A stretch of 64,000 nt of DNA from a virus. A program made the translations under genes and the position numbers. Numbering within the stretch: position 1 is the stretch's first letter; each line of letters starts with the position of its first letter. Shown piece after piece: positions 1 to 64,000 of this stretch. The DNA lies in IMG/VR virus record IMGVR_UViG_2871727361_000001, positions 2,590 through 66,589 of that record; one strand, given 5' to 3'. The notes beneath the pieces are model-generated. The model did no database searches. It had not been told where the DNA came from and worked only from the letters and a program-made list of their open reading frames with translations.

Positions 1-436
1 CAGAAAGGCTGATGATTTGCCCTGAGCGCCGAGCTAAATCAATCATCCCGCGGTAGCCGATAATTAGCTGTATATCAGTGCGCTCTGTAACCCAATTTCC
101 TGCCGAGTCTTTTTTCCTTTTCTCGAATGGAATGAGGTATGCGTGACCAAGTGCGCCGCCAGGCTCCAGGCCAAGCTGAGAGCACTGTACGACGGCACCG
201 ATAAAGCTTTGAGTGTCACACTTTGCGAGCGTCGGGTTTTTGCGTATTTCAGTGGTGACGATGCGAATCATGCGGTCAGCCGTCATATGACGAGGAAGAG
301 CCGCAGCAAGCTGGCTTTTCATGGCTGGCTGATTCATGAAGCCGACAAGCGTTTGCTCGGGCGTTTTGTTGGCAACCTGCTTGCTTTGCTGCGTCTTCTG
401 CAGGTCAGCGCTGGCAATAGGAGGCTGGTTAGTCAT
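1..436 (-). CDS. recT: RecT single-strand annealing protein (5' part, runs off window)
   Basis: Manual translation from ATG 436: [16 protein letters not shown]...[22 protein letters not shown]...[20 protein letters not shown]...[16 protein letters not shown]. Confidence 0.93.
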
Positions 437-1250
437 TGCGTAATTCCTTAGCCCAATAAGGGAGAGATAGTGTTGCTATGCCGGGCCACTCATTGCGCGA
501 CATGCATTCTGCGTAGGTTTGAAGGTTTCTTTTATATTCTGCTCGCCCGGCATCCTTGGCTAACTGGTCAAGTATGAATACCTGCACCGGGAATCTGCCG
601 CAGCTGATTGATGTACTGACTGCCAGAAATGCGAAAGTAGGAATCTCACCAAATTGCGAGGCATATCCATCCGTGTAGAAGGAGTCCTGGACGTGATAGC
701 GGTAGCTATAGAAATCCTTTTTAAACCTGTCGATATCAGCTGTGCTTTTTACATCAATGCACCAGTTAAACTCAGTGATGATTTTGTCCGGCCGGCAGCG
801 CGATAAAACGCCGGTGTCTCGGTCACTCCAGTAAATGCTCGCCTCTGCATTTCCCTGCGCTTCGAGCATCCACCGGGCAATCGGATGGGCCATTGCACTT
901 TCACGCATCAGCTTCAGCTTCCGGTTGTCGTCGTGCGTGATAGGCGTGATTCCCTCAGCCTCGCACCGTTCCAGAAATTCCTTTTCCTTCTCCTTTCCTG
1001 CAGTAGTCCGGCGGTTAACCTCCGGCCCTATCTCAAAGCGCTTGCTAAATTCATCTGGCTCAAGAAGCAGGCAGTGCAGGGCGGTGCCTAAATCCAGCGC
1101 GGCTGTTTTTTCTTCATCAACTGGCGCACCTTTCCGCCACTGATAGATAGCTGGGCTAACTGCAATATCATCCAGCTGCGATTTGCTGATGCCCGGGCCG
1201 CCGTGATAGTCCTCATTGCTGATGTCGTAGTAGATGCCCGGCTCCATCAC
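429..1250 (-). CDS. recE: RecE/exonuclease VIII-like PD-(D/E)XK nuclease (short form)
   Basis: [40 protein letters not shown] motifs; directly upstream of recT. Confidence 0.9.
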
Positions 1251-1561
1251 GCCACCTCGTCAAACGAATGCCGGCGCATAAACACCTCAACTGCATATTC
1301 GCGCGTAATAATCATCGTCAGCACATCAAACAGCATTTCTCCTGCTCGCTGCTGATAATCAACGTCGCTCTCGTCCAGATAATTGCACGCGAGTTTTGTG
1401 TGTTCGCCTGGATAATACTCTCGAATTGCGGTCATTATCGGATTAGCTGAATCACGTTCCGCCCGGTATTCGACCGTCTCGCGAATGCGCTCATGATCTG
1501 CATCAGAAAGTGAGGCAATGATCGCAGTAATTTCCTGTTCGTCTTTGTATGTGAGTTTCAT
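1247..1561 (-). CDS. Hypothetical early phage protein
   Basis: 104 aa ORF with start/stop overlaps on both sides in the leftward operon. Confidence 0.7.
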
Positions 1562-1731
1562 TACGGATTGCCCTCCGCACTCAGGATTTCAAACAGTTTT
1601 TGCAACCAGCTTTTTTTCGGTGGCGGTGCAAAGTCGGCGCCGGTCAGAATGTTTTTACGTGCGTGCATCACTGATTTGATGCCGTCGAATGTAGGGCAGC
1701 CCGATGCCGCCCCTGCGTAAGCTAAGCGCAT
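1561..1731 (-). CDS. CIII-like small protein (56 aa, below ORF-track cutoff)
   Basis: MRLAYAGAASGCPTF...KKSWLQKLFEILSAEGNP resembles lambda CIII ends (MQYAIAGWPVAGCP...WKRLIDILNQPGVP); TAATG overlap with next gene. Confidence 0.55.
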   Translation of the reverse strand: MRLAYAGAASGCPTFDGIKSVMHARKNILTGADFAPPPKKSWLQKLFEILSAEGNP

Positions 1732-1825
1732 GGGTTTACCTCGTTGATATGGAATTAAAATGCCCCTTAACAGGGGCGAAATTTACAATAAATCGTCAAG
1801 CCGTCACGTATAACGGCTTTGCGAT

Positions 1826-2059
1826 TTACTCTATGTCGCAGACGTATTCAAAGTCACCGCATGAAGATCCGCCGTTTTTTAAAGCGATTATCACTGGGGC
1901 GCGAACCAGAACTGCGTCCATCCCGCCCCAGTCACGGCTCAGCTTCCACTGCTTTGGTGGCGTTCTCCCTAACGATTCGAATACTGCTGCGCGCTCGGTG
2001 TTAAATCTTGCCCGCCCATCCATAACAAAATATTCAAATTCTTGCATTATCTTCCCCAC
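1826..2059 (-). CDS. Hypothetical early protein
   Basis: 77 aa ORF in leftward operon. Confidence 0.6.
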   Translation of the reverse strand: MGKIMQEFEYFVMDGRARFNTERAAVFESLGRTPPKQWKLSRDWGGMDAVLVRAPVIIALKNGGSSCGDFEYVCDIE

Positions 2060-2072
2060 CCTGGTTAAGGGA

Positions 2073-2306
2073 TCAAAGCTTCCGCCAGCCCTTCATATAC
2101 ACGATTAATCCCTTTTTTCTCATAGCCTGAAGTCGGCGGTCGAGAATGCGGGCCGGTTCCTCGGCTCCCGCGCACAATTCACGACATGCTGGGTAAGCAC
2201 CTTTACTGCTGCTGCCAGGCTTGCCAAAATAAATATCCGAAAATTTACTTGGCCCAGTGCTAATGCTGTCCAAAATTAGTTGATCTAACTTTCTGTATTT
2301 GCTCAA
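2073..2306 (-). CDS. Hypothetical early protein
   Basis: 77 aa basic ORF with AG-rich RBS. Confidence 0.65.
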   Translation of the reverse strand: MSKYRKLDQLILDSISTGPSKFSDIYFGKPGSSSKGAYPACRELCAGAEEPARILDRRLQAMRKKGLIVYMKGWRKL

Positions 2307-2367
2307 TTTTTCTTTCCTTATTGCAAAAAATTAATCCCTCAGTGGCGGGCTATTCGCATTCCATTCC

Positions 2368-2559
2368 TTATTCAAGGCTTTGTGTTTCGATCTGATCGAA
2401 CCATTCAATATACTGTTCAGCCATTTCTCGTAAAGATCTGGCATATTTCTGTTCGTCTTTGCTGAAATCAGATAAAGACGAACAATTTCCGATCGCATCA
2501 AGGCACTGCTCGAAATCCAGCTTTGTATTTCTGAACTGGCAATAGCTCATATTTCCCAT
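2368..2559 (-). CDS. Hypothetical early protein
   Basis: 63 aa ORF, RBS CAGGAG upstream. Confidence 0.7.
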   Translation of the reverse strand: MGNMSYCQFRNTKLDFEQCLDAIGNCSSLSDFSKDEQKYARSLREMAEQYIEWFDQIETQSLE

Positions 2560-2631
2560 CCTGATATCTCCTGTTAAATGTCGCTGCGTAGCACCTCAAA
2601 GCCGTCTGAGCAGACAGCTTTACGGTGTTAC

Positions 2632-2808
2632 TCAGTGGCCTGCATAGTCACGAAGAGCTTCCACAATTCGAATTGCCTGCTCTATGCTGCTGGTATCTTC
2701 ATCAGGCGGAACCTGATAATTCACTACCTCAAGCTTTTCCGCTAAAACTCTTAATTGCTCAGCAACCCAATCCGGATCAAAGCTTTCGGGAATTTCGATG
2801 TCATGCAT
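2632..2808 (-). CDS. Hypothetical early protein
   Basis: Start reassigned to ATG 2808 (MHDIEIP) after AGGAGAGTGAGG. Confidence 0.6.
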   Translation of the reverse strand: MHDIEIPESFDPDWVAEQLRVLAEKLEVVNYQVPPDEDTSSIEQAIRIVEALRDYAGH

Positions 2809-2827
2809 CCTCACTCTCCTGTAGTGG

Positions 2828-3121
2828 TTACTGGCCCAATGCCTTTGCCATGGCGGCCTTTGCTCTTTTGTACTCTTGTGTCTGCCGGCAGCCTTCGTCA
2901 TGCTCATAAAGAGCGATTAACCCACGAAGCGACTCAAAAAGCTCAGGTGCTGCGGCTAACAACCGAGTGTTAGCTTCGTATTCTGCCGTTACCTGCCCAG
3001 GAATAGCCACGCCACTTACCCGCACAGATTTATTTATTCCAAAGCCATCAGCCTGGCCGTGAACTACGTTCCCATATTGGTCTAACCGCCACGGCCCGGG
3101 CGTGCCTTTAAATTGTCCCAT
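2828..3121 (-). CDS. Hypothetical early protein
   Basis: FKGTPGPW N-terminus and ANTRLLAAAPEL motif typical of lambdoid early ORFs. Confidence 0.7.
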   Translation of the reverse strand: MGQFKGTPGPWRLDQYGNVVHGQADGFGINKSVRVSGVAIPGQVTAEYEANTRLLAAAPELFESLRGLIALYEHDEGCRQTQEYKRAKAAMAKALGQ

Positions 3122-3527
3122 CTTCAACCTCGTCAGTTAATTTAACCCAGCCAGGGCGCTCGCCTTTTCCAAGATAAAAATCAATAATATCCAACAGTCG
3201 CGGGTAGAATTTCAACGCCTTTGCCCCATCCATTTTCGCAATTTCCAGCCTGGAGAATTTGCGCCACTGCTCTACGGTATGTTGCTGGCAACCCACCCGT
3301 ACACACTCACCGTTAGTGATTTGCAGGAAATAATCCTCACCCACCATTACAAAAGTTTTCTCCGGCAAGCTGGAACCGCGCAGGTCGGCATCGCGCAGGT
3401 TGGCACCAATCAGGTCGGCATCGCGCAGGTTGGCACGGCGCAGGTTGGCGCACTTTCCTGACTTGCCTTCGCTTTGAACCCATTGATGGTGCTCATATAA
3501 AATCCTATTTAATTCGGTAGCGTTCAT
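3108..3527 (-). CDS. Pentapeptide-repeat protein
   Basis: ANLRR-ANLRD-ADLIG-ANLRD-ADLRG repeats (15-nt units at about 3378-3451); C-terminal RVGCQQH..W segment. Confidence 0.85.
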   Translation of the reverse strand: MNATELNRILYEHHQWVQSEGKSGKCANLRRANLRDADLIGANLRDADLRGSSLPEKTFVMVGEDYFLQITNGECVRVGCQQHTVEQWRKFSRLEIAKMDGAKALKFYPRLLDIIDFYLGKGERPGWVKLTDEVEDGTI

Positions 3528-3560
3528 TTTGATATCTCGTAATTGCCAATAAAAGGCCGC

Positions 3561-3881
3561 TTAGCGGCCTGTCATGTAATTCAGTGCGCCAGTATTTCCT
3601 GTTCGCTCCACATAGGCTGCATAGAGTGGGTTAACTGTCGTTTCTAATTTCTCAGCCAGCGGCGTCAGAGCGTCATACATCGCTGCTGCAAACATCCTCC
3701 GCTGGTCTGCTGTAAAGTTCAGGTACTGCATAAACATCTGCTGCTGATTAGCGAAGTGCTCCATGATTTCAGCGTGTATCAGCTTCATGATGGCTTCGTC
3801 TGGCATGTTGTCTGTGATGCGCTCTCTGACGCGATTGGCGATATACGGCGCTATCTTTTTAAACTCTGTTGCTGTGTCCAT
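3561..3881 (-). CDS. Hypothetical early protein
   Basis: 106 aa ORF, GAGG RBS. Confidence 0.7.
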   Translation of the reverse strand: MDTATEFKKIAPYIANRVRERITDNMPDEAIMKLIHAEIMEHFANQQQMFMQYLNFTADQRRMFAAAMYDALTPLAEKLETTVNPLYAAYVERTGNTGALNYMTGR

Positions 3882-3883
3882 GA

Positions 3884-4135
3884 TTACCTCGCTGTTATCC
3901 CGTTACTCTTCCGATACCCGGCCGCATAAATCGCAACATCAGGCAGGCAGGTGCCGCCGATTTCTTCACGCGATGGCCTCGGGCTCATTTTGTAATCGAT
4001 ACTGCTCAGCGCTTTGCTAACGCGATCAGACCCGTACAGAGCGGCATTGATGATTTTTACAAACCGAGGCTCGCTGCGACGTTTTGCACGATGAGCGGCT
4101 GCACGTTTTGCGTTGTAACGCTGCTTCGAATTCAT
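3884..4135 (-). CDS. N: N-type antitermination protein
   Basis: Arg-rich N-terminus and C-terminal LPDVAIYAAGYRKSNGITAR matching the P22 N tail; first gene after PL; ATG 4135 with CAGGAG RBS. Confidence 0.85.
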   Translation of the reverse strand: MNSKQRYNAKRAAAHRAKRRSEPRFVKIINAALYGSDRVSKALSSIDYKMSPRPSREEIGGTCLPDVAIYAAGYRKSNGITAR

Positions 4136-4163
4136 GGTATTTCTCCTGATGAGTGCTTTGGTG

Positions 4164-4280
4164 GTGTGGTGCCGGTGCCTCCCGGCGAGCATTTACAGCC
4201 ATCAATGCCCGGATAAAGGAGAGCATTCATGAAGCATGAATGTTGGCTGTACCGTGTGCGCATAGCCACATTCACCACAC
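4164..4280 (-). ncRNA. C4/CI-like cloverleaf RNA in the PL leader
   Basis: Closing stem GTGTGGTG/CACCACAC, GGTGAATG 5' motif, TGGCT/AGCCA stem, GCCGG-GAGGCA-CCGGC 3' hairpin. Confidence 0.55.
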
Positions 4281-4299
4281 CCCGAAGCACTCGCTCCGG

Positions 4300-4338
4300 C
4301 CTACCTGCATCAGGTAGGAATCGTCTTGTTAATGAGCA
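4300..4338 (-). promoter_or_regulatory. nutL-like site
   Basis: boxA-like TGCTCATTAACAA followed by hairpin CCTACCTG-ATG-CAGGTAGG. Confidence 0.6.
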
Positions 4339-4394
4339 GACCTATGAGGTCGCAAGTAGTTAGCTTGCCGTCGATGTTTCGTTTCGATGAGCAG

Positions 4395-4436
4395 ATAATC
4401 ACATATCGTGTTAAATGCGTCAACACAAATTGTGTT
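4395..4436 (-). promoter_or_regulatory. PL promoter with two OL operators
   Basis: TTGACG-17-GATTAT; 15-bp pseudo-palindromes ATCACATATCGTGTT (4398-4412) and AACACAAATTGTGTT (4422-4436) match the OR sites. Confidence 0.8.
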
Positions 4437-4539
4437 TAATTGGTGGTGGGTTGCTTTACCCACTGTTTTCAATGGTTATTTTAAAATCAGAATGGTTGCT
4501 ATGAGGTTTGTGGCCGAGAAAGCCCCGCTAAGTGGCAGG

Positions 4540-4650
4540 GTGCAGGTTTACCCGCAGGGTGCAGGAGGTGAAAAAAAGTGCAGGAGTGACGAAAAAGTGC
4601 AGGAGTGACGAAAAAGTGCAGGAGTGACGAAAGGGCAGATGCTGCAGGAG
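4540..4650 (+). repeat. 19-bp-period tandem repeat
   Basis: GTGCAGG at 4540, 4559, 4578, 4597, 4616; unit GTGCAGGAGTGACGAAAAA exact twice, near-exact a third time; extra TGCAGGAG at 4643. Confidence 0.95.
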
Positions 4651-4652
4651 CG

Positions 4653-4676
4653 AAAAAGCCGCTTCGGTAGCGGCTT
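4653..4676 (-). terminator. Intrinsic terminator of the cI/accessory transcript
   Basis: AAGCCGCT-ACCGA-AGCGGCTT then a T run on the minus strand. Confidence 0.8.
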
Positions 4677-4699
4677 GGCATTGACTGGAGGATAATCTT

Positions 4700-5110
4700 T
4701 TAGAAAAACAACTTCGCAACTGACAGCGATATCCCAGCGATAGCTATAGCTGTAAAGATCGTCCAGAGGATTTGTTTGTTTACTGCCGATATTATGGATG
4801 AGTTCATTTCGCTGATGCTTGGTTTTTTTGATAATTTTTCATCTATATCGATCTGCTTCTGAAGAATTACAGCTACATCGCGAGAAGTGTCAGCAGAAGT
4901 CTTGCGTAGCTCACGGATATCCGCACGAGCTTCGGCAAGATTTGCTTTGATGTCTTCAACATTAGCTTCCAGTTTAGCAACCCTAAGTAGCATGTCATCT
5001 CCTCCACCGCCGCCATTGCCATATGATGATGAACCATCTGTCACTCTGAGTCTACTACTAAGCGATTCAGGCGATGTGCTATGGACTAACTCTAGTTTAG
5101 CATTACCCAT
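4700..5110 (-). CDS. Coiled-coil protein with C-terminal TM helix (immunity-region accessory)
   Basis: Gly linker, heptad stretch RVAKLEANVEDIKANLAEARADIREL, hydrophobic tail ILWTIFTAIAIAGISLSVAKLFF. Confidence 0.8.
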   Translation of the reverse strand: MGNAKLELVHSTSPESLSSRLRVTDGSSSYGNGGGGGDDMLLRVAKLEANVEDIKANLAEARADIRELRKTSADTSRDVAVILQKQIDIDEKLSKKPSISEMNSSIISAVNKQILWTIFTAIAIAGISLSVAKLFF

Positions 5111-5501
5111 GCCAATCCTCGCTTACTACATTGAAATATGCTTCTTTTTTATCTAGTGAGTCTCTAAGTGATTCTATCAGCTCACATTTGAAGGTATACA
5201 CTCCAGATTCTTTTGCTTCCAAATACATGCTTGCCGACAGAAATGAAGTATGCATCACTGGGTCTATGCTGTTGGCTGGTATGGGTTTTATCTTTTCACT
5301 CATAATGCTTTCGCCAGATGGTGAAACGACATCAAGCCTTGTGAAATAGATGTCATCAACAAGAAGATTTATAAATGATATACCTACTGTTATATGAAAA
5401 TGGCCATTAATTGATTTAAAATTTAAGGTTGGCTTGGCTATTCCTGACTGTTCATTTGCAGGAAAAATAAATGCTATTTTTCCATTTTTATCTGTGTTCA
5501 T
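5103..5501 (-). CDS. Beta-rich hypothetical protein (immunity-region accessory)
   Basis: 132 aa AT-rich ORF between cI and the TM gene, overlapping the latter by 8 nt. Confidence 0.75.
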   Translation of the reverse strand: MNTDKNGKIAFIFPANEQSGIAKPTLNFKSINGHFHITVGISFINLLVDDIYFTRLDVVSPSGESIMSEKIKPIPANSIDPVMHTSFLSASMYLEAKESGVYTFKCELIESLRDSLDKKEAYFNVVSEDWHG

Positions 5502-5540
5502 GCTCCCGCCCAGTAAAAATTTATATTTATAGGATTTCAG

Positions 5541-6182
5541 CTAAACCAGTCGCATCTTAGTCTCGACAGCCACCCCGATGATCCGGCAGTTACCGTTGAC
5601 GGGTATCATGGGCCACTGAGGGTTTAGCCCCTTCAAATACTTCTGCGCACCGTCGAGCACCAAGCGCTTAAACGTGGCCTCATTGCTGTCTGACAGCTTG
5701 GCAATCACCAGGCTGTTGTTGATCGCGTCTCGCCCGGTATCAAACAGAACAAACGTTCCTTCAGGTATGCTGAGGCCTGCTGGCGCCGTCATGGAGTCGC
5801 CTTCAACTTCAAGCCAGAAAGCTTCCCCCTGGATGTGAGCGTCAGACTCCAGCCACATATCCACTTCCTTCAGGGTGTAGGCCTCAATAGCCTCACCCCA
5901 TGCGCCGGCCTGCACTTTGCTGAGGACTGGGTATGATTTTCCTGCATCATATGGACCCTTATATGCGGAGCCAAACAACAGTTCTGCGGAGCTAACGCCA
6001 AGAGCCCGTGCTATTACCTCTGCATCATCAACGCTTACCGCTCTAGTTCCCGACTCATAATTTCCTATCCGAGACTGCGAAGCCCAACCGCAGAGCTCAG
6101 CCAAAGCCCGTTGTGAAAGGCCTTTGAACTCACGCAGCCGCTTAATTCTTTGAGAGATGGTTTCTTTTGTTTTCATAATCAT
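5541..6182 (-). CDS. cI: CI repressor (XRE HTH + S24 peptidase)
   Basis: HTH LSQRALAELCGWASQSRIGNYE; VQAG cleavage motif, GDSM and EATFKRL catalytic motifs; divergent from cro. Confidence 0.96.
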   Translation of the reverse strand: MIMKTKETISQRIKRLREFKGLSQRALAELCGWASQSRIGNYESGTRAVSVDDAEVIARALGVSSAELLFGSAYKGPYDAGKSYPVLSKVQAGAWGEAIEAYTLKEVDMWLESDAHIQGEAFWLEVEGDSMTAPAGLSIPEGTFVLFDTGRDAINNSLVIAKLSDSNEATFKRLVLDGAQKYLKGLNPQWPMIPVNGNCRIIGVAVETKMRLV

Positions 6183-6187
6183 TTTTT

Positions 6188-6255
6188 ATCACATTACGTG
6201 ATAACACGCCTTACACGATTTGTGTTGATTTGCTATCACAATTTGTGTTTAATAT
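6188..6255. promoter_or_regulatory. OR operators / PR-PRM region
   Basis: Three 15-bp sites: ATCACATTACGTGAT (6188), TACACGATTTGTGTT (6212), ATCACAATTTGTGTT (6235). Confidence 0.8.
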
Positions 6256-6284
6256 GCGCATGGTTAGCAAGTTAAGGAAGAAGC

Positions 6285-6500
6285 ATGAATAACATAGCAA
6301 ATGAAAGGAGGAAGCTGGGGATAACCCAGTCAGCTCTCGCTCAGGCATGTGGCGGATGGGGTGCGTCACGGATTGGAAATTATGAATCCGGTAAGCGCCA
6401 CCCTGACTTAACCTCATGTCGAATCATTGTGCAGGCATTAAACAAACTCGGCGGGAAAACAAATCTGGACTCGTTATTCCCTCCGCAAAAAGCAGCATAA
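6285..6500 (+). CDS. cro: Cro-like repressor
   Basis: 71 aa HTH divergent from cI; recognition helix SRIGNYESG identical to CI. Confidence 0.9.
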   Translation: MNNIANERRKLGITQSALAQACGGWGASRIGNYESGKRHPDLTSCRIIVQALNKLGGKTNLDSLFPPQKAA

Positions 6501-6507
6501 GCATCGT

Positions 6508-6563
6508 CGCTCTTTATCAATCAGACCGCCACCTGTTGCAGGGGGCAAAACAACAGTGGCACC
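6508..6563 (+). promoter_or_regulatory. nutR-like site
   Basis: boxA CGCTCTTTATCAA then CCTG-TTG-CAGG, echoing nutL CCTG-ATG-CAGG. Confidence 0.55.
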
Positions 6564-6611
6564 CCACGGGTGTCGCACGTAACCAATTAACTGATATGGA
6601 AATTATCAATC

Positions 6612-6884
6612 ATGGAACACGCAAGAAACAGCAAGTTGATCAACGAAGTAGAAACAGAATTGCGCAGTCGTCTGACCCATAAAGGCCAGCGCGTTCTGGC
6701 CGCTGAGGCAGGATGGCATGAATCGAAAGTGAGCAGGTTAAACCTGCGCGATATGGCGACGGTATTTGTGCTGCTGGAAAAGGTTTGGGAAACGAGCCTG
6801 ATAGCAGAGGTGGCCAGACAAGCGGTAGCTGCTGCGATGGGAAAAGAAAAGGCGCCGGACTGCGGGAACAGTTTCAGCGCCTGA
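6612..6884 (+). CDS. cII: CII-like activator
   Basis: Position after cro; GQRVLAAEAGWHESKVSR HTH. Confidence 0.85.
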   Translation: MEHARNSKLINEVETELRSRLTHKGQRVLAAEAGWHESKVSRLNLRDMATVFVLLEKVWETSLIAEVARQAVAAAMGKEKAPDCGNSFSA

Positions 6885-6921
6885 TATCGAAATGTAAGCA
6901 ATTTCAACGGAGTAATTATAC

Positions 6922-7062
6922 ATGAAAAAGCAGTCTTATCGCCACACTGGTGTGCATAAAAACCTTCTTCGCCTCGACTTCCTGACCAAATGCAATCCGG
7001 CAATCGCGCCGAAGCTGAGGGAAATTCTGGAAACGTATAAGGTTAAGGAGAAGAACCAATGA
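6922..7062 (+). CDS. Small DUF2740-like protein (46 aa)
   Basis: MKKQSYRHTGVHKNLLRLDFL..., GGAG RBS, ATGA overlap with replication gene. Confidence 0.6.
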   Translation: MKKQSYRHTGVHKNLLRLDFLTKCNPAIAPKLREILETYKVKEKNQ

Positions 7063-7946
7063 GCAACGTCTTAGCGTTTAAGCGCAAGCAAGCAGAGACG
7101 CCGGAGGTAACCGGTAAGGGGTTCGCCTTGCTGCATCGTAAAATTATGGAGCTGCCATTCTATAAAGACCCAGAGGCGGCTCACCTGTGGATTCACCTGA
7201 TCCTGAAAGCAAAATATTCCCCTGAAAATGTGATGACAGACTTAGGGGAGAAACTGGTCAGGCGTGGAGAGTTGCTTTCTGGCAGAAACGCCCTGGCTTT
7301 TGAAACTGGATTATCACCAGATCGTGTCCAGTACCTGCTCAGAAAGTTTAAAAAACTGGATATGGTTAGCTGGGTATCTAACAGCAAGTTCTCGATTATT
7401 CGCATCACAAAATACGACGATTATCAGCTGAATTCTGTACCAGCAGATCACCAGCAGATTACCAGCACGAAGCCAGGCACCGCAACGCCTGATCGGGATG
7501 CTGTACCAGCAAATTACCAGCAAATTACCACAGATAATGAATTACTAACTAATAACTCAATATCTAAAGATATTGAGTGTGCAACTTCCGCATCAAAACA
7601 TGCTGTTCAGAAGCAACGGATTTCATGCGAAGAGGTCTGGCAATGCCTGAAGGAAGAGCTTCCGGAAGCAAGAGGCTGGCGAGTTATGGATGAAGACCGC
7701 CGAAACCTGATTAAACGATTTTGGGGGAAGGCCAACAAAATCGCACGTCAGTTTGATAACGGCGAACCTCTCACCATGGAAGGATTCCGAACCTACCTCC
7801 AGTACATTAGCGCCAACTGCCGCTGGATGCTGGAAGACCGACCTGATAACCGCACTGGAAAGACATGGCGCCGCATGAAGTTCGACAGCTTCCTCTCTGA
7901 GAAGCTCTATCGCGACGTTCGAGAAGGAGACAAGGATGACAGATAA
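7059..7946 (+). CDS. Replication initiator (O / P22 gp18-like)
   Basis: GFALLHRKI N-terminus, C-terminal FDSFLSEKLYRDVREG, internal iterons. Confidence 0.9.
   Translation: MSNVLAFKRKQAETPEVTGKGFALLHRKIMELPFYKDPEAAHLWIHLILKAKYSPENVMTDLGEKLVRRGELLSGRNALAFETGLSPDRVQYLLRKFKKLDMVSWVSNSKFSIIRITKYDDYQLNSVPADHQQITSTKPGTATPDRDAVPANYQQITTDNELLTNNSISKDIECATSASKHAVQKQRISCEEVWQCLKEELPEARGWRVMDEDRRNLIKRFWGKANKIARQFDNGEPLTMEGFRTYLQYISANCRWMLEDRPDNRTGKTWRRMKFDSFLSEKLYRDVREGDKDDR
7435..7565 (+). repeat. Phage replication origin iterons
   Basis: Two blocks of three 11-bp-period ACCAGCA repeats (7439/7450/7461; 7505/7516/7527, last degenerate) then an AT-rich tract. Confidence 0.8.
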
Positions 7947-9366
7947 TCTCATGCAACCACCGCATAGCCTCGATGCAGAGCAGGCGGTTATCGGTGGCCT
8001 CATGCTGGACGGTGGCGAAGAGCGCACGCAGAAGGTTATGGCGATGCTGAAGTCAGAAAGTTTCTTCAACGCTTCACACGCAATTATCTTCAGCGCCATC
8101 CGCGACCTGTTAGCTCGAAATAAGCCAATCGACCTGCTGACCCTGTCAGATGAGCTGGAAGCTGGCGGAAAGCAATTTGGCGGATTTGCTTATCTGGCCG
8201 AGATGGCAAAGAACACTCCATCAGTTGCAAATCTGACAGCTTACGCTGCCGTGGTACGCGATAAAGCTATGGAGCGTTACGCAATCAGCAAGCTGAGCGA
8301 AGCACTGGAGCTGCTCTACAGCCGCAACAGCATGACAGCCGTCGAAAAGCTGGAGTCGATCACCATGCTTACCACGCAAATCAGCGACTACGCCAAAACC
8401 GGAAAACGCCGCGGGCTGCGTTCTTTTGGCGATGTGATGGACGAGTGGGTGACTGACCTTGAAAAGCGCTTCGATCCGCAGGGTGAACAGCGCGGAATGA
8501 GCACCGGTATTCCGTCGCTAGATCGAATGCTGGCACCGAAAGGTCTGGTCAAAGGCTCGCTGTTCGTCATCGGCGCTCGGCCTAAAATGGGGAAAACCAC
8601 GCTATACAGTCAGATGGCAATCAACTGCGCAATTCGCGAGAAGAAGCCCGCCCTGATGTTCAGTCTGGAGATGCCCGCAGACCAAATTCTGGAAAAGTTG
8701 GTAGGGCAGAAATCAGGCGTTAACCCGAGCATTTTTTACATGCCGGCCACTGATGACGCTGATGCGGAGTACCAAGGCGACTATGACGCTGATTTCGACA
8801 GGGCAATAAAAACAGCAAACCGGATGCGAGAAGAAGACCTGCTGTACATCGACGACACCCCCGGACTGTCTCTGGCGCACATCGTCGCAGAGTGCCGCAA
8901 GGTGAGACGCCAGAAGGGCGCCGTAGGAATGGTATTGGTCGATTACCTGACCCTGATGACAGCCGAGAAGGCCGACCGTAACGACCTCGCATATGGGATG
9001 ATCACCAAAGGACTGAAGAATCTTGCCAAAGAGCTTGGCTGCGTCGTTGTGCTGCTGACTCAGTTGAACCGTGAGCTGGAGAAGCGCGTCAACAAGCGGC
9101 CATTACCAAGCGACTCGCGCGACACCGGGCAGATTGAACAGGACTGTGATTACTGGGTGGGCATCCACCGCGAAGGCGCTTTCGATGAAACCGTTCCGGC
9201 AGGTGAAACTGAGCTGCTGCTGCGACTTAACCGCCACGGCAACACTGGCACCGTGTTCTGTCTGCAGAAGGACGGAGCAATTTATGACATGGACCAGATG
9301 GCGGCGCGTACTGAGCGTGATGCACGGCAGCAGCCAGCCAAAGGCCAGAAACGGGGAGGATTTTGA
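7936..9366 (+). CDS. DnaB-like replicative helicase
   Basis: PPHSLDAEQAVIGG, Walker A GARPKMGKT, VDYL, QLNR, SDSRDTGQIEQD. Confidence 0.96.
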   Translation: MTDNLMQPPHSLDAEQAVIGGLMLDGGEERTQKVMAMLKSESFFNASHAIIFSAIRDLLARNKPIDLLTLSDELEAGGKQFGGFAYLAEMAKNTPSVANLTAYAAVVRDKAMERYAISKLSEALELLYSRNSMTAVEKLESITMLTTQISDYAKTGKRRGLRSFGDVMDEWVTDLEKRFDPQGEQRGMSTGIPSLDRMLAPKGLVKGSLFVIGARPKMGKTTLYSQMAINCAIREKKPALMFSLEMPADQILEKLVGQKSGVNPSIFYMPATDDADAEYQGDYDADFDRAIKTANRMREEDLLYIDDTPGLSLAHIVAECRKVRRQKGAVGMVLVDYLTLMTAEKADRNDLAYGMITKGLKNLAKELGCVVVLLTQLNRELEKRVNKRPLPSDSRDTGQIEQDCDYWVGIHREGAFDETVPAGETELLLRLNRHGNTGTVFCLQKDGAIYDMDQMAARTERDARQQPAKGQKRGGF

Positions 9367-9680
9367 TGGACTACAGCAAACTGAGTGACAACAAAATAAA
9401 CGCAGAAGTGGCGCTTCACTGGCTGGGGAGGGGTAACTTCGGATTAATGAATGGCGCAGTGGAAAAACTTGGTAGAATTTTCGAACCATGCAACAACCCC
9501 GCAGACGCATGGCCGATTATTGTGGCCAACCGCATAGCGTTAATGCCCGATGCCAGTGAGCATGGAGCGCACCAATGGTGGGACGCTCAATCCAGCTGTC
9601 GGGCGCATGGAATTCAGTATCAAGCCAACCCACTCCGCGCCGCGATGATCTGCTACCTGATGATGCAGGAGAGTGAGTGA
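9363..9680 (+). CDS. NinX/DUF2591-like protein
   Basis: MDYSKLSD..IN, PCNNPADAWPII, NPLRAAMICYL. Confidence 0.8.
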   Translation: MMDYSKLSDNKINAEVALHWLGRGNFGLMNGAVEKLGRIFEPCNNPADAWPIIVANRIALMPDASEHGAHQWWDAQSSCRAHGIQYQANPLRAAMICYLMMQESE

Positions 9681-9901
9681 TGAGAAACTGGATAAAGTGC
9701 AGTGAGCGGATGCCTGAAAATGGACAGAAGGTAGTTGCCTTTCACAATGGGTGGGTTAACTGTTTCATCTTTAAAATTGAACATAGTGTCTCATCAAGCA
9801 AAGTATGGTTCGAGCAATACCTGACCGCAGATGTTGAAGTAAATTTAGGCCTGAAAGAAGTAACCCACTGGCAGCCACTACCCCCGCCACCGGAGGAATA
9901 A
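9677..9901 (+). CDS. DUF551-like protein
   Basis: WIKCSERMP...VTHWQPLPPPP. Confidence 0.85.
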   Translation: MMRNWIKCSERMPENGQKVVAFHNGWVNCFIFKIEHSVSSSKVWFEQYLTADVEVNLGLKEVTHWQPLPPPPEE

Positions 9902-9988
9902 TGCACCAGGCATACACAACAGAGAAACTCACAGGGCTGCTGATTATCGCGGCCCTTATTTTTTGGCGCTGGGCGGGGAGGAGAGGGC

Positions 9989-10180
9989 GTGATATTCGCA
10001 AAACTTATAACTGTTGGGTGGATGCTGGCATGGTTCTTTATCATCTTGAGCATAGTTTTCGTCAGAATTAACAGGGGTGCAGGCCTTTTCGGAAGTCTGT
10101 TTGCTTTATTGTTGACGTGGCTGCTTATCGGTCTTGCTCCGGTGGCAATAGCTAAATTCGGATGGGAGTTCATCAGATGA
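9989..10180 (+). CDS. Small membrane protein
   Basis: Two hydrophobic segments, GGAG RBS. Confidence 0.55.
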   Translation: MIFAKLITVGWMLAWFFIILSIVFVRINRGAGLFGSLFALLLTWLLIGLAPVAIAKFGWEFIR

Positions 10181-10264
10181 ACTGGTACACAGCAGAGCTA
10201 ATAACTGGGCTATCGGTGACGGTGGCCCTTTTTGTTGGTGTCAGGAAAACTAACCGGAGGGGTG

Positions 10265-10702
10265 ATGGAGAAAAAAACGTTTTTCCTCCGCAATGAGCAA
10301 GTGCGGCGCAATCTGATAGACGCAATCCTCAAACTCCCGCTTAACGACCATCATCCCATCACAATCCGCATCACCGACTTTGACCGCACTCTTCTGCAAA
10401 ACAGCCTCTTTCATGCCCTGTGTGGCGATGTGGCGCGTCAGGCCGAATGGCTGGGCAAACCGCGCACGCCGGTGCAGTGGAAAACGTTGTTTGTTTCAGG
10501 TCATGCGATGGCTACCGGCATGGGTGCTGAAGTGGTGCCGGGGCTTGAGGGGGAGTTCTGCAACATCAGGGAATCGACGGCAAAGATGGGCATTAAGCGC
10601 ATGGAGAGCCTGATTGAATACTCCCAGGCTTGGGCCGTCGGTAACGGCGTGAAATTTCGGGATGTTCGCTACAGCAATGATTACTTTGGGAGAGCGTCAT
10701 GA
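10265..10702 (+). CDS. ninB: NinB recombination protein
   Basis: RTLLQNSLFHAL, WKTLF, ESTAKM..KRMESLIEY motifs; start set at ATG 10265. Confidence 0.9.
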   Translation: MEKKTFFLRNEQVRRNLIDAILKLPLNDHHPITIRITDFDRTLLQNSLFHALCGDVARQAEWLGKPRTPVQWKTLFVSGHAMATGMGAEVVPGLEGEFCNIRESTAKMGIKRMESLIEYSQAWAVGNGVKFRDVRYSNDYFGRAS

Positions 10703-10887
10703 CAGTGTTCACAGACATCGCAGCGGCGATAGAAGAGGCAATTTGGTTGTCGTCACAGACGCGGCGGAGCCACGCCGTTTATCAGAAAACGGCTCACGAA
10801 ATGGAGGTGAGGATCTGCGACCCGCTGTCGTATGCGATGTTCACTGCGGGGCAGGGTGGGGTTGTTGATGCTGGGGAGGTGGCTTAA
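10699..10887 (+). CDS. Hypothetical nin-region protein
   Basis: 62 aa with ATGA/TAATG overlaps. Confidence 0.6.
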   Translation: MTVFTDIAAAIEEAIWLSSQTRRSHAVYQKTAHEMEVRICDPLSYAMFTAGQGGVVDAGEVA

Positions 10888-11171
10888 TGGCACGGATAAT
10901 GATTGAAATTGAGAGGGCTGTATTAGAGGTGATGCCGGAGATTTTATCAATCAGCTCTTCTGAACTGCTGAAAAGAGTTGTTAGCAAAACCGACGCTAAA
11001 GAAAACACTATCAAATCTACAATCCAGCGCCTGATAGATAATGGCAAATTAATCAGGCTTAACGGTGGCGCAGAGTCGAGATACGCCCTGGGGAATCTTG
11101 GCCTGAAATTTGGCCAGAGCCGGAAAATGATGGTGTTCAATCGGGCTATTTCCGAAGCGAGGCGAGCATGA
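10887..11171 (+). CDS. Winged-helix-like hypothetical protein
   Basis: 94 aa, ENTIKSTIQRLIDNGKLIR wHTH-like pattern. Confidence 0.6.
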   Translation: MARIMIEIERAVLEVMPEILSISSSELLKRVVSKTDAKENTIKSTIQRLIDNGKLIRLNGGAESRYALGNLGLKFGQSRKMMVFNRAISEARRA

Positions 11172-11344
11172 CAAGGAGAAAGAAAAGCGTCACGCAGTTA
11201 GCCCTCGATAACCTGATTTTCCGCCCGACCCGCCGCAGTACAAACAAACCAAAGCCCATCCCGCCAGCTAGCCAGGTAATTTCATTTGATTACGTTCATG
11301 GGCTATTGCAGGCCAAATGGGATCGCATGAGGAGGACGAGATGA
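11168..11344 (+). CDS. ninE: NinE-like protein (58 aa)
   Basis: MTRRKKSVTQLALDNLIFRPTRRSTNKPKPIPPASQVISFDY... Confidence 0.75.
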   Translation: MTRRKKSVTQLALDNLIFRPTRRSTNKPKPIPPASQVISFDYVHGLLQAKWDRMRRTR

Positions 11345-11475
11345 AAGAACAGTGCTGCGCAGACTGTGGAATACCGCTGTCGCCCGATGAGGCGTGGGTG
11401 TGCGATGACTGCAGCGCGTTTTACGCGATATTCCGAGATCCGAATGGTGATATGACTGGAGGGGACGATGGTTAA
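11341..11475 (+). CDS. ninF: NinF-like zinc-finger protein (44 aa)
   Basis: CADCGIPLSPDEAWVCDDC between ninE and ninG. Confidence 0.7.
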   Translation: MKEQCCADCGIPLSPDEAWVCDDCSAFYAIFRDPNGDMTGGDDG

Positions 11476-12043
11476 AGGCAAGCCGCCAAAGCCGAAGAAG
11501 TGTAAAGCCTGCTCTGAGAAATTCATCCCCCGCAACACCCTGCAAACCGCCTGCTCTCCAAAATGTGCCATCCAACTCGCTAAGCAACTCACCCAGCGCA
11601 AGCAACAGCGCGAGGAGAAAGAGCGGCGTGCTGCATGGAACAAGCGCAAGGCCGATGTAAAGCCATTAAGCCACTGGATGAACATGACCCAGCGAGCATT
11701 CAACGACTACATCAGGGCGAGAGACGGAGATATCTGCATCAGCTGCGGCAGTACAACGGCGGTCAGCTATCATGCCGGCCACTACCGAACGACGGCTAAA
11801 GCATCGCAATTGCGGTTCAACGAGGACAACTGCCACAGCCAGTGTTCAGCCTGTAATACTCACCACTCCGGCAATATCGGTCCATACCGCATCAACCTCA
11901 TAGCAAAAATCGGCCCTCAGCGCGTCGAGGCACTCGAAAACAACAATACACCACACCGATACACCAGAGAGGAACTGGAACGCATCAGAGCGCGTTACAG
12001 GGCTTTGCTGCGTGAATTGGTAAAGCAGAGGGAGGCAGCATGA
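11468..12043 (+). CDS. ninG: NinG/Rap endonuclease
   Basis: KKCKAC..CSPKC, CISCG, HAGHY, FNEDNCHSQC..CN. Confidence 0.93.
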   Translation: MVKGKPPKPKKCKACSEKFIPRNTLQTACSPKCAIQLAKQLTQRKQQREEKERRAAWNKRKADVKPLSHWMNMTQRAFNDYIRARDGDICISCGSTTAVSYHAGHYRTTAKASQLRFNEDNCHSQCSACNTHHSGNIGPYRINLIAKIGPQRVEALENNNTPHRYTREELERIRARYRALLRELVKQREAA

Positions 12044-12147
12044 CCTGGCTAAAGAAATTACTCAGCAGATTCCGGCCTATCACTCCAGCAGTGCAGCCAA
12101 CCCATGTGCAGTCATGGGACGCTAATCCGAGAAGGAAGAAACGATGA
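12040..12147 (+). CDS. Small hypothetical protein (35 aa)
   Basis: MTWLKKLLSRFRP..., ATGA overlaps at both ends. Confidence 0.45.
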   Translation: MTWLKKLLSRFRPITPAVQPTHVQSWDANPRRKKR

Positions 12148-12767
12148 GAATCGAAAAAGACTATCAGCAGATTGTCAGGCTTTCCGGCGTGCGCTCTGCT
12201 GCTGATATGCGTCGGTTGTTTGGCAATGGCTGGAAAACCATCAACACCTCTCAGCAGGCATGGATACGACACCTGTTAACAGTGTGGGGTGATCACTTAT
12301 CTGGCGACGAGTACGAGCGCGGGGAAGTTAACGTGATAGGCCGCCTCATGATGCGCTGCGAATGGAGCGAGCAGAAGGCTAGGCAAATTGAAAGGGTAGT
12401 AACAGAGCTTCACTGTGAGGGCTACAGAGGGGAAGAGCTTATGCGCAAGGCGCGCGATATTCTGGTTCCACAATCATCCGCAAGCAACATCATCGCTCTC
12501 GCCAAAGAATCAGATGATGCTGCTTTCATGGAATCAGTAATCGTTAAGACCTTCGGGCGTGACAATCCCCTCCGCTCTGTAGCCAGATTACGATACTGCA
12601 AGCGCAAGAGCGCGCAAAACATTGCTTCAAGTCTGATTTACTTCACCGGCATCACGCCGAAGGAAGCCAGAAACAGAATGGAATGGGCGCAAAATATCCT
12701 TGAAGGAGAATTGTTCTATGCTGTTAAGCGTGAGCGGGAGAAAGAAATTACTGCAATCGCTGCATAA
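12144..12767 (+). CDS. Q: Late antiterminator Q
   Basis: Last gene of nin region, followed by a leader and strong terminator. Confidence 0.8.
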   Translation: MRIEKDYQQIVRLSGVRSAADMRRLFGNGWKTINTSQQAWIRHLLTVWGDHLSGDEYERGEVNVIGRLMMRCEWSEQKARQIERVVTELHCEGYRGEELMRKARDILVPQSSASNIIALAKESDDAAFMESVIVKTFGRDNPLRSVARLRYCKRKSAQNIASSLIYFTGITPKEARNRMEWAQNILEGELFYAVKREREKEITAIAA

Positions 12768-12916
12768 TAGCACAAATTGCTAAAGACAAAGGGCAATAAA
12801 CCTGGCACATTGCATATATGCTCGGGAAGCAAAGCGAACTGAGCGCGGTGATGACGAGGAAGTAAGTAAACGGCGGATATAAGCCCATTGGCATTCAGCT
12901 GAAGCATCACCGTAAG

Positions 12917-12946
12917 AAGCCCTAGCGTAACTGCTGGGGCTTTTTT
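12917..12946 (+). terminator. tR'-like terminator
   Basis: AAGCCCTAGC-GTAACT-GCTGGGGCTT + TTTT. Confidence 0.8.
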
Positions 12947-13031
12947 ATTTGTGCCATATTGTCGTTTTCGACGAAATGGTAACGCAAGCCGATGAGCGGT
13001 CATGAGGAACTGCGGCCCCGGCAAACAATAA

Positions 13032-13108
13032 GCAGCATTGGCTCAATCGGATAGAGCAGCGGAGTTCTAATCCGCCGGTTACTGGTTCGAGTCCAGTATG
13101 CTGCACCA
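13032..13108 (+). tRNA. tRNA-Arg(UCU), phage-encoded, unusual G32
   Basis: 77-nt cloverleaf: GCAGCAT/ATGCTGC, A20, loop GTTCTAA, GGTTCGAGTCC, CCA. Confidence 0.92.
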
Positions 13109-13159
13109 ATTTCAAAGTTCGCCACAGGGCGGCCTTTTTTATTCATAGGAGCATAGTCA

Positions 13160-13423
13160 ATGCTGGCATCAATTAAGGCCGACACCAGCGGCATTGAGAG
13201 AAAACTGCAGGCATTACTTGAAGTGCTTCCCGAACATATTCCTGACCAGTTCGGCAGCATGTTGTCTGACCTGGTCGACAATATCATTCTTGTGAATGGT
13301 ACGCCCGCAGTTGTTGCAGGTGGTTCCTTCGATATCGTTTGTGTCTGTGATTTCAGTGGGACCGCTTACGACGAGGTCATGGCCGCAGCCAGGGCATTTA
13401 AAGCTGACAGTGTCGCTCATTAA
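13160..13423 (+). CDS. Hypothetical protein antisense to zinc-finger gene
   Basis: 87 aa, AGGAG RBS; conflicts with opposite-strand ORF. Confidence 0.4.
   Translation: MLASIKADTSGIERKLQALLEVLPEHIPDQFGSMLSDLVDNIILVNGTPAVVAGGSFDIVCVCDFSGTAYDEVMAAARAFKADSVAH
13214..13420 (-). CDS. Small zinc-binding protein
   Basis: CPGC...CNNC, GGAG RBS before ATG 13420. Confidence 0.7.
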   Translation of the reverse strand: MSDTVSFKCPGCGHDLVVSGPTEITDTNDIEGTTCNNCGRTIHKNDIVDQVRQHAAELVRNMFGKHFK

Positions 13424-13510
13424 ATACTCCATATCTGTAAGGTTATTTTTGGCGATTTAACGATAACAGAAATGGATATGACCAGCCAGAAGCTATCTGG
13501 CGCCAATTTT

Positions 13511-13536
13511 AAGGCTCACTTCGGTGGGCCTTTTTT
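13511..13536 (+). terminator. Intrinsic terminator
   Basis: AAGGCTCAC-TTCG-GTGGGCCTT + T run. Confidence 0.8.
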
Positions 13537-13615
13537 CATATCTGCACAACAGATAAGCCTCCTGACGTGTAATTGCCTGGCAATGAACGCGTGTTGTGAA
13601 ACAGGGGGCTTTTCG

Positions 13616-13687
13616 TTGTGGTGAATGTACCGATGGCGTCGTTACGCGATAGCCGTGAATGCCGGATAGGGGCGACGGTCACCGCAA
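13616..13687 (+). ncRNA. Second C4/CI-like structured RNA
   Basis: TTGTGGTGA/TCACCGCAA closing stem, GGTGAATG motif, 3' GCCG..CGGT hairpin; preceded by long hairpin AAGCCTCCTG/CAGGGGGCTT. Confidence 0.45.
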
Positions 13688-13723
13688 ACCAACATGCCGC
13701 AGGCTTAAGTGGTAATTAGAAAT

Positions 13724-13903
13724 TTAATTTTGCGGTTTTTTCAAAAGAAACAATTCCCAAATTGCGGGATGCATTTTCCTGTCTCCAGCTTCCCAGAACT
13801 GCCAGCTGCGTAACGTGCTGTGTACCAGCTTAGCGCATTGGGACTGAGTAAGGCGAGCCGCAGATCTTGCGGCTCTTATTTCTTCAGGTGATGGGGTTAC
13901 CAC
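13724..13903 (-). CDS. Small XRE-HTH regulator (Aca-like)
   Basis: 59 aa TPSPEEIRAARSAARLTQSQCAKLVHSTLRSWQFWEAGDRKMHPAIWELF; GTG start overlaps upstream stop. Confidence 0.85.
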   Translation of the reverse strand: MVTPSPEEIRAARSAARLTQSQCAKLVHSTLRSWQFWEAGDRKMHPAIWELFLLKKPQN

Positions 13904-14073
13904 GCTACCACCCATTCGCCATCGTTTTTTTCAAAAACAAACATTTCAGCGGCATCTTCGCCATATTCGCTGTTCAGCCAGTTTGCGCATTCAACCGCCT
14001 CTTGCTGAGTGGCAAAGGTTTCATCGTTGTATGCTGTGATAGTTTTGGTTGGGCTTCCGATGATAACGCTCAT
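13897..14073 (-). CDS. Small acidic protein, candidate anti-defence (Acr-like)
   Basis: 58 aa, 11 D/E vs 2 K, RBS AAGGAG, own promoter. Confidence 0.7.
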   Translation of the reverse strand: MSVIIGSPTKTITAYNDETFATQQEAVECANWLNSEYGEDAAEMFVFEKNDGEWVVAW

Positions 14074-14115
14074 TTTTATCTCCTTGCTAAGGCGGTGTTG
14101 CCTTTCGATGGGTAA

Positions 14116-14144
14116 ATAATACGAACAATGTGCGTATTGATCAA
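14116..14144 (-). promoter_or_regulatory. Strong sigma70 promoter with inverted-repeat operator
   Basis: TTGATC-17-TATTAT; IR AATACGAAC-AAT-GTGCGTATT (14118-14138) spans the spacer. Confidence 0.8.
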
Positions 14145-14182
14145 GTAACATTTTTACCTGATAGCACAAATTGCAAACACGC

Positions 14183-14259
14183 GCTCGCATAGCTTAACTG
14201 GTTAAAGCGCCCGGCTCATAACCGGCGGAGTGCAGGTTCAAGCCCTGCTGTGAGCACCA
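14183..14259 (+). tRNA. tRNA with CAU anticodon (Ile2 more likely than Met)
   Basis: Cloverleaf GCTCGCA/TGTGAGC, loop CTCATAA, CCA; paired 1-72 so not fMet; C27-C43 mismatch. Confidence 0.85.
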
Positions 14260-14264
14260 AAAAC

Positions 14265-14290
14265 AAAACCCGCACAGTGGCGGGTTTTTT
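14265..14290. terminator. Bidirectional terminator
   Basis: AAAACCCGC-ACAGTG-GCGGGTTTTTT. Confidence 0.8.
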
Positions 14291-14404
14291 CATGTCTGTT
14301 TCAGGTGTTTTCTTTTCAGTCGCGTGGAAAGATTAACCGGACTCGCTCAGTAAATGATCCAGACAATTCCCAATTTGAACGAGTCCCCTGACGGGGGTGG
14401 AAAC

Positions 14405-14650
14405 GTGAAAACTATGCCTGACAAAATCGCATCGGCAGCCAGCTATTGCGTATCCGGCACATTAGTCTGTGGAGGTAGCGTGTCACAGTGGCTGCATGAC
14501 CTCGACTGGAACCTGGTTGCAGTGATAAGCGGTATCGTGATTGGTATCGCGACATTTATGGTTAATCTGTATTTCAAGCACAGGCAGACCAAAGCATACG
14601 AGCAGGCCCTTCAGCGCGGATACACGCCGGCGCCACCACAGGAGCAGTGA
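14405..14650 (+). CDS. S: Class II (pin)holin with dual start
   Basis: GTG-AAA-ACT-ATG (M-K-T-M) dual-start like phage 21 S; two TM segments, NLYFK motif. Confidence 0.85.
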
Positions 14651-15138
14651 AAATGGCCGTATCATCGTCCCTGCGGAAAAAGCTGATCGCTGCCGCTGGT
14701 GGCGGTGCGATCGCAATAGCTGCTGTGCTCATTCCGCCATTTGAGGGTGTCGAGCACAAACCATATCAGGATGTCGTCGGTGTCTGGTCGGTTTGTTATG
14801 GGCACACAGGGAAGGACATCATCAAAAGCAAAACCTACACCGAACCCGAGTGTCAGGCATTGCTGAATAAAGACCTGCGAACGGTGGCCAATCAGATTGA
14901 CCCTTTAATTAAGCGTCCGATCCCCGATACCACGCGAGCGGCTCTCTACTCGTTTGCATATAACGTCGGCGCTGGAGCATTCCGCCAGTCAACCCTGCTG
15001 AAGAAAATAAACGCAGGCGACACGGCGGGGGCATGTAACGAGCTACGCCGCTGGACCTACGCGGGCGGACAACAGTGGAAAGGGCTGATGAACCGGCGTG
15101 AGATTGAGCGTGACGTGTGTCTTTGGGGGCAGCAATGA
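14647..15138 (+). CDS. R: SAR endolysin (GH24 lysozyme)
   Basis: Ala/Gly-rich SAR segment, [29 protein letters not shown]. Confidence 0.95.
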
Positions 15139-15611
15139 GCATCACATCGCGGCTGGTGGCCGTGACAGTTATTTTGCTGATGCTGTGCGCTGTCGGCGCT
15201 ACGCTCGCAGCGCTTCACTACCGTAGCAACGCGATTCAGTACCAGGGCCAACGTGATACTGCGCAAAACAGCCTGGCCGAAGCAACCGCCACTATCACCG
15301 ACATGCAGACCCGCCAGCGCGATGTTGCAGCGCTCGATGCCAAATACACCGGAGAGATTGCAGATGCGAAAGCAACTATCGAAAAGCTGCGCGATGATGT
15401 TTCTGCTGGCAATCGCCGGGTGTACATCAAAGCCAGCTGTCCAGCCAGCTCAGGTGAAGAGACCAGCCCCGGCCGCGTGGGCCATGCTACCACCGCCCGA
15501 CCTGATGACGGAGTTGAGCAGCATTATTGGCGTCTCAGAGAGCAAATCGGAGTCGTCACAAAGCAAGTGAGTTACCTCCAGCAGTACATCAGAGAGCAGT
15601 GCCTGAATTAA
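15135..15611 (+). CDS. Rz: i-spanin
   Basis: N-terminal [26 protein letters not shown]. Confidence 0.9.
15364..15570 (+). CDS. Rz1: Embedded o-spanin lipoprotein
   Basis: Nested frame, lipobox IAGC, Pro-rich. Confidence 0.88.
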   Translation: MRKQLSKSCAMMFLLAIAGCTSKPAVQPAQVKRPAPAAWAMLPPPDLMTELSSIIGVSESKSESSQSK

Positions 15612-15662
15612 CCGAGCCTCGCAATAGCGGAGCTTTTTCACACCAAGAAGACGAAGAAGGAA

Positions 15663-16052
15663 ATGACCATGTTCACTGTAAAAAGCATCATTGATGGCGT
15701 AACTCATATTGCGGAGCAGGAAAGCATCACCATTGCTCGATCTGGCTCCCCACGCTTTGAAGAAATCCTCCGAATGACCAGCAGCCGTTCCAATCCTGAC
15801 TTTGTAATCTTCCTCCCACCAGTCTATGAAGACCCGGAGTGCAAGAAAGCATTACAGGAAGAGGAGTTGATTTTCAGTGAGCGTGACGACGTGCTCGACA
15901 CTGATGCGATTGCGATCCTGATTGAAGATTTCGAAAGCCCTGAACACGCCAGACGAAAAGCATTCAGCGGCCTGCGCTACCAGTTCATCTATCCCGGCGA
16001 CAACGTGTACGTCATGAACTCTCACGGTTCGACAATCGAAACCGTCAAATAA
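15663..16052 (+). CDS. Acidic hypothetical protein after lysis cassette
   Basis: 129 aa, GAAGG RBS, terminator at 16073-16097. Confidence 0.75.
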   Translation: MTMFTVKSIIDGVTHIAEQESITIARSGSPRFEEILRMTSSRSNPDFVIFLPPVYEDPECKKALQEEELIFSERDDVLDTDAIAILIEDFESPEHARRKAFSGLRYQFIYPGDNVYVMNSHGSTIETVK

Positions 16053-16242
16053 AGAGCACCAGAATTAAACAGAGCCTGACTTCGGTCGGGCTTTTTTGTA
16101 CCTGCAGTACCCCTCGCGCATCTCACGCGCAAACCCACGAGAGCTTTTCAGAAAGCGAGCCTGAGAACAGCCGTTAAAGGTGGCGACCTCTCTCGGGCGG
16201 CTTTTCTGTGAGACAGGCTCACTTTCTAAAAGGTAAAACGCT

Positions 16243-16758
16243 ATGAAAGAACTAGCAGTGTTCGATACACCAGTACGCATTGATGATGAAAAATTTATTT
16301 CAATCACCGATATCTGGAAGGCAGCAAAGGCAGCGGGGAGGAATGTAGATAACCTTCGTCCCACTGACTTTCTTCGAAGCCCTGTAACCCGTTCATTTAT
16401 CAATGAGTTAGTAAAAGGTGGAGAATCTACACCATTTAGAATCATAAAAGGGCGTAAGGGTGGAACCTATGTCACTCGGTTCCTGGCATATGAGTATGCT
16501 GGATATATCGATCCCGCGTTCAAGGTCGGCGTTTATACGGTCCTAGATAAATATTTCTCCGGAGAGATGGTCGTAATTGCCAGCTACATGGCAGAAGCCA
16601 ATATGGCAGATCACATCTTCAAAGAAGAATCCGCAGTTGTCAGTGATTGTGCAAGAACAATGAATTACTGGGGAGTGGGGGGTAGAAAGCGCCAGTTGGT
16701 TAACAACCGACAGGAAGCATACGCCAAGCTGCAAATCAATGTGCCAGGGCTTGAGTGA
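16243..16758 (+). CDS. KilA-N domain protein
   Basis: ISITDIWKAA, PTDFLRS, GRKGGTY, YAGYIDPAF. Confidence 0.85.
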   Translation: MKELAVFDTPVRIDDEKFISITDIWKAAKAAGRNVDNLRPTDFLRSPVTRSFINELVKGGESTPFRIIKGRKGGTYVTRFLAYEYAGYIDPAFKVGVYTVLDKYFSGEMVVIASYMAEANMADHIFKEESAVVSDCARTMNYWGVGGRKRQLVNNRQEAYAKLQINVPGLE

Positions 16759-17162
16759 TGGGAAATGTAAAACCTCACGAGTTTTTCGCGTGGCGTGTCG
16801 CTGAAGCTTATGTTCTGCATTTGATGACAACCAACCGTCGCCCTGTATATCGGTACTCGTCCGGAGACATTGAAGTTGATCGCCACTTTCTTATGCCGCT
16901 ATTGGATGGCTATCTGGCCGACAGAAAGCCTGAAGAATGGCGTGCAAAGTTCTATGTTTCGATGCTTCAGAAGCAATCTGAGCCTGACTCAAGATCAGTG
17001 TTTACTGGAGGGAAACCACCACTGCTTAATAGGCGCGGGATCAAGTACATGAACGCACTGGTACATGAGTTTGGTGACATGCTTGAGGATATTGGCAGGA
17101 GGGATGAGAAGGGACGGCTTACAATGCCACCTGACGATATCTATCCGGCAATGACGCTCTGA
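16755..17162 (+). CDS. Hypothetical protein
   Basis: 135 aa, coupled to KilA-N gene. Confidence 0.65.
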   Translation: MMGNVKPHEFFAWRVAEAYVLHLMTTNRRPVYRYSSGDIEVDRHFLMPLLDGYLADRKPEEWRAKFYVSMLQKQSEPDSRSVFTGGKPPLLNRRGIKYMNALVHEFGDMLEDIGRRDEKGRLTMPPDDIYPAMTL

Positions 17163-17269
17163 TTTTGGAGGCTCATCACTGATAGCCACTTTCACAACGG
17201 CTTTCATCACAGGGCCCATTTACGAGTGGGCCTGATGATGCCTCCCCCGACTACAGCGGTGCCTGAGGT

Positions 17270-17391
17270 AAAAAGAGCCACCACACCTGGCGTTGGAGGA
17301 TGCAAGGATATTGGTGTGGTGGCAAAGCGGTAAGTACAAGGTGAGCTGTCATGCTCAATTAGGATTCTAGGAAAGTTCTTAGAAAATACAA
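17270..17391 (-). ncRNA. Candidate stand-alone sRNA with promoter
   Basis: TTGTAT-16-TAGAAT promoter, 5' hairpin, 11-bp stem GCCACCACACC/GGTGTGGTGGC + TCTTTTT. Confidence 0.45.
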
Positions 17392-17568
17392 GTTTTATTA
17401 AATCCCCGCTGATACGGGGCTTTTTTGTATCTGCATTTCACCGCGCATCTCACGCGCATTTAACTCAGAACCTTTCAGGGTGACCCTTGAGGAATTCGGC
17501 TGGCTGTCGGATGCCTTCTGAGGGCCGTACTCCTGTGAGACAAGGTTCACCACTAAAAGGAAATTCCG

Positions 17569-18297
17569 ATGAGCAATATTATTCCGATTCAGTTCGAAGG
17601 CCATCCCATGCGATTTAATGAAGATGGATGGTTTGACGCCACAACAGCAGCAGATAAATTTGGGAAAGAACCAGCCCAATGGCTAAGGCTTCCTGAAACC
17701 GTTCGCTATCTTCATGCGCTGGAAGTTAGATATGGGAAAATCACATATGTAAAAACCAGCAGAGCTCGTAAGGATCGTGGCGGTGGAACATGGCTTCACC
17801 CCAAGCTGGCTGTTCGTTTCGCTCAATGGCTTTCGGTAGACTTTGAAATCTGGTGCGACGAGCAGATAGACGCGATTATCCGTAATGCGGGCTACCAGTC
17901 AGATGATGAGCGAATCAAGGCTATCTTTCTTCTAGACAAATCTCAGCCGTGGGAGAAGCGCTTTAGCGAGCCGTTTTATGCTGCGCTCTTTAAGATGTCC
18001 GGGTTACCCCGCCATCGCCCCGGCAGGCGTCCGGCATTGTTCGGGATGATAAGCGCCAAGTGGATTTATGGCCCAGTACTGCCACCTGAAGTTTATGCTG
18101 AAGTAAAAAGCAGGCTTGCTGCTGGTGACAAGATACACCAGTACCTTAAACCAGACGCATTACGGTTGGTAGAGAACCAGATAATAGCGGTGACCGGAAT
18201 CGCTAATGGTTGTAGCGACTACCGTGACTTCGAAGCGCGCTGCATGTCAGCATTCACGGTCAAAGGGCAGATGAAGCTACTGTATGCAGCAGCATAG
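17569..18297 (+). CDS. KilA-N + P63C-like domain protein
   Basis: GWFDATTAA..FGK, GGGTWLHPKLA; C-terminal PWEKRF...RP..FG..KWIY. Confidence 0.88.
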   Translation: MSNIIPIQFEGHPMRFNEDGWFDATTAADKFGKEPAQWLRLPETVRYLHALEVRYGKITYVKTSRARKDRGGGTWLHPKLAVRFAQWLSVDFEIWCDEQIDAIIRNAGYQSDDERIKAIFLLDKSQPWEKRFSEPFYAALFKMSGLPRHRPGRRPALFGMISAKWIYGPVLPPEVYAEVKSRLAAGDKIHQYLKPDALRLVENQIIAVTGIANGCSDYRDFEARCMSAFTVKGQMKLLYAAA

Positions 18298-18440
18298 AGA
18301 GCCACTTTCACAACGGCTTTTTAGAATATTCTTCCAAGGTTGCTAAATAGTGGCCTTCACAGAATAAACACACTGAATCCTGATGCGGTGTTATCGCAGC
18401 ATCACGGCAAAACACAAAACCAACCAGCAGGAAATGCTAA

Positions 18441-18953
18441 ATGGCAAAGCTCACCGACAAACAAGAGCTGTTTGCCCGTGAGTATTTGTCAGACCTGAAT
18501 GCAACTCAGGCAGCCAAGCGAGCGGGATACAGCGACAAAACCGCTTACAGCATTGGACAGGAAAACCTGAAGAAACCTGAAATACAGGATCGCATCGCAG
18601 AACTGAAAGCAGAGCGTAACGAGCGCGCGCAGGTTAACGCCGATTACGTCTTGCGCCGCTTGGTAGAGATTGACCAGATGGACGTGCTCGACATCCTCAA
18701 CGCCAACGGTGAGCTGAAGCCAATCAAAGACTGGCCCAAAGTCTGGCGCACCACGCTGTCAGGTATGGACGTCACTGAGGTGGCAGGTGATGCGGCTGGG
18801 CTGCTGAAGAAAATCAAATGGCCGGACAAGGTCAAGAACCTCGAATTGCTTGGTAAGCATGTAACTGTCCAGGCATTCCGCGAGCAGGTAAAAACTGAGC
18901 ACGATGTGGTAGGTACGCTTTCCGACCTGATGGACGATCTCGCTAAGGGGTGA
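18441..18953 (+). CDS. terS: Terminase small subunit
   Basis: LTDKQELFAREYLSDLNATQAAKRAGYS, KVKNLELLGKH. Confidence 0.95.
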   Translation: MAKLTDKQELFAREYLSDLNATQAAKRAGYSDKTAYSIGQENLKKPEIQDRIAELKAERNERAQVNADYVLRRLVEIDQMDVLDILNANGELKPIKDWPKVWRTTLSGMDVTEVAGDAAGLLKKIKWPDKVKNLELLGKHVTVQAFREQVKTEHDVVGTLSDLMDDLAKG

Positions 18954-20443
18954 GAATGAAGCCAGAACACCTCAAGCTTCTGCGGGATAAGCTCTGGCGA
19001 CTGAATCACCTATACTGGATAACCGACAAAGAAGGCAAGCCAGTACGTTTCCAAATGACGCCTGAGCAGCTTGAATACTTCGAGGGCATGCATACCCGTA
19101 ACATCATCCTGAAGGCTCGCCAGTTAGGCTTCACCACCGAGGTGTGTATTATCCAGCTGGACGCGGCTTTGTTCGAAGCTGCCAAATGCGCCCTGATTGC
19201 TCATACCCTAAATGATGCTAAACGCCTGTTCCGCGAAAAGGTGAAATACGCCTATGACCGGCTGCCGGCAGAAATCAGGGCTGCTAACCCGGCGAGCAAT
19301 GACTCTGCGGGTGAGCTGGTATTCAAGAAGGGTGGATCACTATACGTCAGTACGTCATTCCGTGGCGGCACGCTGCGTTTCCTGCACGTTTCAGAGTTCG
19401 GCAAGATATGCGCTAAGTTTCCCGATAAAGCGCGGGAGATCGTCACTGGTGCGTTTGAGGCGGTATCAAGTGACTGCTTTACCACGATTGAGAGCACGGC
19501 TGAAGGTCGTGCTAGTTACTTTTTCGATTACTGCCAGACGGCTGAGAAAGCTCAACTGCAGGGTAAGCAGCTGTCTAACCTCGACTGGAAGTTTTTCTTC
19601 TTCTCCTGGTGGAAGAATCCACTTTATGCAATCGACCCGGTAGAGCCACTACCGCAGCGTCTGAGCGATTATTTTGACAATATTGAGGCTAAGCAGGGCA
19701 TCAGCCTGAACGAGCGTCAGAAGGCTTGGTATTACGCCAAAGAGAAGACGCTCGGCGACGATATGAAGCGCGAGTATCCATCGATACCGGCTGAAGCCTT
19801 TGAGCAGTCTGTCGAGGGTGCCTACTACGCTAAGCAGTTCCGCTGGCTCTACACGAATAAGCGTGTTGGTGAGCTGCCTGATAACTCTCATCAGTTGGTT
19901 CACACCTTCTGGGATTTAGGCGTAGGTGACTCAACGGCCATCTGGTTCGTGCGTGAGATTGGTGATGAGTTCCACGTTATCGACTACTACGAGAACAGCG
20001 GCGAAGGCCTTCGTCACTACATGAAGGTGCTGAAAGACCGCGGCTACGAATATGGCGACCACTGGGCACCGCACGACATCGATAACCGAGAGTTTTCCGG
20101 TGATGGCAAAAGCCGTAAACAGATAGCAGCGGAAGGCCTCGAGATAGATGGGCAGGTTTACTCTATCCGTTTCAAAGTCGCGCCAAAGCTCGGTGTTGAC
20201 ACCGGCATCGACTCAGTACGTGAAATCCTCCCCAAATGCGCTTTCGACTCCGCTAAATGTGAGCAGGGTATCTCTCACCTTGAGGGCTACCGCAAGGAGT
20301 GGGACGACAAGCGCGGCTGCTGGAAAGACAAGCCGCTGCACGACTTCACATCGCACGGTGCTGATGCGTTCCGATATTTTGCCGTCGTCAAAAAGAATGT
20401 ACGCAAAGCTGCTTACTCAATCTCAATGGATACCACCTACTGA
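18950..20443 (+). CDS. terL: Terminase large subunit
   Basis: ILKARQLGFTT Walker A, LHVSE Walker B, WDLGVGDST nuclease, HGADAFRY. Confidence 0.95.
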   Translation: MRMKPEHLKLLRDKLWRLNHLYWITDKEGKPVRFQMTPEQLEYFEGMHTRNIILKARQLGFTTEVCIIQLDAALFEAAKCALIAHTLNDAKRLFREKVKYAYDRLPAEIRAANPASNDSAGELVFKKGGSLYVSTSFRGGTLRFLHVSEFGKICAKFPDKAREIVTGAFEAVSSDCFTTIESTAEGRASYFFDYCQTAEKAQLQGKQLSNLDWKFFFFSWWKNPLYAIDPVEPLPQRLSDYFDNIEAKQGISLNERQKAWYYAKEKTLGDDMKREYPSIPAEAFEQSVEGAYYAKQFRWLYTNKRVGELPDNSHQLVHTFWDLGVGDSTAIWFVREIGDEFHVIDYYENSGEGLRHYMKVLKDRGYEYGDHWAPHDIDNREFSGDGKSRKQIAAEGLEIDGQVYSIRFKVAPKLGVDTGIDSVREILPKCAFDSAKCEQGISHLEGYRKEWDDKRGCWKDKPLHDFTSHGADAFRYFAVVKKNVRKAAYSISMDTTY

Positions 20444-21861
20444 TGGCAAACTACGACATCACTTTTGTGCGGCCGGAACAAAAAGCGGCCTGCGCCAGCT
20501 GGAAAAAGCTGCGCGATTTCTGCCGGGGCGCGGATGCCGTAAGGGCTGCCGGGCATGCCTATCTGCCTAAGCTGGACCCCTCCGATACCTCGGAGCGCAA
20601 CAAACGGCGCAATGATGATTATCTGGCGCGCGCGGTGTTTTATGAAATAACCGGCAACACCAAAATTGGCATGCTGGGCATGGCTTTTCGTAAAGACCCG
20701 ACTTTCACCGGACCGGATAAACTTACCTACTTGCTGACCAACGCTGACGGTGCTGGCACTAGTATTTACCAGCAGTCGCAGCTGGTGACCGAGAACGTGT
20801 TGGAAGTGGCGCGTGATGGCCTCTACGTCGATTTTGCCGAGGATGGCCAGCAGGCGATCATCTTGCGATATCAGGCCGAGCAGATTACAAACTGGCGAAC
20901 AGAGCGCGTTAACGGGCGCAATCGCTTGGTATTAGTGGTGCTGCGCGAGTGCATCGAAGAGCCGGATGGCTATGGCTTCAAGGAGCTGATTCAGTACCGA
21001 GAGCTGGCGCTGGAAGAGGGGCGGTTTAAGTGCCGCGTCTGGCGGCGTAGCGGGGATACGCAAAACGGAACGTTCGAGATCAGCAGCGAGTATGAGCCCA
21101 AGCCGAAGGGAGAGAACTTCTGGGATGAAATTCCTTTCACCTTCGTTGGTGCGCAAAATAACGATCCGACAATCGATGAATCTCCGTTGGCGGCACTGAC
21201 CGAAATTAACCATGGGCACTACCGCAACAGCGCTGACTATGAGGACAGCGTCTGGTTCTGTGGGCAGGTGCAGCCGCACATCTCCGGCCTCGACGAGGGC
21301 TGGCGCGATCACCTCGAGAAAACAGGCATAAAGATCGGCTCACGATCGCCACTGCTGTTACCTAAAGAGGGTAATTTTGGTTACGCCCAGGCTCAGCCGA
21401 ATATGCTGGCGAAAGAGGCTATGGACAGCAAGCGCGATTACATGGTGGCTCTCGGTGCCCGATTGATAGAACAGAATGCGACGGCGAAGACCGCAACCCA
21501 GTCGAGCAGCGAACATAGCTCGTCTACCTCGGTTCTGGGTATTTGCGTCTCTAACGTATCAGAGGCCTATAGTCGCGTACTGACCTGGTGCGCCCGCTAT
21601 ATCGGATTAAAGGGCGAAGCAGTGGCTTACACCATCAGCCATGAATTCATCGCACGAGTGGCAGAGTCCGGCATGGTGACCGCTGTCGTTAACGCCTGGC
21701 AGTCCGGAGCCATTCGTAGCGCCGATTTAGTCAGAGCTATGCAGAAGCTGGACCTCATAGACCCAGCCGCCGATCCGGAATCGGTTATCGACGAGCTGAA
21801 TAATTCCACACCCACGCTGATCGGCGGTAGCAATGAACAAGGTAAACAACCGCCTGCGTGA
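20443..21861 (+). CDS. Portal protein (DUF4055-like)
   Basis: 472 aa after terL; YLARAVFY, NLGHY-like NHGHYRNSADYE. Confidence 0.88.
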   Translation: MANYDITFVRPEQKAACASWKKLRDFCRGADAVRAAGHAYLPKLDPSDTSERNKRRNDDYLARAVFYEITGNTKIGMLGMAFRKDPTFTGPDKLTYLLTNADGAGTSIYQQSQLVTENVLEVARDGLYVDFAEDGQQAIILRYQAEQITNWRTERVNGRNRLVLVVLRECIEEPDGYGFKELIQYRELALEEGRFKCRVWRRSGDTQNGTFEISSEYEPKPKGENFWDEIPFTFVGAQNNDPTIDESPLAALTEINHGHYRNSADYEDSVWFCGQVQPHISGLDEGWRDHLEKTGIKIGSRSPLLLPKEGNFGYAQAQPNMLAKEAMDSKRDYMVALGARLIEQNATAKTATQSSSEHSSSTSVLGICVSNVSEAYSRVLTWCARYIGLKGEAVAYTISHEFIARVAESGMVTAVVNAWQSGAIRSADLVRAMQKLDLIDPAADPESVIDELNNSTPTLIGGSNEQGKQPPA

Positions 21862-23593
21862 TGAGGCTATCGCACATTCGCTGTTTGTCAGCCGCTACGG
21901 TACCGGGGCAGCGAGGCGTATGGTGAAAATCCTCAATGACAGCGACGCTGAGCTGTCGGCACGCCTGCTGGTGGCACTGGAAGACCTGCCGCGCGAAAGT
22001 TTCACCGTGGCGAGACTGGAGAGTCTGCTGGACAGCGTGCGAAAAGTGAACAGCATAGCGGTTCAGGGCGCGTTCGGCACGCTGGCCGATGAGCTGCTGG
22101 CTTTGTCTTCGCATGAGGTGGGTTATCAGTACGATCTGTTCAGTAATTTGCTTCCCGGCCCTGTGCTGCGCCGTTATCCACTGGCGGCAATAACGCCTGA
22201 TGTGGTCTATGCCACGGCAATGTCTCGTCCTTTTCAGGGGCGGCTACTGAAGGAGTGGGCGGATAATCTCGAGGCCGATCGGCTTGCCCGAGTGATGAAC
22301 GCGGTGCGCACCGGCTATATGGCTGGCGATAGTACCGAGCAGATCGCCCGCAAGGTGCGTGGTACCGCAGCTGCTAACCGGCAGGATGGCGCGCTGCAGA
22401 TGAGCCGGGCCAACGCCATGAGCATTACCAAAACGGCGGTGAACCATCTTGCGGCGATTGCGCGTGACAGTTTCGCTGAGGCAAATAGCGATATTCTCGA
22501 CTGTAAGCAGTGGTTATCCACGCTCGATAATAAGACAACGCCAATCTGCATCATTCGCGACCGGAAAAAATACACGCTGGAAGGAAAGCCCGTGGGGCAT
22601 AAAATCCCTTATCTACAGGGACCTGGCCGTATCCATTTTTGCTGCCGATCCACTGAAACGCTGGTCACCAAATCGTGGCGCGAGCTGGGGATAGGCAGTG
22701 ACGAAATGTCGCCTGGCACCCGTGCCAGTATGGATGGACAGGTGCCGGAGGATACTACCTATCTGGAATGGCTCGCTCGTCAGTCTCCGGTGCGGCAGGA
22801 TCAGGTGCTGGGTACCGAGCGTGGGCGACTTTTCCGCGCCGGTAAGTTGCAGCTGGGGGATATGTTTACCGATAAGGGTGAATGGCTGACGCTGGGCCAG
22901 CTTAAAGCATTATCAGAGTCGAAACAGGCCGGGAAATATCCCGGCTTTTCTTTGGCTGACGCGCAATCGGTGGCAGATATTGAGAAAGGGATGCGTGGCA
23001 TTATTGCCGATGAAATCCGCTTTCCGGAGGGCACTACGCTGGAGTCAGCACGAATCGCCGCCGGCGCAATGCGGGACGTAATTGAACGCTTCGATCTACC
23101 GCCGGTGAGTTCGTTTGGTGAGGTGCCGGGGATTAAAGGTTCTGCTGCCGGTGCATATGTTTCTGAAACGAAATCTGTGCATATCACACCTTGGGCACTG
23201 AAGCAGGAGGAGTGGCGTAACTTTGCGCTTCAGCAGACGAAATATGATTTTGTTTCGGATTTATCGCTGGATAAGTTGTTCACCATTTCTGATTCTGCAG
23301 CTGATGCGGCAGAAAAAATCCAGTTCAATTATGCGGCTGTAGCCAGTATCGCAGGGACTGTAATTCATGAAATGGGACATCATCTTTATTACCAACGGCT
23401 GGCAGAGGTCAGAAAAATAACTGCAGAAGCTTATAAGGGCGGGTGGTGGCGTCCGGTCAGTTATTACGCATCTGAGAACGAGAGGGAATTGTTTGCCGAA
23501 ACTCTTGCGATGTTCATGCTTGGCAGCGAGGATGATCAGACACGTATCGAACCGGAGCTCCTTGCATGGCTGAAGAAGAACTCAAATACCTGA
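21833..23593 (+). CDS. MuF/gp7-type minor head protein with C-terminal HExxH metalloprotease extension
   Basis: WLSTLDNKTTPIC...HFCCRS MuF motifs; HEMGH, SYYAS, ELFAE in the last about 200 aa. Confidence 0.85.
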   Translation: MNKVNNRLRDEAIAHSLFVSRYGTGAARRMVKILNDSDAELSARLLVALEDLPRESFTVARLESLLDSVRKVNSIAVQGAFGTLADELLALSSHEVGYQYDLFSNLLPGPVLRRYPLAAITPDVVYATAMSRPFQGRLLKEWADNLEADRLARVMNAVRTGYMAGDSTEQIARKVRGTAAANRQDGALQMSRANAMSITKTAVNHLAAIARDSFAEANSDILDCKQWLSTLDNKTTPICIIRDRKKYTLEGKPVGHKIPYLQGPGRIHFCCRSTETLVTKSWRELGIGSDEMSPGTRASMDGQVPEDTTYLEWLARQSPVRQDQVLGTERGRLFRAGKLQLGDMFTDKGEWLTLGQLKALSESKQAGKYPGFSLADAQSVADIEKGMRGIIADEIRFPEGTTLESARIAAGAMRDVIERFDLPPVSSFGEVPGIKGSAAGAYVSETKSVHITPWALKQEEWRNFALQQTKYDFVSDLSLDKLFTISDSAADAAEKIQFNYAAVASIAGTVIHEMGHHLYYQRLAEVRKITAEAYKGGWWRPVSYYASENERELFAETLAMFMLGSEDDQTRIEPELLAWLKKNSNT

Positions 23594-23754
23594 AAATGGC
23601 GCATAACCTGTACCACTCAAAACCTCGCCCAGATGATCTTGTTGAGCAACTCGATGAGCTGGCCAGAATGGCCGGTGGAACAACTGTGGAAGCGAGGATG
23701 ATAGGTTCTCTGGTGAGCGCAGCAACAATGGACGAGGCCAACGGTCACGTCTGA
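23566..23754 (+). CDS. Small protein, candidate immunity to MuF toxin
   Basis: 52-62 aa (ATG 23566 or 23596) directly after MuF, then terminator 23774-23800. Confidence 0.55.
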   Translation: MAEEELKYLKMAHNLYHSKPRPDDLVEQLDELARMAGGTTVEARMIGSLVSAATMDEANGHV

Positions 23755-23835
23755 CAACGATTTTTAACACAATAAGGCTGCCTATGGGCGGCCTTTTTTT
23801 ATGGGCAAAGCCCGGCAAATCCCAAGGGGAAACTG

Positions 23836-24609
23836 ATGCTAATTCGTAACATGCTTACTAAATATTACACCGCTGCCGGCGAAGAAGAAGGCGGCGGTGG
23901 CGGCGGTGGTCAGCCGGAAATTACACCGGAAATGCAGAAGCTAATTGATGAGCGGGTGGCCTCAGAGGTCACCGGCCTGAAAAACAAAAACGCTGAGCTG
24001 CTGGGTACCCTCAAACAACATAAAGAACATCTGTCCCGCTTTGAGGGCATCGATCCTGACGCCGTGCGCAGCATCCTGCAGCGTTTTTCCGACGACGAAG
24101 AGGCAAAGCTTATTGCCGCCGGAAAAATTGACGAGGTGCTGGATAAGCGTACTGAGCGTATGCGTTCTGACGTTGATAAGCAGATCAAGGCGGCCAATGA
24201 ACGCGCCGACAAGGCAGAGGCGTTTTCCAATAAATTTCGGGATCGGGTGCTTGGCGACGCTATCCGTGCAGCAGCGGCAAAAGCCGGTGCGCTGGCGGAG
24301 GCCTCCGACGACCTGATCCTGCGCGCCAAAGGCGCATTCCAGCTCAACAACGAAGGCGAGGCCGTAGCGGTTGATGCAAATGGTGATGTTCTGTTCGGCA
24401 AAGACGGAAAGACGCCGCTGACCCCTCTGGAGTGGGCCGAGTCGCTCAAGGAGACGGCTCCCCACCTGTTCCCGCGCGCTGAAGGTACCGGCGCAGGCGG
24501 GCACAAGCAGGGCGGCGGCAGCCTGAAACGCTCGGAAATGACCTCCACCGATAAAGCAGCCTATATCCGTAAGCACGGCCAGCAGGCTTTCCTCCAGCTT
24601 CCTAAATAA
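23836..24609 (+). CDS. Capsid scaffolding protein
   Basis: Helical charged protein upstream of capsid gene, APHLF..GTGAGG. Confidence 0.8.
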   Translation: MLIRNMLTKYYTAAGEEEGGGGGGGQPEITPEMQKLIDERVASEVTGLKNKNAELLGTLKQHKEHLSRFEGIDPDAVRSILQRFSDDEEAKLIAAGKIDEVLDKRTERMRSDVDKQIKAANERADKAEAFSNKFRDRVLGDAIRAAAAKAGALAEASDDLILRAKGAFQLNNEGEAVAVDANGDVLFGKDGKTPLTPLEWAESLKETAPHLFPRAEGTGAGGHKQGGGSLKRSEMTSTDKAAYIRKHGQQAFLQLPK

Positions 24610-24623
24610 AGGATTTAACGACG

Positions 24624-25577
24624 ATGGCAACCACTGTTAACAGTGACCTGAAGATTTACGACGACTTGGCGCAGACCGCGTTTCTCGAGCGCCGCCAGGA
24701 TAATCTGGAGGTGTTTAACGCCTCCTCTAACGGCGCGATCCTGCTGGATAACGAGCTGATCGAAGGCGATTTTCGCAAGCGCGCATTCTACAAAGTCGGC
24801 GGCAGCATTGAGTCGCGCGACGTCAACTCAACCAGCACCATCAGCGGCAAAAAAATCGGTGCCGGTGAGGCGGTATCGGTTAAGGCGCCATGGAAATACG
24901 GCCCTTACGAAACCACCGAAGAGGCGTTTAAACGCCGCGGCCGCAGCGTGGATGAGTTCTCAGAAGTGATCGGCGTGGACGTGGCTGATGCTACCCTCGA
25001 AGGTTACGTGAAGTACGGCCTGAAAGGGTTGGTGGCGGCGATTGGCGCGAACGACGAAATGGTGGTGAACGCCAATATCGCCACCGACGGTAAGAAAACC
25101 CTGACCCGTGGCCTGCGTAAGTACGGCGACAAATTTAACCGCGTGGTGCTGTTCGTCATGCACTCCGCCACCTACTTCGACATCATCGACGAGGCGATCG
25201 CCAATAAGATTTACGAAGAGGCTGGCGTGGTGGTGTACGGCGGCCAGCCGGGCACCCTGGGTAAACCGGTGCTGGTCACCGATACCATGGACGTGAACGC
25301 GATCCTCGGGCTGGTGACCGGTGCGGTGACCATCACCGAATCGCAGGCTCCGGGCTTCCGCTCCTACGACATCAATACCCAAGAGAACCTCGCGGTGGGC
25401 TACCGTGCGGAAGGTACCGTTAACGTTGAGCTGATGGGTTACAGCTGGGACACCTCCAAAGGCGAAAACCCGGACCTGACCAAGATCGGCACCGGTGCCA
25501 ACTGGAAAAAGCACGTCACCAGCAACAAATCCACGGCTGGCGTGCTGATCAAGCTGGATGCCGCCGCGGGGGAGTAA
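24624..25577 (+). CDS. Major capsid protein
   Basis: 317 aa, strong codon bias, position after scaffold. Confidence 0.88.
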   Translation: MATTVNSDLKIYDDLAQTAFLERRQDNLEVFNASSNGAILLDNELIEGDFRKRAFYKVGGSIESRDVNSTSTISGKKIGAGEAVSVKAPWKYGPYETTEEAFKRRGRSVDEFSEVIGVDVADATLEGYVKYGLKGLVAAIGANDEMVVNANIATDGKKTLTRGLRKYGDKFNRVVLFVMHSATYFDIIDEAIANKIYEEAGVVVYGGQPGTLGKPVLVTDTMDVNAILGLVTGAVTITESQAPGFRSYDINTQENLAVGYRAEGTVNVELMGYSWDTSKGENPDLTKIGTGANWKKHVTSNKSTAGVLIKLDAAAGE

Positions 25578-25858
25578 TGCTGTCGGCGGATAAAACCACC
25601 GCAACTGCTGACGGCACTGACGCGGTAACCCTGGCGCTGAAATACACCAGAGACGGCGCAGGCGTCGCTGGGGCGAATGTCTTGTGGACGACGACCGGCG
25701 GGATCCTTGGTACTAACTCATCCCGTACGGGCTCATCCGGCGGCACGACGGTGAAAATCACCTCGGCCACTGCCGGCACGTTCACGGTCACCGCTTCGGT
25801 GGATGGCGTGAGCCAGACGTCGCAGACGATTACCTACACCGCGCCGACAGGTGACTAA
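25577..25858 (+). CDS. Ig-like (Big_1-type) decoration domain
   Basis: LSADKTTATADGTDAVTL, GTFTVTASVDG; in -1 frame relative to capsid. Confidence 0.75.
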   Translation: MLSADKTTATADGTDAVTLALKYTRDGAGVAGANVLWTTTGGILGTNSSRTGSSGGTTVKITSATAGTFTVTASVDGVSQTSQTITYTAPTGD

Positions 25859-25895
25859 CCATATGGGGCGTAAGCCCCATCACCCAGGGGGAAGC

Positions 25896-26378
25896 ATGAT
25901 TAATAGCGATCCCGATTCGCCCGACTTTAACAGCTACGCCAGCGTGGCGGTTCTGGAGTCATTCGCGGACCGGCGGGGCAGGGAGATCACCGGCGACATT
26001 GAGGTGATGCTGACCCGTGCCATGGATTATTTAGAGGGGCTTGAGTGGGACGGGCGGCGTACTGACCCGTATCAACCGCTGGCGTGGCCGCGCAGCGATG
26101 CCTGGTTCGATGGCTACCCGATCCCTGCCAGAAAAATTCCCCGCCAAGTCATCAATGCACAGTGCATGCTGGCGCTGGAGGCGATGAACGGGGAGCTGCT
26201 GGGCAGCGTACGCGAAGCGGCAGTGAAGTCGGAGCGCGTGGAAGGGGCAGTGACCACCACCTATGCGGTAGCAGACGGCGAGACGTTCACCCCGCAGTAT
26301 CCGGCCGTGTTCGCGGTGCTGGGGACTCTTACCGCCGGGCGTGGATTTTCTATCAACTCCTTTGCCGAGCGGGGCTGA
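25896..26378 (+). CDS. Head-tail connector (DnaT-like annotation)
   Basis: NSYASV, RAMDYLE, QPLAWPR, IP..V..AQC.LA. Confidence 0.8.
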   Translation: MINSDPDSPDFNSYASVAVLESFADRRGREITGDIEVMLTRAMDYLEGLEWDGRRTDPYQPLAWPRSDAWFDGYPIPARKIPRQVINAQCMLALEAMNGELLGSVREAAVKSERVEGAVTTTYAVADGETFTPQYPAVFAVLGTLTAGRGFSINSFAERG

Positions 26379-26379
26379 T

Positions 26380-26730
26380 ATGGCGATCGACTACACCCGC
26401 ATGCGCGCCACCGCCAAACGACTGCTGACCGATAACGGCATGCAGTACGCTGTGACCCGCAAAGGCAGCATCAAAGTGGTGGCGGGGAAAGAGGTGCGCG
26501 AGCCGGATCTGAATTTCACCGCCATCGGCGTACGTACCGAATACGACCCGCGCGAAATCGACGGCAGCAACATTCAGGCCGGCGACGTGGCCATCCTCTT
26601 CACCTGGGATGAGGAGTTGAGGATTGGTGATCTGGTTGAGGTGGACAGTAAGCCTCACCGTATCGTGCATCCCCATCCGGTGAAGCCCGGCCCTATAGTA
26701 ATCTGCTACCAGGCACAGCTGAGGGCGTGA
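26380..26730 (+). CDS. Head closure protein
   Basis: Position; start ATG 26380. Confidence 0.7.
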   Translation: MAIDYTRMRATAKRLLTDNGMQYAVTRKGSIKVVAGKEVREPDLNFTAIGVRTEYDPREIDGSNIQAGDVAILFTWDEELRIGDLVEVDSKPHRIVHPHPVKPGPIVICYQAQLRA

Positions 26731-26731
26731 T

Positions 26732-27316
26732 ATGTCAGATAACAAGTCGTTTATGGCGTCGGTCAGCGCCTTTGTCAGCCAAGCAAAGGCGCGGCAGGAG
26801 GGGGTGGTGCGCGCGGTATCGATCAAAATTCTGGCGCGACTGGTGCAGATGTCGCCGGTGGGCAACCCGGAGTTATGGGAAGTCAACCAGACGGCGATCG
26901 CCTACAACTCGGCGGTGGCCGAGCATAACAGCCTGCTGCGCCAGAGCCCGGGCAACCTAACCAAAGCCGGGCGGCTGCGCCGGGGAATAAAAGTTAACGA
27001 CAGCATGGGCCTTAAAGCGCCACCGGGCTATACCGGCGGCCGCTTTCGTGGCAACTGGCAGGTGTCGTTCAACCAGTCGGCGGAGGGTGAAACCGGGCAC
27101 GTTGATAAGCAGGGCAGCCAGACCATCGCCGCCGGTAAATTGGTGATCGAGCAGTTTAAAGTGGGGATGACGGCGGTCTATTTCGCCAACAACGTGCCCT
27201 ACGCCTACCCGCTGGAGTTTGGCCATTCGAAGCAGGCCCCCGGCGGCATGGTGCGGATCACCGCCGCTGAGTTTCAGCGGTTCTTTGATGAAGCGGTGCA
27301 GGAGGTGCAATTGTGA
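26732..27316 (+). CDS. HK97 gp10-like neck protein
   Basis: SPVG, TGGRFRGNWQ, NNVPYA..LEFGHS.QAP.GMVR. Confidence 0.8.
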   Translation: MSDNKSFMASVSAFVSQAKARQEGVVRAVSIKILARLVQMSPVGNPELWEVNQTAIAYNSAVAEHNSLLRQSPGNLTKAGRLRRGIKVNDSMGLKAPPGYTGGRFRGNWQVSFNQSAEGETGHVDKQGSQTIAAGKLVIEQFKVGMTAVYFANNVPYAYPLEFGHSKQAPGGMVRITAAEFQRFFDEAVQEVQL

Positions 27317-27723
27317 GCCGCCCCGATATCATCGGCTTGCTGGAGGCGCGGCTGGGAGAGTGGGCCGATGCACAGGGGCTACCAGTGGCTTACGACAATA
27401 TTGCTTTTGATCCGCCCAGAGGTATTTACCTGACTTCTCACGATATGCCAGCGTCGCCGTATGCCATCGACCTCAGCCAACGCTGTAAGGTTTTTATGGG
27501 AGTTTATCAGATAAATGTGGTGATCCCTGCAGCACAGGGGCGCGCAGAGGGCCGGGCCATCGCTGCGCAGATTGAGGCGCTTTTTGCCAACGGCACTGAG
27601 GTGCAGGGAGAGGGGTTTATCTGCTACGTCAGCGGCGAACCCGCACAGTATGCCGGCATCTCAACCGATAACGCTTGGACTATCCCTGTCAGCATCAACT
27701 ACCGGGCTGATATCTCAGCTTGA
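27313..27723 (+). CDS. Tail terminator protein
   Basis: VAYDNIAF, GVYQINV, W.IPVSINY. Confidence 0.75.
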   Translation: MSRPDIIGLLEARLGEWADAQGLPVAYDNIAFDPPRGIYLTSHDMPASPYAIDLSQRCKVFMGVYQINVVIPAAQGRAEGRAIAAQIEALFANGTEVQGEGFICYVSGEPAQYAGISTDNAWTIPVSINYRADISA

Positions 27724-27771
27724 ACAACCTTCCGGCTCAGCCGGTTTCATATTTCTTCATGGAGAATCCCT

Positions 27772-28449
27772 ATGGGCTTCGCATTACCTAATGGTGCCAC
27801 AATTTTCGTCGGCTCCAAACTTGCCACGCCTGTGGCGGTTACGTCTGTGAGCAATGCTTCAGGCGCTGTCTTTACCGTTGCAAGTGGTCACGGCCTTGCG
27901 GTCGGCGATGTAGTCTTGGTCTCGAGTGGTTGGACGTTGGTTGATAGTCTGGTGGCGCGCGTAACAGCACAGACGACCACAAGCGTGACGATCGGAGTAA
28001 TAAACAGCACCGATACCAACTTTTTCCCTGTGGGAACCGGTGCCGGCTCCCTTACCAAAGTCGTCGAGTGGACTGAAATTCCGCAAATTACAGAGGTTGC
28101 TCAGTCGGGCGGCGATCAGCAGTACACGCAGATTCAGTTTCTTTCAGATGACCGACAGCGAAATCTTGCGACTTATAAGGCGGCCAAGTCGCAGACTATT
28201 ACGATGGCGCACGACTCTTCGCTTCCTATATACAGCGTATTGTCAGCTGCCGATCGCTACGGTGATACGTTGCCGATGCGCATGTATGTGCCAAAAGCGA
28301 AGGAAACCCGTTACTGGTCAGGTAAGCCATCCTTCGATCCGCAGCCAACCACGGCGCCGAATGCTGTTGAGACGGTGCAACCCTCGTTTGCCATCCAGTC
28401 CCGTGACATGACGTTTTACAAAGACGTTACCCCGCAGAGCGCCGCGTAA
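27772..28449 (+). CDS. Major tail tube protein
   Basis: MGFALPNGAT, WTEIPQI, SGGDQQY. Confidence 0.85.
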   Translation: MGFALPNGATIFVGSKLATPVAVTSVSNASGAVFTVASGHGLAVGDVVLVSSGWTLVDSLVARVTAQTTTSVTIGVINSTDTNFFPVGTGAGSLTKVVEWTEIPQITEVAQSGGDQQYTQIQFLSDDRQRNLATYKAAKSQTITMAHDSSLPIYSVLSAADRYGDTLPMRMYVPKAKETRYWSGKPSFDPQPTTAPNAVETVQPSFAIQSRDMTFYKDVTPQSAA

Positions 28450-28501
28450 TTCAACCTTTAACGGGCCCGCTTGCCGGGCCTGATTTATATCTGAGGAAAA
28501 C

Positions 28502-28813
28502 ATGGCAAAAACTTTCCAGCTCCAGCCTAAACCGACCTTTAAGGTTAACGTTGCAATCCCTCGCGCCGGAGATGAGGATGGCGTCATCACCTTCACCTTT
28601 CTTCACAAGCCACTGAAAGAGCTGGCGGCTATTGAATCAATGGAGGGCAAAAATGCCGTCGAATTCCTGATGGAAATCATCGAAGCCTGGGCGCTGCCGG
28701 ATGTATTCGGTCGGGAAAACCTTGAGACGCTGCTGGACAACTATCCGCGCGCGCTGGAAGCGATCACTCGACACTACTACAACGAGCTGATGGGAAATCG
28801 TCAAAAAAACTGA
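28502..28813 (+). CDS. Tail assembly chaperone (G-like)
   Basis: 103 aa ending at slippery A-AAA-AAC (28804-28810). Confidence 0.85.
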   Translation: MAKTFQLQPKPTFKVNVAIPRAGDEDGVITFTFLHKPLKELAAIESMEGKNAVEFLMEIIEAWALPDVFGRENLETLLDNYPRALEAITRHYYNELMGNRQKN

Positions 28814-29124
28814 TCGCGGTTGCCTCAGCATTCTATACGCCAGAACCCTCATCAGAGGAGCTCTCCGCTTTCGGCCTGAGTGCCGATGATTACACCGAAG
28901 AAGAGCAAATCGTTGGAGTTTGGCCCGACTGCTGGGCCGCATTCGGAGTGTTTCGCGCCATGGCTACGCAGTGGCGAACCGGAGTGGGGGGGGTTACCGG
29001 GTTGGACTACAACGTACTGCCTTGGCTGATGAAAGTAAGCGGCGTGGAAGATGAGGCGGCCGTTCTTGACGATATTCGGATCATGGAGCGCGCAGCGCTG
29101 GATATGATTCATAAGGGGGCTTGA
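28807..29124 (+). CDS. -1 frameshift extension of tail chaperone (GT-like, DUF1799-like)
   Basis: -1 frame open from slippery site: [36 protein letters not shown]; TGA overlaps TMP ATG. Confidence 0.85.
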
Positions 29125-32100
29125 TGTCCGATATTGCAACAATCTCTCTGCGCGTCAACACCTCCGAGCTGGAGCGCGGTAGCAAAGCGCTGGATGATTT
29201 CGAAGGTGCCGCGGCGGGAGCAGCCAAAGGCGCGGATAACTTTGGCAGTATCAACAAAGGGGCTGCCAAAGTTACGGCAGAGACAGCCCGAGAAATAGAG
29301 ATGCTGCATCAGCGCGTTCGTCAGTTCAGCGAGTCGCAGCGCCAAAATCAGACGGCTTCTCAGGCAGCTACTCAAGCCAGTGCGCACCAAAAACAGGAGC
29401 TCCAGAATCTGCTTAACCGCATCAGCCCGGTCAACCGCGCGCTGAACGAGCTTGAAGGCCTGCAAAAAAGCCTGTCCGGCTACCGCGGCAAGGGTATGGT
29501 CGATGATGATGACTACTCCCGTTATAACGCCGTGCTGGAAACCACGCGGCAAAAGCTGTTTCAAGTTATGGAGGCGGAAACGGCCGAAGGACGGGCGCGT
29601 CTGGAACAGGCGCAGGCTGCACAGCGCGCCGTGGCCACTGGGCAGTCGTTTATTGCCAGCCTGCAGGAACAAGCAAACGCCATTGATAAAACACGGTCCG
29701 AACTGTTGGAGATGAAAGCCGCGCAACTGGGCGTTGCCACTCAGGCAGCCCCGATGATTGCGCGGCTGCGCGATCAGGAAAACGCCTGGAAGCGCGGTGA
29801 GATATCAGCGGGGCAGTACCGACAGGCTATGCGCATGCTGCCAGCGCAGTTTACTGATATTGCGACTTCTATCGCTGGTGGTATGCCCATCTGGATGATA
29901 GCCATTCAGCAGGGCGGCCAGATCAAAGACTCATTCGGCGGCGTTGGCAATTCGCTCAAGGCGCTGTCCAGTCTGATTACTCCCGTCAGGCTGGCGATGG
30001 GTGGGCTGGTAACGGCCGGCGCGCTGGTGGCATACAATTTCTACAGCGCTGCAGAGCGCTCCGAAGAGCTACGAAAGTCTCTGGCGCTGACCAACAGCTA
30101 TTCCGGCCTGACGGCTACATCTCTGCAGAATACGGTATCAGCGGCTAGCGCGGCAGGTATTTCGTATTCCAGTGCCTCTGATGCACTGAACAGTCTGGTG
30201 AAAGCTGGCGTGCCGGCCGGTGCCAACTTCGAAATGCTCACAGTTTCTGCTGCGAAGTTTTCGAAAGAGTCAGGTATAGCGCTTGATGACCTGGCCAAAG
30301 ACTTTGCTGCGCTAGCAAACGACCCTTCTAAAGGCATTCTCGCGCTTAATGATAAATATCACTTCCTGACGGCGGTTCAGTACGAGCATATTGCGGCGTT
30401 ACAGGAAGAGGGTCGCTATACCGAAGCTCTGGCTGCTGCCAACCAGGCCGCGGCAGACGGTATGAATAACGCCGCTAAAAACATGAAGGAGTCGCTGGGG
30501 ACGATTTCCCGCATCATGCGCGGCCTGACCGACATGGCAAAAGGGATGTGGGATGCAATCGAGGGAATTGGTCGCGCACCGACGCAAAACGAAGCGCTAA
30601 AGACACTTACCAACCGCCGGGACAGTATTCAGGCGCAGATCAGCAATTCCGAAGCGACTGGCTACAACCGCTCGAATGGTCGGCTGGATGAATGGCGCAA
30701 AGAATTGGGTGTACTGAACGCTCAGATTAACGCTTTTACTCTCCAGGGTGATGTCCAGATGGCGAAGGAGAAAGCGGCCAGTGATGCGCGTGCACAGCAC
30801 AATCAGAACCTGAAAGACGCCATTTCTTTACAGCAGGGGTTAAACCAGGGCCTGACAAATGCGGAGAAGCGGACAAAGGCTATAGCAGACCTGGACCGCC
30901 AGCGCATCAGGATGAACCAGGCGGCGGCTTCAGATCCAAAAAGCAATGTCGGAATGTCCGATGCGGAATACCAAAAGCGCGTTGCGAACATCAACAACCA
31001 GTTCAAGGATTCGAAGACGCCAAAGGCGCGTGCTTACACCACATCAGCTGGCAGCCGGGCGGAGTATACTGGTCAAAGTGAACTGCTGGCGCTGCAGGCG
31101 CAATTCAAGGTCTTGCAACAGCACAGTGGCATTAATGATGTGATTAGCCAGCAGCGTAAAGACCTCTGGAAAGCGGAATCACAATTCACTGTGTTAGAGG
31201 AGGCTGCGCGTACTCGGCAGCTTTCAAAGCAGGAGCAATCCCTGCTCGCCAGTAAAGACCAGGTACTGCAGTTAGCACGTCAGAAAGCTCTATTGGGCGA
31301 CCAGATCACCGCTCAGGAGCAACTTAACAAGCGTATGGATGCATCGCAGAAGTACGCCACGCAGATGGCTGAGAAAACCAAAGCGATGATTGCTGGCTCA
31401 ACGCTGAGCAATCGCGAAGCTCAGCGGCAACTGGAACGAGCGCAGCTCGCTTCCGGCTGGAAAAACGCCGGAGGCGACCTGAAAGATGCTGGCTTTCAGG
31501 CACAGTTGAAAGCAGCAGAGGATTATTATTCTGCGCAGGACGCGCTACGCGAGGACTGGTTGTCTGGAGCTAAGAAAGGCTGGGCCGACTTTGCCGACAG
31601 CGCCACGGACGCTTTCAGCTCCGCTCAGCAGGTAGCGCAGGCAGGATTCAACGGGTTAGCCGATATGATGACAACCCTGGTAACTACCGGTAAGGCAAAT
31701 ATCAAAGAGTTTGGCTCGTCCATGCTGAAGATGATCGTCGAAGTCATCAACAAGCTACTCATCGCCCAGGCCGTTCAGGCCGCAATGGGCTGGATTAGCG
31801 CTGGAGCCTCAGCGTCCACAGCTTCAACGGCTTCACTTAGCTCTAATGGAGCGATGGGGGTGTCGACAGACTTTCATGCCTACACGCCGCAGTTTGATGG
31901 TGGTGGCTACACCGGACCTGGTAATAAGTACGAGCCCGCTGGCGTGGTTCACAAAGGTGAGTTTGTATTCACAAAAGAGGCTACTGAGCGGATCGGAGTG
32001 TCAAATCTATACGGCATGATGAGTGGCTACGCCGATGGCGGGCTGGTCGGGCGAGCACCTATGCACGGACTGGGTAATAACGCTGGTACAGTCACCCCGG

Positions 32101-32282
32101 CACCAGTGATACAAACAACCGTACATGTTGATGCCAGCGGTAATTCGTCGGTGCAATCGGTGGGCGGCGGGGATGCAATGGGCAGGGCGTTGGCGGCCGA
32201 GATGCAGAAAGCCGCTATTCAGGTAGTGCAAAAACAACTGAAGGACGGTGGAATGATTTACAAATTTGTTAAAGGCCGCTAA
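29124..32282 (+). CDS. Tape measure protein (helper)
   Basis: About 1053 aa Ala/Gln-rich; QQGGQIKD, C-terminal [19 protein letters not shown]. Confidence 0.95.
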
Positions 32283-32738
32283 TGCCATCCGGTAGCCTCG
32301 CTAGAGGCTACCGCACTCACCGACTGGGAATCCAGATCTGAAGGGCTCCACGAAAGAAGAGGCGACGCGGTGGCTGATGACTATATGGCGAGGAAAGCCA
32401 AAAGGATGGGAAGCAAAAAAATGGCGGCGGAGTATAACTCTTGACTAGGGTGAAAAACATCCAAGCTCTTCTTTGCCTTTTTGCAAAAAGTGCTATTCAT
32501 TACGCTGAAGTAATGTACAGGTGTTCAGTATTGCAGCCCGATCTTGACGACATCGTCACTTACCAGATTGGTAAATGGTTGTTAAAATCGCATAACGTGC
32601 AAACGAGTGTTTTCAAACGTCGCCGAACTTGCTACGATCTTGTAGGGTTTAAGATTGCTCATTTATGAGTAAAGGTATTAGACTTCACTCCGATAACACA
32701 AGTTATCAGGAATTCCATGAAGTTTAGTCGAGGTTGTA

Positions 32739-33281
32739 ATGAATCCCTTTAATGCCATTACATTTGCTGCGTTGTGTGGGCCATTGGCTCAACCTGCTGC
32801 CATGGCTCAGGATTTTATAGCGCAACCAGCACCCATAATGGCTAAATCATCTAAAGGTGCCCCATCTATTGATGACTATGCTCGCAGCATAGAAGAGGGT
32901 AAAAAAGCCTTAAGCAAGCTGACTAATGCAATGGATGATTACTACATTCGGCTTGTAGAGATGGACTCGCAATCTGCTAAATTTTACGTTTTGGAAAATG
33001 GTCTAGAAACCACCGAAGCGTGTGAAATGTTCTTAAGGGCCTTTGAAGAGGACATTAAGAAAACTATCGCAACTGAAGAACTTCCTGATTTCGTAGCCAC
33101 AGAGTTGAGAGCCTATTGGCGCCATATTGCAAAAGCTCGATCTTCAGCTACTCGACTTAACAGCTTCTCAAAAGGTTTGATGCGCAATGCTGTGGAGTTT
33201 GAATCTGAAACCGATTTAGTGGCTGTGAAAGAACTGGCATCATTAACAACAGCCAAAATGAATACTCTGAAATTTCATTAA
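32739..33281 (+). CDS. Helical protein, candidate antitoxin for YafO-like toxin
   Basis: 180 aa, 11 nt upstream of toxin; IR GATAAC-ACAA-GTTATC at 32692-32707. Confidence 0.6.
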   Translation: MNPFNAITFAALCGPLAQPAAMAQDFIAQPAPIMAKSSKGAPSIDDYARSIEEGKKALSKLTNAMDDYYIRLVEMDSQSAKFYVLENGLETTEACEMFLRAFEEDIKKTIATEELPDFVATELRAYWRHIAKARSSATRLNSFSKGLMRNAVEFESETDLVAVKELASLTTAKMNTLKFH

Positions 33282-33292
33282 GGCTAGGTTAA

Positions 33293-33730
33293 GTGGAGCA
33301 TATTGAGGTTTCGATAAACTACCACACCAAAGAAAGCTTCTTCTCAGAGGCTTTCTTGCGCTTTCCGGAATTAGAGTCATCCATTCTTCAAGACTTTAAA
33401 CGATATAAAGCCACAAATGATTTGCCTAGTTATTTTGGCAGAGACGTAGCTTACACTCAGCCCCATAGTGCGTTCCGGTCTGGACTTATGCACATTCATT
33501 TATGCCTTCCCCCAAAAACGTTCCCAAAAAATCGGCCTCAAAACGACAGGGTATGTAAACGCGATGACCCTGATAACGATGCATGTTTGGTATATGTACA
33601 GGGAGAACTCTATGAAAACAGATATTCGCTGATTGCCATAATGCATCCAGATGCCCATGAAAAGGCCCGTAAGCATGAAATCATGAGTTACTTATCTCGC
33701 GTCGCCCAAGACTTCAGAGACAACAACTAG
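33293..33730 (+). CDS. yafO: YafO-family mRNA interferase toxin
   Basis: DFKRYK..LPSYFGRD, HIHL, LVYVQG, LIAIMHP.AH..AR match E. coli YafO pattern. Confidence 0.85.
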   Translation: MEHIEVSINYHTKESFFSEAFLRFPELESSILQDFKRYKATNDLPSYFGRDVAYTQPHSAFRSGLMHIHLCLPPKTFPKNRPQNDRVCKRDDPDNDACLVYVQGELYENRYSLIAIMHPDAHEKARKHEIMSYLSRVAQDFRDNN

Positions 33731-33838
33731 CATCAAATCCTAGTTGCCTTTTGTTAGGCGACTGCTTACCTTTCTTGCTTCCAATTGCATCAGATCCGCT
33801 TTAGTATTATCGCCATACTTACTTAGGGGGAGAGGGAT

Positions 33839-34177
33839 ATGAAGAAACTGATTTTTGGTGCAATGGCGATAGTTTCGGTTACTGCAGCGGCTAGCAAGCC
33901 GCCTTACAATCTGCACGTGCCGTCAGATCCTAATGCGACTTTTACCGTGCTGGAGATTGGAAACAAAGGAAATCTCGCCACTATAATCACCAAGCGAGAT
34001 GGAAAGTCCGGTACAACTTATTCGCAGCGCGCCTACGATTGCAGCGCAAGGAAGGTTATGTATTTAGGTTCTGGCGAGACATTAGGTGAAATTCGCTCAT
34101 CTAAACCAGACGATCATCTTTCACCAATAGCTGATGGCTCAATTGCAGACTATGTCGGAAATGAGGCCTGCAATTAG
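33839..34177 (+). CDS. Exported moron protein
   Basis: Signal peptide MKKLIFGAMAIVSVTAAA, two Cys, own terminator. Confidence 0.75.
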   Translation: MKKLIFGAMAIVSVTAAASKPPYNLHVPSDPNATFTVLEIGNKGNLATIITKRDGKSGTTYSQRAYDCSARKVMYLGSGETLGEIRSSKPDDHLSPIADGSIADYVGNEACN

Positions 34178-34195
34178 AATCAACCCATTAATATA

Positions 34196-34275
34196 TTAAC
34201 CCGCTTCGGCGGGTTTTTGCTTTCTGATATCTGTCACACCCGCTTCGGCGGTTTTTTATGGGAGACATATGGCAA
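34196..34275 (+). repeat. 80-bp perfect direct repeat, copy 1
   Basis: Identical to 39774-39853; two CCGC-TTCG-GCGG hairpins with T runs, RBS and ATGGCAA. Confidence 0.95.
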
Positions 34276-34619
34276 TCGAAACTTATAAATGGCCTATACA
34301 GCTAAGCAGTGGGCCCATTGAGTACGCTCAGGCAATCCGAACAGCTCGGTTTGGCGACGGGTATGAGCAGGCAGCTGATAACGGCATTAACTCCACGGCT
34401 ATACAGGTCCCGATGGTATATGTCGGCAAGGAGGCTGAGGTTAACGAGATTCGTGCTTTTCTCCTGGCCCATACTGTAAAAGCTTTCATCATTACCCCGC
34501 CGGGAGAAGAAAAGGGGCTTTATCGCGTTGTGGCTGATTCGGTGCGAAAAGGCATGATTAATAGCAACGCAGCGGAACTGACGTTCACTATCAAGCGGGC
34601 TTACGGAGTGTACGCATAA
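34269..34619 (+). CDS. Minor tail protein M-like
   Basis: ARFGDGYEQ..NGIN, FL..H..KAF. Confidence 0.88.
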   Translation: MAIETYKWPIQLSSGPIEYAQAIRTARFGDGYEQAADNGINSTAIQVPMVYVGKEAEVNEIRAFLLAHTVKAFIITPPGEEKGLYRVVADSVRKGMINSNAAELTFTIKRAYGVYA

Positions 34620-35389
34620 TGGCATTAGTCGATCAGGCGGCGATGCTGGCGCCGGGTGGCAGGGTCCGCTTGGTTGAAGTTGACGCTTCAGAGTTCAGTG
34701 GAGGGATCCACCGATTCCACTACGCACCTTTTCCCCATACGCCGGAAGAAATCGATGCTGCCAATGGAGATGAAGAAAGGCTTGGACCCAAGCCAATCGT
34801 CTTCGGTGGCAATACCTACGATTTTTGGCCGTTTCAGGTAGCAAGCCTGGAACTTTCAACAGACCAGGCGGCGGAGCCTACTCTCAGTGTCTCAAATCTT
34901 GACGGCCATATCACTGCACTATGCCTACAATTTAAGGACATGGTTAACGCAAAAGTGAGCATTATCGACACCTATGCTGTTTATCTCGATGCCGTAAATT
35001 ACCCTGGTGGCTTGAACCCTACAGCTGATTCGTCAATGTTCACACTACAGACCTTCTGGCTTGATACCAAAACTTCCGAAGACGACGAGATGATCACTTG
35101 GGCACTCAGCAGCCCGGCCGACTTGCAGAATCTTGTGATCCCCACCCGACAAATCACATCGCTTTGTGAATGGGCGCTGCGCGGCCAGTATCGTAGCGGA
35201 GATGGGTGCACCTATAACGGCATTGTATATTTCGACGCGAAAGGGAATCCGGTATCAGATCCTGCTCTTGATGTGTGTGGCGGATGTTTTAGTGACTGCC
35301 GTAAACGGTTTGGCGCTGGCCTGGCTGATCCTGACGCGGCAATCCTTGATTTTGGAGGCTTCCCGGCAACTGTTCTCTTCACCCGATAA
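34619..35389 (+). CDS. Minor tail protein L-like
   Basis: CEWALRGQYRSGDGC.Y, DVCGG..SDCRKRF, FGGFP. Confidence 0.9.
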   Translation: MALVDQAAMLAPGGRVRLVEVDASEFSGGIHRFHYAPFPHTPEEIDAANGDEERLGPKPIVFGGNTYDFWPFQVASLELSTDQAAEPTLSVSNLDGHITALCLQFKDMVNAKVSIIDTYAVYLDAVNYPGGLNPTADSSMFTLQTFWLDTKTSEDDEMITWALSSPADLQNLVIPTRQITSLCEWALRGQYRSGDGCTYNGIVYFDAKGNPVSDPALDVCGGCFSDCRKRFGAGLADPDAAILDFGGFPATVLFTR

Positions 35390-35401
35390 ACGGACGCATC
35401 A

Positions 35402-36133
35402 ATGAATAAAACCATAATGGCAGCTATCCGGGCGCATGCACTGGAGGAATCTCCACGCGAGTGCTGTGGCTTCGTTATTCAGTCTGGTCGCCGCCAGCGA
35501 TATATTCCCGTACCGAACATCCACGAAAATCCGACAGAACATTTTCGCATAGACGGAGAGTATTGGGCTAACGCCGAAGATATCGGAACGATTATTCGAG
35601 TCATCCACTCCCACCCAGGCGACGGGGCCCGGCCCATTCCGTCGGGTCTTGATCGCCAGCAGTGCAATAATTCCGGCGTTGTGTGGGGTATCTATGCGCC
35701 CGACTGCGACGAGTACGCAGAGATAGCGCCAGAAGTGATACCACTGATCGGACGTCCGTTTATTCTGGGTTCGCATGACTGTTGGGGGCTGATTATGGAC
35801 TGGCACGCCACGCAGGGTATCGTGCTGAACGATTTCCGTGTGGATTATCCGTGGTGGGAGAGCCAGTATACGGACAACCTCTACTTTGACAATTGGGAGA
35901 AAGAGGGGTTTGTCGAGTGTGACCCTGCTCCTGGCTGCATGGTCATCATGCAGGTGCAATCAAATAAATGGAACCACGCGGGCATCATCACCGAGGAAGG
36001 TGAGCTACTCCATCACCTTTACGGGCAGCCTTCCTGCATTACTCCGTATGCCCGAGGTTATTTCAAAGAACGCACGATGATCTGCGTTCGTCACAAACAC
36101 CTGCCACAGGAGATTAAACCATGGCTCGCTTAA
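35402..36133 (+). CDS. Tail assembly protein K-like (JAB + NlpC/P60)
   Basis: ECCG, IHSHP, HDCWGL, NHAGI, LLHH. Confidence 0.92.
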   Translation: MNKTIMAAIRAHALEESPRECCGFVIQSGRRQRYIPVPNIHENPTEHFRIDGEYWANAEDIGTIIRVIHSHPGDGARPIPSGLDRQQCNNSGVVWGIYAPDCDEYAEIAPEVIPLIGRPFILGSHDCWGLIMDWHATQGIVLNDFRVDYPWWESQYTDNLYFDNWEKEGFVECDPAPGCMVIMQVQSNKWNHAGIITEEGELLHHLYGQPSCITPYARGYFKERTMICVRHKHLPQEIKPWLA

Positions 36134-36714
36134 CCACTATTCGCCTGTATGGCGCACTTGGTGCCCGATTCGGGCGTGTTCACAAGATGGCAGTGCAGAC
36201 ATCAGCAGAAGCGGTTAAGGCTCTGTGCGTCAACTTTGACGGGCTGGAAAGCTATCTCATGAACGCCAAGAAAAATGGCATGGTGTTCGCGGTATTCCGG
36301 GGAAAACGCAATATCGGCGTTGAGGATTTCAAAAGCCTAGGCGGTGAAAATGACATACGCATCGCGCCGGTGATGGAAGGGGCGAAGAAGGCTGGGGTGT
36401 TTCAGACCATACTTGGCGCAGTGATGGTGGTTGCCGGCATCCTTGTAACTGGGCTATCTTATGGCTGGGCCGCCCCTGCAGGTGGCGCTCTGATTTCAGG
36501 TGGCATTGGTACGATGGCAGGAGGTGTTTTCCAAATGCTTTCACCTCAACCGAAGGGCCTGCAGGGCCGCGACGATCCCGACAATAGACCCTCATATGCT
36601 TTCGGCGGCGCAGTCAACACTATTGCGATGGGGAATCCTGTGGCAGTCTTGTATGGGGAGCGTGAGATCGGTGGAGCTATCATAAGCGCGGGTATTGTGG
36701 CCGAGGATATCTGA
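36121..36714 (+). CDS. Tail assembly protein I-like
   Basis: IRLYGALG..FG, PSYAFGG.VNT...PV.VLYG. Confidence 0.92.
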   Translation: MARLTTIRLYGALGARFGRVHKMAVQTSAEAVKALCVNFDGLESYLMNAKKNGMVFAVFRGKRNIGVEDFKSLGGENDIRIAPVMEGAKKAGVFQTILGAVMVVAGILVTGLSYGWAAPAGGALISGGIGTMAGGVFQMLSPQPKGLQGRDDPDNRPSYAFGGAVNTIAMGNPVAVLYGEREIGGAIISAGIVAEDI

Positions 36715-36790
36715 ATTTTCTGCCTTATTCAAAACCCTGGCATTCGAGCTTCTCGATGATAAAATTTAAACTGCCTAAAGCTACGAGACT

Positions 36791-37219
36791 ATGAAAATGA
36801 AGAGAATATTTTTGTTGGTTACTTTTTTGGGGCTATCTGGGTGCGCTACTACTGCAGTTTTGCCCAGTGACGCGAAACCAGCGTCGCAAGAACGAGTTTT
36901 GATGTACCAAATCCAAAATGAAGAGGCTAATGCAAAGCTTATTGTTGTTCGTGATGAAGGTTACTTGGGTAGCGCTTGTTTTACAGGTGTTTATCTAAAC
37001 AACACTAGAGCTGCTGTATTAGATCCAGGCGAAAAAGCTACATTTTATCTTAAACCAGGTGAATGGAATGTAGCGGTAAAAGGTGAAGGGAAAATGTGCA
37101 TATCTGATACTGTTCCCAGCGGGCGCGATATCAACCTCCAAGCAAACCAGACTAAAGCTGTTAGACTATTTGCAGATCCTAGCGGTAATGTAGATGTTAA
37201 GCCATTGCCATTAAACTGA
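36791..37219 (+). CDS. Moron lipoprotein
   Basis: Lipobox LSGC, AT-rich, terminator 37224-37247. Confidence 0.8.
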   Translation: MKMKRIFLLVTFLGLSGCATTAVLPSDAKPASQERVLMYQIQNEEANAKLIVVRDEGYLGSACFTGVYLNNTRAAVLDPGEKATFYLKPGEWNVAVKGEGKMCISDTVPSGRDINLQANQTKAVRLFADPSGNVDVKPLPLN

Positions 37220-37245
37220 CGATAGCCCACTCAGGTGGGCATTTT

Positions 37246-37674
37246 TTAAGGGACAACCACTAAAAATCCGGTAACATCCCAGGTTGAGTCTGGTATCTCA
37301 TATCCCAGTTCCTTGAGCTTATTGAAGGTAGGTTCGAATACAGAAACGAAATCATCCTCGCTCAACCCATCTAACTCTAAGTCGTCCAGCGTGATGGAAA
37401 AGGACTTGTGGCCGATCCTTGCCTTTCTATTAATTTCTTCAAACGTCCTTTTAAATATGATAGTAGAAAGTCTGCCGGTGGCTTCTGACGCTATTTTAAT
37501 CACATCTAGCGCTGAGATTAGCTTATCGCTGGATATTTCTTCAACAAAGCTAACATCTAACCTTTGCACAATCTCGGAATTCATGGAGCGGTTATTAGTC
37601 TTAGCGGATAACTCTATTTTTTCTTTTAATTCAATGGGAAGACGTATGCGAAACTGCGGATCTTCTCTACTCAT
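37246..37674 (-). CDS. Arc/Mnt-family RHH repressor with C-terminal extension
   Basis: REDPQFRIRLP.ELKEKIE..A..NNRSMNSEIVQRL. Confidence 0.88.
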   Translation of the reverse strand: MSREDPQFRIRLPIELKEKIELSAKTNNRSMNSEIVQRLDVSFVEEISSDKLISALDVIKIASEATGRLSTIIFKRTFEEINRKARIGHKSFSITLDDLELDGLSEDDFVSVFEPTFNKLKELGYEIPDSTWDVTGFLVVVP

Positions 37675-37719
37675 GCTAACTTCCTAATCAATTGAATGCG
37701 TTATGTGAAAGAAATTATG

Positions 37720-37783
37720 CCCCACGGTGGGGTTGACTTCAATGACGCACGGTGTGACACTGTTTTTGTGTCCCACGGTGGGG
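37720..37783. promoter_or_regulatory. immI-like divergent promoter/operators
   Basis: CACGGTG cores at 37723, 37748, 37774; TTGACT-17-GACACT. Confidence 0.7.
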
Positions 37784-37800
37784 CATTAAGGAGGTTGAGA

Positions 37801-37968
37801 ATGGGAAAGGCTAAAGATATGTACCAGCGCAAGATACGCATCCCCGATGACATCAAGCGCGCCATTGAAGCAAATGGTGAGCAGCAGAGCCGCCAGTTTA
37901 ATACTGAGGTTATTTACCAGCTGAGAAAGGCGTACGGATTAGTAGGAAGTAAAAGTGTTGAGGCCTGA
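37801..37968 (+). CDS. arc: Arc-like RHH repressor
   Basis: MYQRKIRIPDDIKRAIE..RQFNTEVIYQL, AAGGAGG RBS. Confidence 0.8.
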   Translation: MGKAKDMYQRKIRIPDDIKRAIEANGEQQSRQFNTEVIYQLRKAYGLVGSKSVEA

Positions 37969-38039
37969 AAATGGCGAAACCCCGCAGTGCTCGAACACTA
38001 ACGGGGCTTCTTTGTCAGTAACTTTCGGAGCAACTAACA

Positions 38040-38924
38040 ATGAATAGTATAGCAATTATTGAAGCAGTAAACACCACCTCTTTACCGTTCCACGGACAGC
38101 ACATCATCACCGCTATGGCAGCAGGTGTTGCGTATGTGGCAATGAGGCCGATTGTTGAAAATCTCGGCATGAGTTGGTCAACTCAGGTTCGTAAACTCAT
38201 GGGCACTAAGCAAAAATTCAACTGTGTTCATATGAACATGGTTGCGATGGATAGCAAATTGCGCGACGTGCTGTGCATTCCACTTAAGAAGCTCAATGGC
38301 TGGCTATTCAGCATTAACCCGGCGAAGGTGCGCGACGACATTCGCGACCGCCTGGTTCGTTACCAGGAAGAGTGCTTCACCGCTCTGCATGACTACTGGA
38401 CTAAAGGCGCTGCCATCCGCAAGCCGGAAACAACCGTTGATGATCGCACTCCGCTGCGTGGCATCGTCAACCGCATCATGGGTAAGTACGGCATGACCTA
38501 CCAGGCTGTTTATAAGCTGGTTCACAAAGAGTTCGGCGTGAAGCACATCGACGAGCTTTCATCAAAGCAGACCGCTGAAGCAGTGGAGTATCTGGCCGGC
38601 AAGGTTATCGAAGGTGAGTTTTTGGGTAAGGGCGAAAAAGGATTGTCATCCTTTCAGTTCACCGATGAAGATCTCTGCCGGCTTGCGTGGTTATGGGACA
38701 TCGGGAACCGCATGCAGGATTTTGCAAAAGAGCTGACTCCAGCAATGTACTCAATGAAGTCTGCGCACGCCGGAAAATTTCACGACTTCGGCAAAGAGTT
38801 CCGCTGGACGTTCGAACAGGCTCGAGTGGCAATAGAGAAGGCCACGCTACACATTCCATATCAGCCAGAGCGTGATGATAACTGGTCACGTGTTCTGCCG
38901 CGTTTAAGGAAGGAGATTCACTGA
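38040..38924 (+). CDS. ant: P22 Ant-like antirepressor
   Basis: LPFHGQHI, YVAMRPIVENLGMSW, LKKLNGWLFSINP.KV, YQEECF..LHDYW. Confidence 0.9.
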   Translation: MNSIAIIEAVNTTSLPFHGQHIITAMAAGVAYVAMRPIVENLGMSWSTQVRKLMGTKQKFNCVHMNMVAMDSKLRDVLCIPLKKLNGWLFSINPAKVRDDIRDRLVRYQEECFTALHDYWTKGAAIRKPETTVDDRTPLRGIVNRIMGKYGMTYQAVYKLVHKEFGVKHIDELSSKQTAEAVEYLAGKVIEGEFLGKGEKGLSSFQFTDEDLCRLAWLWDIGNRMQDFAKELTPAMYSMKSAHAGKFHDFGKEFRWTFEQARVAIEKATLHIPYQPERDDNWSRVLPRLRKEIH

Positions 38925-39003
38925 CAGGCGCATGGGATGGCGCAAAAAGAAAACCGCCAGTGTGGAGCTGGCGGCCATGTCTACCAACGTATAGGAACGT
39001 CTA

Positions 39004-39738
39004 ATGACTAAGTTGACTTTAGCAAAAAACTTTGGATCTGTCACTGAGAAAAGCATCGATAGCCAGTCGTTGCTTGAAATGGTTAATGCTGCTCGAAAAG
39101 AGTGCGGAGAGCCAATGGTGCGCAATAACAAGTTCCTTGAAAAAATCGAGGACGAGCTTGAAGGAGAGTTTTACACAAAAAGTGCAAAACCTTCTGGCAG
39201 TAGCGGAGGCAGGCCAATTGACGTAATTGGTATGACGATCAAGCAGGCGCTTCGTGTGGCGGCTCGGGAATCAAAAGCAGTTCGCCGTTCTCTGGTGGAT
39301 AAGCTTGAGGCTATGCATGAGGCACACATTACCAGCGGTAAGTCTGTCACCGGTCTTGTTGAGTACCGCAAGGCACGCACATTGAAGATGACCGTCGAAG
39401 CCGTCACGAACCTCTTTGACCTGATGCCACACTTGGCACCTGAAGCGAAGCAGGTAGCAGCAGCCAGCCTCATCAATCCGATTGCCGGTTTCGATGCTAT
39501 CCCGCTGCCGGTTATGGAAGAGATCCACTACACGGCGCGTGAGGTGGGGAAAATGCTGGATGTGTCGGCAAACAAAATCGGCCGTATCGCCAACAAGCAC
39601 AGCCTTAAAACTGAAGAGTTCGGCAAGTTCTTCCTGGACAAGTCGGCGCACTCTGACAAGCAGGTCGAAGCATTCCGATACAACACCAACGGCGTCGAAG
39701 CTCTTCGTTACCTGATCCACGGCGCTGATGTGGCTTAA
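39004..39738 (+). CDS. Second antirepressor-like protein
   Basis: Rha-like N-terminus (FLEKIEDEL, GGRP), C-terminal YTAREVG..KS.HSDKQVEAFRY. Confidence 0.7.
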   Translation: MTKLTLAKNFGSVTEKSIDSQSLLEMVNAARKECGEPMVRNNKFLEKIEDELEGEFYTKSAKPSGSSGGRPIDVIGMTIKQALRVAARESKAVRRSLVDKLEAMHEAHITSGKSVTGLVEYRKARTLKMTVEAVTNLFDLMPHLAPEAKQVAAASLINPIAGFDAIPLPVMEEIHYTAREVGKMLDVSANKIGRIANKHSLKTEEFGKFFLDKSAHSDKQVEAFRYNTNGVEALRYLIHGADVA

Positions 39739-39773
39739 CTACGCCATTGGCGAATCTTCATTTAATCAATTAC

Positions 39774-39853
39774 TTAACCCGCTTCGGCGGGTTTTTGCTT
39801 TCTGATATCTGTCACACCCGCTTCGGCGGTTTTTTATGGGAGACATATGGCAA
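39774..39853 (+). repeat. 80-bp perfect direct repeat, copy 2
   Basis: Identical to 34196-34275, offset 5578 bp. Confidence 0.95.
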
Positions 39854-42800
39854 CGATCAGTGGTGCAAAGGGCGGCAGTCAGAAACAGCATACGCCCGTA
39901 GAGCAGCAGGATTCAGCTCAGTCAATGGCCCGTTGTCGCATGCTGCTGGCACTGGGTGAAGGAGAGTTTGCCGGCCAGCTGACAGAGGGGGGTATTTATT
40001 TGGACGGTACACCGCTAGGCAATGCCGACGGCAGCATGAATTTCGAGAATGTGTCTTGGGATTTTCGCCCAGGAACACAGACGCAGGAGCCAATACCAGG
40101 ATTCCCGGCGGTGGAGAACGAAACCACCATTGGCGTAGCACTGACGAATGCCACGCCTTGGACGCGCGCGCTCAGCAATACCCAAATTGACGCTGTGTTG
40201 GTGCGAATCGGCATTACCGGGCTTCAGCAGCAGGAAAATAACGGCGATATTGTAGGAGCCACAATTACCTACCATATCGATGTGGCCACAGATGGTGGCG
40301 CTTACGAAACGGTTATGACTAAGACGGTGAACGAAAAGCTCAGCTCACTGTACGAACTCACGCACCGCATCAATCTGCCTAAATCCAGCACGGGCTGGCA
40401 GATCCGCGTCGTTCGCGATACTGCTGACAGCAGCACCCAACTGTTGCAGAACAAAACACAGGTGCAGGCCATTACTGAAGTGATCGACGCCCGCCTTCGT
40501 TACCCGCACACAGCGCTGCTGTACGTCTCTTTTAACGCAAAATCATTCAACAATATTCCGAGGATTTCCTGTAAGCCGAAGGGGCGAATTATTCGCATTC
40601 CATCGAACTACGATCCATTAGCACGGACCTACATGGGTACCTGGGATGGAACCTTTAAATGGGGATGGACCAATAATCCGGCGTGGATCTGGTTTGATGT
40701 TCTGACCGAACCACGTTTCGGGCTTGGCCGCCGTGTAAAGCCGGATATGCTGGATAAATGGGAACTTTACCGCATTGGGCAGCGTTGCGATCAGCAGGTA
40801 CCTGATGGAAACGGAGGTAATGGCAAAGAACCTCGCTTCATGTTCGACGCTTACATCCAGTCACAGGCCGATGCGTGGCAGGTAATAAAGGACATCGCCG
40901 CTGGATTCAACGGGATGACGTTCTGGGGCAACAACATGTTTAACGTTGTCTCCGATATGCCGGTCGATACCTCGAAGCTACAGATCCTCACGCGCGCCTC
41001 GGTGGTAGGCAAGCCTACATACTCCAGCGGCAGCGAAAAGAACCGCTACTCCAGCGCGCTTATCAATTTTAGTGATCCAGAAAATCATTATCAGGACCGT
41101 ACCACGGCGGTAATTTTTCCTGACTTGGTGAAGCAGTTCAAGTTTAAGCAGACGCAAATCACCGCAATCGGCTGTACGCGCGAGAGCGAAGCACAACGCC
41201 GGGGCGGATGGGCGGTTTATTCCAACTCACTTGACCGGATTATCACGCTACAGACCGGTCTTGATGGCTATGTTTACGTGCCGGGAACTGTGTTTGCATT
41301 TGCCGACGAACGCCTTTCAGGGCGGGTTTATGGCGGGCGTATCACCGGATATAACGCCGTGCTGAAGGCTGTGACAACCGATCGGGGTACCAGTGCCGTT
41401 GCGGGTGACACGCTCATGATCCGCACGCAGGGCGGTACCGTTGAAAGCAGGGTGATTCAGTCCGTAAACGGAACGCAGCTGGTGGTTGCCACGCCTTTCA
41501 CGGCAGCACCGTTATCCAACGCTGTATTCGTCATCGATGCCGGGCAGTTGCGCCTGCAATACTTCCGCGTTACAAACCTGAGATTTGATGATGAAGAAAA
41601 CACCTTCACAATCACAGGGGCCGAGTATAACGCATCAAAATATGATGCGGTCGATAACAATGCTCGTCTGGATACGCCTCCGATCAGCCTAATCCCGACC
41701 GGGCTGGTGGCGCAGCCGGGAAATATCTCCGTCTCTGGCTATGATAGCGTTCGCCAAGGGCAGCGTGTTGCTACGCTTGTGGCTACATGGGATGCGCCGC
41801 TTGATAAAAGTGGAAAGCCTCAGGCAGATATAGTTGCCTATCAGATACAGTGGAAACGCGGGGAGAGCCAGTGGATTAATACCCCTGAAACGGGCCTGAG
41901 AAATATTGAGGTAGTGGGAATTTTTGCGGGTGATTACCTGGTGCGAGTCCGGGCGATCAACTCCGCCGGCGCTTCCAGTCTGTGGGCTACATCTGCCCTA
42001 ACACAACTCTCTGGACGCATGGGAGATGTTCCGAAGCCAATCGGCCTGACCGCTACTGATGATGTCGTTTTTGGTATCAACGTCAGCTGGTCATTCCCGG
42101 CCAACACCGGCGACACGCTGAAAACTGAAATTCAGTACAGCCTGACCGGTAGCGACGCTGATGCGATGCTGCTGGCCGATGTACCATATCCGCAGCGCAA
42201 ATATCAGCAGATGGGCCTGAAAGCGGGGCAGATTTTCTGGTATCGCGCGCAGCTGGTAGACCGAACCGGCAATGAGTCCGGTTACACGGAGTGGGTGCGT
42301 GGACAGGCCAGCATCGATGTTTCCGACATTACGGATGCAATCCTGGAGGAGATTAAAGACTCCGAGGTGTTCCAAAGCCTTATCGAAAACGCCGTTGACA
42401 GTAGCGAAAAACTGGCTGGGCTGGCCGAGGCCATTCGGGAAAACGCGGACGGTCTTGCAGCCGCTGTCGGCTCAAATAAACAGACCGCAGAGGCGATTAT
42501 CGGCAACTCGCTGGCTATCGCTGATGTTGTCGTGCGGCAGTCTGCGCAGCAGGGCGCTAATTCTGCAAAATTTGAACAGCTCCGGGAGGTCATTGCCACC
42601 GAGTCGGAAGCGAGGGTGACGGACGTGACTCGCCTCGAGGCGAAAACCTCGCAAAACGAGTCGGGGCTGACGGAGGTACGCCAGACGTTGGCAAACGAGA
42701 CGGAGGCCCGCACTACCGCAGTAAACGAGCTGACTGCAAAAACGGAGCAGAACCGCGCTGACGTCACAGATTTGACGCAAGCGGTGACCACACTTGACTC

Positions 42801-43611
42801 CGCTATGTCGTCCCGTCTGGAGGAGCTGGGTGCCCGCACTGACACGGCCAGCGGCGGCGTGCAGAACAACGCTATCGCACTGATCAACAATGCTCTGGCT
42901 CAGGTCAGCCAGCGCAACCTACTGAGCGTTCAGTACCGGGACAACAAAGCGGGGATTGAGCGCGTAGATAACGTCATGGCCGACGCGAGTCAGGCTGTAG
43001 CCGAGTCCCTGAAAACGTTGGATGCGAGCGCAGGCGCCGGTAGTGGCAACGCGACTGATTTCGCGCAGGTGATGGCTGATTTTTCGCAGGTTTCGGCGAC
43101 TAAAATCAACTCGCTCAGCGTGACTGTGAACGGTCAGAGCGCCGTAATAAATCAGACCGCGCAGGCTTTGGCCGATGTCAACGGCAATCTCAATGCGATG
43201 TACAGCATCAAAGTTGGGGTCGACTCAAACGGTCGTCAATATGCTGCTGGGATGGGCATTGGGGTGCAGAATACGCCTGCTGGGATGCAGTCGCAGGTGC
43301 TGTTTCTGGCAGACAGATTTGCGGTTATGTCTCAGGCCGGCGGCGCAGTGTCATTGCCGTTTGTGATTCAAAACGGCCAGACATTTATCCGAGAAACGTT
43401 TATTCAGGACGGGACTATCGGCAACACAAAAATCGGCAACTATATCCAGTCAAATGATTATGCACCAGGAACATCAGGATGGAGGCTAGATAAGGGCGGT
43501 AACTTTGAGATAAACGGTGTTGCCGGAGGGGGTAGGATGCTTATTTCAAGTAACTTAATTCAAATCTTCGATGGCAATAATGTCCTGCGCGTAAGAATGG
43601 GGTTATGGTAA
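39847..43611 (+). CDS. J: Central tail fibre / host specificity protein J
   Basis: 1254 aa; GAKGGS, RLRYPHTAL, WTNNPAW, FnIII region, YAAGMGIG..SQVLFLADRFA. Confidence 0.95.
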   Translation: MATISGAKGGSQKQHTPVEQQDSAQSMARCRMLLALGEGEFAGQLTEGGIYLDGTPLGNADGSMNFENVSWDFRPGTQTQEPIPGFPAVENETTIGVALTNATPWTRALSNTQIDAVLVRIGITGLQQQENNGDIVGATITYHIDVATDGGAYETVMTKTVNEKLSSLYELTHRINLPKSSTGWQIRVVRDTADSSTQLLQNKTQVQAITEVIDARLRYPHTALLYVSFNAKSFNNIPRISCKPKGRIIRIPSNYDPLARTYMGTWDGTFKWGWTNNPAWIWFDVLTEPRFGLGRRVKPDMLDKWELYRIGQRCDQQVPDGNGGNGKEPRFMFDAYIQSQADAWQVIKDIAAGFNGMTFWGNNMFNVVSDMPVDTSKLQILTRASVVGKPTYSSGSEKNRYSSALINFSDPENHYQDRTTAVIFPDLVKQFKFKQTQITAIGCTRESEAQRRGGWAVYSNSLDRIITLQTGLDGYVYVPGTVFAFADERLSGRVYGGRITGYNAVLKAVTTDRGTSAVAGDTLMIRTQGGTVESRVIQSVNGTQLVVATPFTAAPLSNAVFVIDAGQLRLQYFRVTNLRFDDEENTFTITGAEYNASKYDAVDNNARLDTPPISLIPTGLVAQPGNISVSGYDSVRQGQRVATLVATWDAPLDKSGKPQADIVAYQIQWKRGESQWINTPETGLRNIEVVGIFAGDYLVRVRAINSAGASSLWATSALTQLSGRMGDVPKPIGLTATDDVVFGINVSWSFPANTGDTLKTEIQYSLTGSDADAMLLADVPYPQRKYQQMGLKAGQIFWYRAQLVDRTGNESGYTEWVRGQASIDVSDITDAILEEIKDSEVFQSLIENAVDSSEKLAGLAEAIRENADGLAAAVGSNKQTAEAIIGNSLAIADVVVRQSAQQGANSAKFEQLREVIATESEARVTDVTRLEAKTSQNESGLTEVRQTLANETEARTTAVNELTAKTEQNRADVTDLTQAVTTLDSAMSSRLEELGARTDTASGGVQNNAIALINNALAQVSQRNLLSVQYRDNKAGIERVDNVMADASQAVAESLKTLDASAGAGSGNATDFAQVMADFSQVSATKINSLSVTVNGQSAVINQTAQALADVNGNLNAMYSIKVGVDSNGRQYAAGMGIGVQNTPAGMQSQVLFLADRFAVMSQAGGAVSLPFVIQNGQTFIRETFIQDGTIGNTKIGNYIQSNDYAPGTSGWRLDKGGNFEINGVAGGGRMLISSNLIQIFDGNNVLRVRMGLW

Positions 43612-43916
43612 TGCCACAGGGGCTACAATGCTGGGATTCATCTGGGAGAATTTCTGTTGATCTTTCTGATTTTTCATTAAGATTCATTGGCGTTGTCAGC
43701 GTACAATTTTTTTCAGGTGATAGCATGAAAAATATATCCTTCCCCGGAATTACTGTAGATGGGAGCATCGTCACGCCTGTGTCTAACTCATTTGATCCGT
43801 CTTATACCAGCCTGTATTCCTGCAGGGCATATAACGGGGGATTTACGGTAACGTATCTACCTGAATACACCTCGCGTGCATTAGTCCTTAATGTGGAGGT
43901 ATATAGCTTTCAATGA
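43605..43916 (+). CDS. Tail-associated small protein
   Basis: PQGLQCWDSSG..VDLSD; coupled to J. Confidence 0.7.
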   Translation: MVMPQGLQCWDSSGRISVDLSDFSLRFIGVVSVQFFSGDSMKNISFPGITVDGSIVTPVSNSFDPSYTSLYSCRAYNGGFTVTYLPEYTSRALVLNVEVYSFQ

Positions 43917-44554
43917 GCGGATTTGAGGCTTTCAATCAAAATGGCAAAATAACGATAGACTCCAACAACAGATCTACAATATTTCTTGACAGGAGGGGCG
44001 TTTCACCAATCACCGATGTTGGTGCTGTTCAGGTTGTTAACCCATTCACTGACGGATACTCGTTTGGTTTTTCTGCTCAACAGTTCTGGAATGACGGTAA
44101 CTTACGCTGGCTTAGGATGAACACTGGTAAGGTTTCAATGCCTGGTGCGGATATGTTTGAGCCTGAAGCTGGAGATATGATCCGGACTTCAAGGAATTCG
44201 AGCATTCAAAGTGGATATCTGGATGTATTTGATCAAAATGGAAACATCGTTTGGAGTGCTAAGTCTGCAGCAAGCATGCCTAGAATTATTGGCTTTATGG
44301 ATATACCTGCAGGATTTGATCTGCAAAACAACGTTTTTTCTATTCACCCGGGATTTAATCCGTGGATTCTCATCAATTCTACCCCCGGGAATTACAGTAA
44401 TGACGGTGCTGTATCAGGATACTCAGGGGTTGTTTTGAAGTGGGATGGAAGCCAGTTACAGGCGTCATATGTTTCAAAAAATCAGAAAAGCTGGTCTCAG
44501 ATTCTTCAATCTTCAGGATTGAGAATTCCGCTCGCCAAATTTGTAGGAATTTAA
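43913..44554 (+). CDS. Tail-associated protein
   Basis: MSGFEAFNQNGKITIDS, GYLDVFDQNG..WSA. Confidence 0.7.
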   Translation: MSGFEAFNQNGKITIDSNNRSTIFLDRRGVSPITDVGAVQVVNPFTDGYSFGFSAQQFWNDGNLRWLRMNTGKVSMPGADMFEPEAGDMIRTSRNSSIQSGYLDVFDQNGNIVWSAKSAASMPRIIGFMDIPAGFDLQNNVFSIHPGFNPWILINSTPGNYSNDGAVSGYSGVVLKWDGSQLQASYVSKNQKSWSQILQSSGLRIPLAKFVGI

Positions 44555-44563
44555 GAGGAAACT

Positions 44564-45781
44564 ATGATTTACACAACAGGAACAATTTCAGTTAACGGCA
44601 ATACCGCAACCGGCACAGGCACAAACTGGACGGCTGCCGGCAGTCTGATCCGAGTGGGCTGCACTATCATCGTGATGTCTAATCCTGCGCAGGTTTTCCA
44701 GATCACCGCCGTGAATTCAGCAACTGGGCTGACCGTCAGTCCCGCAGCATCGCCGGCGTTGTCCGGGCAGAAATACGCCATCCTGCTCAGTGACAGCCTG
44801 AGCGTGGACGGTCTGGCGCAGGACATCGCTGAAACGTTCCGCATGTATCAGTCCTACATGGGCGGGTTCGCTGACGTAATGAACGGCGCCGGTGATGTGA
44901 CCATCACTATTAACGGCGAGCAGGTAACCGTTCCCGGGCAAAAGTCGCTGGCAAAAAAAGGGGCTAATAACGACATCACCAGCCTGAACGGATTGACTAC
45001 TGCGCTTAGCATTGCGCAGGGTGGGACGGGGGCGAAAGCCGCGAGTGATGCCTGGAAGAATATTGCGCAGTTCGGCAGCGAGAGTGGCACTGCTGCTCAG
45101 GGTAATGATCCACGATTAAACACGATTGATGGTAAGAGCGGTGGATTGATAAATGGTGATATAAAAGCGGTTGGAGGGAAAAGCATAGGGTTAGAAACCG
45201 CTTTTGGAGGTAATAAAAAAATATATATAAGCAACAGTTCTGGCGATGGTCAGCCGAATACATATATAAACTTTTTAAAGGGTGCCTGGTACGATGGTTC
45301 ATATACAGCCGGTGGAGTAAGGGGCGGAGATACGTTACTATCTCACTTTCAAGTGTCTGTGATTGCGAAAGAAGGACTGGGCGCTGACTTTTTATTTTAT
45401 CCAGACGGCAGGGGGGTGGGTAACTGGCAGACCCAATCTGACGAGAGAATCAAAAAAATATTTGGATATATAGAAGACCCGCTGGTAAAGATGCGTGGAA
45501 TACGCGGTATCCATTATGAGAGGCTGGATACTGGGGTTAGAGGGTATGGGTTTAGTGCCCAGTCTGTTCAATCTGTGTTCCCAGACGCAGTAACGAAAAC
45601 GGGCCGAATTACTCTTAAAGATGGAACCGTGGTGGACGATGTGCTTTCTCCTGACACTTATGGCGTATCGGCCGCTCTTCACCATGAAGCAATATTAGCT
45701 CTTATGGAATCCATCGAAGAGCGCGACAAAGTCGTAGCTGACCTGATCGGCAGGATTGAAAAGCTTGAAAAGACCGCTTGA
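44564..45781 (+). CDS. Side tail fibre with C-terminal S74 intramolecular chaperone
   Basis: YTTGTISV N-terminus, KKGANNDITSL repeat, SDERIK..GFSAQ.VQ.VFPDAV. Confidence 0.88.
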   Translation: MIYTTGTISVNGNTATGTGTNWTAAGSLIRVGCTIIVMSNPAQVFQITAVNSATGLTVSPAASPALSGQKYAILLSDSLSVDGLAQDIAETFRMYQSYMGGFADVMNGAGDVTITINGEQVTVPGQKSLAKKGANNDITSLNGLTTALSIAQGGTGAKAASDAWKNIAQFGSESGTAAQGNDPRLNTIDGKSGGLINGDIKAVGGKSIGLETAFGGNKKIYISNSSGDGQPNTYINFLKGAWYDGSYTAGGVRGGDTLLSHFQVSVIAKEGLGADFLFYPDGRGVGNWQTQSDERIKKIFGYIEDPLVKMRGIRGIHYERLDTGVRGYGFSAQSVQSVFPDAVTKTGRITLKDGTVVDDVLSPDTYGVSAALHHEAILALMESIEERDKVVADLIGRIEKLEKTA

Positions 45782-45895
45782 TGGTGCTGACCTGCCTTGG
45801 CGTCACTGAATAGTGCGCTCTAAATTCATCGACAACTCAACGTAGTAACTCTCCCCGCCAAAAACCCGCTTGATAGCCTGCCTCGATCAATAATA

Positions 45896-45911
45896 CTGTA
45901 TATAAATACAG
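45896..45911. promoter_or_regulatory. LexA (SOS) box
   Basis: CTGT-ATATAAAT-ACAG, near consensus; TTGATA at 45870. Confidence 0.9.
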
Positions 45912-45932
45912 TAACTAATCGGAGTAACTATC

Positions 45933-46175
45933 ATGCCGCGAGCATACGAGATAGAGACGGCGTTTGTGGCCGCTATCAGCATTGGCCGGGGAGGGCGCCG
46001 GACGGTATCAACGACGGATTTTGTGCGAGAGCTGGGACATGTTAACTGGCACTGGACATTGGCGGAGGCAAACCGTTGGATTGAGACTCACCAGCACTCG
46101 TTTCGCGACGTGAGCACCGAGGAGGGAGAGCGCCGTACATTCCACCTGTTCAACCCGAACAACGGCGGTCGCTAA
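45933..46175 (+). CDS. SOS-regulated hypothetical protein
   Basis: 80 aa behind LexA box, GGAG RBS. Confidence 0.75.
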   Translation: MPRAYEIETAFVAAISIGRGGRRTVSTTDFVRELGHVNWHWTLAEANRWIETHQHSFRDVSTEEGERRTFHLFNPNNGGR

Positions 46176-46176
46176 T

Positions 46177-46494
46177 ATGGGGTTTCCGTCACCAGCGAGG
46201 GACTACGTCGAGCGCCCCTTTCGAATTGACGAACTGCCGGGCATCGACACGTCTGTGCGCGTGCATGATTTCCCTGGCGGGTTTGCGATCATCAAGCCTG
46301 TCTCTCAGGCAAAAATTGGAGATACGCTGCTGGTTAGCAACTGCGGAAGTATTGAGTTTGTCAGGCTGTCGGTGAAAGGGCTGGTAATGCCAGATGGAGA
46401 GTGCATTGCCGGCGAACAAATGGAGGGCGTCGAGGTGCTTGGGCGGGTGATTTACCAGGTGCTGGATTTTACCGATGGGGCAGGGCCTGTTTGA
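46177..46494 (+). CDS. UmuD'-like (HumD-type) protein
   Basis: Starts MGFPSPARDYVE, i.e. at the UmuD cleavage point; ends VLGRV. Confidence 0.75.
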   Translation: MGFPSPARDYVERPFRIDELPGIDTSVRVHDFPGGFAIIKPVSQAKIGDTLLVSNCGSIEFVRLSVKGLVMPDGECIAGEQMEGVEVLGRVIYQVLDFTDGAGPV

Positions 46495-46495
46495 G

Positions 46496-46567
46496 TGGGA
46501 CAGATTTGGGACATGCAGGGGTTTGAGTCGTTTTACATGCCTTTGCATGTTTTTGCATCATGGGACG
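46496..46567 (+). repeat. Arm-type integrase site repeats
   Basis: TGGGACA at 46496 and 46507, TGGGACG at 46561. Confidence 0.55.
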
Positions 46568-46620
46568 TGTGAGCGCGGTCAGATGCGGTAAGTTACTGTG
46601 TTAAAAGCTGATTCTAGGAA

Positions 46621-46665
46621 CTTCTAAGCCGTAGGTCACAGGTTCGAATCCTGTAGGGCGTGCCA
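46621..46665 (+). other. att core = 3' half of tRNA-Arg(UCU) from the anticodon loop
   Basis: CTTCTAAGCCGTAGGTCACAGGTTCGAATCCTGTAGGGCGTGCCA with no 5' half upstream. Confidence 0.9.
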
Positions 46666-46778
46666 TTTTCACTTCTCCTGTCGTCTACTAAAGTCCACAA
46701 AATCCCAGTCAGTAAGCACCTTCCCGCGAATCTCATTATCTCAACGTCTACTATCATCTATTGAAATCAACAATCATG

Positions 46779-46798
46779 TGGGGGTACATTTGGGGGTA
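46779..46798 (+). repeat. P4-type arm sites
   Basis: TGGGGGTA direct repeat at 46779 and 46791 upstream of int. Confidence 0.65.
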
Positions 46799-46831
46799 GA
46801 TTCCTGTTCAATGAAATGAGATACCCCCAAA

Positions 46832-48046
46832 TTGAAACTCAATGCCCGCACAGTGGACACTTCCAAGGCCAGAGATAAAGCCTACAAGCTCTCTGACGGC
46901 GGCGGCTTGTATCTGCTGGTGAATACTAATGGCTCACGTTACTGGCGGTTAAAGTACCGCGTAGCCGGTAAAGAAAAGTTGCTGGCGCTGGGGGTATATC
47001 CTGACGTATCGCTGGCGGATGCTAGGGCAAAGCGTGACGAAGCAAAACGCACTTTGGCCGCTGGTGGTGATCCGGGCGAAGTTAAACAGACGGAAAAGCA
47101 GGCTAAGATTCTGGCGGTCAGTAACAGCTTTGAGGCACTGGCGATTGAATGGCATGAGCATAAGCGCCCCAACTGGTCACAGGGCTATGCCAGTGACATT
47201 CTGGAGTACCTGCAAAAAGATGTGTTCCCGTTTATCGGTAAACGTGCCATCGCAGAAATCAAAGCGGCAGAGATGCTGCTGGTGCTCAGAAAGATGGAGC
47301 AGCGCGGCGTTCTGGATAAGCTGAAGAAAACTCGGCAGGCTTGCAGTCAGATTTTTACCTATGCCGTTATTACTGGCAGGGCAGAGCATAATCCTGTTAC
47401 CGATCTCGCCGGCGCACTAAAAGCGCCAAAGCAAAAGCATTTCCCTCATCTTCTCACCGAACAGATTGGCGGCTTCCTTCGCGCACTTAGTGAATACACT
47501 GGCAGCAGGGTTACACAAAATGCCACCCGGCTGTTGATGCTTACTGGCACACGCACGATTGAGTTACGCGCTGCTGAATGGGCTGAATTCGATTTAGAGA
47601 AAGGCATCTGGCAGATACCTGCAGAACGGATGAAGATGCGCCGCCCTCATGTAGTGCCGCTTTCCATCCAGGCTAAATCTCTCCTTGAAGAAATTCACCA
47701 GCTGACGGGAAGAGGGCGCTATGTGTTCCCCGGGCGCAACGATGCAGGGAAGACGATGAGCGAGGCCAGTATCAATCAGGTTATCAAACGAATCGGTTAT
47801 GACGGTAAAGCTACCGGTCACGGCTTCAGACACACTATGAGCACCATTTTGCATGAGCAGGGCTATAACACTGCATGGATTGAAACGCAGTTGGCTCACG
47901 CAGATAAGAACAGTATTCGTGGCACCTACAACCACGCCCAGTATCTGGATGGACGCCGGGAGATGCTTCAGTGGTATGCCGACTACATGGAAGCGCTGGA
48001 GAACGGCGAAAACGTGGTGCATGGCACGTTCGGGAAACAGGCATGA
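46832..48046 (+). CDS. int: P4-family tyrosine integrase
   Basis: LSDGGGLYL, WRLKYR..GKEKLLALGVYP, RTIELR, HGFRH, QLAH, YNHAQY. Confidence 0.97.
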   Translation: MKLNARTVDTSKARDKAYKLSDGGGLYLLVNTNGSRYWRLKYRVAGKEKLLALGVYPDVSLADARAKRDEAKRTLAAGGDPGEVKQTEKQAKILAVSNSFEALAIEWHEHKRPNWSQGYASDILEYLQKDVFPFIGKRAIAEIKAAEMLLVLRKMEQRGVLDKLKKTRQACSQIFTYAVITGRAEHNPVTDLAGALKAPKQKHFPHLLTEQIGGFLRALSEYTGSRVTQNATRLLMLTGTRTIELRAAEWAEFDLEKGIWQIPAERMKMRRPHVVPLSIQAKSLLEEIHQLTGRGRYVFPGRNDAGKTMSEASINQVIKRIGYDGKATGHGFRHTMSTILHEQGYNTAWIETQLAHADKNSIRGTYNHAQYLDGRREMLQWYADYMEALENGENVVHGTFGKQA

Positions 48047-48062
48047 CTGTACGAATAGACAG
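48047..48062. promoter_or_regulatory. LexA-box-like site after int
   Basis: CTGT-ACGAATAG-ACAG. Confidence 0.6.
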
Positions 48063-48190
48063 TGCTAGCATACCGGAGTAGACTTTAGTAGACGAACAAA
48101 GAATAGGCTATGTCTAGGCTGATCCCCGAAAACCCGCACACCTCTGCGGGCTGGCATAGCCGCCAAAATAAGAGGGCGTGAGGTGGCGTT

Positions 48191-48511
48191 ATGTTAGATA
48201 TTGCGAAGGTTCTTAAGGAACGTGACAGTGAGTTTATAAGCCTTAGGGAGCTTATTTCCAGAATACGCTTACAGCAACCACATGTTGATGAGTCTCAGGT
48301 TGCTGATTTCCTTTACATTCAACATCAAGAAAATAACCTCGGTGAATGGGTTAAGCAAGGAATCGCTAAAACCATAGAACCAACTGATGGCGGTTATGAG
48401 GATGTAGAGCTTGAGTCGTTGCTAAAAGCTATTCACGAGGAGAAATGTGTTCCTGAGATAATAGAATCCCCGTGGCCAAAGATTGATTTTGATGATGATA
48501 TACCGTTCTGA
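48191..48511 (+). CDS. Hypothetical protein ending in SSB-tail motif
   Basis: 106 aa, C-terminus KIDFDDDIPF. Confidence 0.75.
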   Translation: MLDIAKVLKERDSEFISLRELISRIRLQQPHVDESQVADFLYIQHQENNLGEWVKQGIAKTIEPTDGGYEDVELESLLKAIHEEKCVPEIIESPWPKIDFDDDIPF

Positions 48512-48528
48512 TATCGGAGGAATTTAAT

Positions 48529-48990
48529 ATGGCAAAATCTTGGCCGGAAACTAAACAGCATTGGTCTGCTCCTCATTTTGACACTTATGGATTCAGACGT
48601 TCTGAATTAAAAGAGTTAGCGGATAAACTTGGGATCGATTTGTCTGTGCCTCTTGAAGAGGTCAAACCAGCATCTGTTAAGACTGATGAAAGAAATCCTA
48701 TGAGCGATTCCGATATTGAAATTTTGCGCATGGAGATAGACACGCTTAAGCGTCAACTTATCAAACTTGAAAATGAGCGACCAATTCTAATCAAAAAATA
48801 TCGAGAAGATGATCCCCTATTTCTTGCTATACAAATTAGAAATAAAGAATGGGCTAGATATGATCATGAGAATGATAGAGCCACGCGAGCAAACCAAGCT
48901 TCTATCAGGCATGAACTGGAAGAAATGGGTTTCACCAATCGCCAAGCAGAGTCGATAGAACTAGTTGCATGCCCCATTAAGCGGGGGTAA
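48529..48990 (+). CDS. Hypothetical protein
   Basis: 153 aa, GGAGG RBS, central coiled coil, C-terminal helical domain. Confidence 0.75.
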   Translation: MAKSWPETKQHWSAPHFDTYGFRRSELKELADKLGIDLSVPLEEVKPASVKTDERNPMSDSDIEILRMEIDTLKRQLIKLENERPILIKKYREDDPLFLAIQIRNKEWARYDHENDRATRANQASIRHELEEMGFTNRQAESIELVACPIKRG

Positions 48991-48997
48991 AACCCGC

Positions 48998-49139
48998 ACC
49001 CTCAGGGTAGTTAGGCGGAAAATCTTCTAACCCTGAGGGCTTGTTACTCCTAACCCTCAGGGTAGTTAAGCTTTCATGGGTAAGCGCAGCCATGAACCCT
49101 AAGGGTCTTTTCCGCATTATTCTCCCTCATGCTTGAGGG
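48998..49139. repeat. Palindromic ACCCT-N-AGGGT repeats upstream of alpA
   Basis: Copies at 48998, 49030 (1 mismatch), 49053, 49096; probable AlpA sites (inference). Confidence 0.7.
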
Positions 49140-49208
49140 TATGAAAATAAACATGTTTTTCATGCCATCATTTACCTTGTACACCGCAATAGACGTTACG
49201 AGGTAAAT

Positions 49209-49406
49209 ATGTCTCAATCACTAATTCGCTTATCAGAAGTTCAGCGCCGTACAGGCTATAGCAAGGCGTGGATTTATCGTTTGCTTAAAGAAAGTCGCTT
49301 TCCTCAATCAGTAAAAATTGGTTCCCGCGCTATCGCTTTCGTTGAAAGTGAAGTTGATGAGTGGGTTAATCAGCGCATCGCCGAATCTCGTGGCGAGGTA
49401 GCTTAA
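49209..49406 (+). CDS. alpA: AlpA-family regulator/excisionase
   Basis: LIRLSEVQRRTGYSKAWIYRL...FPQSVKIGSRAIAFVESEV. Confidence 0.95.
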   Translation: MSQSLIRLSEVQRRTGYSKAWIYRLLKESRFPQSVKIGSRAIAFVESEVDEWVNQRIAESRGEVA

Positions 49407-49825
49407 TGCAAAAGAAAACCCGCACAGAGGCGGGCATCGTCGGACAGGGCAGCACCTGTAATGATATGCCTATCGCCAATATTAAGCCAGCACCCAAAAA
49501 GCACCGCGCCCGCGTTTACATGATGCGCACCGGCGTTAATGGTTTCACTGAGAACGAGATCCTTCGATACTGCCGGCTGTCTTCAGGGAGAAATTATGCC
49601 TCCGATTTAGAACGACGGCTTGATATTCAGCTTGAGCGCATTAATGAGCCGAACGGCGACGGGATCGGCAGCCACTTCCGTTACCGGATCACCTGTCGCG
49701 CTGACGTGATGCGCGTTATCCAACTGGTTAACCGTAATGCTGAAGCTGGTGGGTATGCCGGACTGTCTCAGCATGAGGTTAACGAAATCCTTTCCCTGTA
49801 CCCGGATGCGTTCAACGTCGCTTAA
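49406..49825 (+). CDS. Hypothetical wHTH-like protein
   Basis: 139 aa coupled to alpA. Confidence 0.65.
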   Translation: MQKKTRTEAGIVGQGSTCNDMPIANIKPAPKKHRARVYMMRTGVNGFTENEILRYCRLSSGRNYASDLERRLDIQLERINEPNGDGIGSHFRYRITCRADVMRVIQLVNRNAEAGGYAGLSQHEVNEILSLYPDAFNVA

Positions 49826-49838
49826 CGGAGCCTGACAA

Positions 49839-50426
49839 ATGAAAACTGAAAAAAGCAGATTGAATTCTAAGGCCGCCCCTCAGCCTACCACCAGCATCAA
49901 CGCTATTTTCGCCGCTGATGAAGATAATATTTCGGTTATTAAATTCGAGGGGAAGTCGGTGCGAATCGTCAGCATTTGCGGTGAGCCGTGGTTTATCGCC
50001 AAAGATATTTGTGAGGCGCTGGAAATTTCCGATCACAAAGTCGCATTGCGTCGATTAGACCACGATGAGAAGGGGGAGTGTTTAACACCCACCCCCGGAG
50101 GCCAACAGCTTATGCGCACAGTTGGTGAATCCGGTTTCTACAAATTGATCGCCCGCAGCCGCAAGGCCACCACACCCGGCACATTCGCCCATCGATTCAC
50201 TAACTGGGTATTCCGTGAGGTCATCCCATCTATCCGCAAGACGGGCAGCTATGGTGTTCCGTTCGCTTTCCTGAACGATCACAGCAAGCGACAGGCTGCC
50301 TATGACAAGAAGGCCAGCAAGCGCGGCAAAGACCTTCAATCCTGCAAAGCCGAAAAATCACGCCTGATTGCAGAAGAGGCTGAGTTATGGCGCAAGTATC
50401 AGCCCCAATTGCCGGAGGTTCACTGA
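49839..50426 (+). CDS. Bro-N domain protein
   Basis: EPWFIAKDICEAL, GGQQLM..V.ESGFYKLI.RSRK, WVFREVIPSIRKTGSY. Confidence 0.9.
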   Translation: MKTEKSRLNSKAAPQPTTSINAIFAADEDNISVIKFEGKSVRIVSICGEPWFIAKDICEALEISDHKVALRRLDHDEKGECLTPTPGGQQLMRTVGESGFYKLIARSRKATTPGTFAHRFTNWVFREVIPSIRKTGSYGVPFAFLNDHSKRQAAYDKKASKRGKDLQSCKAEKSRLIAEEAELWRKYQPQLPEVH

Positions 50427-50871
50427 TGAACGCCGCCCAAGTTAAAGGCTTCCCGCTGGCTGGCATGACGTCCGGGCACTATATCTACCCGCCTGATATG
50501 GCTGCCGGGAACCTCACAAAACCAGACATTGAGAGCAGTCCCGGAGCGGCCGGCTTGTTGTCAAAAGTTGATATTCAAAACCTGAGAAAACCTGAATTTG
50601 ATGCCGAGTCAGCAAGTAGTTTCGTGACCAGTACGCGAGGGCTGGCCACTGGCAACCGTTTCGATACCGCAGCGCCCGGAGTTTCGTTAGCAGTACGCGA
50701 GGGCGAGGCGCTTACCCTCAATAAGGTGGTGAGCTATGCACAGGCAAAACTCTTAAAGAGTTACGGTTTAAAGAAGGGCGGCAATACTCAGGCGGGACTG
50801 GTTGTGTTTCTGGAGTCCGTAAAAAAGGGCGGGATTTCAAATCCGCCCCTTTGCAGTATGCAGGACGACTA

Positions 50872-51057
50872 TCAGCCCTTTGGTTCGATGCCTAAACGCT
50901 CAAGCTCTTTGCGTCCTAGCGTCTTGAGCCAGTTAGCCAAACTCACACCGGACTCAGCAGCCACAGATTCAAATTGTTCTTTAAGTTCCGGGGTTATCCG
51001 CATTCTGAATTGTGGGGATTGCCCTTCACCTTTTGGACTCTTATCGCGCTTTATCAT
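50872..51057 (-). CDS. RHH DNA-binding protein
   Basis: PQFRMRITPELKEQFE..A..SGVSLANWL; operators AGGTGGTCACCT at 51062 and 51097. Confidence 0.75.
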   Translation of the reverse strand: MIKRDKSPKGEGQSPQFRMRITPELKEQFESVAAESGVSLANWLKTLGRKELERLGIEPKG

Positions 51058-51205
51058 TGACAGGTGGTCACCTATTAAATTAATCTCACCGTTATTAGGT
51101 GGTCACCTTATCATTGTGCTACCTATAAAAACAATGCCCCGCAGTGGTGGAACACTAACAGGGCATCTAACTACCAGCGTTATTATCAGTAACGAGGAAG
51201 CTGTT

Positions 51206-51439
51206 TTGAATCATACCACACACCCGCAAGGGCGGAACGCTCACGACCTGAATTCAGAGGCACAGCAGCCGTCATTTATCTGGCTGATTGCTGCCGTTCC
51301 GCGTAATTGCCAGACAATCACCGCAAAGATTCACCATATCGAAGCACAATCCGAGCGCGAAGCCCGTCAGTCGCTTGCTCGTGATCACGTCACATTCTTT
51401 GCCGGACGCATACGCAAAGGAGGTGCTTATGCTCACTAA
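51206..51439 (+). CDS. Icd-like host cell-division inhibitor
   Basis: FIWLIAAV...IEAQSEREARQSL....FFAGRIR; TTG start after GAGG. Confidence 0.75.
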   Translation: MNHTTHPQGRNAHDLNSEAQQPSFIWLIAAVPRNCQTITAKIHHIEAQSEREARQSLARDHVTFFAGRIRKGGAYAH

Positions 51440-52073
51440 TACCGCGCCAGCAATCAGCCAGGCCATGCCAGCCGTAGAGTACCGGGGCCAGCGTGTCGTG
51501 ACGTTTGCCATGATTGACGAGGCCCACCAGCGCCCTGATGGTTCAGCGCGTCAGGCTTTTAACCGTCATATTGAGCATTTCATCTCCGGCACTGACTTTG
51601 TAAAGGTTTCAGCCGATGAATACCGCGCCCTTCTTTCCAGTCAGTACGCCATAGACACGCGCAAAAAGTGCGCGTCTATAAAAGACACGCGCAAAAAATC
51701 AGCAGAAAAAATCACCGAGGACGTGACGCTGATATTTGAGTCTGGCTATTTGATGGTTGTAAAACCGTTCAAAGACTCGCTTTCGTGGCAGGTACAGCGC
51801 GAGCTGGTCAACAGCTATTTCCGCCCGTTCGCCGCCTTTGCTGACATTCGCCCGATCCCCATTCCTACGCTGGCAGAGCTGGACGCCATGCCGTTACAGC
51901 AGGCGCAGAGCGCCATCGCTGCCGCAGAGCGTAAATCCCACTGGCGACACGGAAAGCACGGCAGCGCAGAGATGAACCAGCGCAGGCGCGAGCTGAAACT
52001 AATCAGGCCCGCCATTGCATACCTGACCGCCATTACACAGATGACTATCCCCGGACTGGAGAACGTGAAGTGA
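51429..52073 (+). CDS. ORF6N-domain protein
   Basis: EYRGQRVVTFAMIDEAHQRP.G.AR..FNRH, LIFESGYLMVVKPFKD.LSWQVQRELVNSYF. Confidence 0.88.
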   Translation: MLTNTAPAISQAMPAVEYRGQRVVTFAMIDEAHQRPDGSARQAFNRHIEHFISGTDFVKVSADEYRALLSSQYAIDTRKKCASIKDTRKKSAEKITEDVTLIFESGYLMVVKPFKDSLSWQVQRELVNSYFRPFAAFADIRPIPIPTLAELDAMPLQQAQSAIAAAERKSHWRHGKHGSAEMNQRRRELKLIRPAIAYLTAITQMTIPGLENVK

Positions 52074-52246
52074 ACCGCAAAGACCAACTCACACAGAATG
52101 ATGCTATCGACGCGCTGGGGAAAATCCGCGCCCTTCTCAATGCTGCCATGTTTCTGACTGCCAGCGATGAAGAGTCGGAAGCCGGGGCGGATCTGATCCA
52201 GATTGCCGAGCGCGTGGCAGCCCGTGCGCTGGGAGGCGAAGCGTGA
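52070..52246 (+). CDS. Small helical protein (58 aa)
   Basis: Manual ORF with GTGA overlaps at both ends. Confidence 0.6.
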   Translation: MNRKDQLTQNDAIDALGKIRALLNAAMFLTASDEESEAGADLIQIAERVAARALGGEA

Positions 52247-52437
52247 GCCATGAAATCACATTAGAGCAGGCGGCAGAACGCGCCCACCAGATAGAAATCA
52301 TCGCGCGGATGATAGAGCAACACCCGCACCGCATGGACTGGTCAGAGGTGGAAGCCGTCGCGGCGCTGATTGGTGAGCTGTCAGGCAGCGTTGTGATATG
52401 GCTGGGGGGAGAGATGGCGCAGAGGGCGGCAAAGTGA
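52243..52437 (+). CDS. Small helical protein
   Basis: 64 aa, GGAGG RBS, overlap. Confidence 0.65.
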   Translation: MSHEITLEQAAERAHQIEIIARMIEQHPHRMDWSEVEAVAALIGELSGSVVIWLGGEMAQRAAK

Positions 52438-52613
52438 ATAAAAAGCTAAGCAATGAAACCGTCATGTGCCGGATTCAGCAGGCGCAGACCGTGCTCAGCG
52501 TATGGCTGAACAGCATGACCAAGGATGACGGCAACGCGCCCGATATGGTGGACGCCGTGCTGACAATTTTAGACGGGCTGGCCGATTCGCTGGCTATGGA
52601 GGGCGACCAGTGA
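52434..52613 (+). CDS. Small helical protein
   Basis: RIQQAQTVLSVWL; start set at GTG 52434. Confidence 0.65.
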   Translation: MNKKLSNETVMCRIQQAQTVLSVWLNSMTKDDGNAPDMVDAVLTILDGLADSLAMEGDQ

Positions 52614-52828
52614 GCCGGATCATTAGCGCAGAAGATGCGTGTTGCCAAATTTCACAGGCGCAGGCAGTTCTTTCCCTTTGGCTTGAAGCGGAAAGCGGCA
52701 GCAACGAGCGTGCCTGCCAGATTATCGGGACGCTTATCACGTTGCTGGATGGCGTGCCGGAGGCGGTGGACGCGCTGATCGGTGACGTCATGAGGCTGGA
52801 GAACAACCGGGGCGGGGGGAAGCCATGA
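52610..52828 (+). CDS. Small helical protein, paralogue of previous
   Basis: QISQAQAVLSLWL...ITLLDGV. Confidence 0.65.
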   Translation: MSRIISAEDACCQISQAQAVLSLWLEAESGSNERACQIIGTLITLLDGVPEAVDALIGDVMRLENNRGGGKP

Positions 52829-53400
52829 AAGTAGGACGGTACGCAGAAGCAACGCCAGACGGAATCAGGGACGGGAATTCCCTGACGGGCTACCGCACCG
52901 CAATCCGCAAGCTGGACGCCGGGGACTCAGACGGCGACCTTTTCACAGGGCTGAGAGCGATCTCTCTGATATGGGAGGCGGAACGCCTGGGCTATTTCAC
53001 GCCGACCGGCGAGCAGTGGGCCGAGACGTGGCGCTGGGTAGTCGCCGCGCTTTTCATCATTGAGCAGAGAGAGACCTACAGCACCATCGAGGTGAAAAAC
53101 GAGCAGGGAGGAACCGACACCGCCACCATTTACGCCGGAGAGCATGGCGCGATTGCCGTTTATCCGGCAGCGGAGCGATTTTCACTGGCAAACCACATCG
53201 AGGGTCTGGCGCTGGAGAAGTACGGCGCAGAGGCTGGCTATCCGCTTGCCGTGGGCATCTATAAGACGATGACGGAAGCCATACCCGGCAAGGGACTGAG
53301 GCTGTCAGAGCAGGGGCGGATGGCGCTGGCGATGCTTCATGACGGATTTATCGAAATGCTGAACAGCGAGGGCGTACCTGATGCGCCGGTAAAGCACTGA
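52825..53400 (+). CDS. Hypothetical satellite protein
   Basis: 191 aa coupled ORF. Confidence 0.7.
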   Translation: MKVGRYAEATPDGIRDGNSLTGYRTAIRKLDAGDSDGDLFTGLRAISLIWEAERLGYFTPTGEQWAETWRWVVAALFIIEQRETYSTIEVKNEQGGTDTATIYAGEHGAIAVYPAAERFSLANHIEGLALEKYGAEAGYPLAVGIYKTMTEAIPGKGLRLSEQGRMALAMLHDGFIEMLNSEGVPDAPVKH

Positions 53401-53408
53401 GAGGCCAG

Positions 53409-53759
53409 ATGATGACAAAAAACTTTGAATTAAACGCCCTGGCTAGCCAGTTCGCCGCAGCCGTGTATGACAGCGTAAGGCAGCAGAACGGGGGCGACTG
53501 GTTTCCGATGACCATTGGCGGCGCTCGCATTGAGGTGGCCGTTACCGATGGGGCAAAGGGTATTCGTGAGCTGGTGGACTCGTTCGCCCTGACCCCGCTC
53601 AAAGAGGGGTATCAGCAGTGGGAAAGAATGGGGATCGTGCTGATGAAGAAATGCCTCACAGGGCACGGACTGACTGAGTTCGGCGGGGAGATCTGGAAAA
53701 GTATGATTGCAGATATGGCGGAGTCACTGGCAGAAGGGGGGATCGATGAAAAGCATTGA
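53409..53759 (+). CDS. Hypothetical satellite protein upstream of primase
   Basis: 116 aa, overlaps primase start. Confidence 0.7.
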   Translation: MMTKNFELNALASQFAAAVYDSVRQQNGGDWFPMTIGGARIEVAVTDGAKGIRELVDSFALTPLKEGYQQWERMGIVLMKKCLTGHGLTEFGGEIWKSMIADMAESLAEGGIDEKH

Positions 53760-56511
53760 GCTGATCCGCGAAGTCACCGCCGCCGCCGCAGGGCGCTGGC
53801 CTCATGTGCTGGCCGGCCTGTCTATTGACGTTCCAGACTCACCGCGCCGCCATGCCGCGTGCCCCGCTTGCGGGGGATCTGACCGGTTCCGGTTCGATGA
53901 TAACGGGCGGGGTTCACACATCTGCAACCAGTGCGGGGCTGGCGACGGGCTGGACTTAATAGCCAAGGTGAACCAGTGCGACGCTACGGAGGCGGCAAAA
54001 CTCGCCGCTGACGTGATGGGTATTGATTACCGGGCAACACAATCACCCGAAGAGGCCAGCCAGAGAAAGCAGCAGGCCGAATCCATGCGCCACCGGCGCG
54101 AGCAGGAGCGCCAGAAACAGGCCGCAGACGAAGCCGAGCAGCGCCGGAATACCTTTGCCCGCCTGTTCAGTGAGCGCCTGCAAAGCAGCGCACAGGGGGA
54201 ATCGGTTTACCTGTCCGGCAAAGGGCTGGCCGGGTTCACCTTCCCGATCCTGCCCGATGGGTCATTGCTCCTGACGCTGGTGGATGATTCAGGCGAGGTT
54301 GTGGCGGCGCAGAACATTACTCCACGCGGAGAAAAGCGACTTCTGACCGGTTCGGCAAAGCGCGGGGCATATCACGCCGTCAACGCAACGGCAGCGCCGG
54401 AGAGCGTCTTAATTGCCGAAGGGCTGGCGACGGCCTTGTCCATTCACCTGATGCGACCTGACGCGCTGACCGTGGCGGCGGTTGACGCGGGCAACCTGCT
54501 GCCCGTGGCTGAGGTTATGCGCCGCAGATACCCGGACGCGCAGATCGTCATTGCCGGGGATAACGATTATCACGACGACGAACAACCGAATACCGGGAAG
54601 TTGGCAGCAGAGAAAGCCGCGCAGCGCGTTTCCGGTTCGGTATCAATCCCGCCGGGAGAGCAGAAATTCGACTGGGACGACTACCGCCAGCAGTTCGGTA
54701 CAGAAGCCGCCAGAGCGGCGCTCAGGGATTCGATTTATCAGCCGGAGGGCGTGCAGGTGAAACCACAGTTACAGGCGATTGATGGCGGTAAGGTTACGGT
54801 AAGGGATGAAGCATCCGACCCGCTGAAGCCGCGCATTGAGAGCCGCGCCGATGGGGTTTTCTGGATAACGCCAAAGGTTGATAAGGATTCAGGCGAGATA
54901 ATCAATAACGAGAGCTGGTTATGCTCACCGCTGGAGGTTATCGGTACCGGAAGGGACGATAAAGACCAGTATCTGATTGTGTCCTGGCTGGCGTTCGGCG
55001 CTGATTCACAGACGACGGCAGCGATCCCGCTGGCAGATATTGGCGAGCGTGAGGGCTGGAAAAGGTTGAAAGCTGGTGGCGTGAACGTCACCACGAAAAA
55101 CGCGCTACGGGCAACGCTGGCCGACTGGCTGCAAAGAAGTGGAAGCCGCGAGCTGTGGCGCGTGGCCGACGCGACGGGATGGCAGTCTGGCGCATATATC
55201 ATGCCCGACGGCGACGTTATCGGGCAGCCTGAGCGCCCCGTGCTGTTCAACGGCAGAAGTTCAGCCGCTGCCGGCTACAGGGTCAAAGGCTCAGCAGAGA
55301 GCTGGCGTGATTCAGTTGCCCGGCTGTCGTATGGCAATTATTCGATGATGACCGCCGTCGCCGCCGCGCTGGCCGCACCATTGATCGGACTGGCAGAGCG
55401 AGACGGGTTCGGCATCCACTTTTACGAACAGTCGAGCGCGGGGAAGACCACCACGCAGAACGTGGCCAGCAGCCTCTACGGCAATCCCGACGCACTTCGC
55501 CTGACGTGGTACGGGACGGCGCTGGGGCTGATAAACGAGGCCGCCGCCCACAACGACGGCCTGATGCCGCTGGATGAAGTCGGGCAGGGTTCAGATCCGG
55601 TCAGCGTTTCACAATCCGCATATGCGCTTTTTAACGGCGTTGGCAAGCTACAGGGCGCGAAAGAGGGAGGGAACCGGGACTTAAAACGCTGGCGAACTAT
55701 CGCTATCAGTACCGGTGAAATGGACATGGAAACATTCATCGCCACTTCAGGCAGGCAGACCAAAGCGGGCCAGCTTGTCCGGCTCCTGAACATCCCCATG
55801 ACTAAGGCGGTCAATTTCCACGGGTACAAATCGGGTAAAGACCACGCTGACGCGCTGAAATTCGCCTGGCAGAAAAACCACGGGGCAGCCGGCAGGGCAT
55901 GGGTGAAGTTACTGGCGGGCGACAAAGACAAAGCGGCCAGAACTGTTCGTGAGTGTGAGGAACGCTGGCGCAGCCTGATTCCCGCAGACTATGGGGAGCA
56001 GGTACACCGCGTCGGCGGCAGGTTCGCCATTCTGGAGGCCGCTTTGCTTCTCAGCAGCGCAATCACTGGCTGGGATGCTCAGGCGTGCCGTGACGCTATC
56101 CAGCACGCCTATAACGCATGGCTGAAAGAGTTCGGCACAGGGAACAAAGAGCACCAGCAGATCATTGAGCAGACCGAGGCTTTTCTTAATGCCTACGGCC
56201 TGAGCCGGTTCGCCCCGTTTCCCTACGATCCGGCCAGCCTGCCAATACAAAACCTTGCCGGTTATCGGCAGCGAGGGGCGCACGACGATTCACCGATGAC
56301 GTTTTTTACCCTGCCCGCGACGTTTGAGAAGGAGATCGCCAGAGGATTCAACAAGCAACAGGTTGCCCGCGTGCTCAAAGAAGCGGGGATGCTTAATCCG
56401 CCAGCAGACGGCAGAGGCTACCAGCGAAAAACGCCAAGGATCGACGGCAGGCAAATAACCGTCTACGTCCTGCAATTTTTGCCGGAGGAAGAGGAAGGCC
56501 AGCCAGATTAA
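53746..56511 (+). CDS. Primase-helicase (Zn ribbon + TOPRIM + DUF927)
   Basis: CPACGGSDRFRFDD..C..CGAGDG, AEGLATA, IAGDND, SSAGKTT, LDEVGQ. Confidence 0.93.
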   Translation: MKSIELIREVTAAAAGRWPHVLAGLSIDVPDSPRRHAACPACGGSDRFRFDDNGRGSHICNQCGAGDGLDLIAKVNQCDATEAAKLAADVMGIDYRATQSPEEASQRKQQAESMRHRREQERQKQAADEAEQRRNTFARLFSERLQSSAQGESVYLSGKGLAGFTFPILPDGSLLLTLVDDSGEVVAAQNITPRGEKRLLTGSAKRGAYHAVNATAAPESVLIAEGLATALSIHLMRPDALTVAAVDAGNLLPVAEVMRRRYPDAQIVIAGDNDYHDDEQPNTGKLAAEKAAQRVSGSVSIPPGEQKFDWDDYRQQFGTEAARAALRDSIYQPEGVQVKPQLQAIDGGKVTVRDEASDPLKPRIESRADGVFWITPKVDKDSGEIINNESWLCSPLEVIGTGRDDKDQYLIVSWLAFGADSQTTAAIPLADIGEREGWKRLKAGGVNVTTKNALRATLADWLQRSGSRELWRVADATGWQSGAYIMPDGDVIGQPERPVLFNGRSSAAAGYRVKGSAESWRDSVARLSYGNYSMMTAVAAALAAPLIGLAERDGFGIHFYEQSSAGKTTTQNVASSLYGNPDALRLTWYGTALGLINEAAAHNDGLMPLDEVGQGSDPVSVSQSAYALFNGVGKLQGAKEGGNRDLKRWRTIAISTGEMDMETFIATSGRQTKAGQLVRLLNIPMTKAVNFHGYKSGKDHADALKFAWQKNHGAAGRAWVKLLAGDKDKAARTVRECEERWRSLIPADYGEQVHRVGGRFAILEAALLLSSAITGWDAQACRDAIQHAYNAWLKEFGTGNKEHQQIIEQTEAFLNAYGLSRFAPFPYDPASLPIQNLAGYRQRGAHDDSPMTFFTLPATFEKEIARGFNKQQVARVLKEAGMLNPPADGRGYQRKTPRIDGRQITVYVLQFLPEEEEGQPD

Positions 56512-56541
56512 TTCTCTTTTTTCACGTGTGAGGAATTGCTG

Positions 56542-56795
56542 TCGGTTCAGTCGGTTCATTCGGTTCAGTAGATTAATTGCTTTGATTTATAAGGTTTTTA
56601 TTACTGATTCTGAACCGACGCTGAACCGAAAAATTGTCATTTTGAACCGAAAGTAAGCGAGGCGATATTTTTCTGGCTGGCAGTGAACCGAAAAAGCATG
56701 GCGCTGAACCGACGCCAAAAAATAAGAGTCGGTTCAGCGAAACCCAGAGCTGGCGCGGGCTGCAGGGCAGTGAACCGATGAACCGAATGAACCGA
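56542..56795. repeat. Satellite replication origin iterons
   Basis: 12 TGAACCGA octamers (8 forward, 4 reverse) around an AT-rich core at about 56570-56610. Confidence 0.85.
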
Positions 56796-56872
56796 CACGT
56801 TTTTGCTTATATACAGAAAAAAAGTCGAGCCGTTCACAGGCGATAAGTAAAACTAATAATCGAGGGCAAAAA

Positions 56873-57316
56873 ATGAGCGCACAGGTATCTGCATACGGGC
56901 GGCTGGTGGCCGATCCACAGATCCGCACAACAACAACCGGGAAGCATATGGCAATGGCACGGTTATCCGTGGCGCTTCCCTGCCGTACCGCACAGAACGG
57001 CGAGGCTACGTTCTGGCTGGGCGTGGTGGCTTTCGGCAATCAGGCCGCCGCGCTGGCAAAGCACGTTAAGGGCGACATGATAAGCATTGCCGGCAACATG
57101 CAGCTTAACCAGTGGGCGGCTCAGGATGGAGCGCAGAAGGAGCAGCCGCAGGTTATCGCTGACAGCGTGATAAGCGCCAGGACGACGCGACCGGGAGGAA
57201 GGAAGAAAGCCAGCTATCAGGAAAGCCCACCGGCAACAGGCGCAGCGCCGGGATGGGACACGCACAACCCGCCGGATGGGTTCGATCAGCGGCCACCTTT
57301 CGACGATGATTTTTAA
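56873..57316 (+). CDS. ssb: Single-stranded DNA-binding protein
   Basis: GRLVADP, W..VVAFG..A, KGD.I...G.M; acidic tail PPFDDDF. Confidence 0.88.
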   Translation: MSAQVSAYGRLVADPQIRTTTTGKHMAMARLSVALPCRTAQNGEATFWLGVVAFGNQAAALAKHVKGDMISIAGNMQLNQWAAQDGAQKEQPQVIADSVISARTTRPGGRKKASYQESPPATGAAPGWDTHNPPDGFDQRPPFDDDF

Positions 57317-57408
57317 GACGTGCGGCGGGCTAAGCACCCGGCACAACCGATGCCGCCCGCCATTTTCAACACCAGCAGGCCACCAGCACCACGACAGAGG
57401 ATAAGGCA

Positions 57409-57885
57409 ATGCAAACCCTGAGCATTAAGCGCAAACCAAAGGGGCTGTATTCAGCGCCAGAGAAGCCCAAAGAAACGACCGCCTCAGCACCAGGGCAAGC
57501 GGCAGCCAAACCAGCTAAAGGCGCACCAGCGAAAGCACAGACAGCGAAATCAAAGAAAACGGCGAAAGCCCGTATCAGGAAGATAAAGCGCCTGTCTGAG
57601 CACTGGCCTGAGCTGTTCAACAGGGAAGCGCCAAAGCCGCTCAAGGTGGGTATCCTGCATGATGCCATTGCCGATATTGAGGCCAGAGGGATTCAGTTCG
57701 GCACAGGCTCATTCAAGGCCGCGTTAGCCGGGTATACGCAGAGCGCCAGCTACCTGATGGCCTTATCATCTGGCGGGCAGCGTTATGACCTGACAGGCCA
57801 GCCGGCGGGTGAAGTGACAACCGAACAGCAGCAGAAAGCCACTGAGGCGCTGAATAAGCTCAAGGGGGCCGCTGATGGTGAATGA
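57409..57885 (+). CDS. ProQ/FinO-domain protein
   Basis: WPELF...PKPLKVGI, AL..YT.S..YL......RYDL.G.P.GEVT. Confidence 0.88.
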   Translation: MQTLSIKRKPKGLYSAPEKPKETTASAPGQAAAKPAKGAPAKAQTAKSKKTAKARIRKIKRLSEHWPELFNREAPKPLKVGILHDAIADIEARGIQFGTGSFKAALAGYTQSASYLMALSSGGQRYDLTGQPAGEVTTEQQQKATEALNKLKGAADGE

Positions 57886-58144
57886 CAAAATGGCGCAGGA
57901 ACTGGAATCAAAAGGGCTGTATCGCAGAGCCGCCTCACGCTGGCTGGAAGTGTTCGACAAATGCGAGACCGAAGCCGGCAGAGAGTGGCTCAAAAACCGG
58001 CGTAATCAGTGCCTGGCAAAGCGAGTGCGCCCCGCCGTGCTGGTCGATACCTTTGGTGATGTCACCAGAGCAGCAGGCGACACACAGCGTAGGATGGGAT
58101 TAGCCAGACCGGGCGGCGAGGCGTTCAGACTCAAAGCCAAATAA
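57875..58144 (+). CDS. PerC-like protein
   Basis: AQELESKGLYRRAASRWL..RRNQC. Confidence 0.8.
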   Translation: MVNDKMAQELESKGLYRRAASRWLEVFDKCETEAGREWLKNRRNQCLAKRVRPAVLVDTFGDVTRAAGDTQRRMGLARPGGEAFRLKAK

Positions 58145-58231
58145 ATGACGCTCAATCTATGGATGGTTTTTATTGCCATGGGACGCTCAGCCCAATAGGA
58201 TTAGTCTCACCAATACTGACGGGATAGGGAT

Positions 58232-58771
58232 ATGAATAAAAAAAAGATAGTTTTGTTTTCAGTGGCGGCGTTGGGGTTCATAGCCTTGAGCGGGATACTA
58301 CTGGTGCCGCCCGAAAAGTCTTACGACGCTGGTATGGTTTCAGTATGTAGTGAAATTACGAAAGATAATATGAAATCACCAAGCTCATATAGATTGGGAA
58401 AATCAATAGTGGTAACAAAAGTACTCACTCAGGATGAGGCCATTTCAAGGTTGTACAAAGGAAGCGGTAGTCCTTTGAAAAAATACATCAATGATGGTTC
58501 CCTTAAAATGTATCTTTCTGATGCTTATGTAGATTATGAGGCTGAAAATTCTTTTGGAACCCTGATAAAAAACACTGCGATTTGCCAATATCAATACCTT
58601 CAACCAACCTCTAGCCCGTCTTTCGAGATGATTCAGTATCATCTAGGAGGAAAGGTTATCGAAGGCACTGATTTACTGATTGTTTCCGGTGCTAAGGATC
58701 ATCGTATTGGCAAAAACTCAATAATCCAAAAAATGAGATATATACATTACAAAATAAGTGGGATTTTTTGA
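58232..58771 (+). CDS. AT-rich membrane-anchored moron protein
   Basis: N-terminal TM, CSEITKDNMKSPSSY, terminator 58779-58802. Confidence 0.75.
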   Translation: MNKKKIVLFSVAALGFIALSGILLVPPEKSYDAGMVSVCSEITKDNMKSPSSYRLGKSIVVTKVLTQDEAISRLYKGSGSPLKKYINDGSLKMYLSDAYVDYEAENSFGTLIKNTAICQYQYLQPTSSPSFEMIQYHLGGKVIEGTDLLIVSGAKDHRIGKNSIIQKMRYIHYKISGIF

Positions 58772-58872
58772 GCATAGTAACCTCGTTTCGGCGAGGTTTT
58801 TTATAAACAAAATATTCGATCAAAACGATCAAATTAACGTTTCATAAATCGGCATGAATCACTCCACTATTT

Positions 58873-58909
58873 CAGTAATTGCAATTATAATTACTGTATA
58901 AAATAACAG
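58873..58909. promoter_or_regulatory. Promoter with LexA box and IR
   Basis: TATAAT at 58886, IR CAGTAATT/AATTACTG, CTGT-ATAAAATA-ACAG at 58894-58909 abutting the RBS. Confidence 0.8.
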
Positions 58910-58918
58910 GAGGTGTCC

Positions 58919-59095
58919 ATGATCCAGCAGCCAACCGTCAAACCCGTACTGATGCGGGTTGAACAAATCGAAGCCCTAAGAAAAATTCAAGAACAGGAAC
59001 GCGCTAAATCACCATTAGGCGTGGCTCCAACTATTCACGTTATCGCTCGCGGCCTGATGGATAAAGCATTTGCCCAACTGGATCAGGAGGCGTGA
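58919..59095 (+). CDS. Small DNA-binding-like protein
   Basis: KPVLMRVEQIEALRKIQ...IHVIARGLMDKA; GGAGG RBS. Confidence 0.65.
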   Translation: MIQQPTVKPVLMRVEQIEALRKIQEQERAKSPLGVAPTIHVIARGLMDKAFAQLDQEA

Positions 59096-59421
59096 TGGAA
59101 CGGCTACAGCGCCTGGCTGAAACTATCGCAGAAACATACATCCGTGACCGAATCCGGGAGCATGGCAACGCACAGTTCACCCATAACGGTAAAACCGGTG
59201 AGACGCGCCGCGAATTGCTGGCGTCGGGGCTGGTTGATAACTGCGTTTATGCTGCCCGCAGCAGCGGCAAGGCTGATTATGAACGTGAGGCATACACCAT
59301 GCTGATGGAGATGATTTCTCTGAGCGGCAGGGAGTACCAGGTAACAAACCACGGGCTGAACGTGATCGAAACTATGCACCGCGTCGCGCTGGCTAAAAGC
59401 TCGCCTCGCGTCAGTCATTAA
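59092..59421 (+). CDS. Hypothetical protein
   Basis: 109 aa between regulator and TMP. Confidence 0.65.
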   Translation: MMERLQRLAETIAETYIRDRIREHGNAQFTHNGKTGETRRELLASGLVDNCVYAARSSGKADYEREAYTMLMEMISLSGREYQVTNHGLNVIETMHRVALAKSSPRVSH

Positions 59422-59430
59422 GGGGGATGA

Positions 59431-62400
59431 ATGGATGGCACCAAATTAGGGGGCTTCTATTACGAAGTTGATCTAGAGCTTGAGAGGGCGCTTGAAAAGG
59501 CGGCAAAGCTCGATAACACACTTGATGGCATGGGTGAATCCGCTGTTAAAGCGGGCAAGCAGATCAATGTCGCAGAGCGCTCAATGTCATCGCTTTCCCG
59601 CGTGGCCACTGCGATTACCGCTGCCCTGTCAGTTCAGCAAGTCGCCGCCTATGCCGATGCCTGGGCAAACGTTAACAACAAACTGGCTAACGCTGTCAGG
59701 CCGGGAGAGCAGTTGGCTTCTGTTACTGAGCGCGTTTTCAATATTACACAGCAAACCCGCTCAAGCCTCGACGCCACTGCGTCACTGTATGCCCGATTAG
59801 AGCGAGCGACCCGGCAGTATGGAACCAGCGCAGACGATCTCGCCAAGCTCACCACCATCATTAACCAGGGATTTGTGGTATCGGGCGCTACCGCACAGGA
59901 AGCTGAAAACGCCATTATCCAGCTCTCGCAAGGTTTAGCCTCTGGCGCACTGCGTGGTGAAGAATTTAACTCAGTGAACGAGCAGGGGAACCGCCTTATC
60001 GTAGCGCTTGCTGATTCAATGGGCGTCACCATAGGCCAGATGCGTAATATGGCGGCACAGGGCAAGCTGACCACTGATGTTGTGGTTAATGGCCTGTTAT
60101 CCCAAGGATCTAGCATCGGACAGGAATTCGCCAGGACTACAGCAACAATCGGCCAATCCCTTGAGGTGGCTGGAAATAACATCACACGATTCGTTGGTTC
60201 GTCTGCGACGGTGAAGACAGCAGTGGCTGTATTTAACAGCGCAGTGATCACCCTTTCTGAAAACTTAGAACTTGTATCAACAGCCATTCTGGCTGTTAGT
60301 GCGGTAATGGGGTCCAGATATGTTGGTGCGCTGGCAGCAGCAACAGCTGGGCAAATAGCCAATGCCGCCGCTGCTTATCGTGCGGCAGCAGCTCAGGGGG
60401 CAATGTCAGCAGCCGCAGCCGGGGCGAGGAGTATGCTTGCCTTAATTGGTGGCCCCGCAGGCGCGGCCACACTGGCAGCGGCAGCAATATTCTATTTCTA
60501 CCAGAAGGCTCAGCAGGCAAAACAGGAAAGCATCGACTTTGCCGATAAGCTAGATGCTGTCATCTCCAAGATGAAGGAGATGAACCAGACTCAGATTTCC
60601 GCAGAGATAGCGAAAGCGCAGCAATCAATCATCGACCAGAAAGACGCAATCAGCGAGCTGCGAGGCGAACTGGCAGCGCTGGAGCAAAAGAAAACATTTA
60701 TCGAGCAGGCCGCCCGCATCCGCGGTGCTGCCGCTGTTTCCGCAGATTATGAGCAGGTACAGCGTGATATAGCTATTCAGGCCGGCAGGGTAGACGCAGC
60801 AGAAAACAAACTTAGCCAGACAGTGAGTAAGACGGGCTTATTGCGCGCTCAGTTGAATGGCAATCTTGCCCAAGGCATTGACCTGCTTAAGCGTGATGGG
60901 GATCAGGCTGGTTTAGCAAGCGGATTGATGAACCAATTTGGAAATGCCATCAATTTTGCTTCCAGAGCCAAAGAAACATTCAACTCCACTAGCCTGATTG
61001 TCAGCAGGCCTAAAGACATTCAGGACTATCTCGACAACCAGCAGGAACAAATTGACCTGCAAAGTGAGTTTAACGAGAAGAAACGTGCCCAGCTCAAGGC
61101 TGAAATGGAGATTCGCAATCTTGCCAAAAAGGACGGCAGCCCCGACTCCGACCAGATAGAACGTGATGTTCAGCTGGCACGCGCAAGGGCCGGTGTAGCG
61201 TTCGACCAGCAGAAAGCAGAAGAAAATCGCCGGAAAGCCCAGCAGCAAAGCGAGCAGCAAGATAAGCGGTCAGCCTCTTCGGCAGAATCTGTATCGCAGA
61301 AGCTGGAAAGCCTGCGTCAGCAATCCGAATTATCAGCAGATTCTACACATGAAATGAGCCGGTCTCAGGCCGTTCTCCAGGCTCAGTTGTCACTGGGCAA
61401 AGGGGCCACTCAGGAGCAAATTGCGCTGGCCGGTAAGTATCGTGGAGAGATATGGGATACGTCCGCAGCAATCCGCGCTCAGGTTGCTGCTATGAAGTTA
61501 ATTCCCGAGCAGGCAGAGAACACCCGCTATAAGCAGGATGTCGCTGACCTCAAAACGGCGCTGGAGCAAAAGACCATCACTCAGCAGCAACATGACGCAG
61601 TCGCCGAGCAGATGGAGCAGCAACACCAGGTGAACTTAGCCAAAATCATGGCGACGCAGAACACTGTGGTTAGCCCGCTTCAGGAAGCTCAAGGGGCTAT
61701 AGATCCGGTTCAGGCTCTGGCCAATGAAAACGCGAAAAAGTTAGAACTGATAAAGCAGTTTGAAACAGAAAAGGGACAAATTACCCTCAATGGCCTGGCA
61801 TTAATGAATGCTGCCAACACTCAGTACGAACAGCAGCGCATAGCGGCTCAGTGGGAGGTTTACCGCAACCAGAGCGCCGCTAATAGCCTTCTGGCTGACG
61901 CGGTTGACTCTCTTCAGGGTGGCGCGACTAATGCCATTACCGGCCTTCTGAATGGCACTCAGAGACTCAGTGAGGCATTCGCCAACATCGGCACCACAAT
62001 CCTGAATAGTGTGGTCAGTGGTCTGGTAGAGATGGGCCTGCAGTATGTGAAAAACATGCTCATGGGACAGACAGCAGCATCAGCAGCGCTTGGGGCAACA
62101 GCAACGCAGGCAACAGCCGCAGCAGGGATGTGGGGGCCGGCAGCAGTGAGCGCATCGATCGCCACCATGGGAACCGCTTCAACCGTAGGCACAACAGCCT
62201 ATTCAACAGCGTTGATGGCTTCTAAAGGTTTAGCTGTGGCCGGTGCGCGTGAGCACGGCGGCCCAGTCAACGCCAACAGCATGTATCGCGTAGGCGAGGG
62301 CGGCAAGCCGGAGATCTTTAAAGCCAGTAACGGCAGCCAGTACATGATTCCCGGTGATAACGGCAAGGTTATCAGTAACCGTGATTTGTCCGGCGCTGGT

Positions 62401-62571
62401 GGTGGGAACGTAATTCATCAAGAGGTCAATTTCCATATAACCACAACCGGAGGAATTGACGCCGCTACTCAAAAACAGCTGGCCGGCATGATGAAGCAAG
62501 TCGCACTCTTCCAAATGAAAGAGGAAAGCACTCGCGGAGGCGGGATGCTCCAGCCACGTCAGAAAAAATAA
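59431..62571 (+). CDS. Tape measure protein (satellite-encoded)
   Basis: 1046 aa; AIIQLSQGLASGALRGEEFNSVNEQG domain; C-terminal GAREHGGPV..YRVGEGGKPE. Confidence 0.9.
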   Translation: MDGTKLGGFYYEVDLELERALEKAAKLDNTLDGMGESAVKAGKQINVAERSMSSLSRVATAITAALSVQQVAAYADAWANVNNKLANAVRPGEQLASVTERVFNITQQTRSSLDATASLYARLERATRQYGTSADDLAKLTTIINQGFVVSGATAQEAENAIIQLSQGLASGALRGEEFNSVNEQGNRLIVALADSMGVTIGQMRNMAAQGKLTTDVVVNGLLSQGSSIGQEFARTTATIGQSLEVAGNNITRFVGSSATVKTAVAVFNSAVITLSENLELVSTAILAVSAVMGSRYVGALAAATAGQIANAAAAYRAAAAQGAMSAAAAGARSMLALIGGPAGAATLAAAAIFYFYQKAQQAKQESIDFADKLDAVISKMKEMNQTQISAEIAKAQQSIIDQKDAISELRGELAALEQKKTFIEQAARIRGAAAVSADYEQVQRDIAIQAGRVDAAENKLSQTVSKTGLLRAQLNGNLAQGIDLLKRDGDQAGLASGLMNQFGNAINFASRAKETFNSTSLIVSRPKDIQDYLDNQQEQIDLQSEFNEKKRAQLKAEMEIRNLAKKDGSPDSDQIERDVQLARARAGVAFDQQKAEENRRKAQQQSEQQDKRSASSAESVSQKLESLRQQSELSADSTHEMSRSQAVLQAQLSLGKGATQEQIALAGKYRGEIWDTSAAIRAQVAAMKLIPEQAENTRYKQDVADLKTALEQKTITQQQHDAVAEQMEQQHQVNLAKIMATQNTVVSPLQEAQGAIDPVQALANENAKKLELIKQFETEKGQITLNGLALMNAANTQYEQQRIAAQWEVYRNQSAANSLLADAVDSLQGGATNAITGLLNGTQRLSEAFANIGTTILNSVVSGLVEMGLQYVKNMLMGQTAASAALGATATQATAAAGMWGPAAVSASIATMGTASTVGTTAYSTALMASKGLAVAGAREHGGPVNANSMYRVGEGGKPEIFKASNGSQYMIPGDNGKVISNRDLSGAGGGNVIHQEVNFHITTTGGIDAATQKQLAGMMKQVALFQMKEESTRGGGMLQPRQKK

Positions 62572-62651
62572 CTCAGCATCGCAGGGACGCGATCATGTTG
62601 AGTTTGGTCAAGGTAAAACGGGTTTGAGAAATAGCGAAAGGTGGCAGACAG

Positions 62652-63092
62652 ATGCCTGATAGCAGGAAAGAACAGGGAAAGCACCCTACCCGCTGGACTA
62701 AGGGGAAGTCTGGAAATCCCAACGGCAGACCCGGCAAGGGCGCGGAGATCCGCCGAAAGCTGATGGAGTTAACGCCTGATGCCATGAAAGCCATAGAGGA
62801 CGGCATCAAGAGCGGAGACACGGCTTGTCTCAAGATATGGGCTGACCGTTGCGACCCGGTGAGCAAGGCAACATTGCCCACGGTTGAGTTCCTAGCCGAC
62901 ACAACAGACCTGACCCGGTTCAGCCTTTCGGTACTCGCCGCCATATCAAAGGGCGAGGTATCACCGGATATTGGCTCGCATATCATCAATGCCGCCGCCA
63001 GCGCCGCCAGAGTCGCAGAGATTGACCAGATGAAGCGCGAGCTTGAGGAACTGCAAAAACAGGTTGAGGAAATGCTTAACGAACGTCCGTAA
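62652..63092 (+). CDS. DUF5681-like protein, possible TerS analogue
   Basis: TRWTKGKSGNPNGRPGK motif, C-terminal coiled coil. Confidence 0.6.
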   Translation: MPDSRKEQGKHPTRWTKGKSGNPNGRPGKGAEIRRKLMELTPDAMKAIEDGIKSGDTACLKIWADRCDPVSKATLPTVEFLADTTDLTRFSLSVLAAISKGEVSPDIGSHIINAAASAARVAEIDQMKRELEELQKQVEEMLNERP

Positions 63093-63258
63093 GACTCTTG
63101 CCGAAATGAAAAGGCAGATTGAGAGCACCAGACCCGTTGAGGACGCCCCCGTCATTTTCCCCGGAGATGATGAACCAAGTTCAGGCAAATTTATCCGACT
63201 GCGAGTGATTGACGCCTCAGCAGGTAAAAAATATGACGACACTCAACACCATCCGTAA
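63043..63258 (+). CDS. Small hypothetical protein (start uncertain)
   Basis: ORF track; RKTLAEMKRQIESTRP motif. Confidence 0.4.
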   Translation: MRNCKNRLRKCLTNVRKTLAEMKRQIESTRPVEDAPVIFPGDDEPSSGKFIRLRVIDASAGKKYDDTQHHP

Positions 63259-63343
63259 AATTAAAGCCAGATTTGGCGAGGCATGGCATGAGGACTACCC
63301 AGTTGGAGATCCGCGCCGTATTAAACTGGAATATGACCAATGA
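63233..63343 (+). CDS. Small hypothetical protein (36 aa)
   Basis: MTTLNTIRKIKARFG..., ATGA overlap downstream. Confidence 0.4.
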   Translation: MTTLNTIRKIKARFGEAWHEDYPVGDPRRIKLEYDQ

Positions 63344-63564
63344 GCATGAAAAGCCAGATTGCCGCACTAGAGAAGGTCATACATGCTATCAGGCCAAAGC
63401 CAGCCAGTGATAACCCACCACCAGAACGCAGCCAGTTTATAAAAGCAGACGGTTTTATTGATTCATCAGCCTGGCTAGCCGCAGTCGCTGAGTGGAGTAT
63501 TAAGACGTTCGGCAAGCCATTAAAAGAGATCGCCGAGCAAATAGCCGAAGAGGAAGGGTTTTAG
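63340..63564 (+). CDS. Small hypothetical protein
   Basis: MSMKSQIAALEKVIHAIRP... Confidence 0.6.
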   Translation: MSMKSQIAALEKVIHAIRPKPASDNPPPERSQFIKADGFIDSSAWLAAVAEWSIKTFGKPLKEIAEQIAEEEGF

Positions 63565-63568
63565 CCTG

Positions 63569-63829
63569 ATGACCACCAGACAGAAGCTGATAGCGATTAG
63601 AAAGATGATAGACGGCAGCCAGCCAGAAGATAAATTCGATTCGCTGGTATTATCTGCCTTGATTGACGAGTTATCCGGGACAGCACCAGAGGGGAACGCT
63701 GACGAGGTGGCGAAGAAGCTACACGCCAGAACAGGCTACACATTCCCGCATAATGCTGAGATGAAAGAGCTATTCGATTCTGTCAAAGATGGCGCAGCGC
63801 ATATCAGGAGGCTAAGAGATGACAGTTAG
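63569..63829 (+). CDS. Small hypothetical protein
   Basis: MTTRQKLIAIRKMIDGSQP... Confidence 0.6.
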   Translation: MTTRQKLIAIRKMIDGSQPEDKFDSLVLSALIDELSGTAPEGNADEVAKKLHARTGYTFPHNAEMKELFDSVKDGAAHIRRLRDDS

Positions 63830-63992
63830 CAGACAGATAACGGAGTTAAAAAAGATTGTCTCAGGCATGAGACCAGATCCTGAGCACAGCCCAACAGAAA
63901 TCTATCTGATACCCATGAGCCGGGACGAAAGCGGCAGCATTAACGAGGGCGAGGCTGTTTTATTGTGGAGGAAAGGGGCCGGGGGCAGGTAA
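63819..63992 (+). CDS. Small hypothetical protein (57 aa)
   Basis: MTVSRQITELKKIVSGMRP..., AGGAGG RBS. Confidence 0.55.
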   Translation: MTVSRQITELKKIVSGMRPDPEHSPTEIYLIPMSRDESGSINEGEAVLLWRKGAGGR

Positions 63993-64000
63993 AGAGTTCA

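Follow-up and report, generated by a model that had tools for sequence, protein, structure and literature searches.

An Aca10-type regulatory cassette with a small acidic cargo gene: a candidate anti-CRISPR operon in a lambdoid prophage

A short cassette that runs against the late genes of a lambdoid prophage raises the question of whether it is an anti-CRISPR operon and, if so, what its cargo gene would act upon. The cassette occupies positions 13724-14144 on the minus strand of the window, by which we mean the whole 64,000-nucleotide stretch that was analyzed, and it comprises a promoter, an operator, a ribosome-binding site, an acidic ORF, and an overlapping gene for a helix-turn-helix (HTH) protein. 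As a preliminary description of this DNA had stated, it is inserted antisense between two phage tRNA genes, tRNA-Arg (TCT; 13032-13108, plus strand) and tRNA-Met (CAT; 14183-14259, plus strand), and it lies immediately upstream of the lysis genes. The late region, to which the cassette is antisense, contains NinG (11468-12043), a 207-aa ORF at the Q position, and, beyond tRNA-Met and a terminator (14265-14288), a P21-type holin at 14354, after which come lysozyme and Rz. A weak terminator-like stem with a T-rich tail (13755-13769, minus strand) marks the 3′ end of aca10. When compared with deposited phages and complete E. coli genomes by megablast and blastn, the cassette, taken as a 551-bp sequence, had no match. 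We read it as an acr-aca10-type operon, a self-contained accessory cassette of the prophage, and give this reading a probability of roughly 0.55. The layout of an acr-aca operon had already been proposed in the preliminary description, and that proposal was right, more specifically than its reader could know: the HTH protein groups with the Aca10 family and the promoter palindrome with its operators.

The HTH gene (P0002; 13724-13915, minus strand) encodes 63 aa from ATG 13915 or 59 aa from GTG 13903, and the latter start overlaps the stop codon of the cargo gene as GTGGTAA. Translational coupling of a 59-aa HTH protein, as originally suggested, is plausible because the homologue in L003 (related loci carry L numbers here) has an ATG at exactly the position of GTG 13903. 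Among PDB sequences, a single-sequence phmmer search with P0002 found one strong match, the 65-aa "transcriptional regulator" 7XI5 (E = 1.1e-20; residues 5-60 against 3-58, of which 35 of 56 are identical, ~62%), and a profile of 14 homologues matched the same entry at E = 2e-30. [quoted passage not shown] Matches in the family libraries were weak (HTH_31 at 5e-4, the best in Pfam; Aca2_YdiL at 0.013; the MqsA C-terminus), and NCBIfam gave a VC1465-type N-terminus at 2.8e-10.

Work on Aca10 has assigned DNA binding to Q22, Q37, and the critical R44, and dimerization to H30, G49, E52, and K57 (PMC9410881). The DNA-reading residues Q22, R34, Q37, and R44 correspond to Q24, R36, Q39, and R46 of P0002 and are all conserved, as are H30, E52, and K57 of the dimer salt bridge (H32, E54, and K59 in P0002); G49 of the dimer interface is replaced by Ala51, and Ala is also found there in several homologues. 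Membership in the Aca10 family is further indicated by homology to WP_074980464.1 / PDB 7XI5, the HTH_31 type, the length of 59 or 63 aa, the position as the last gene of an operon with variable upstream genes, and a 21-bp palindrome that overlaps the gene's own promoter. Judged by these features, the HTH protein is very probably an Aca10-type autorepressor.

The promoter TTGATC-17-TATTAT reported in the preliminary description is present at 14144-14116 (minus strand), with the -35 hexamer at 14139-14144 and the -10 hexamer, recovered by a promoter scan, at 14116-14121. It is the sole promoter-like match in 12700-14700, a region whose shuffled versions average 2.6. An inverted repeat in the spacer had been described as 9 bp long; the repeat exists, and its length is to be corrected to a 21-bp, 10-1-10 palindrome (14118-14138) with one mismatch, whose arms of 10 nt each (14118-14127 and 14129-14138) stand 1 nt apart and are 90% complementary. 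It takes up the promoter spacer and extends into the -10. Aca10 is known from EMSA to bind a 21-bp palindrome, IR2, made of two 10-bp half-sites 1 bp apart (Lee et al. 2022, PMC9410881), which is located inside the acrIC7-acrIC6-aca10 promoter, overlaps its -35 and -10, and can be reduced to a minimal 19 bp (PMC9410881). The window palindrome has the same base as the EMSA-proven IR2 of P. citronellolis at 18 of 21 positions, with identical outer ATACG/CGTAT, and keeps the same register relative to the -10 (CG abutting TATT). A degenerate form of the operator pattern has one occurrence in the 64-kb window, where 0.03 would be expected, and without mismatch it is found a single time in the whole 3.79-Mb genome. 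By sequence, then, the palindrome is an Aca10-type operator. Elsewhere in the genome, whose G+C content is 60%, sites resembling the operator with 1-2 mismatches were considered chance matches. The same layout, TTGnnn-operator-TATAnT-CATCGAAA/CATGGAAG, also precedes the aca10 homologues of L003, L004-9, L010-12, L013-14, L016, and L028.

The Shine-Dalgarno sequence AAGGAG was correctly placed in the cassette and sits at 14085-14080 (minus strand), 6 nt ahead of the ATG at 14073. A 5′-UTR RNA motif has been predicted for aca10 operons (PMC13551039), and the cassette has a possible 5′-UTR hairpin of 5 pairs with a 6-nt loop (14089-14104, minus strand), which is kept in L003 with one compensatory pair; as two sequences, the hairpins give a weak hint of a common element. 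Over the -35 hexamer lies an 8-bp palindrome, TTGATCAA (14137-14144), that includes a GATC Dam site. Its position corresponds to that of IR1, the palindrome that covers the -35 in the P. citronellolis promoter and is not bound by Aca10.

The acrIC7-acrIC6-aca10 operon of P. citronellolis (Leon et al. 2021, PMC7913775; PMC9410881) shares with our cassette a terminal HTH repressor of the same family, a 21-bp, 10-1-10 operator in a strong promoter, and small cargo upstream. The two differ in cargo, which here is one acidic protein of 58 aa with no characterized relative in the family, PDB, and fold libraries compared, and in host, which here is of enterobacterial type with type I-E and not Pseudomonas. 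The promoter spacer is 17 nt here and 16 there, the operator of the window has three changed inner bases and one arm mismatch, and the regulator has Ala in place of G49. The acr-aca operons of Enterobacterales also have Aca10 homologues downstream of small acr-type genes, with self-repression via an inverted repeat in the core promoter, and in Rahnella, homologues of AcrIF17 are found in linkage with Aca10 (Shehreen et al. 2022, PMC9410906); the cargo of the window, in contrast to theirs, is no recognized Acr.

Whether other genes swap into the slot upstream of the HTH homologues was a question that the preliminary description had raised, and at least seven unrelated cargo sets were found there. 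The homologues of P0002 are 61-74% identical to it, and each is preceded by an overlapping or abutting gene that differs between elements. Proteins of 146 aa and 50 aa fill the slot in L004-9, conjugative-element-like loci with DUF932, ParA, and relaxase; an 82-aa protein is found in L010-12, a 115/90/145-aa set just upstream of a holin in L013-15, an 85-aa protein in L016, proteins of 81 and 133 aa in L027, and a 192-aa protein in L028. An all-against-all BLASTP of the cargo proteins (58, 82, 85, 145, 146, 192, and 81+133 aa) detected no kinship except a C-terminal tail of 13-21 residues common to three, and no Pfam family was found for the upstream cargo proteins. L028, from a genome of the same GTDB family, is the clearest instance of exchange: the operator of its aca10 cassette matches at 19 of 21 bases, the cargo is an unrelated 192-aa gene, and the cassette is antisense and directly upstream of a holin and lysozyme homologous to those of the window, so that the same slot carries different cargo.

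The tail shared by three cargo proteins, AGQHVSHAPGRA, ends the otherwise unrelated cargo of L004 (4564-5004), L010 (3756-4004), and L013 (2685-3122), all with Pseudomonas-type aca10. Because it is common to the three, the aca10 module seems to recombine at a junction that falls within the 3′ end of the cargo gene. In addition, aca10 cassettes are repeatedly found beside lysis genes: that of L013 (1906-3328, on a Pseudomonas-type phage contig) is upstream of the holin, that of L003 adjoins a lysozyme cluster, and that of L028 is upstream of holin-lysozyme. The lysis-gene junction seems to be a preferred insertion point for these cassettes. The closest widespread Aca10 homologue, P0008 (18 contigs), is found in conjugative-element-like loci, where its neighbors are DUF932, ParA, NikA-like, relaxase, and topoisomerase III genes (L005 641-1465, 5460-6185, 7675-7988; L004 9690-10192). 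Its three-gene operon (50 aa, 146 aa, aca10) has an operator with 19 of 21 bases as in the published one.

The cargo gene of the window, P0001 (13897-14073, minus strand), is the candidate anti-defence or anti-CRISPR gene. It had been described as coding for a very acidic 58-aa protein, and its composition bears this out, with 11 D/E, 2 K, no R, and a pI of 4.05. The AlphaFold model is confident (pLDDT 83.5) and predicts a beta-beta-alpha-beta-beta mini-fold. We found five relatives, two from a word-indexed search of 5.8 billion clusters and three more, of 54-57 aa, from an exhaustive HMMER search of 1.84 billion representatives; 400 other genomes of the same family did not yield the protein, nor did 50,697 phage records searched by tblastn. 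Compared with its two close homologues, at 76-78% identity, P0001 has a dN/dS of 0.09-0.18, which marks it as a real gene under purifying selection. Two other readings of this DNA were set aside. A 97-aa reading from ATG 14190 would begin within tRNA-Met, ahead of the promoter, and the start of every homologue is at M-S/A-V/I; an 82-aa plus-strand ORF (13867-14115) was taken for an antisense shadow, since the substitutions follow the pattern of the minus-strand frame.

The preliminary description had recognized no named Acr in the acidic protein, and our searches agree with it. Nothing above threshold was obtained from Pfam, PHROGs, NCBIfam, and PADLOC. The best Pfam values of the family were 0.021 for DUF2188 and 0.005 for BetR (four of six members), all under the gathering score required for placement in DUF2188 or the BetR C-terminal region. 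PDB sequences gave no match, and fold comparison with PDB and BFVD (Foldseek), VIA-align, and Atlas returned only generic small alpha/beta matches. Exact short motifs of the cargo had no counterpart among the supplementary sequences of Pinilla-Redondo et al. 2020 (PMC7648647). Across these sequence and structure searches, no link to a known Acr or to an anti-defence family or fold was found in the general family, PDB, and fold libraries, a comparison outside which AcrIC6, AcrIC7, and AcrIE9 lay. P0001 is new and unclassified, while its regulator family and the acr-aca10 architecture are already known. AcrIF2 and most AcrIC proteins are small acidic Acrs that keep Cascade from binding DNA (Leon et al. 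2021, PMC7913775), and P0001 resembles them in its small size, its strong acidity (pI about 4), and the position of its gene ahead of an aca gene in a mobile element, but it has no sequence or fold similarity to them. That P0001 might act by DNA mimicry is a guess made from its charge.

Genes of the P0001 type are also found away from aca10. In L001/L002, such a gene lies antisense in the same Q-to-holin slot with no aca10, under a different promoter without the operator and with its own terminator, and a distant relative, P0019, stands alone between the portal and MuF genes in a gap of the phage head module (L022-24). By this distribution, the acidic gene is an independent module.

The host genome (3.79 Mb, 59.9% G+C) is of enterobacterial type and has one complete type I-E locus, in which cas3, cse1, cse2, cas7, cas5, cas6e, cas1, and cas2 (L019; C33:87795-96352) are followed by an array of 41 spacers (C33:85186-87717). 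All cas genes are open, and each matches its Pfam family. Self-targeting spacers, which the preliminary description had suggested looking for in the host, are present: spacers 4, 8, and 22 match the prophage, all imperfectly, and no comparable spacer match was found elsewhere in the host genome. The protospacer of spacer 4 (31/32, mismatch at 13, PAM ACG) lies 613 bp left of the window and right of the integrase; that of spacer 8 (30/32, mismatches at 2 and 15, PAM AGA) is at 42862-42893 in the tail J-like gene of the cassette's prophage; and that of spacer 22 (27/32, mismatches at 18, 24, 27, 29, and 31, PAM AAA) is at 1524-1555 in an ORF of the prophage early region. All three PAMs are non-consensus when read by the orientation rules of E. 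coli, with which the repeat and the order of cas genes and array agree and which may not suit this Cse1 variant, and one of the protospacers has a seed mismatch. In the E. coli type I-E model, ACG is a reported priming PAM, AGA can allow priming without interference, and the effect of AAA is spacer-dependent (PMC4678831).

Judged by its spacers, the host array clearly remembers this phage lineage. None of the three protospacers is a clean lethal self-target, a situation compatible with mutational tolerance or with a need to suppress priming. Since the self-targeting is imperfect, the prophage may be tolerated without any inhibitor, and the spacers raise the odds of an anti-CRISPR role without proving it. 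The host Cse1 is itself a variant, only 21-24% identical to most homologues in the family, and with this query it was not found in the one other genome of the genus.

Because regulator and operator match Aca10, the acidic partner is a good candidate inhibitor of host CRISPR immunity, and we consider P0001 a candidate anti-CRISPR on the basis of its aca10 linkage, the complete type I-E system of the host, and the three imperfect self-targeting spacers. For the cargo as an anti-defence protein in general, our judgment leans in favor. That it is specifically a type I-E Acr is a possibility that we hold tentatively, and we are as cautious about the proposal that P0001 founds a new family of type I-E anti-CRISPRs in enterobacterial temperate phages, blocking Cascade or Cas3.

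A serious, if doubtful, alternative accepts the Aca10-autoregulated operon and gives its cargo a role other than anti-defence, as a host-takeover factor, a regulator, or a superinfection-exclusion factor, or else sees the function in convergent transcription that this strong promoter directs against the late operon. The location speaks for it, as the cassette adjoins lysis genes in several elements (the window, L003, L013, and L028), and so does the lack of detectable similarity between P0001 and any Acr; Aca-like regulators are, moreover, not always linked to known acr genes (PMC9410906). Weighing against this, a slot occupied by unrelated small proteins is a pattern typical of counter-defence loci, and the founding aca10 operon bears validated Acrs (PMC7913775). 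Two further points count against it: a gene of the acidic type is found at a distance from lysis genes, in a head module, and the host CRISPR array remembers this phage.

A toxin-antitoxin pair had been named as an alternative in the preliminary description; a type II module of this kind, in which an acidic toxin is neutralized, and its gene repressed, by a HigA/MqsA-like HTH antitoxin, appears very improbable. A small protein followed by a translationally coupled HTH protein does resemble higBA and mqsRA, the HTH protein has weak matches to HigA-2 and the MqsA C-terminus, and Aca10 is structurally close to HigA2 (PMC9410881). However, the acidic gene is found without an HTH partner in L001/L002 and L022-24, and an antitoxin-dependent toxin would not occur alone. 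The HTH family is paired with at least seven unrelated upstream proteins, so its partner is not conserved as it is for HigA2/MqsA-type antitoxins, and with 59-63 aa the HTH protein has little beyond its DNA-binding domain and no extra domain for binding a partner. The cargo is acidic, and no match of any kind to a toxin fold or family (RelE/ParE, MqsR) was obtained. Least probable of all is a decaying or silent remnant without function in the prophage, which the extreme rarity of the family might suggest but which is at odds with two intact ORFs, a preserved promoter, operator, ribosome site, and coupling, a dN/dS of 0.09-0.18, and conserved key Aca10 residues.

Under the acr-aca10 reading, the near-consensus promoter would drive the 58-aa acidic cargo together with the translationally coupled Aca10-family HTH protein. 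By homology to Aca10, a dimer of the latter would bind the 21-bp palindrome between and over the -35 and -10 and shut off the operon. Upon DNA entry, the cargo would be made in a burst and then repressed to a low maintenance level, following the Aca paradigm of burst and subsequent repression (PMC9410881, PMC9410906, PMC12658196). The acidic protein would inhibit a host defence, with the type I-E Cascade or Cas3 as first suspects, and might let a prophage that is partly recognized by the array, at priming-type PAMs, persist without primed autoimmunity.

The locus provides a clearly delimited candidate in the 58-residue protein, whose fold model is confident, and a regulator/operator pair that can be compared by gel shift with a published standard. 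Its particular value is the natural setting, in which the prophage that carries the cassette is itself a partial target of the host's complete type I-E system. The locus also adds evidence for the Aca10 promoter-operator-repressor unit as a portable chassis that can be used to find cargo genes, in settings that include lambdoid prophages, often beside lysis genes, and conjugative-element-like loci with relaxase, ParA, and DUF932 neighbors. If the cargo is not anti-defence, the locus would be an example of Aca10-type switches in the service of other accessory functions.

The surroundings of the cassette hold further features. The 207-aa Q-position ORF between NinG and the tRNAs (12144-12767, plus strand) had no Pfam match at E <= 0.001. 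Between the tRNAs lies a second antisense gene (13214-13432, minus strand), encoding a 72-aa CxxC...CxxC zinc-ribbon protein of the NCBIfam ECs_2282 family (E = 3e-20) that also has a weak match to PADLOC PDC-M14A (5.9e-5). Between this gene and aca10, a plus-strand stem-loop region (13485-13541), with a stem-loop followed by a T-run at 13511-13532, gives a weak, sub-threshold Rfam match to a TarB-like element (E = 0.035) and could be a small RNA or a terminator of the late operon.

Follow-up and report, generated by a model that had tools for sequence, protein, structure and literature searches.

Why would a mobile element that lacks the genes for capsid and tail tube keep a full-length tail tape measure protein (TMP)? 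The question is raised by the right-hand part of the window, by which we mean the whole stretch analysed here (64,000 nt; positions 2,590 to 66,589 of IMG/VR virus record IMGVR_UViG_2871727361_000001). A first-pass annotation had proposed that this part is a satellite with an SOS-controlled operon encoding its own TMP, the product of which would build chimeric tails or poison helper tails and in this way change host range or bypass exclusion. Gene content and comparison among relatives support an element that joins the scaffold of a PICI-type phage satellite to a full-length, selectively maintained TMP, with no other virion gene among the island ORFs in Pfam and PHROG searches. That this late-operon TMP enters tails made by a helper phage is the explanation we lean towards, with somewhat better than even confidence. 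The features on which the argument rests are collected in Table 1.

Table 1. Features of the island and its neighbourhood, in window coordinates.
Feature	Position	Strand	Remarks
Neighbouring phage TMP, 1053 aa	29121-32282		lambda-type: TMP_2 + Tape_meas_lam_C
45-bp copy of tRNA-Arg(UCU) 3' end	46621..46665	+	prophage attR = island attL
P4-type tyrosine integrase (island)	46832..48046	+	Arm-DNA-bind_3, Phage_int_M, Phage_integrase domains
Second island CTGT-N8-ACAG motif	48047..48062	+	after int, upstream of 106-aa and 153-aa genes; 14/20
AlpA regulator/excisionase homologue	49209..49406	+	PF05930, E 1.8e-19
Antirepressor-like genes	49839..52073	+	Bro-N; 350-aa protein with repressor-like C-terminus; ORF6N
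Primase/replicase	53707..56511	+	Zn-ribbon primase (Zn_Ribbon_Prim, PF08273), Toprim (Toprim_3), DUF927
SSB, ProQ/FinO-like protein, PerC-family activator	56873..58144	+	PF00436, PF04352; PF06069
Intrinsic terminator	58779..58798	+	closes upstream unit; hairpin kept in relatives
Conserved upstream element TTCGATCAAAACGATCAAAT	58815-58834	+	two GATC sites; candidate activator site
Conserved upstream element TTTCATAAATCGGCA	58840-58854	+	candidate activator site
TATAAT -10	58886-58891	+	LexA core begins 2 nt downstream
Predicted LexA box TACTGTATAAAATAACAGGA	58892-58911	+	perfect CTGT-N8-ACAG core 58894-58909
AGGAGG ribosome-binding site	58908-58913	+	overlapped by LexA box
58-aa protein	58919..59095	+	possibly ribbon-helix-helix (weak lead); candidate autoregulator
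108-aa protein	59095..59421	+	phrog_19131; proposed TMP-specific accessory or chaperone
TMP, intact, 1046 aa	59431..62571	+	PF20155 TMP_3, phrog_1107
146-aa DUF5681-like protein	62652..63092	+	C-terminal coiled coil
Small ORFs prolonging TMP operon (71, 74, 86, 57 aa)	63043..63992	+	

The island measures 19.3 kb (about 46621-65900); it and a lambdoid prophage sit in tandem at a gene for tRNA-Arg(UCU). The left boundary of the island is an exact 45-bp repeat of that gene, which lies ~2.6 kb left of the window, and a third, degenerate att copy is found at window-equivalent 65872-65900 (about L002:7276-7304). Inspection of the sequence to the right places the end of the island about 1.9 kb past the window edge, and neither a tail operon nor a second prophage follows. 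The island integrase is 96% identical to that of the syntenic Erwinia island L004, and the primase/replicase shows about 70% identity across syntenic islands. The first-pass annotation had seen no capsid, tube or chaperone genes in its piece, and this holds for the entire island: searches of all its ORFs against Pfam and PHROGs detected the TMP as the sole virion gene, with no capsid, portal, terminase, adaptor, tube, chaperone or lysis gene. The same searches matched no ORF to the packaging-hijack genes terS, rpp and ppi or to the P4-like capsid-hijack genes Psu, Delta and Sid, and cf-PICI diagnostic genes were absent from every island ORF searched.

The TMP is intact and 1046 aa long, as originally described, and matches PF20155 with 193.8 bits (cut-off 41) and phrog_1107 with 1221 bits. 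It falls among the tail length TMPs and is collinear along its full length with virion TMPs: alignment with the TMPs of phages ES18 and Midgardsormr38 (an Erwinia phage) covers 94% of its length at 57-58% identity. Between island TMPs, dN/dS is 0.13-0.16 at dS 0.3-0.66 (0.156 for the present TMP against the Erwinia island TMP); the protein is not generally decaying, and purifying selection is uniform along about 1000 codons. Island TMPs do not form one clade. Over the N-terminal 300 aa of the present TMP, identity is about 72% to ES18-type phage TMPs and about 21% to other island TMPs, and islands L007 and L028 carry TMPs at least 95% identical, yet differ in their promoter/58-aa modules. The alleles form a mosaic with the TMPs of siphoviruses, a pattern that suggests repeated swapping.

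Two small genes precede the TMP, as the first-pass annotation had it, with the first most likely beginning at ATG 58919 and encoding 58 rather than 60 aa, and the second beginning at ATG 59095 and encoding 108 aa. The 58-aa protein is conserved at 49-98% throughout the family; the ribbon-helix-helix lead comes from a protein-atlas search in which RHH_1 stood only at rank 24 (score 0.91). The 108-aa gene has a dN/dS of 0.09-0.29, and the AF2 model of its product (pLDDT 91) gave no known fold match and no solved chaperone among the matches. Downstream of the TMP, the 146-aa protein had been called DUF5681/TerS-like, and only the former half of the label stands: homologues have PF18932, while its own DUF5681 score is 25.9 bits, under the 27.5 cut-off. 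A TerS identity is unsupported by Pfam, PHROGs, profile or fold searches, the last two of which gave no match to TerS or to any other protein. The small ORFs that follow had zero family matches in Pfam and PHROGs, and the 74-aa ORF shows 39-44% conservation among relatives.

The arrangement is not unique to this genome. A survey for TMPs in the same gene context found the 58aa-108aa-TMP cassette at 45 further loci, 46 in total among those inspected, which include genomes of Erwinia, Pantoea, Chimaeribacter, Lonsdalea, Cronobacter and Providencia as well as 37 IMG/VR proviruses, mostly 17-25 kb in size. Gene order, promoter and the 58-aa and 108-aa genes are strictly conserved across at least six genera, and at every one of the 46 loci a long TMP ORF directly follows the 108-aa gene. 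Intact TMPs number 44, with lengths of 856-1162 aa, and fall into 24 clusters at 95% identity; in E. amylovora the TMP is split into three ORFs.

What, then, might the protein do? That the island is a decaying remnant, a PICI that took up part of a siphovirus tail operon by illegitimate recombination and carries a TMP without current function, is barely credible: a lone TMP without tube, chaperone or tip genes, the degenerate attR and the E. amylovora TMP in three ORFs would fit it, but the many intact ORFs across genera, the low dN/dS and the strictly conserved cassette largely refute it. A role in interference alone is unlikely, though easier to defend. The TMP would then be a dominant-negative decoy that poisons the tails of co-multiplying phages as a defence or competition function and would not be part of island particles. 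Satellites often disturb the assembly of helper particles, with that of the tail among the known targets (Rta, PMC12987554; Tai, PMC11364771); moreover, the TMP comes without an accompanying chaperone, packaging or capsid-remodelling gene and falls about 79 aa short of its closest phage relatives. However, there would be no need for a decoy to be full-length and collinear over 94% of its length with phage TMPs that function, or for purifying selection to act evenly along about 1000 codons. In PLE satellites the TMP is built into the virions of the satellite itself (PMC12987554). It is very improbable that the TMP-like protein serves outside virions, in the lysogen envelope, for instance by blocking siphovirus DNA entry (superinfection exclusion), or in another export or injection function. 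Exclusion at this step has a parallel in gp15, which acts by blocking a TMP-dependent step, but a repressed SOS- or late-type promoter would be the wrong regulation for constitutive exclusion, and full collinearity and allele exchange with phage TMPs favour a virion role.

How the operon is switched on is a separate matter. The terminator ends the upstream unit, so that the TMP operon is transcribed separately. The near-consensus LexA box that had been reported to abut the ribosome-binding site is present and in fact overlaps it; this CTGT-N8-ACAG motif, a predicted operator, lies over the promoter and its +1 position in a host whose genome carries lexA and recA, each with its own upstream box. 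The box matches the E. coli consensus at 15/20 positions with an all-A/T spacer (recA box 16/20, lexA box 13/20) and ranks 10th by this measure among 31 such motifs in the 3.79-Mb genome. The 64-kb window has three copies against 0.81 expected, all intergenic. It is nevertheless a tenable, if less probable, reading that the box is one form of an operator or leader element found across the family and recognised by another factor, such as the 58-aa protein; the operon would then answer not to SOS but to the programme of the satellite or its helper, through AlpA, PerC or an activator from the helper. Most distinct relatives have CTGTAT...ATCAG, with halves one base closer (CTG-N9-CAG instead of the canonical CTG-N10-CAG), a form that misfits LexA spacing but is equally conserved; because of this, the conserved left half-box may have its role at the transcription start or with a regulator other than LexA. 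The operator type covaries with the 58-aa gene allele. No sigma-70 -35 hexamer was found at the promoter, and this poor -35 region, together with the TTCGATCAAAACGATCAAAT and TTTCATAAATCGGCA elements, which are near-invariant across 5-10 diverged islands and unique within the window, suggests an activator. On the other side, both half-sites here are perfect and correctly spaced, with a better consensus match than the host's own lexA box, and two further CTGT-N8-ACAG motifs occupy nearby regulatory positions. Canonical spacing occurs in only five distinct family lineages, with two different spacer sequences, and Providencia has a near-canonical form (ACAT); the identical 20-mer is shared by the Lonsdalea, E. 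amylovora and L028 islands, although the sequence upstream has diverged in Lonsdalea. The SOS control proposed at the outset is predicted for this locus and is not a trait of the family.

Under the explanation that we favour, a TMP that enters helper-made tails, the scaffold (integrase, AlpA, antirepressors, DUF927 primase, SSB, ProQ and PerC) would provide excision, helper derepression and replication. DNA damage would lead to LexA cleavage and unblock the promoter that the box overlaps. Tail genes would be expressed at the same time from a helper siphovirus, whether a prophage induced in the cell or an incoming phage of the ES18/Erwinia type. The satellite TMP, probably aided by the 108-aa protein, would replace or compete with the helper TMP in helper-made tails. 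Particles with such a chimeric tail could benefit the satellite by freeing its injection from dependence on, or block by, factors acting on the helper TMP; helper tail assembly might be impaired as well, and host range might change. Helper dependence, uptake of the TMP into tails, binding by LexA and an advantage for the satellite are all inferred steps.

Which phage could be the helper? The neighbouring prophage encodes a TMP of a different sequence type, as had been noted, and BLASTP found it unrelated to the island TMP; its tail-tip proteins share only about 30% identity with their counterparts in ES18-type phages. The island and this prophage have no cos/pac sequence in common, and their DNA sharing is not beyond chance. 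The search for a helper phage gave no candidate, and none of the five island-bearing genomes checked has a second TMP of the island type. These data agree with the idea in the first-pass annotation that some other phage may be the true helper: the TMP is of the ES18/Erwinia-siphovirus type, and no such phage is resident. Points that count against helper-made tails as the best explanation are the missing helper, packaging determinant and tail assembly chaperone homologue, the degenerate attR, the mostly non-canonical box in relatives and the broken TMP of E. amylovora.

Comparison with known systems shows what the island shares and what sets it apart. Its TMP is 44-59% identical to ES18 gp21 and the TMPs of Midgardsormr38 and Klebsiella siphoviruses, collinear over 83-99% and in the same Pfam/PHROG families, and in Klebsiella phage ST101-KPC2phi6.1 a 35% identical homologue of the 108-aa protein also lies upstream of the TMP, two genes away; however, phages place the TMP between TAC genes and the gpM/L/K/I/J tail-tip genes, whereas in the island it stands alone. 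With P4-like satellites the island shares only the integrase, AlpA, a primase whose zinc ribbon is of the P4-alpha type (PF08273, Toprim) and, among its relatives, Ash-like proteins. Classical Gram-negative PICIs (EcCICFT073 type) are closer: like them, the island has an integrase beside a tRNA att, flanking direct repeats, a size of about 10-20 kb, an AlpA-type regulator, antirepressors, a primase/replicase module and PerC/ProQ cargo, and lacks capsid, portal, terminase, tail tube and lysis genes. PerC, ProQ and BRO antirepressors are also carried by E. cloacae PICIs (PMC13612085). It departs from the classical type in having a tail gene, the full-length TMP, a class of gene whose profiles the SatelliteFinder PICI model forbids (PMC10085698), and in lacking a recognisable terS, rpp or ppi. 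The non-Vibrio satellites compared here that have a predicted TMP also encode a capsid, portal, terminase or adaptor, of which the island has none.

For regulation, a close parallel is operon I of the Staphylococcus aureus SaPIs, the LexA control of which, named in the first-pass annotation, proved real (packaging/interference; Ubeda et al. 2007, via PMC5052747). Both are satellite morphogenesis operons under the host SOS repressor, firing with SOS-induced helper prophages, but operon I is Gram-positive, encodes TerS, capsid-size and interference proteins instead of a tail protein, and has demonstrated LexA control, which is predicted here and in a sub-lineage only. The Vibrio precedent that it named also exists: the V. 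cholerae satellites PLE11, PLE1 and PLE4 encode a TMP, a tail assembly chaperone and a baseplate hub of their own and combine them with parts of ICP1 (Mathur, Boyd et al., Nature 2026, PMC12987554). That PLE TMPs build chimeric tails was established in the same study with TEM, western blots, mass spectrometry and transduction. Since satellite TMPs were published in 2025-26, the concept is already known, and the novelty is lower than the first-pass annotation had assumed. Both PLE and the island are integrative satellites of ~18-19 kb that lack most virion genes, keep a full-length TMP in a conserved operon and have TMP alleles in distinct sequence groups. The island differs in its unrelated scaffold (P4-type integrase, AlpA, DUF927 primase, PerC), in a TMP of siphovirus (ES18/lambda-like tail) instead of myovirus type, in having 58-aa and 108-aa partners with no TAC or BhuB family match where PLE has TAC-TMP-BhuB, and in a putative helper that is temperate and SOS-linked rather than obligately lytic. 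A strategy proven for the satellites of a cholera phage, and undescribed for PICI-type islands, may have a counterpart in this family.

A tRNA-Arg(UCU) gene is located 2.6 kb to the left of the window (about -2690 to -2604). Its last 45 bp at the 3' end recur as an exact repeat at 46621-46665, and a degenerate copy lies about 1.9 kb right of the window (window-equivalent 65872-65900, L002:7276-7304) in right-flank sequence (L002) taken from the genome. As these repeats show, a lambdoid prophage that reaches 46.6 kb and an island of 19.3 kb are arranged in tandem at one tRNA gene. The 11 bp of post-tRNA sequence AATAAATTCAA are common to the phage attL side and the island attR side, pointing to a phage attP that imitates the original downstream flank. 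Past attR there are a GmrSD-like pair, an IS fragment and a fimbrial operon; inspection of this right flank, recommended in the first-pass annotation, revealed the att copy and no tail operon beyond attR. The two adjacent GmrSD-family genes (L002:7729-10960, about 2.3-5.6 kb past the window end) combine GmrSD_N with DUF7834 and GmrSD_N with GmrSD_C, respectively, and are followed by a DDE transposase fragment. The pair was considered as island cargo and rejected because the att repeats put it outside the island. It is a defence locus beside an integration hotspot, just outside attR, rather than satellite cargo. In addition, PADLOC detected no defence family among ten island proteins.

When all island ORFs were searched against Pfam and/or PHROGs, no capsid, portal, terminase, tube, chaperone, tip or lysis gene was found besides the tape measure protein (TMP) gene. 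The satellite identity proposed in the first-pass annotation is well supported by this anatomy together with the comparative data. The TMP operon is also laid out as it had been described, with a LexA-type box, two small genes, a 1046-aa TMP gene and a 146-aa gene. The right end of the box overlaps an AGGAGG ribosome-binding site, and the start of the 108-aa gene overlaps the stop codon of the 58-aa gene. The TMP scores 193.8 bits against PF20155 and 1221 bits against phrog_1107, and PF18932 is present in homologues of the 146-aa protein.

Features of the island and its TMP operon (window coordinates)
Feature	Position	Remarks
P4-type integrase	46832-48046	
AlpA	49209-49406	
Bro-N and ORF6N antirepressor-like proteins		in island
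Zn-ribbon/Toprim/DUF927 primase	53707-56511	
SSB, ProQ/FinO protein, PerC activator		in island
Remaining island genes		TMP operon, a few small ORFs, two leftward genes without assigned function
Rho-independent terminator	58779-58798	closes upstream gene
TATAAT	58886-58891	2 bases before TACTGTATAAAATAACAGGA
LexA-type box TACTGTATAAAATAACAGGA	58892-58911	perfect CTGT-N8-ACAG core 58894-58909
58-aa gene	ATG 58919 (most likely start)	first of operon
108-aa gene	ATG 59095	second of operon; phrog_19131
TMP gene	59431-62571	third of operon; intact, 1046 aa; PF20155, phrog_1107
146-aa gene	62652-63092	own DUF5681 match just under Pfam cut-off

The cassette of 58-aa, 108-aa and TMP genes recurs well beyond this genome. 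A search with the TMP in one genome per species gave ten loci. In four of them (Erwinia MAG, Pantoea septica, Pantoea sp. and Chimaeribacter) the island is the same and its genes keep their order; the remaining six are ordinary prophages, in which tail-tip genes follow the TMP. The 108-aa protein is rare: 5.8 billion proteins contain only about 35 clusters of it, and 1.8 billion contain 23 representatives. The order int-AlpA-antirepressor-primase-PerC-58aa-108aa-TMP is found in all contexts inspected (Lonsdalea, E. amylovora, Cronobacter and Providencia). IMG/VR provided 37 further loci, mostly 17-25 kb proviruses; a long ORF directly follows the 108-aa gene in all 37, and those tested are TMPs. 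The cassette island is sporadic, occurring in one of 400 sampled genomes of the order, and neither this cassette nor the major IMG/VR variant was detected at the megablast level in complete E. coli genomes. In a search of sequencing runs for the locus, no run contained more than 12% of the sampled words.

The 46 loci in total comprise 44 with an intact TMP ORF, one whose ORF runs off the contig and one, in E. amylovora, whose ORF is split. Clustered at 95% identity, the TMPs of these loci fall into 24 groups and measure 856-1162 aa. Island-to-island dN/dS of the TMP is 0.13-0.16 at unsaturated divergence, and that of the 108-aa gene is similar. Judged from these sequences, the TMP is maintained and functional in the island family and not a relic, and the number of loci, their intact ORFs and this ratio all speak against a unique or decaying TMP, an alternative raised at the outset. 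The TMP has decayed in one lineage, E. amylovora, where it lies in three ORFs of 399, 233 and 345 aa (10338-13544 in L019 and L020, islands from two independent assemblies), although this lineage retains an intact 108-aa gene and an intact promoter with a perfect LexA box. Elsewhere in the family, a gene of an IMG/VR relative (L053:13703-14074) matches phrog_5, "tail completion or Neck1 protein" (E 1.9e-16), with a 145-aa reverse-strand ORF without family match between it and the TMP. Since this phrog_5 gene is the first plus-strand gene after the TMP in one large sub-lineage, some relatives carry a second tail or neck gene.

In a tree of the common C-terminal half, the island TMPs are not one clade. 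The N-terminal 300 residues of this TMP share about 72% identity with ES18-type phages and prophages but only about 21% with the island TMPs of Pantoea, Cronobacter and Lonsdalea, which resemble other phage TMPs instead. For example, the TMP of the Cronobacter island and that of Klebsiella phage ST101-KPC2phi6.1 are equal in length and align from end to end at 55% identity. Furthermore, two related islands (L007 and L028) have a common TMP (at least 95% identity) with different promoter/58-aa modules. The mosaic alleles and the tree topology point to a constant slot whose content is swapped with siphoviruses, as expected if the TMP must fit the tails of locally available helpers. ST101-KPC2phi6.1 also encodes a 35%-identical homologue of the 108-aa protein (L027:6989-7321) two genes upstream of its TMP, in a moron-rich gap between the chaperone genes and the 856-aa TMP. 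The 108-aa gene is thus TMP-linked in phages too, and the island cassette was probably captured as a unit from a phage of this kind.

Structural models told little about the small proteins. The 108-aa model is confident (pLDDT 91); Foldseek returned no PDB match at E 0.001 or better, and a VIA wide search gave small helical domains at a best Z of 6.1, which is uninformative. The 146-aa model is moderate (pLDDT 70.6), with helices and a coiled coil and no match in the PDB, and profile searches of both families against PDB sequences yielded nothing. With neither a fold nor a profile match, the description of the 146-aa protein as TerS-like is unsupported. A 16-nt exact identity links the 146-aa gene (63017-63032) and terS of the neighbouring prophage (18665-18680), encoding EIDQM in both. 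This identity is at chance level (blastn E 0.8; pairwise BLASTP E 0.012). Pac sites often lie inside terS.

The motif CTGT-N8-ACAG occurs three times in the window against 0.81 expected, and the 3.79-Mb genome has 31 copies in all. Ranked by agreement with the E. coli consensus, the TMP-operon box is the 10th of these 31 copies and stands between the boxes upstream of host recA and lexA. LexA probably represses the TMP operon of this island. Canonical CTG-N10-CAG is present in this window, Lonsdalea, E. amylovora and two IMG/VR loci, with two different spacer sequences; the Providencia operator is CTGT-N8-ACAT; and most of the island family has CTG-N9-CAG, one base short. Because of this shorter spacing, and because operator type tracks the allele of the adjoining 58-aa gene, LexA control is not a family property. 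The SOS control originally claimed is therefore plausible for this island, with its perfect and rare box, but not family-wide. The 58-aa protein itself is at best weakly predicted to be ribbon-helix-helix.

The promoter region keeps a terminator, TTCGATCAAAACGATCAAAT, TTTCATAAATCGGCA, TATAAT and then ACTGTAT across genera, and had no match in phage records. Its poor -35 region suggests an activator, for which PerC (encoded just upstream), AlpA or a helper factor are candidates. TTCGATCAAAACGATCAAAT, with two Dam sites, and TTTCATAAATCGGCA (58815-58855) are near-invariant across genera and unique in the window, and may be bound by PerC, AlpA or an activator from the helper. Two other boxes in the window fit an SOS-linked life style. 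One, TACTGTATATAAATACAGTA at 45894-45913 (core 45896), matches the consensus at 19 of 20 positions, the best in the genome, and lies upstream of a UmuD-like gene (46177-46494, phrog_3469), where the lambdoid prophage ends on the right, directly ahead of the att repeat common to prophage and island. The other, at 48047, directly follows the stop codon of the island integrase and precedes 106-aa and 153-aa genes without assigned function (48047-48990).

The closest phage TMPs are those of Erwinia phage Midgardsormr38, ES18 and Klebsiella siphoviruses (44-59% identity), and no second TMP of the island type was found in five island-bearing genomes (this genome and four others). The neighbouring prophage was rejected as a matched helper. 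Its lambda-type TMP is of near-equal length (1053 aa) without sequence similarity to the island TMP, its tail-tip proteins reach only about 30% identity with their counterparts in ES18-type phages, and the prophage has no DNA in common with the island beyond chance. It may still serve as a helper despite the dissimilar TMP, since PLE TMPs are only about 20% identical to the TMP of ICP1 (PMC12987554).

By analogy with PLEs, chimeric-tail assembly seems the most likely function of the island TMP, at slightly better than even chances. A broader proposal, which we advance tentatively and rate somewhat below even, is that these islands are an undescribed, sizeable family of classical-PICI type in Enterobacterales (Erwinia, Pantoea, Cronobacter, Lonsdalea, Chimaeribacter, Providencia and others) with a single virion gene, the TMP, carried in an exchangeable cassette alongside a 108-aa partner of its own. 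Recombination would repeatedly re-match the cassette to local siphoviruses, satellite particles would inject by a route closed to the helper TMP or blocked by recipients, one sub-lineage would be wired directly to host SOS, and the family would have been missed by satellite finders. In SatelliteFinder, the PICI and cf-PICI models forbid tail profiles (PMC10085698), so such tools would tend to overlook these islands, and this may be why the family is undescribed; the practical lesson is that forbidden tail genes in these models can hide a TMP-bearing class.

So far, Vibrio PLEs with their lytic myovirus are the only satellites for which tail manipulation has been demonstrated. Should our proposal be true, ordinary PICI-type islands, in plant-associated as well as clinical Enterobacterales, would follow the same strategy and exploit temperate siphoviruses, and their TMP with one or two small partners would make a minimal system for study; Erwinia, Pantoea and Cronobacter hosts also offer easy genetics. 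How would a foreign TMP be selected into the helper tail, what is gained by the swap (escape from TMP-targeted exclusion or defence, other injection needs, or helper interference), and how is timing coupled to SOS?

The genes of PLEs include a TMP, a tail assembly chaperone and a baseplate hub (Mathur, Boyd et al., Nature 2026, PMC12987554), which bears out the statement in the first-pass annotation that a Vibrio PLE carries its own TMP. PLE virions contain the PLE TMP in place of the ICP1 TMP and have tails 10 nm shorter, and the swap lets PLE11 evade its own TMP-targeting defence protein Rta (PMC12987554). Putative tmp genes are present in PLE-like elements and cf-PICIs (PMC12987554), and mycobacterial EPIP satellites carry a TMP too (PMC12822802); no report of a classical PICI with a TMP was found in the literature searched. 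The scaffold of the island is the same as that of classical Gram-negative PICIs. E. cloacae PICI cargo includes PerC, ProQ and BRO antirepressors (PMC13612085), and SaPI operon I is LexA-controlled (PMC5052747). Whereas PLEs combine the TMP with chaperone and hub and use a lytic myovirus helper, the island has a minimal TMP cassette without chaperone or hub, putatively aimed at siphoviruses. Satellite TMPs are thus known from PLEs, and what is new is a PICI scaffold with a minimal TMP cassette and, in one sub-lineage, an SOS box.
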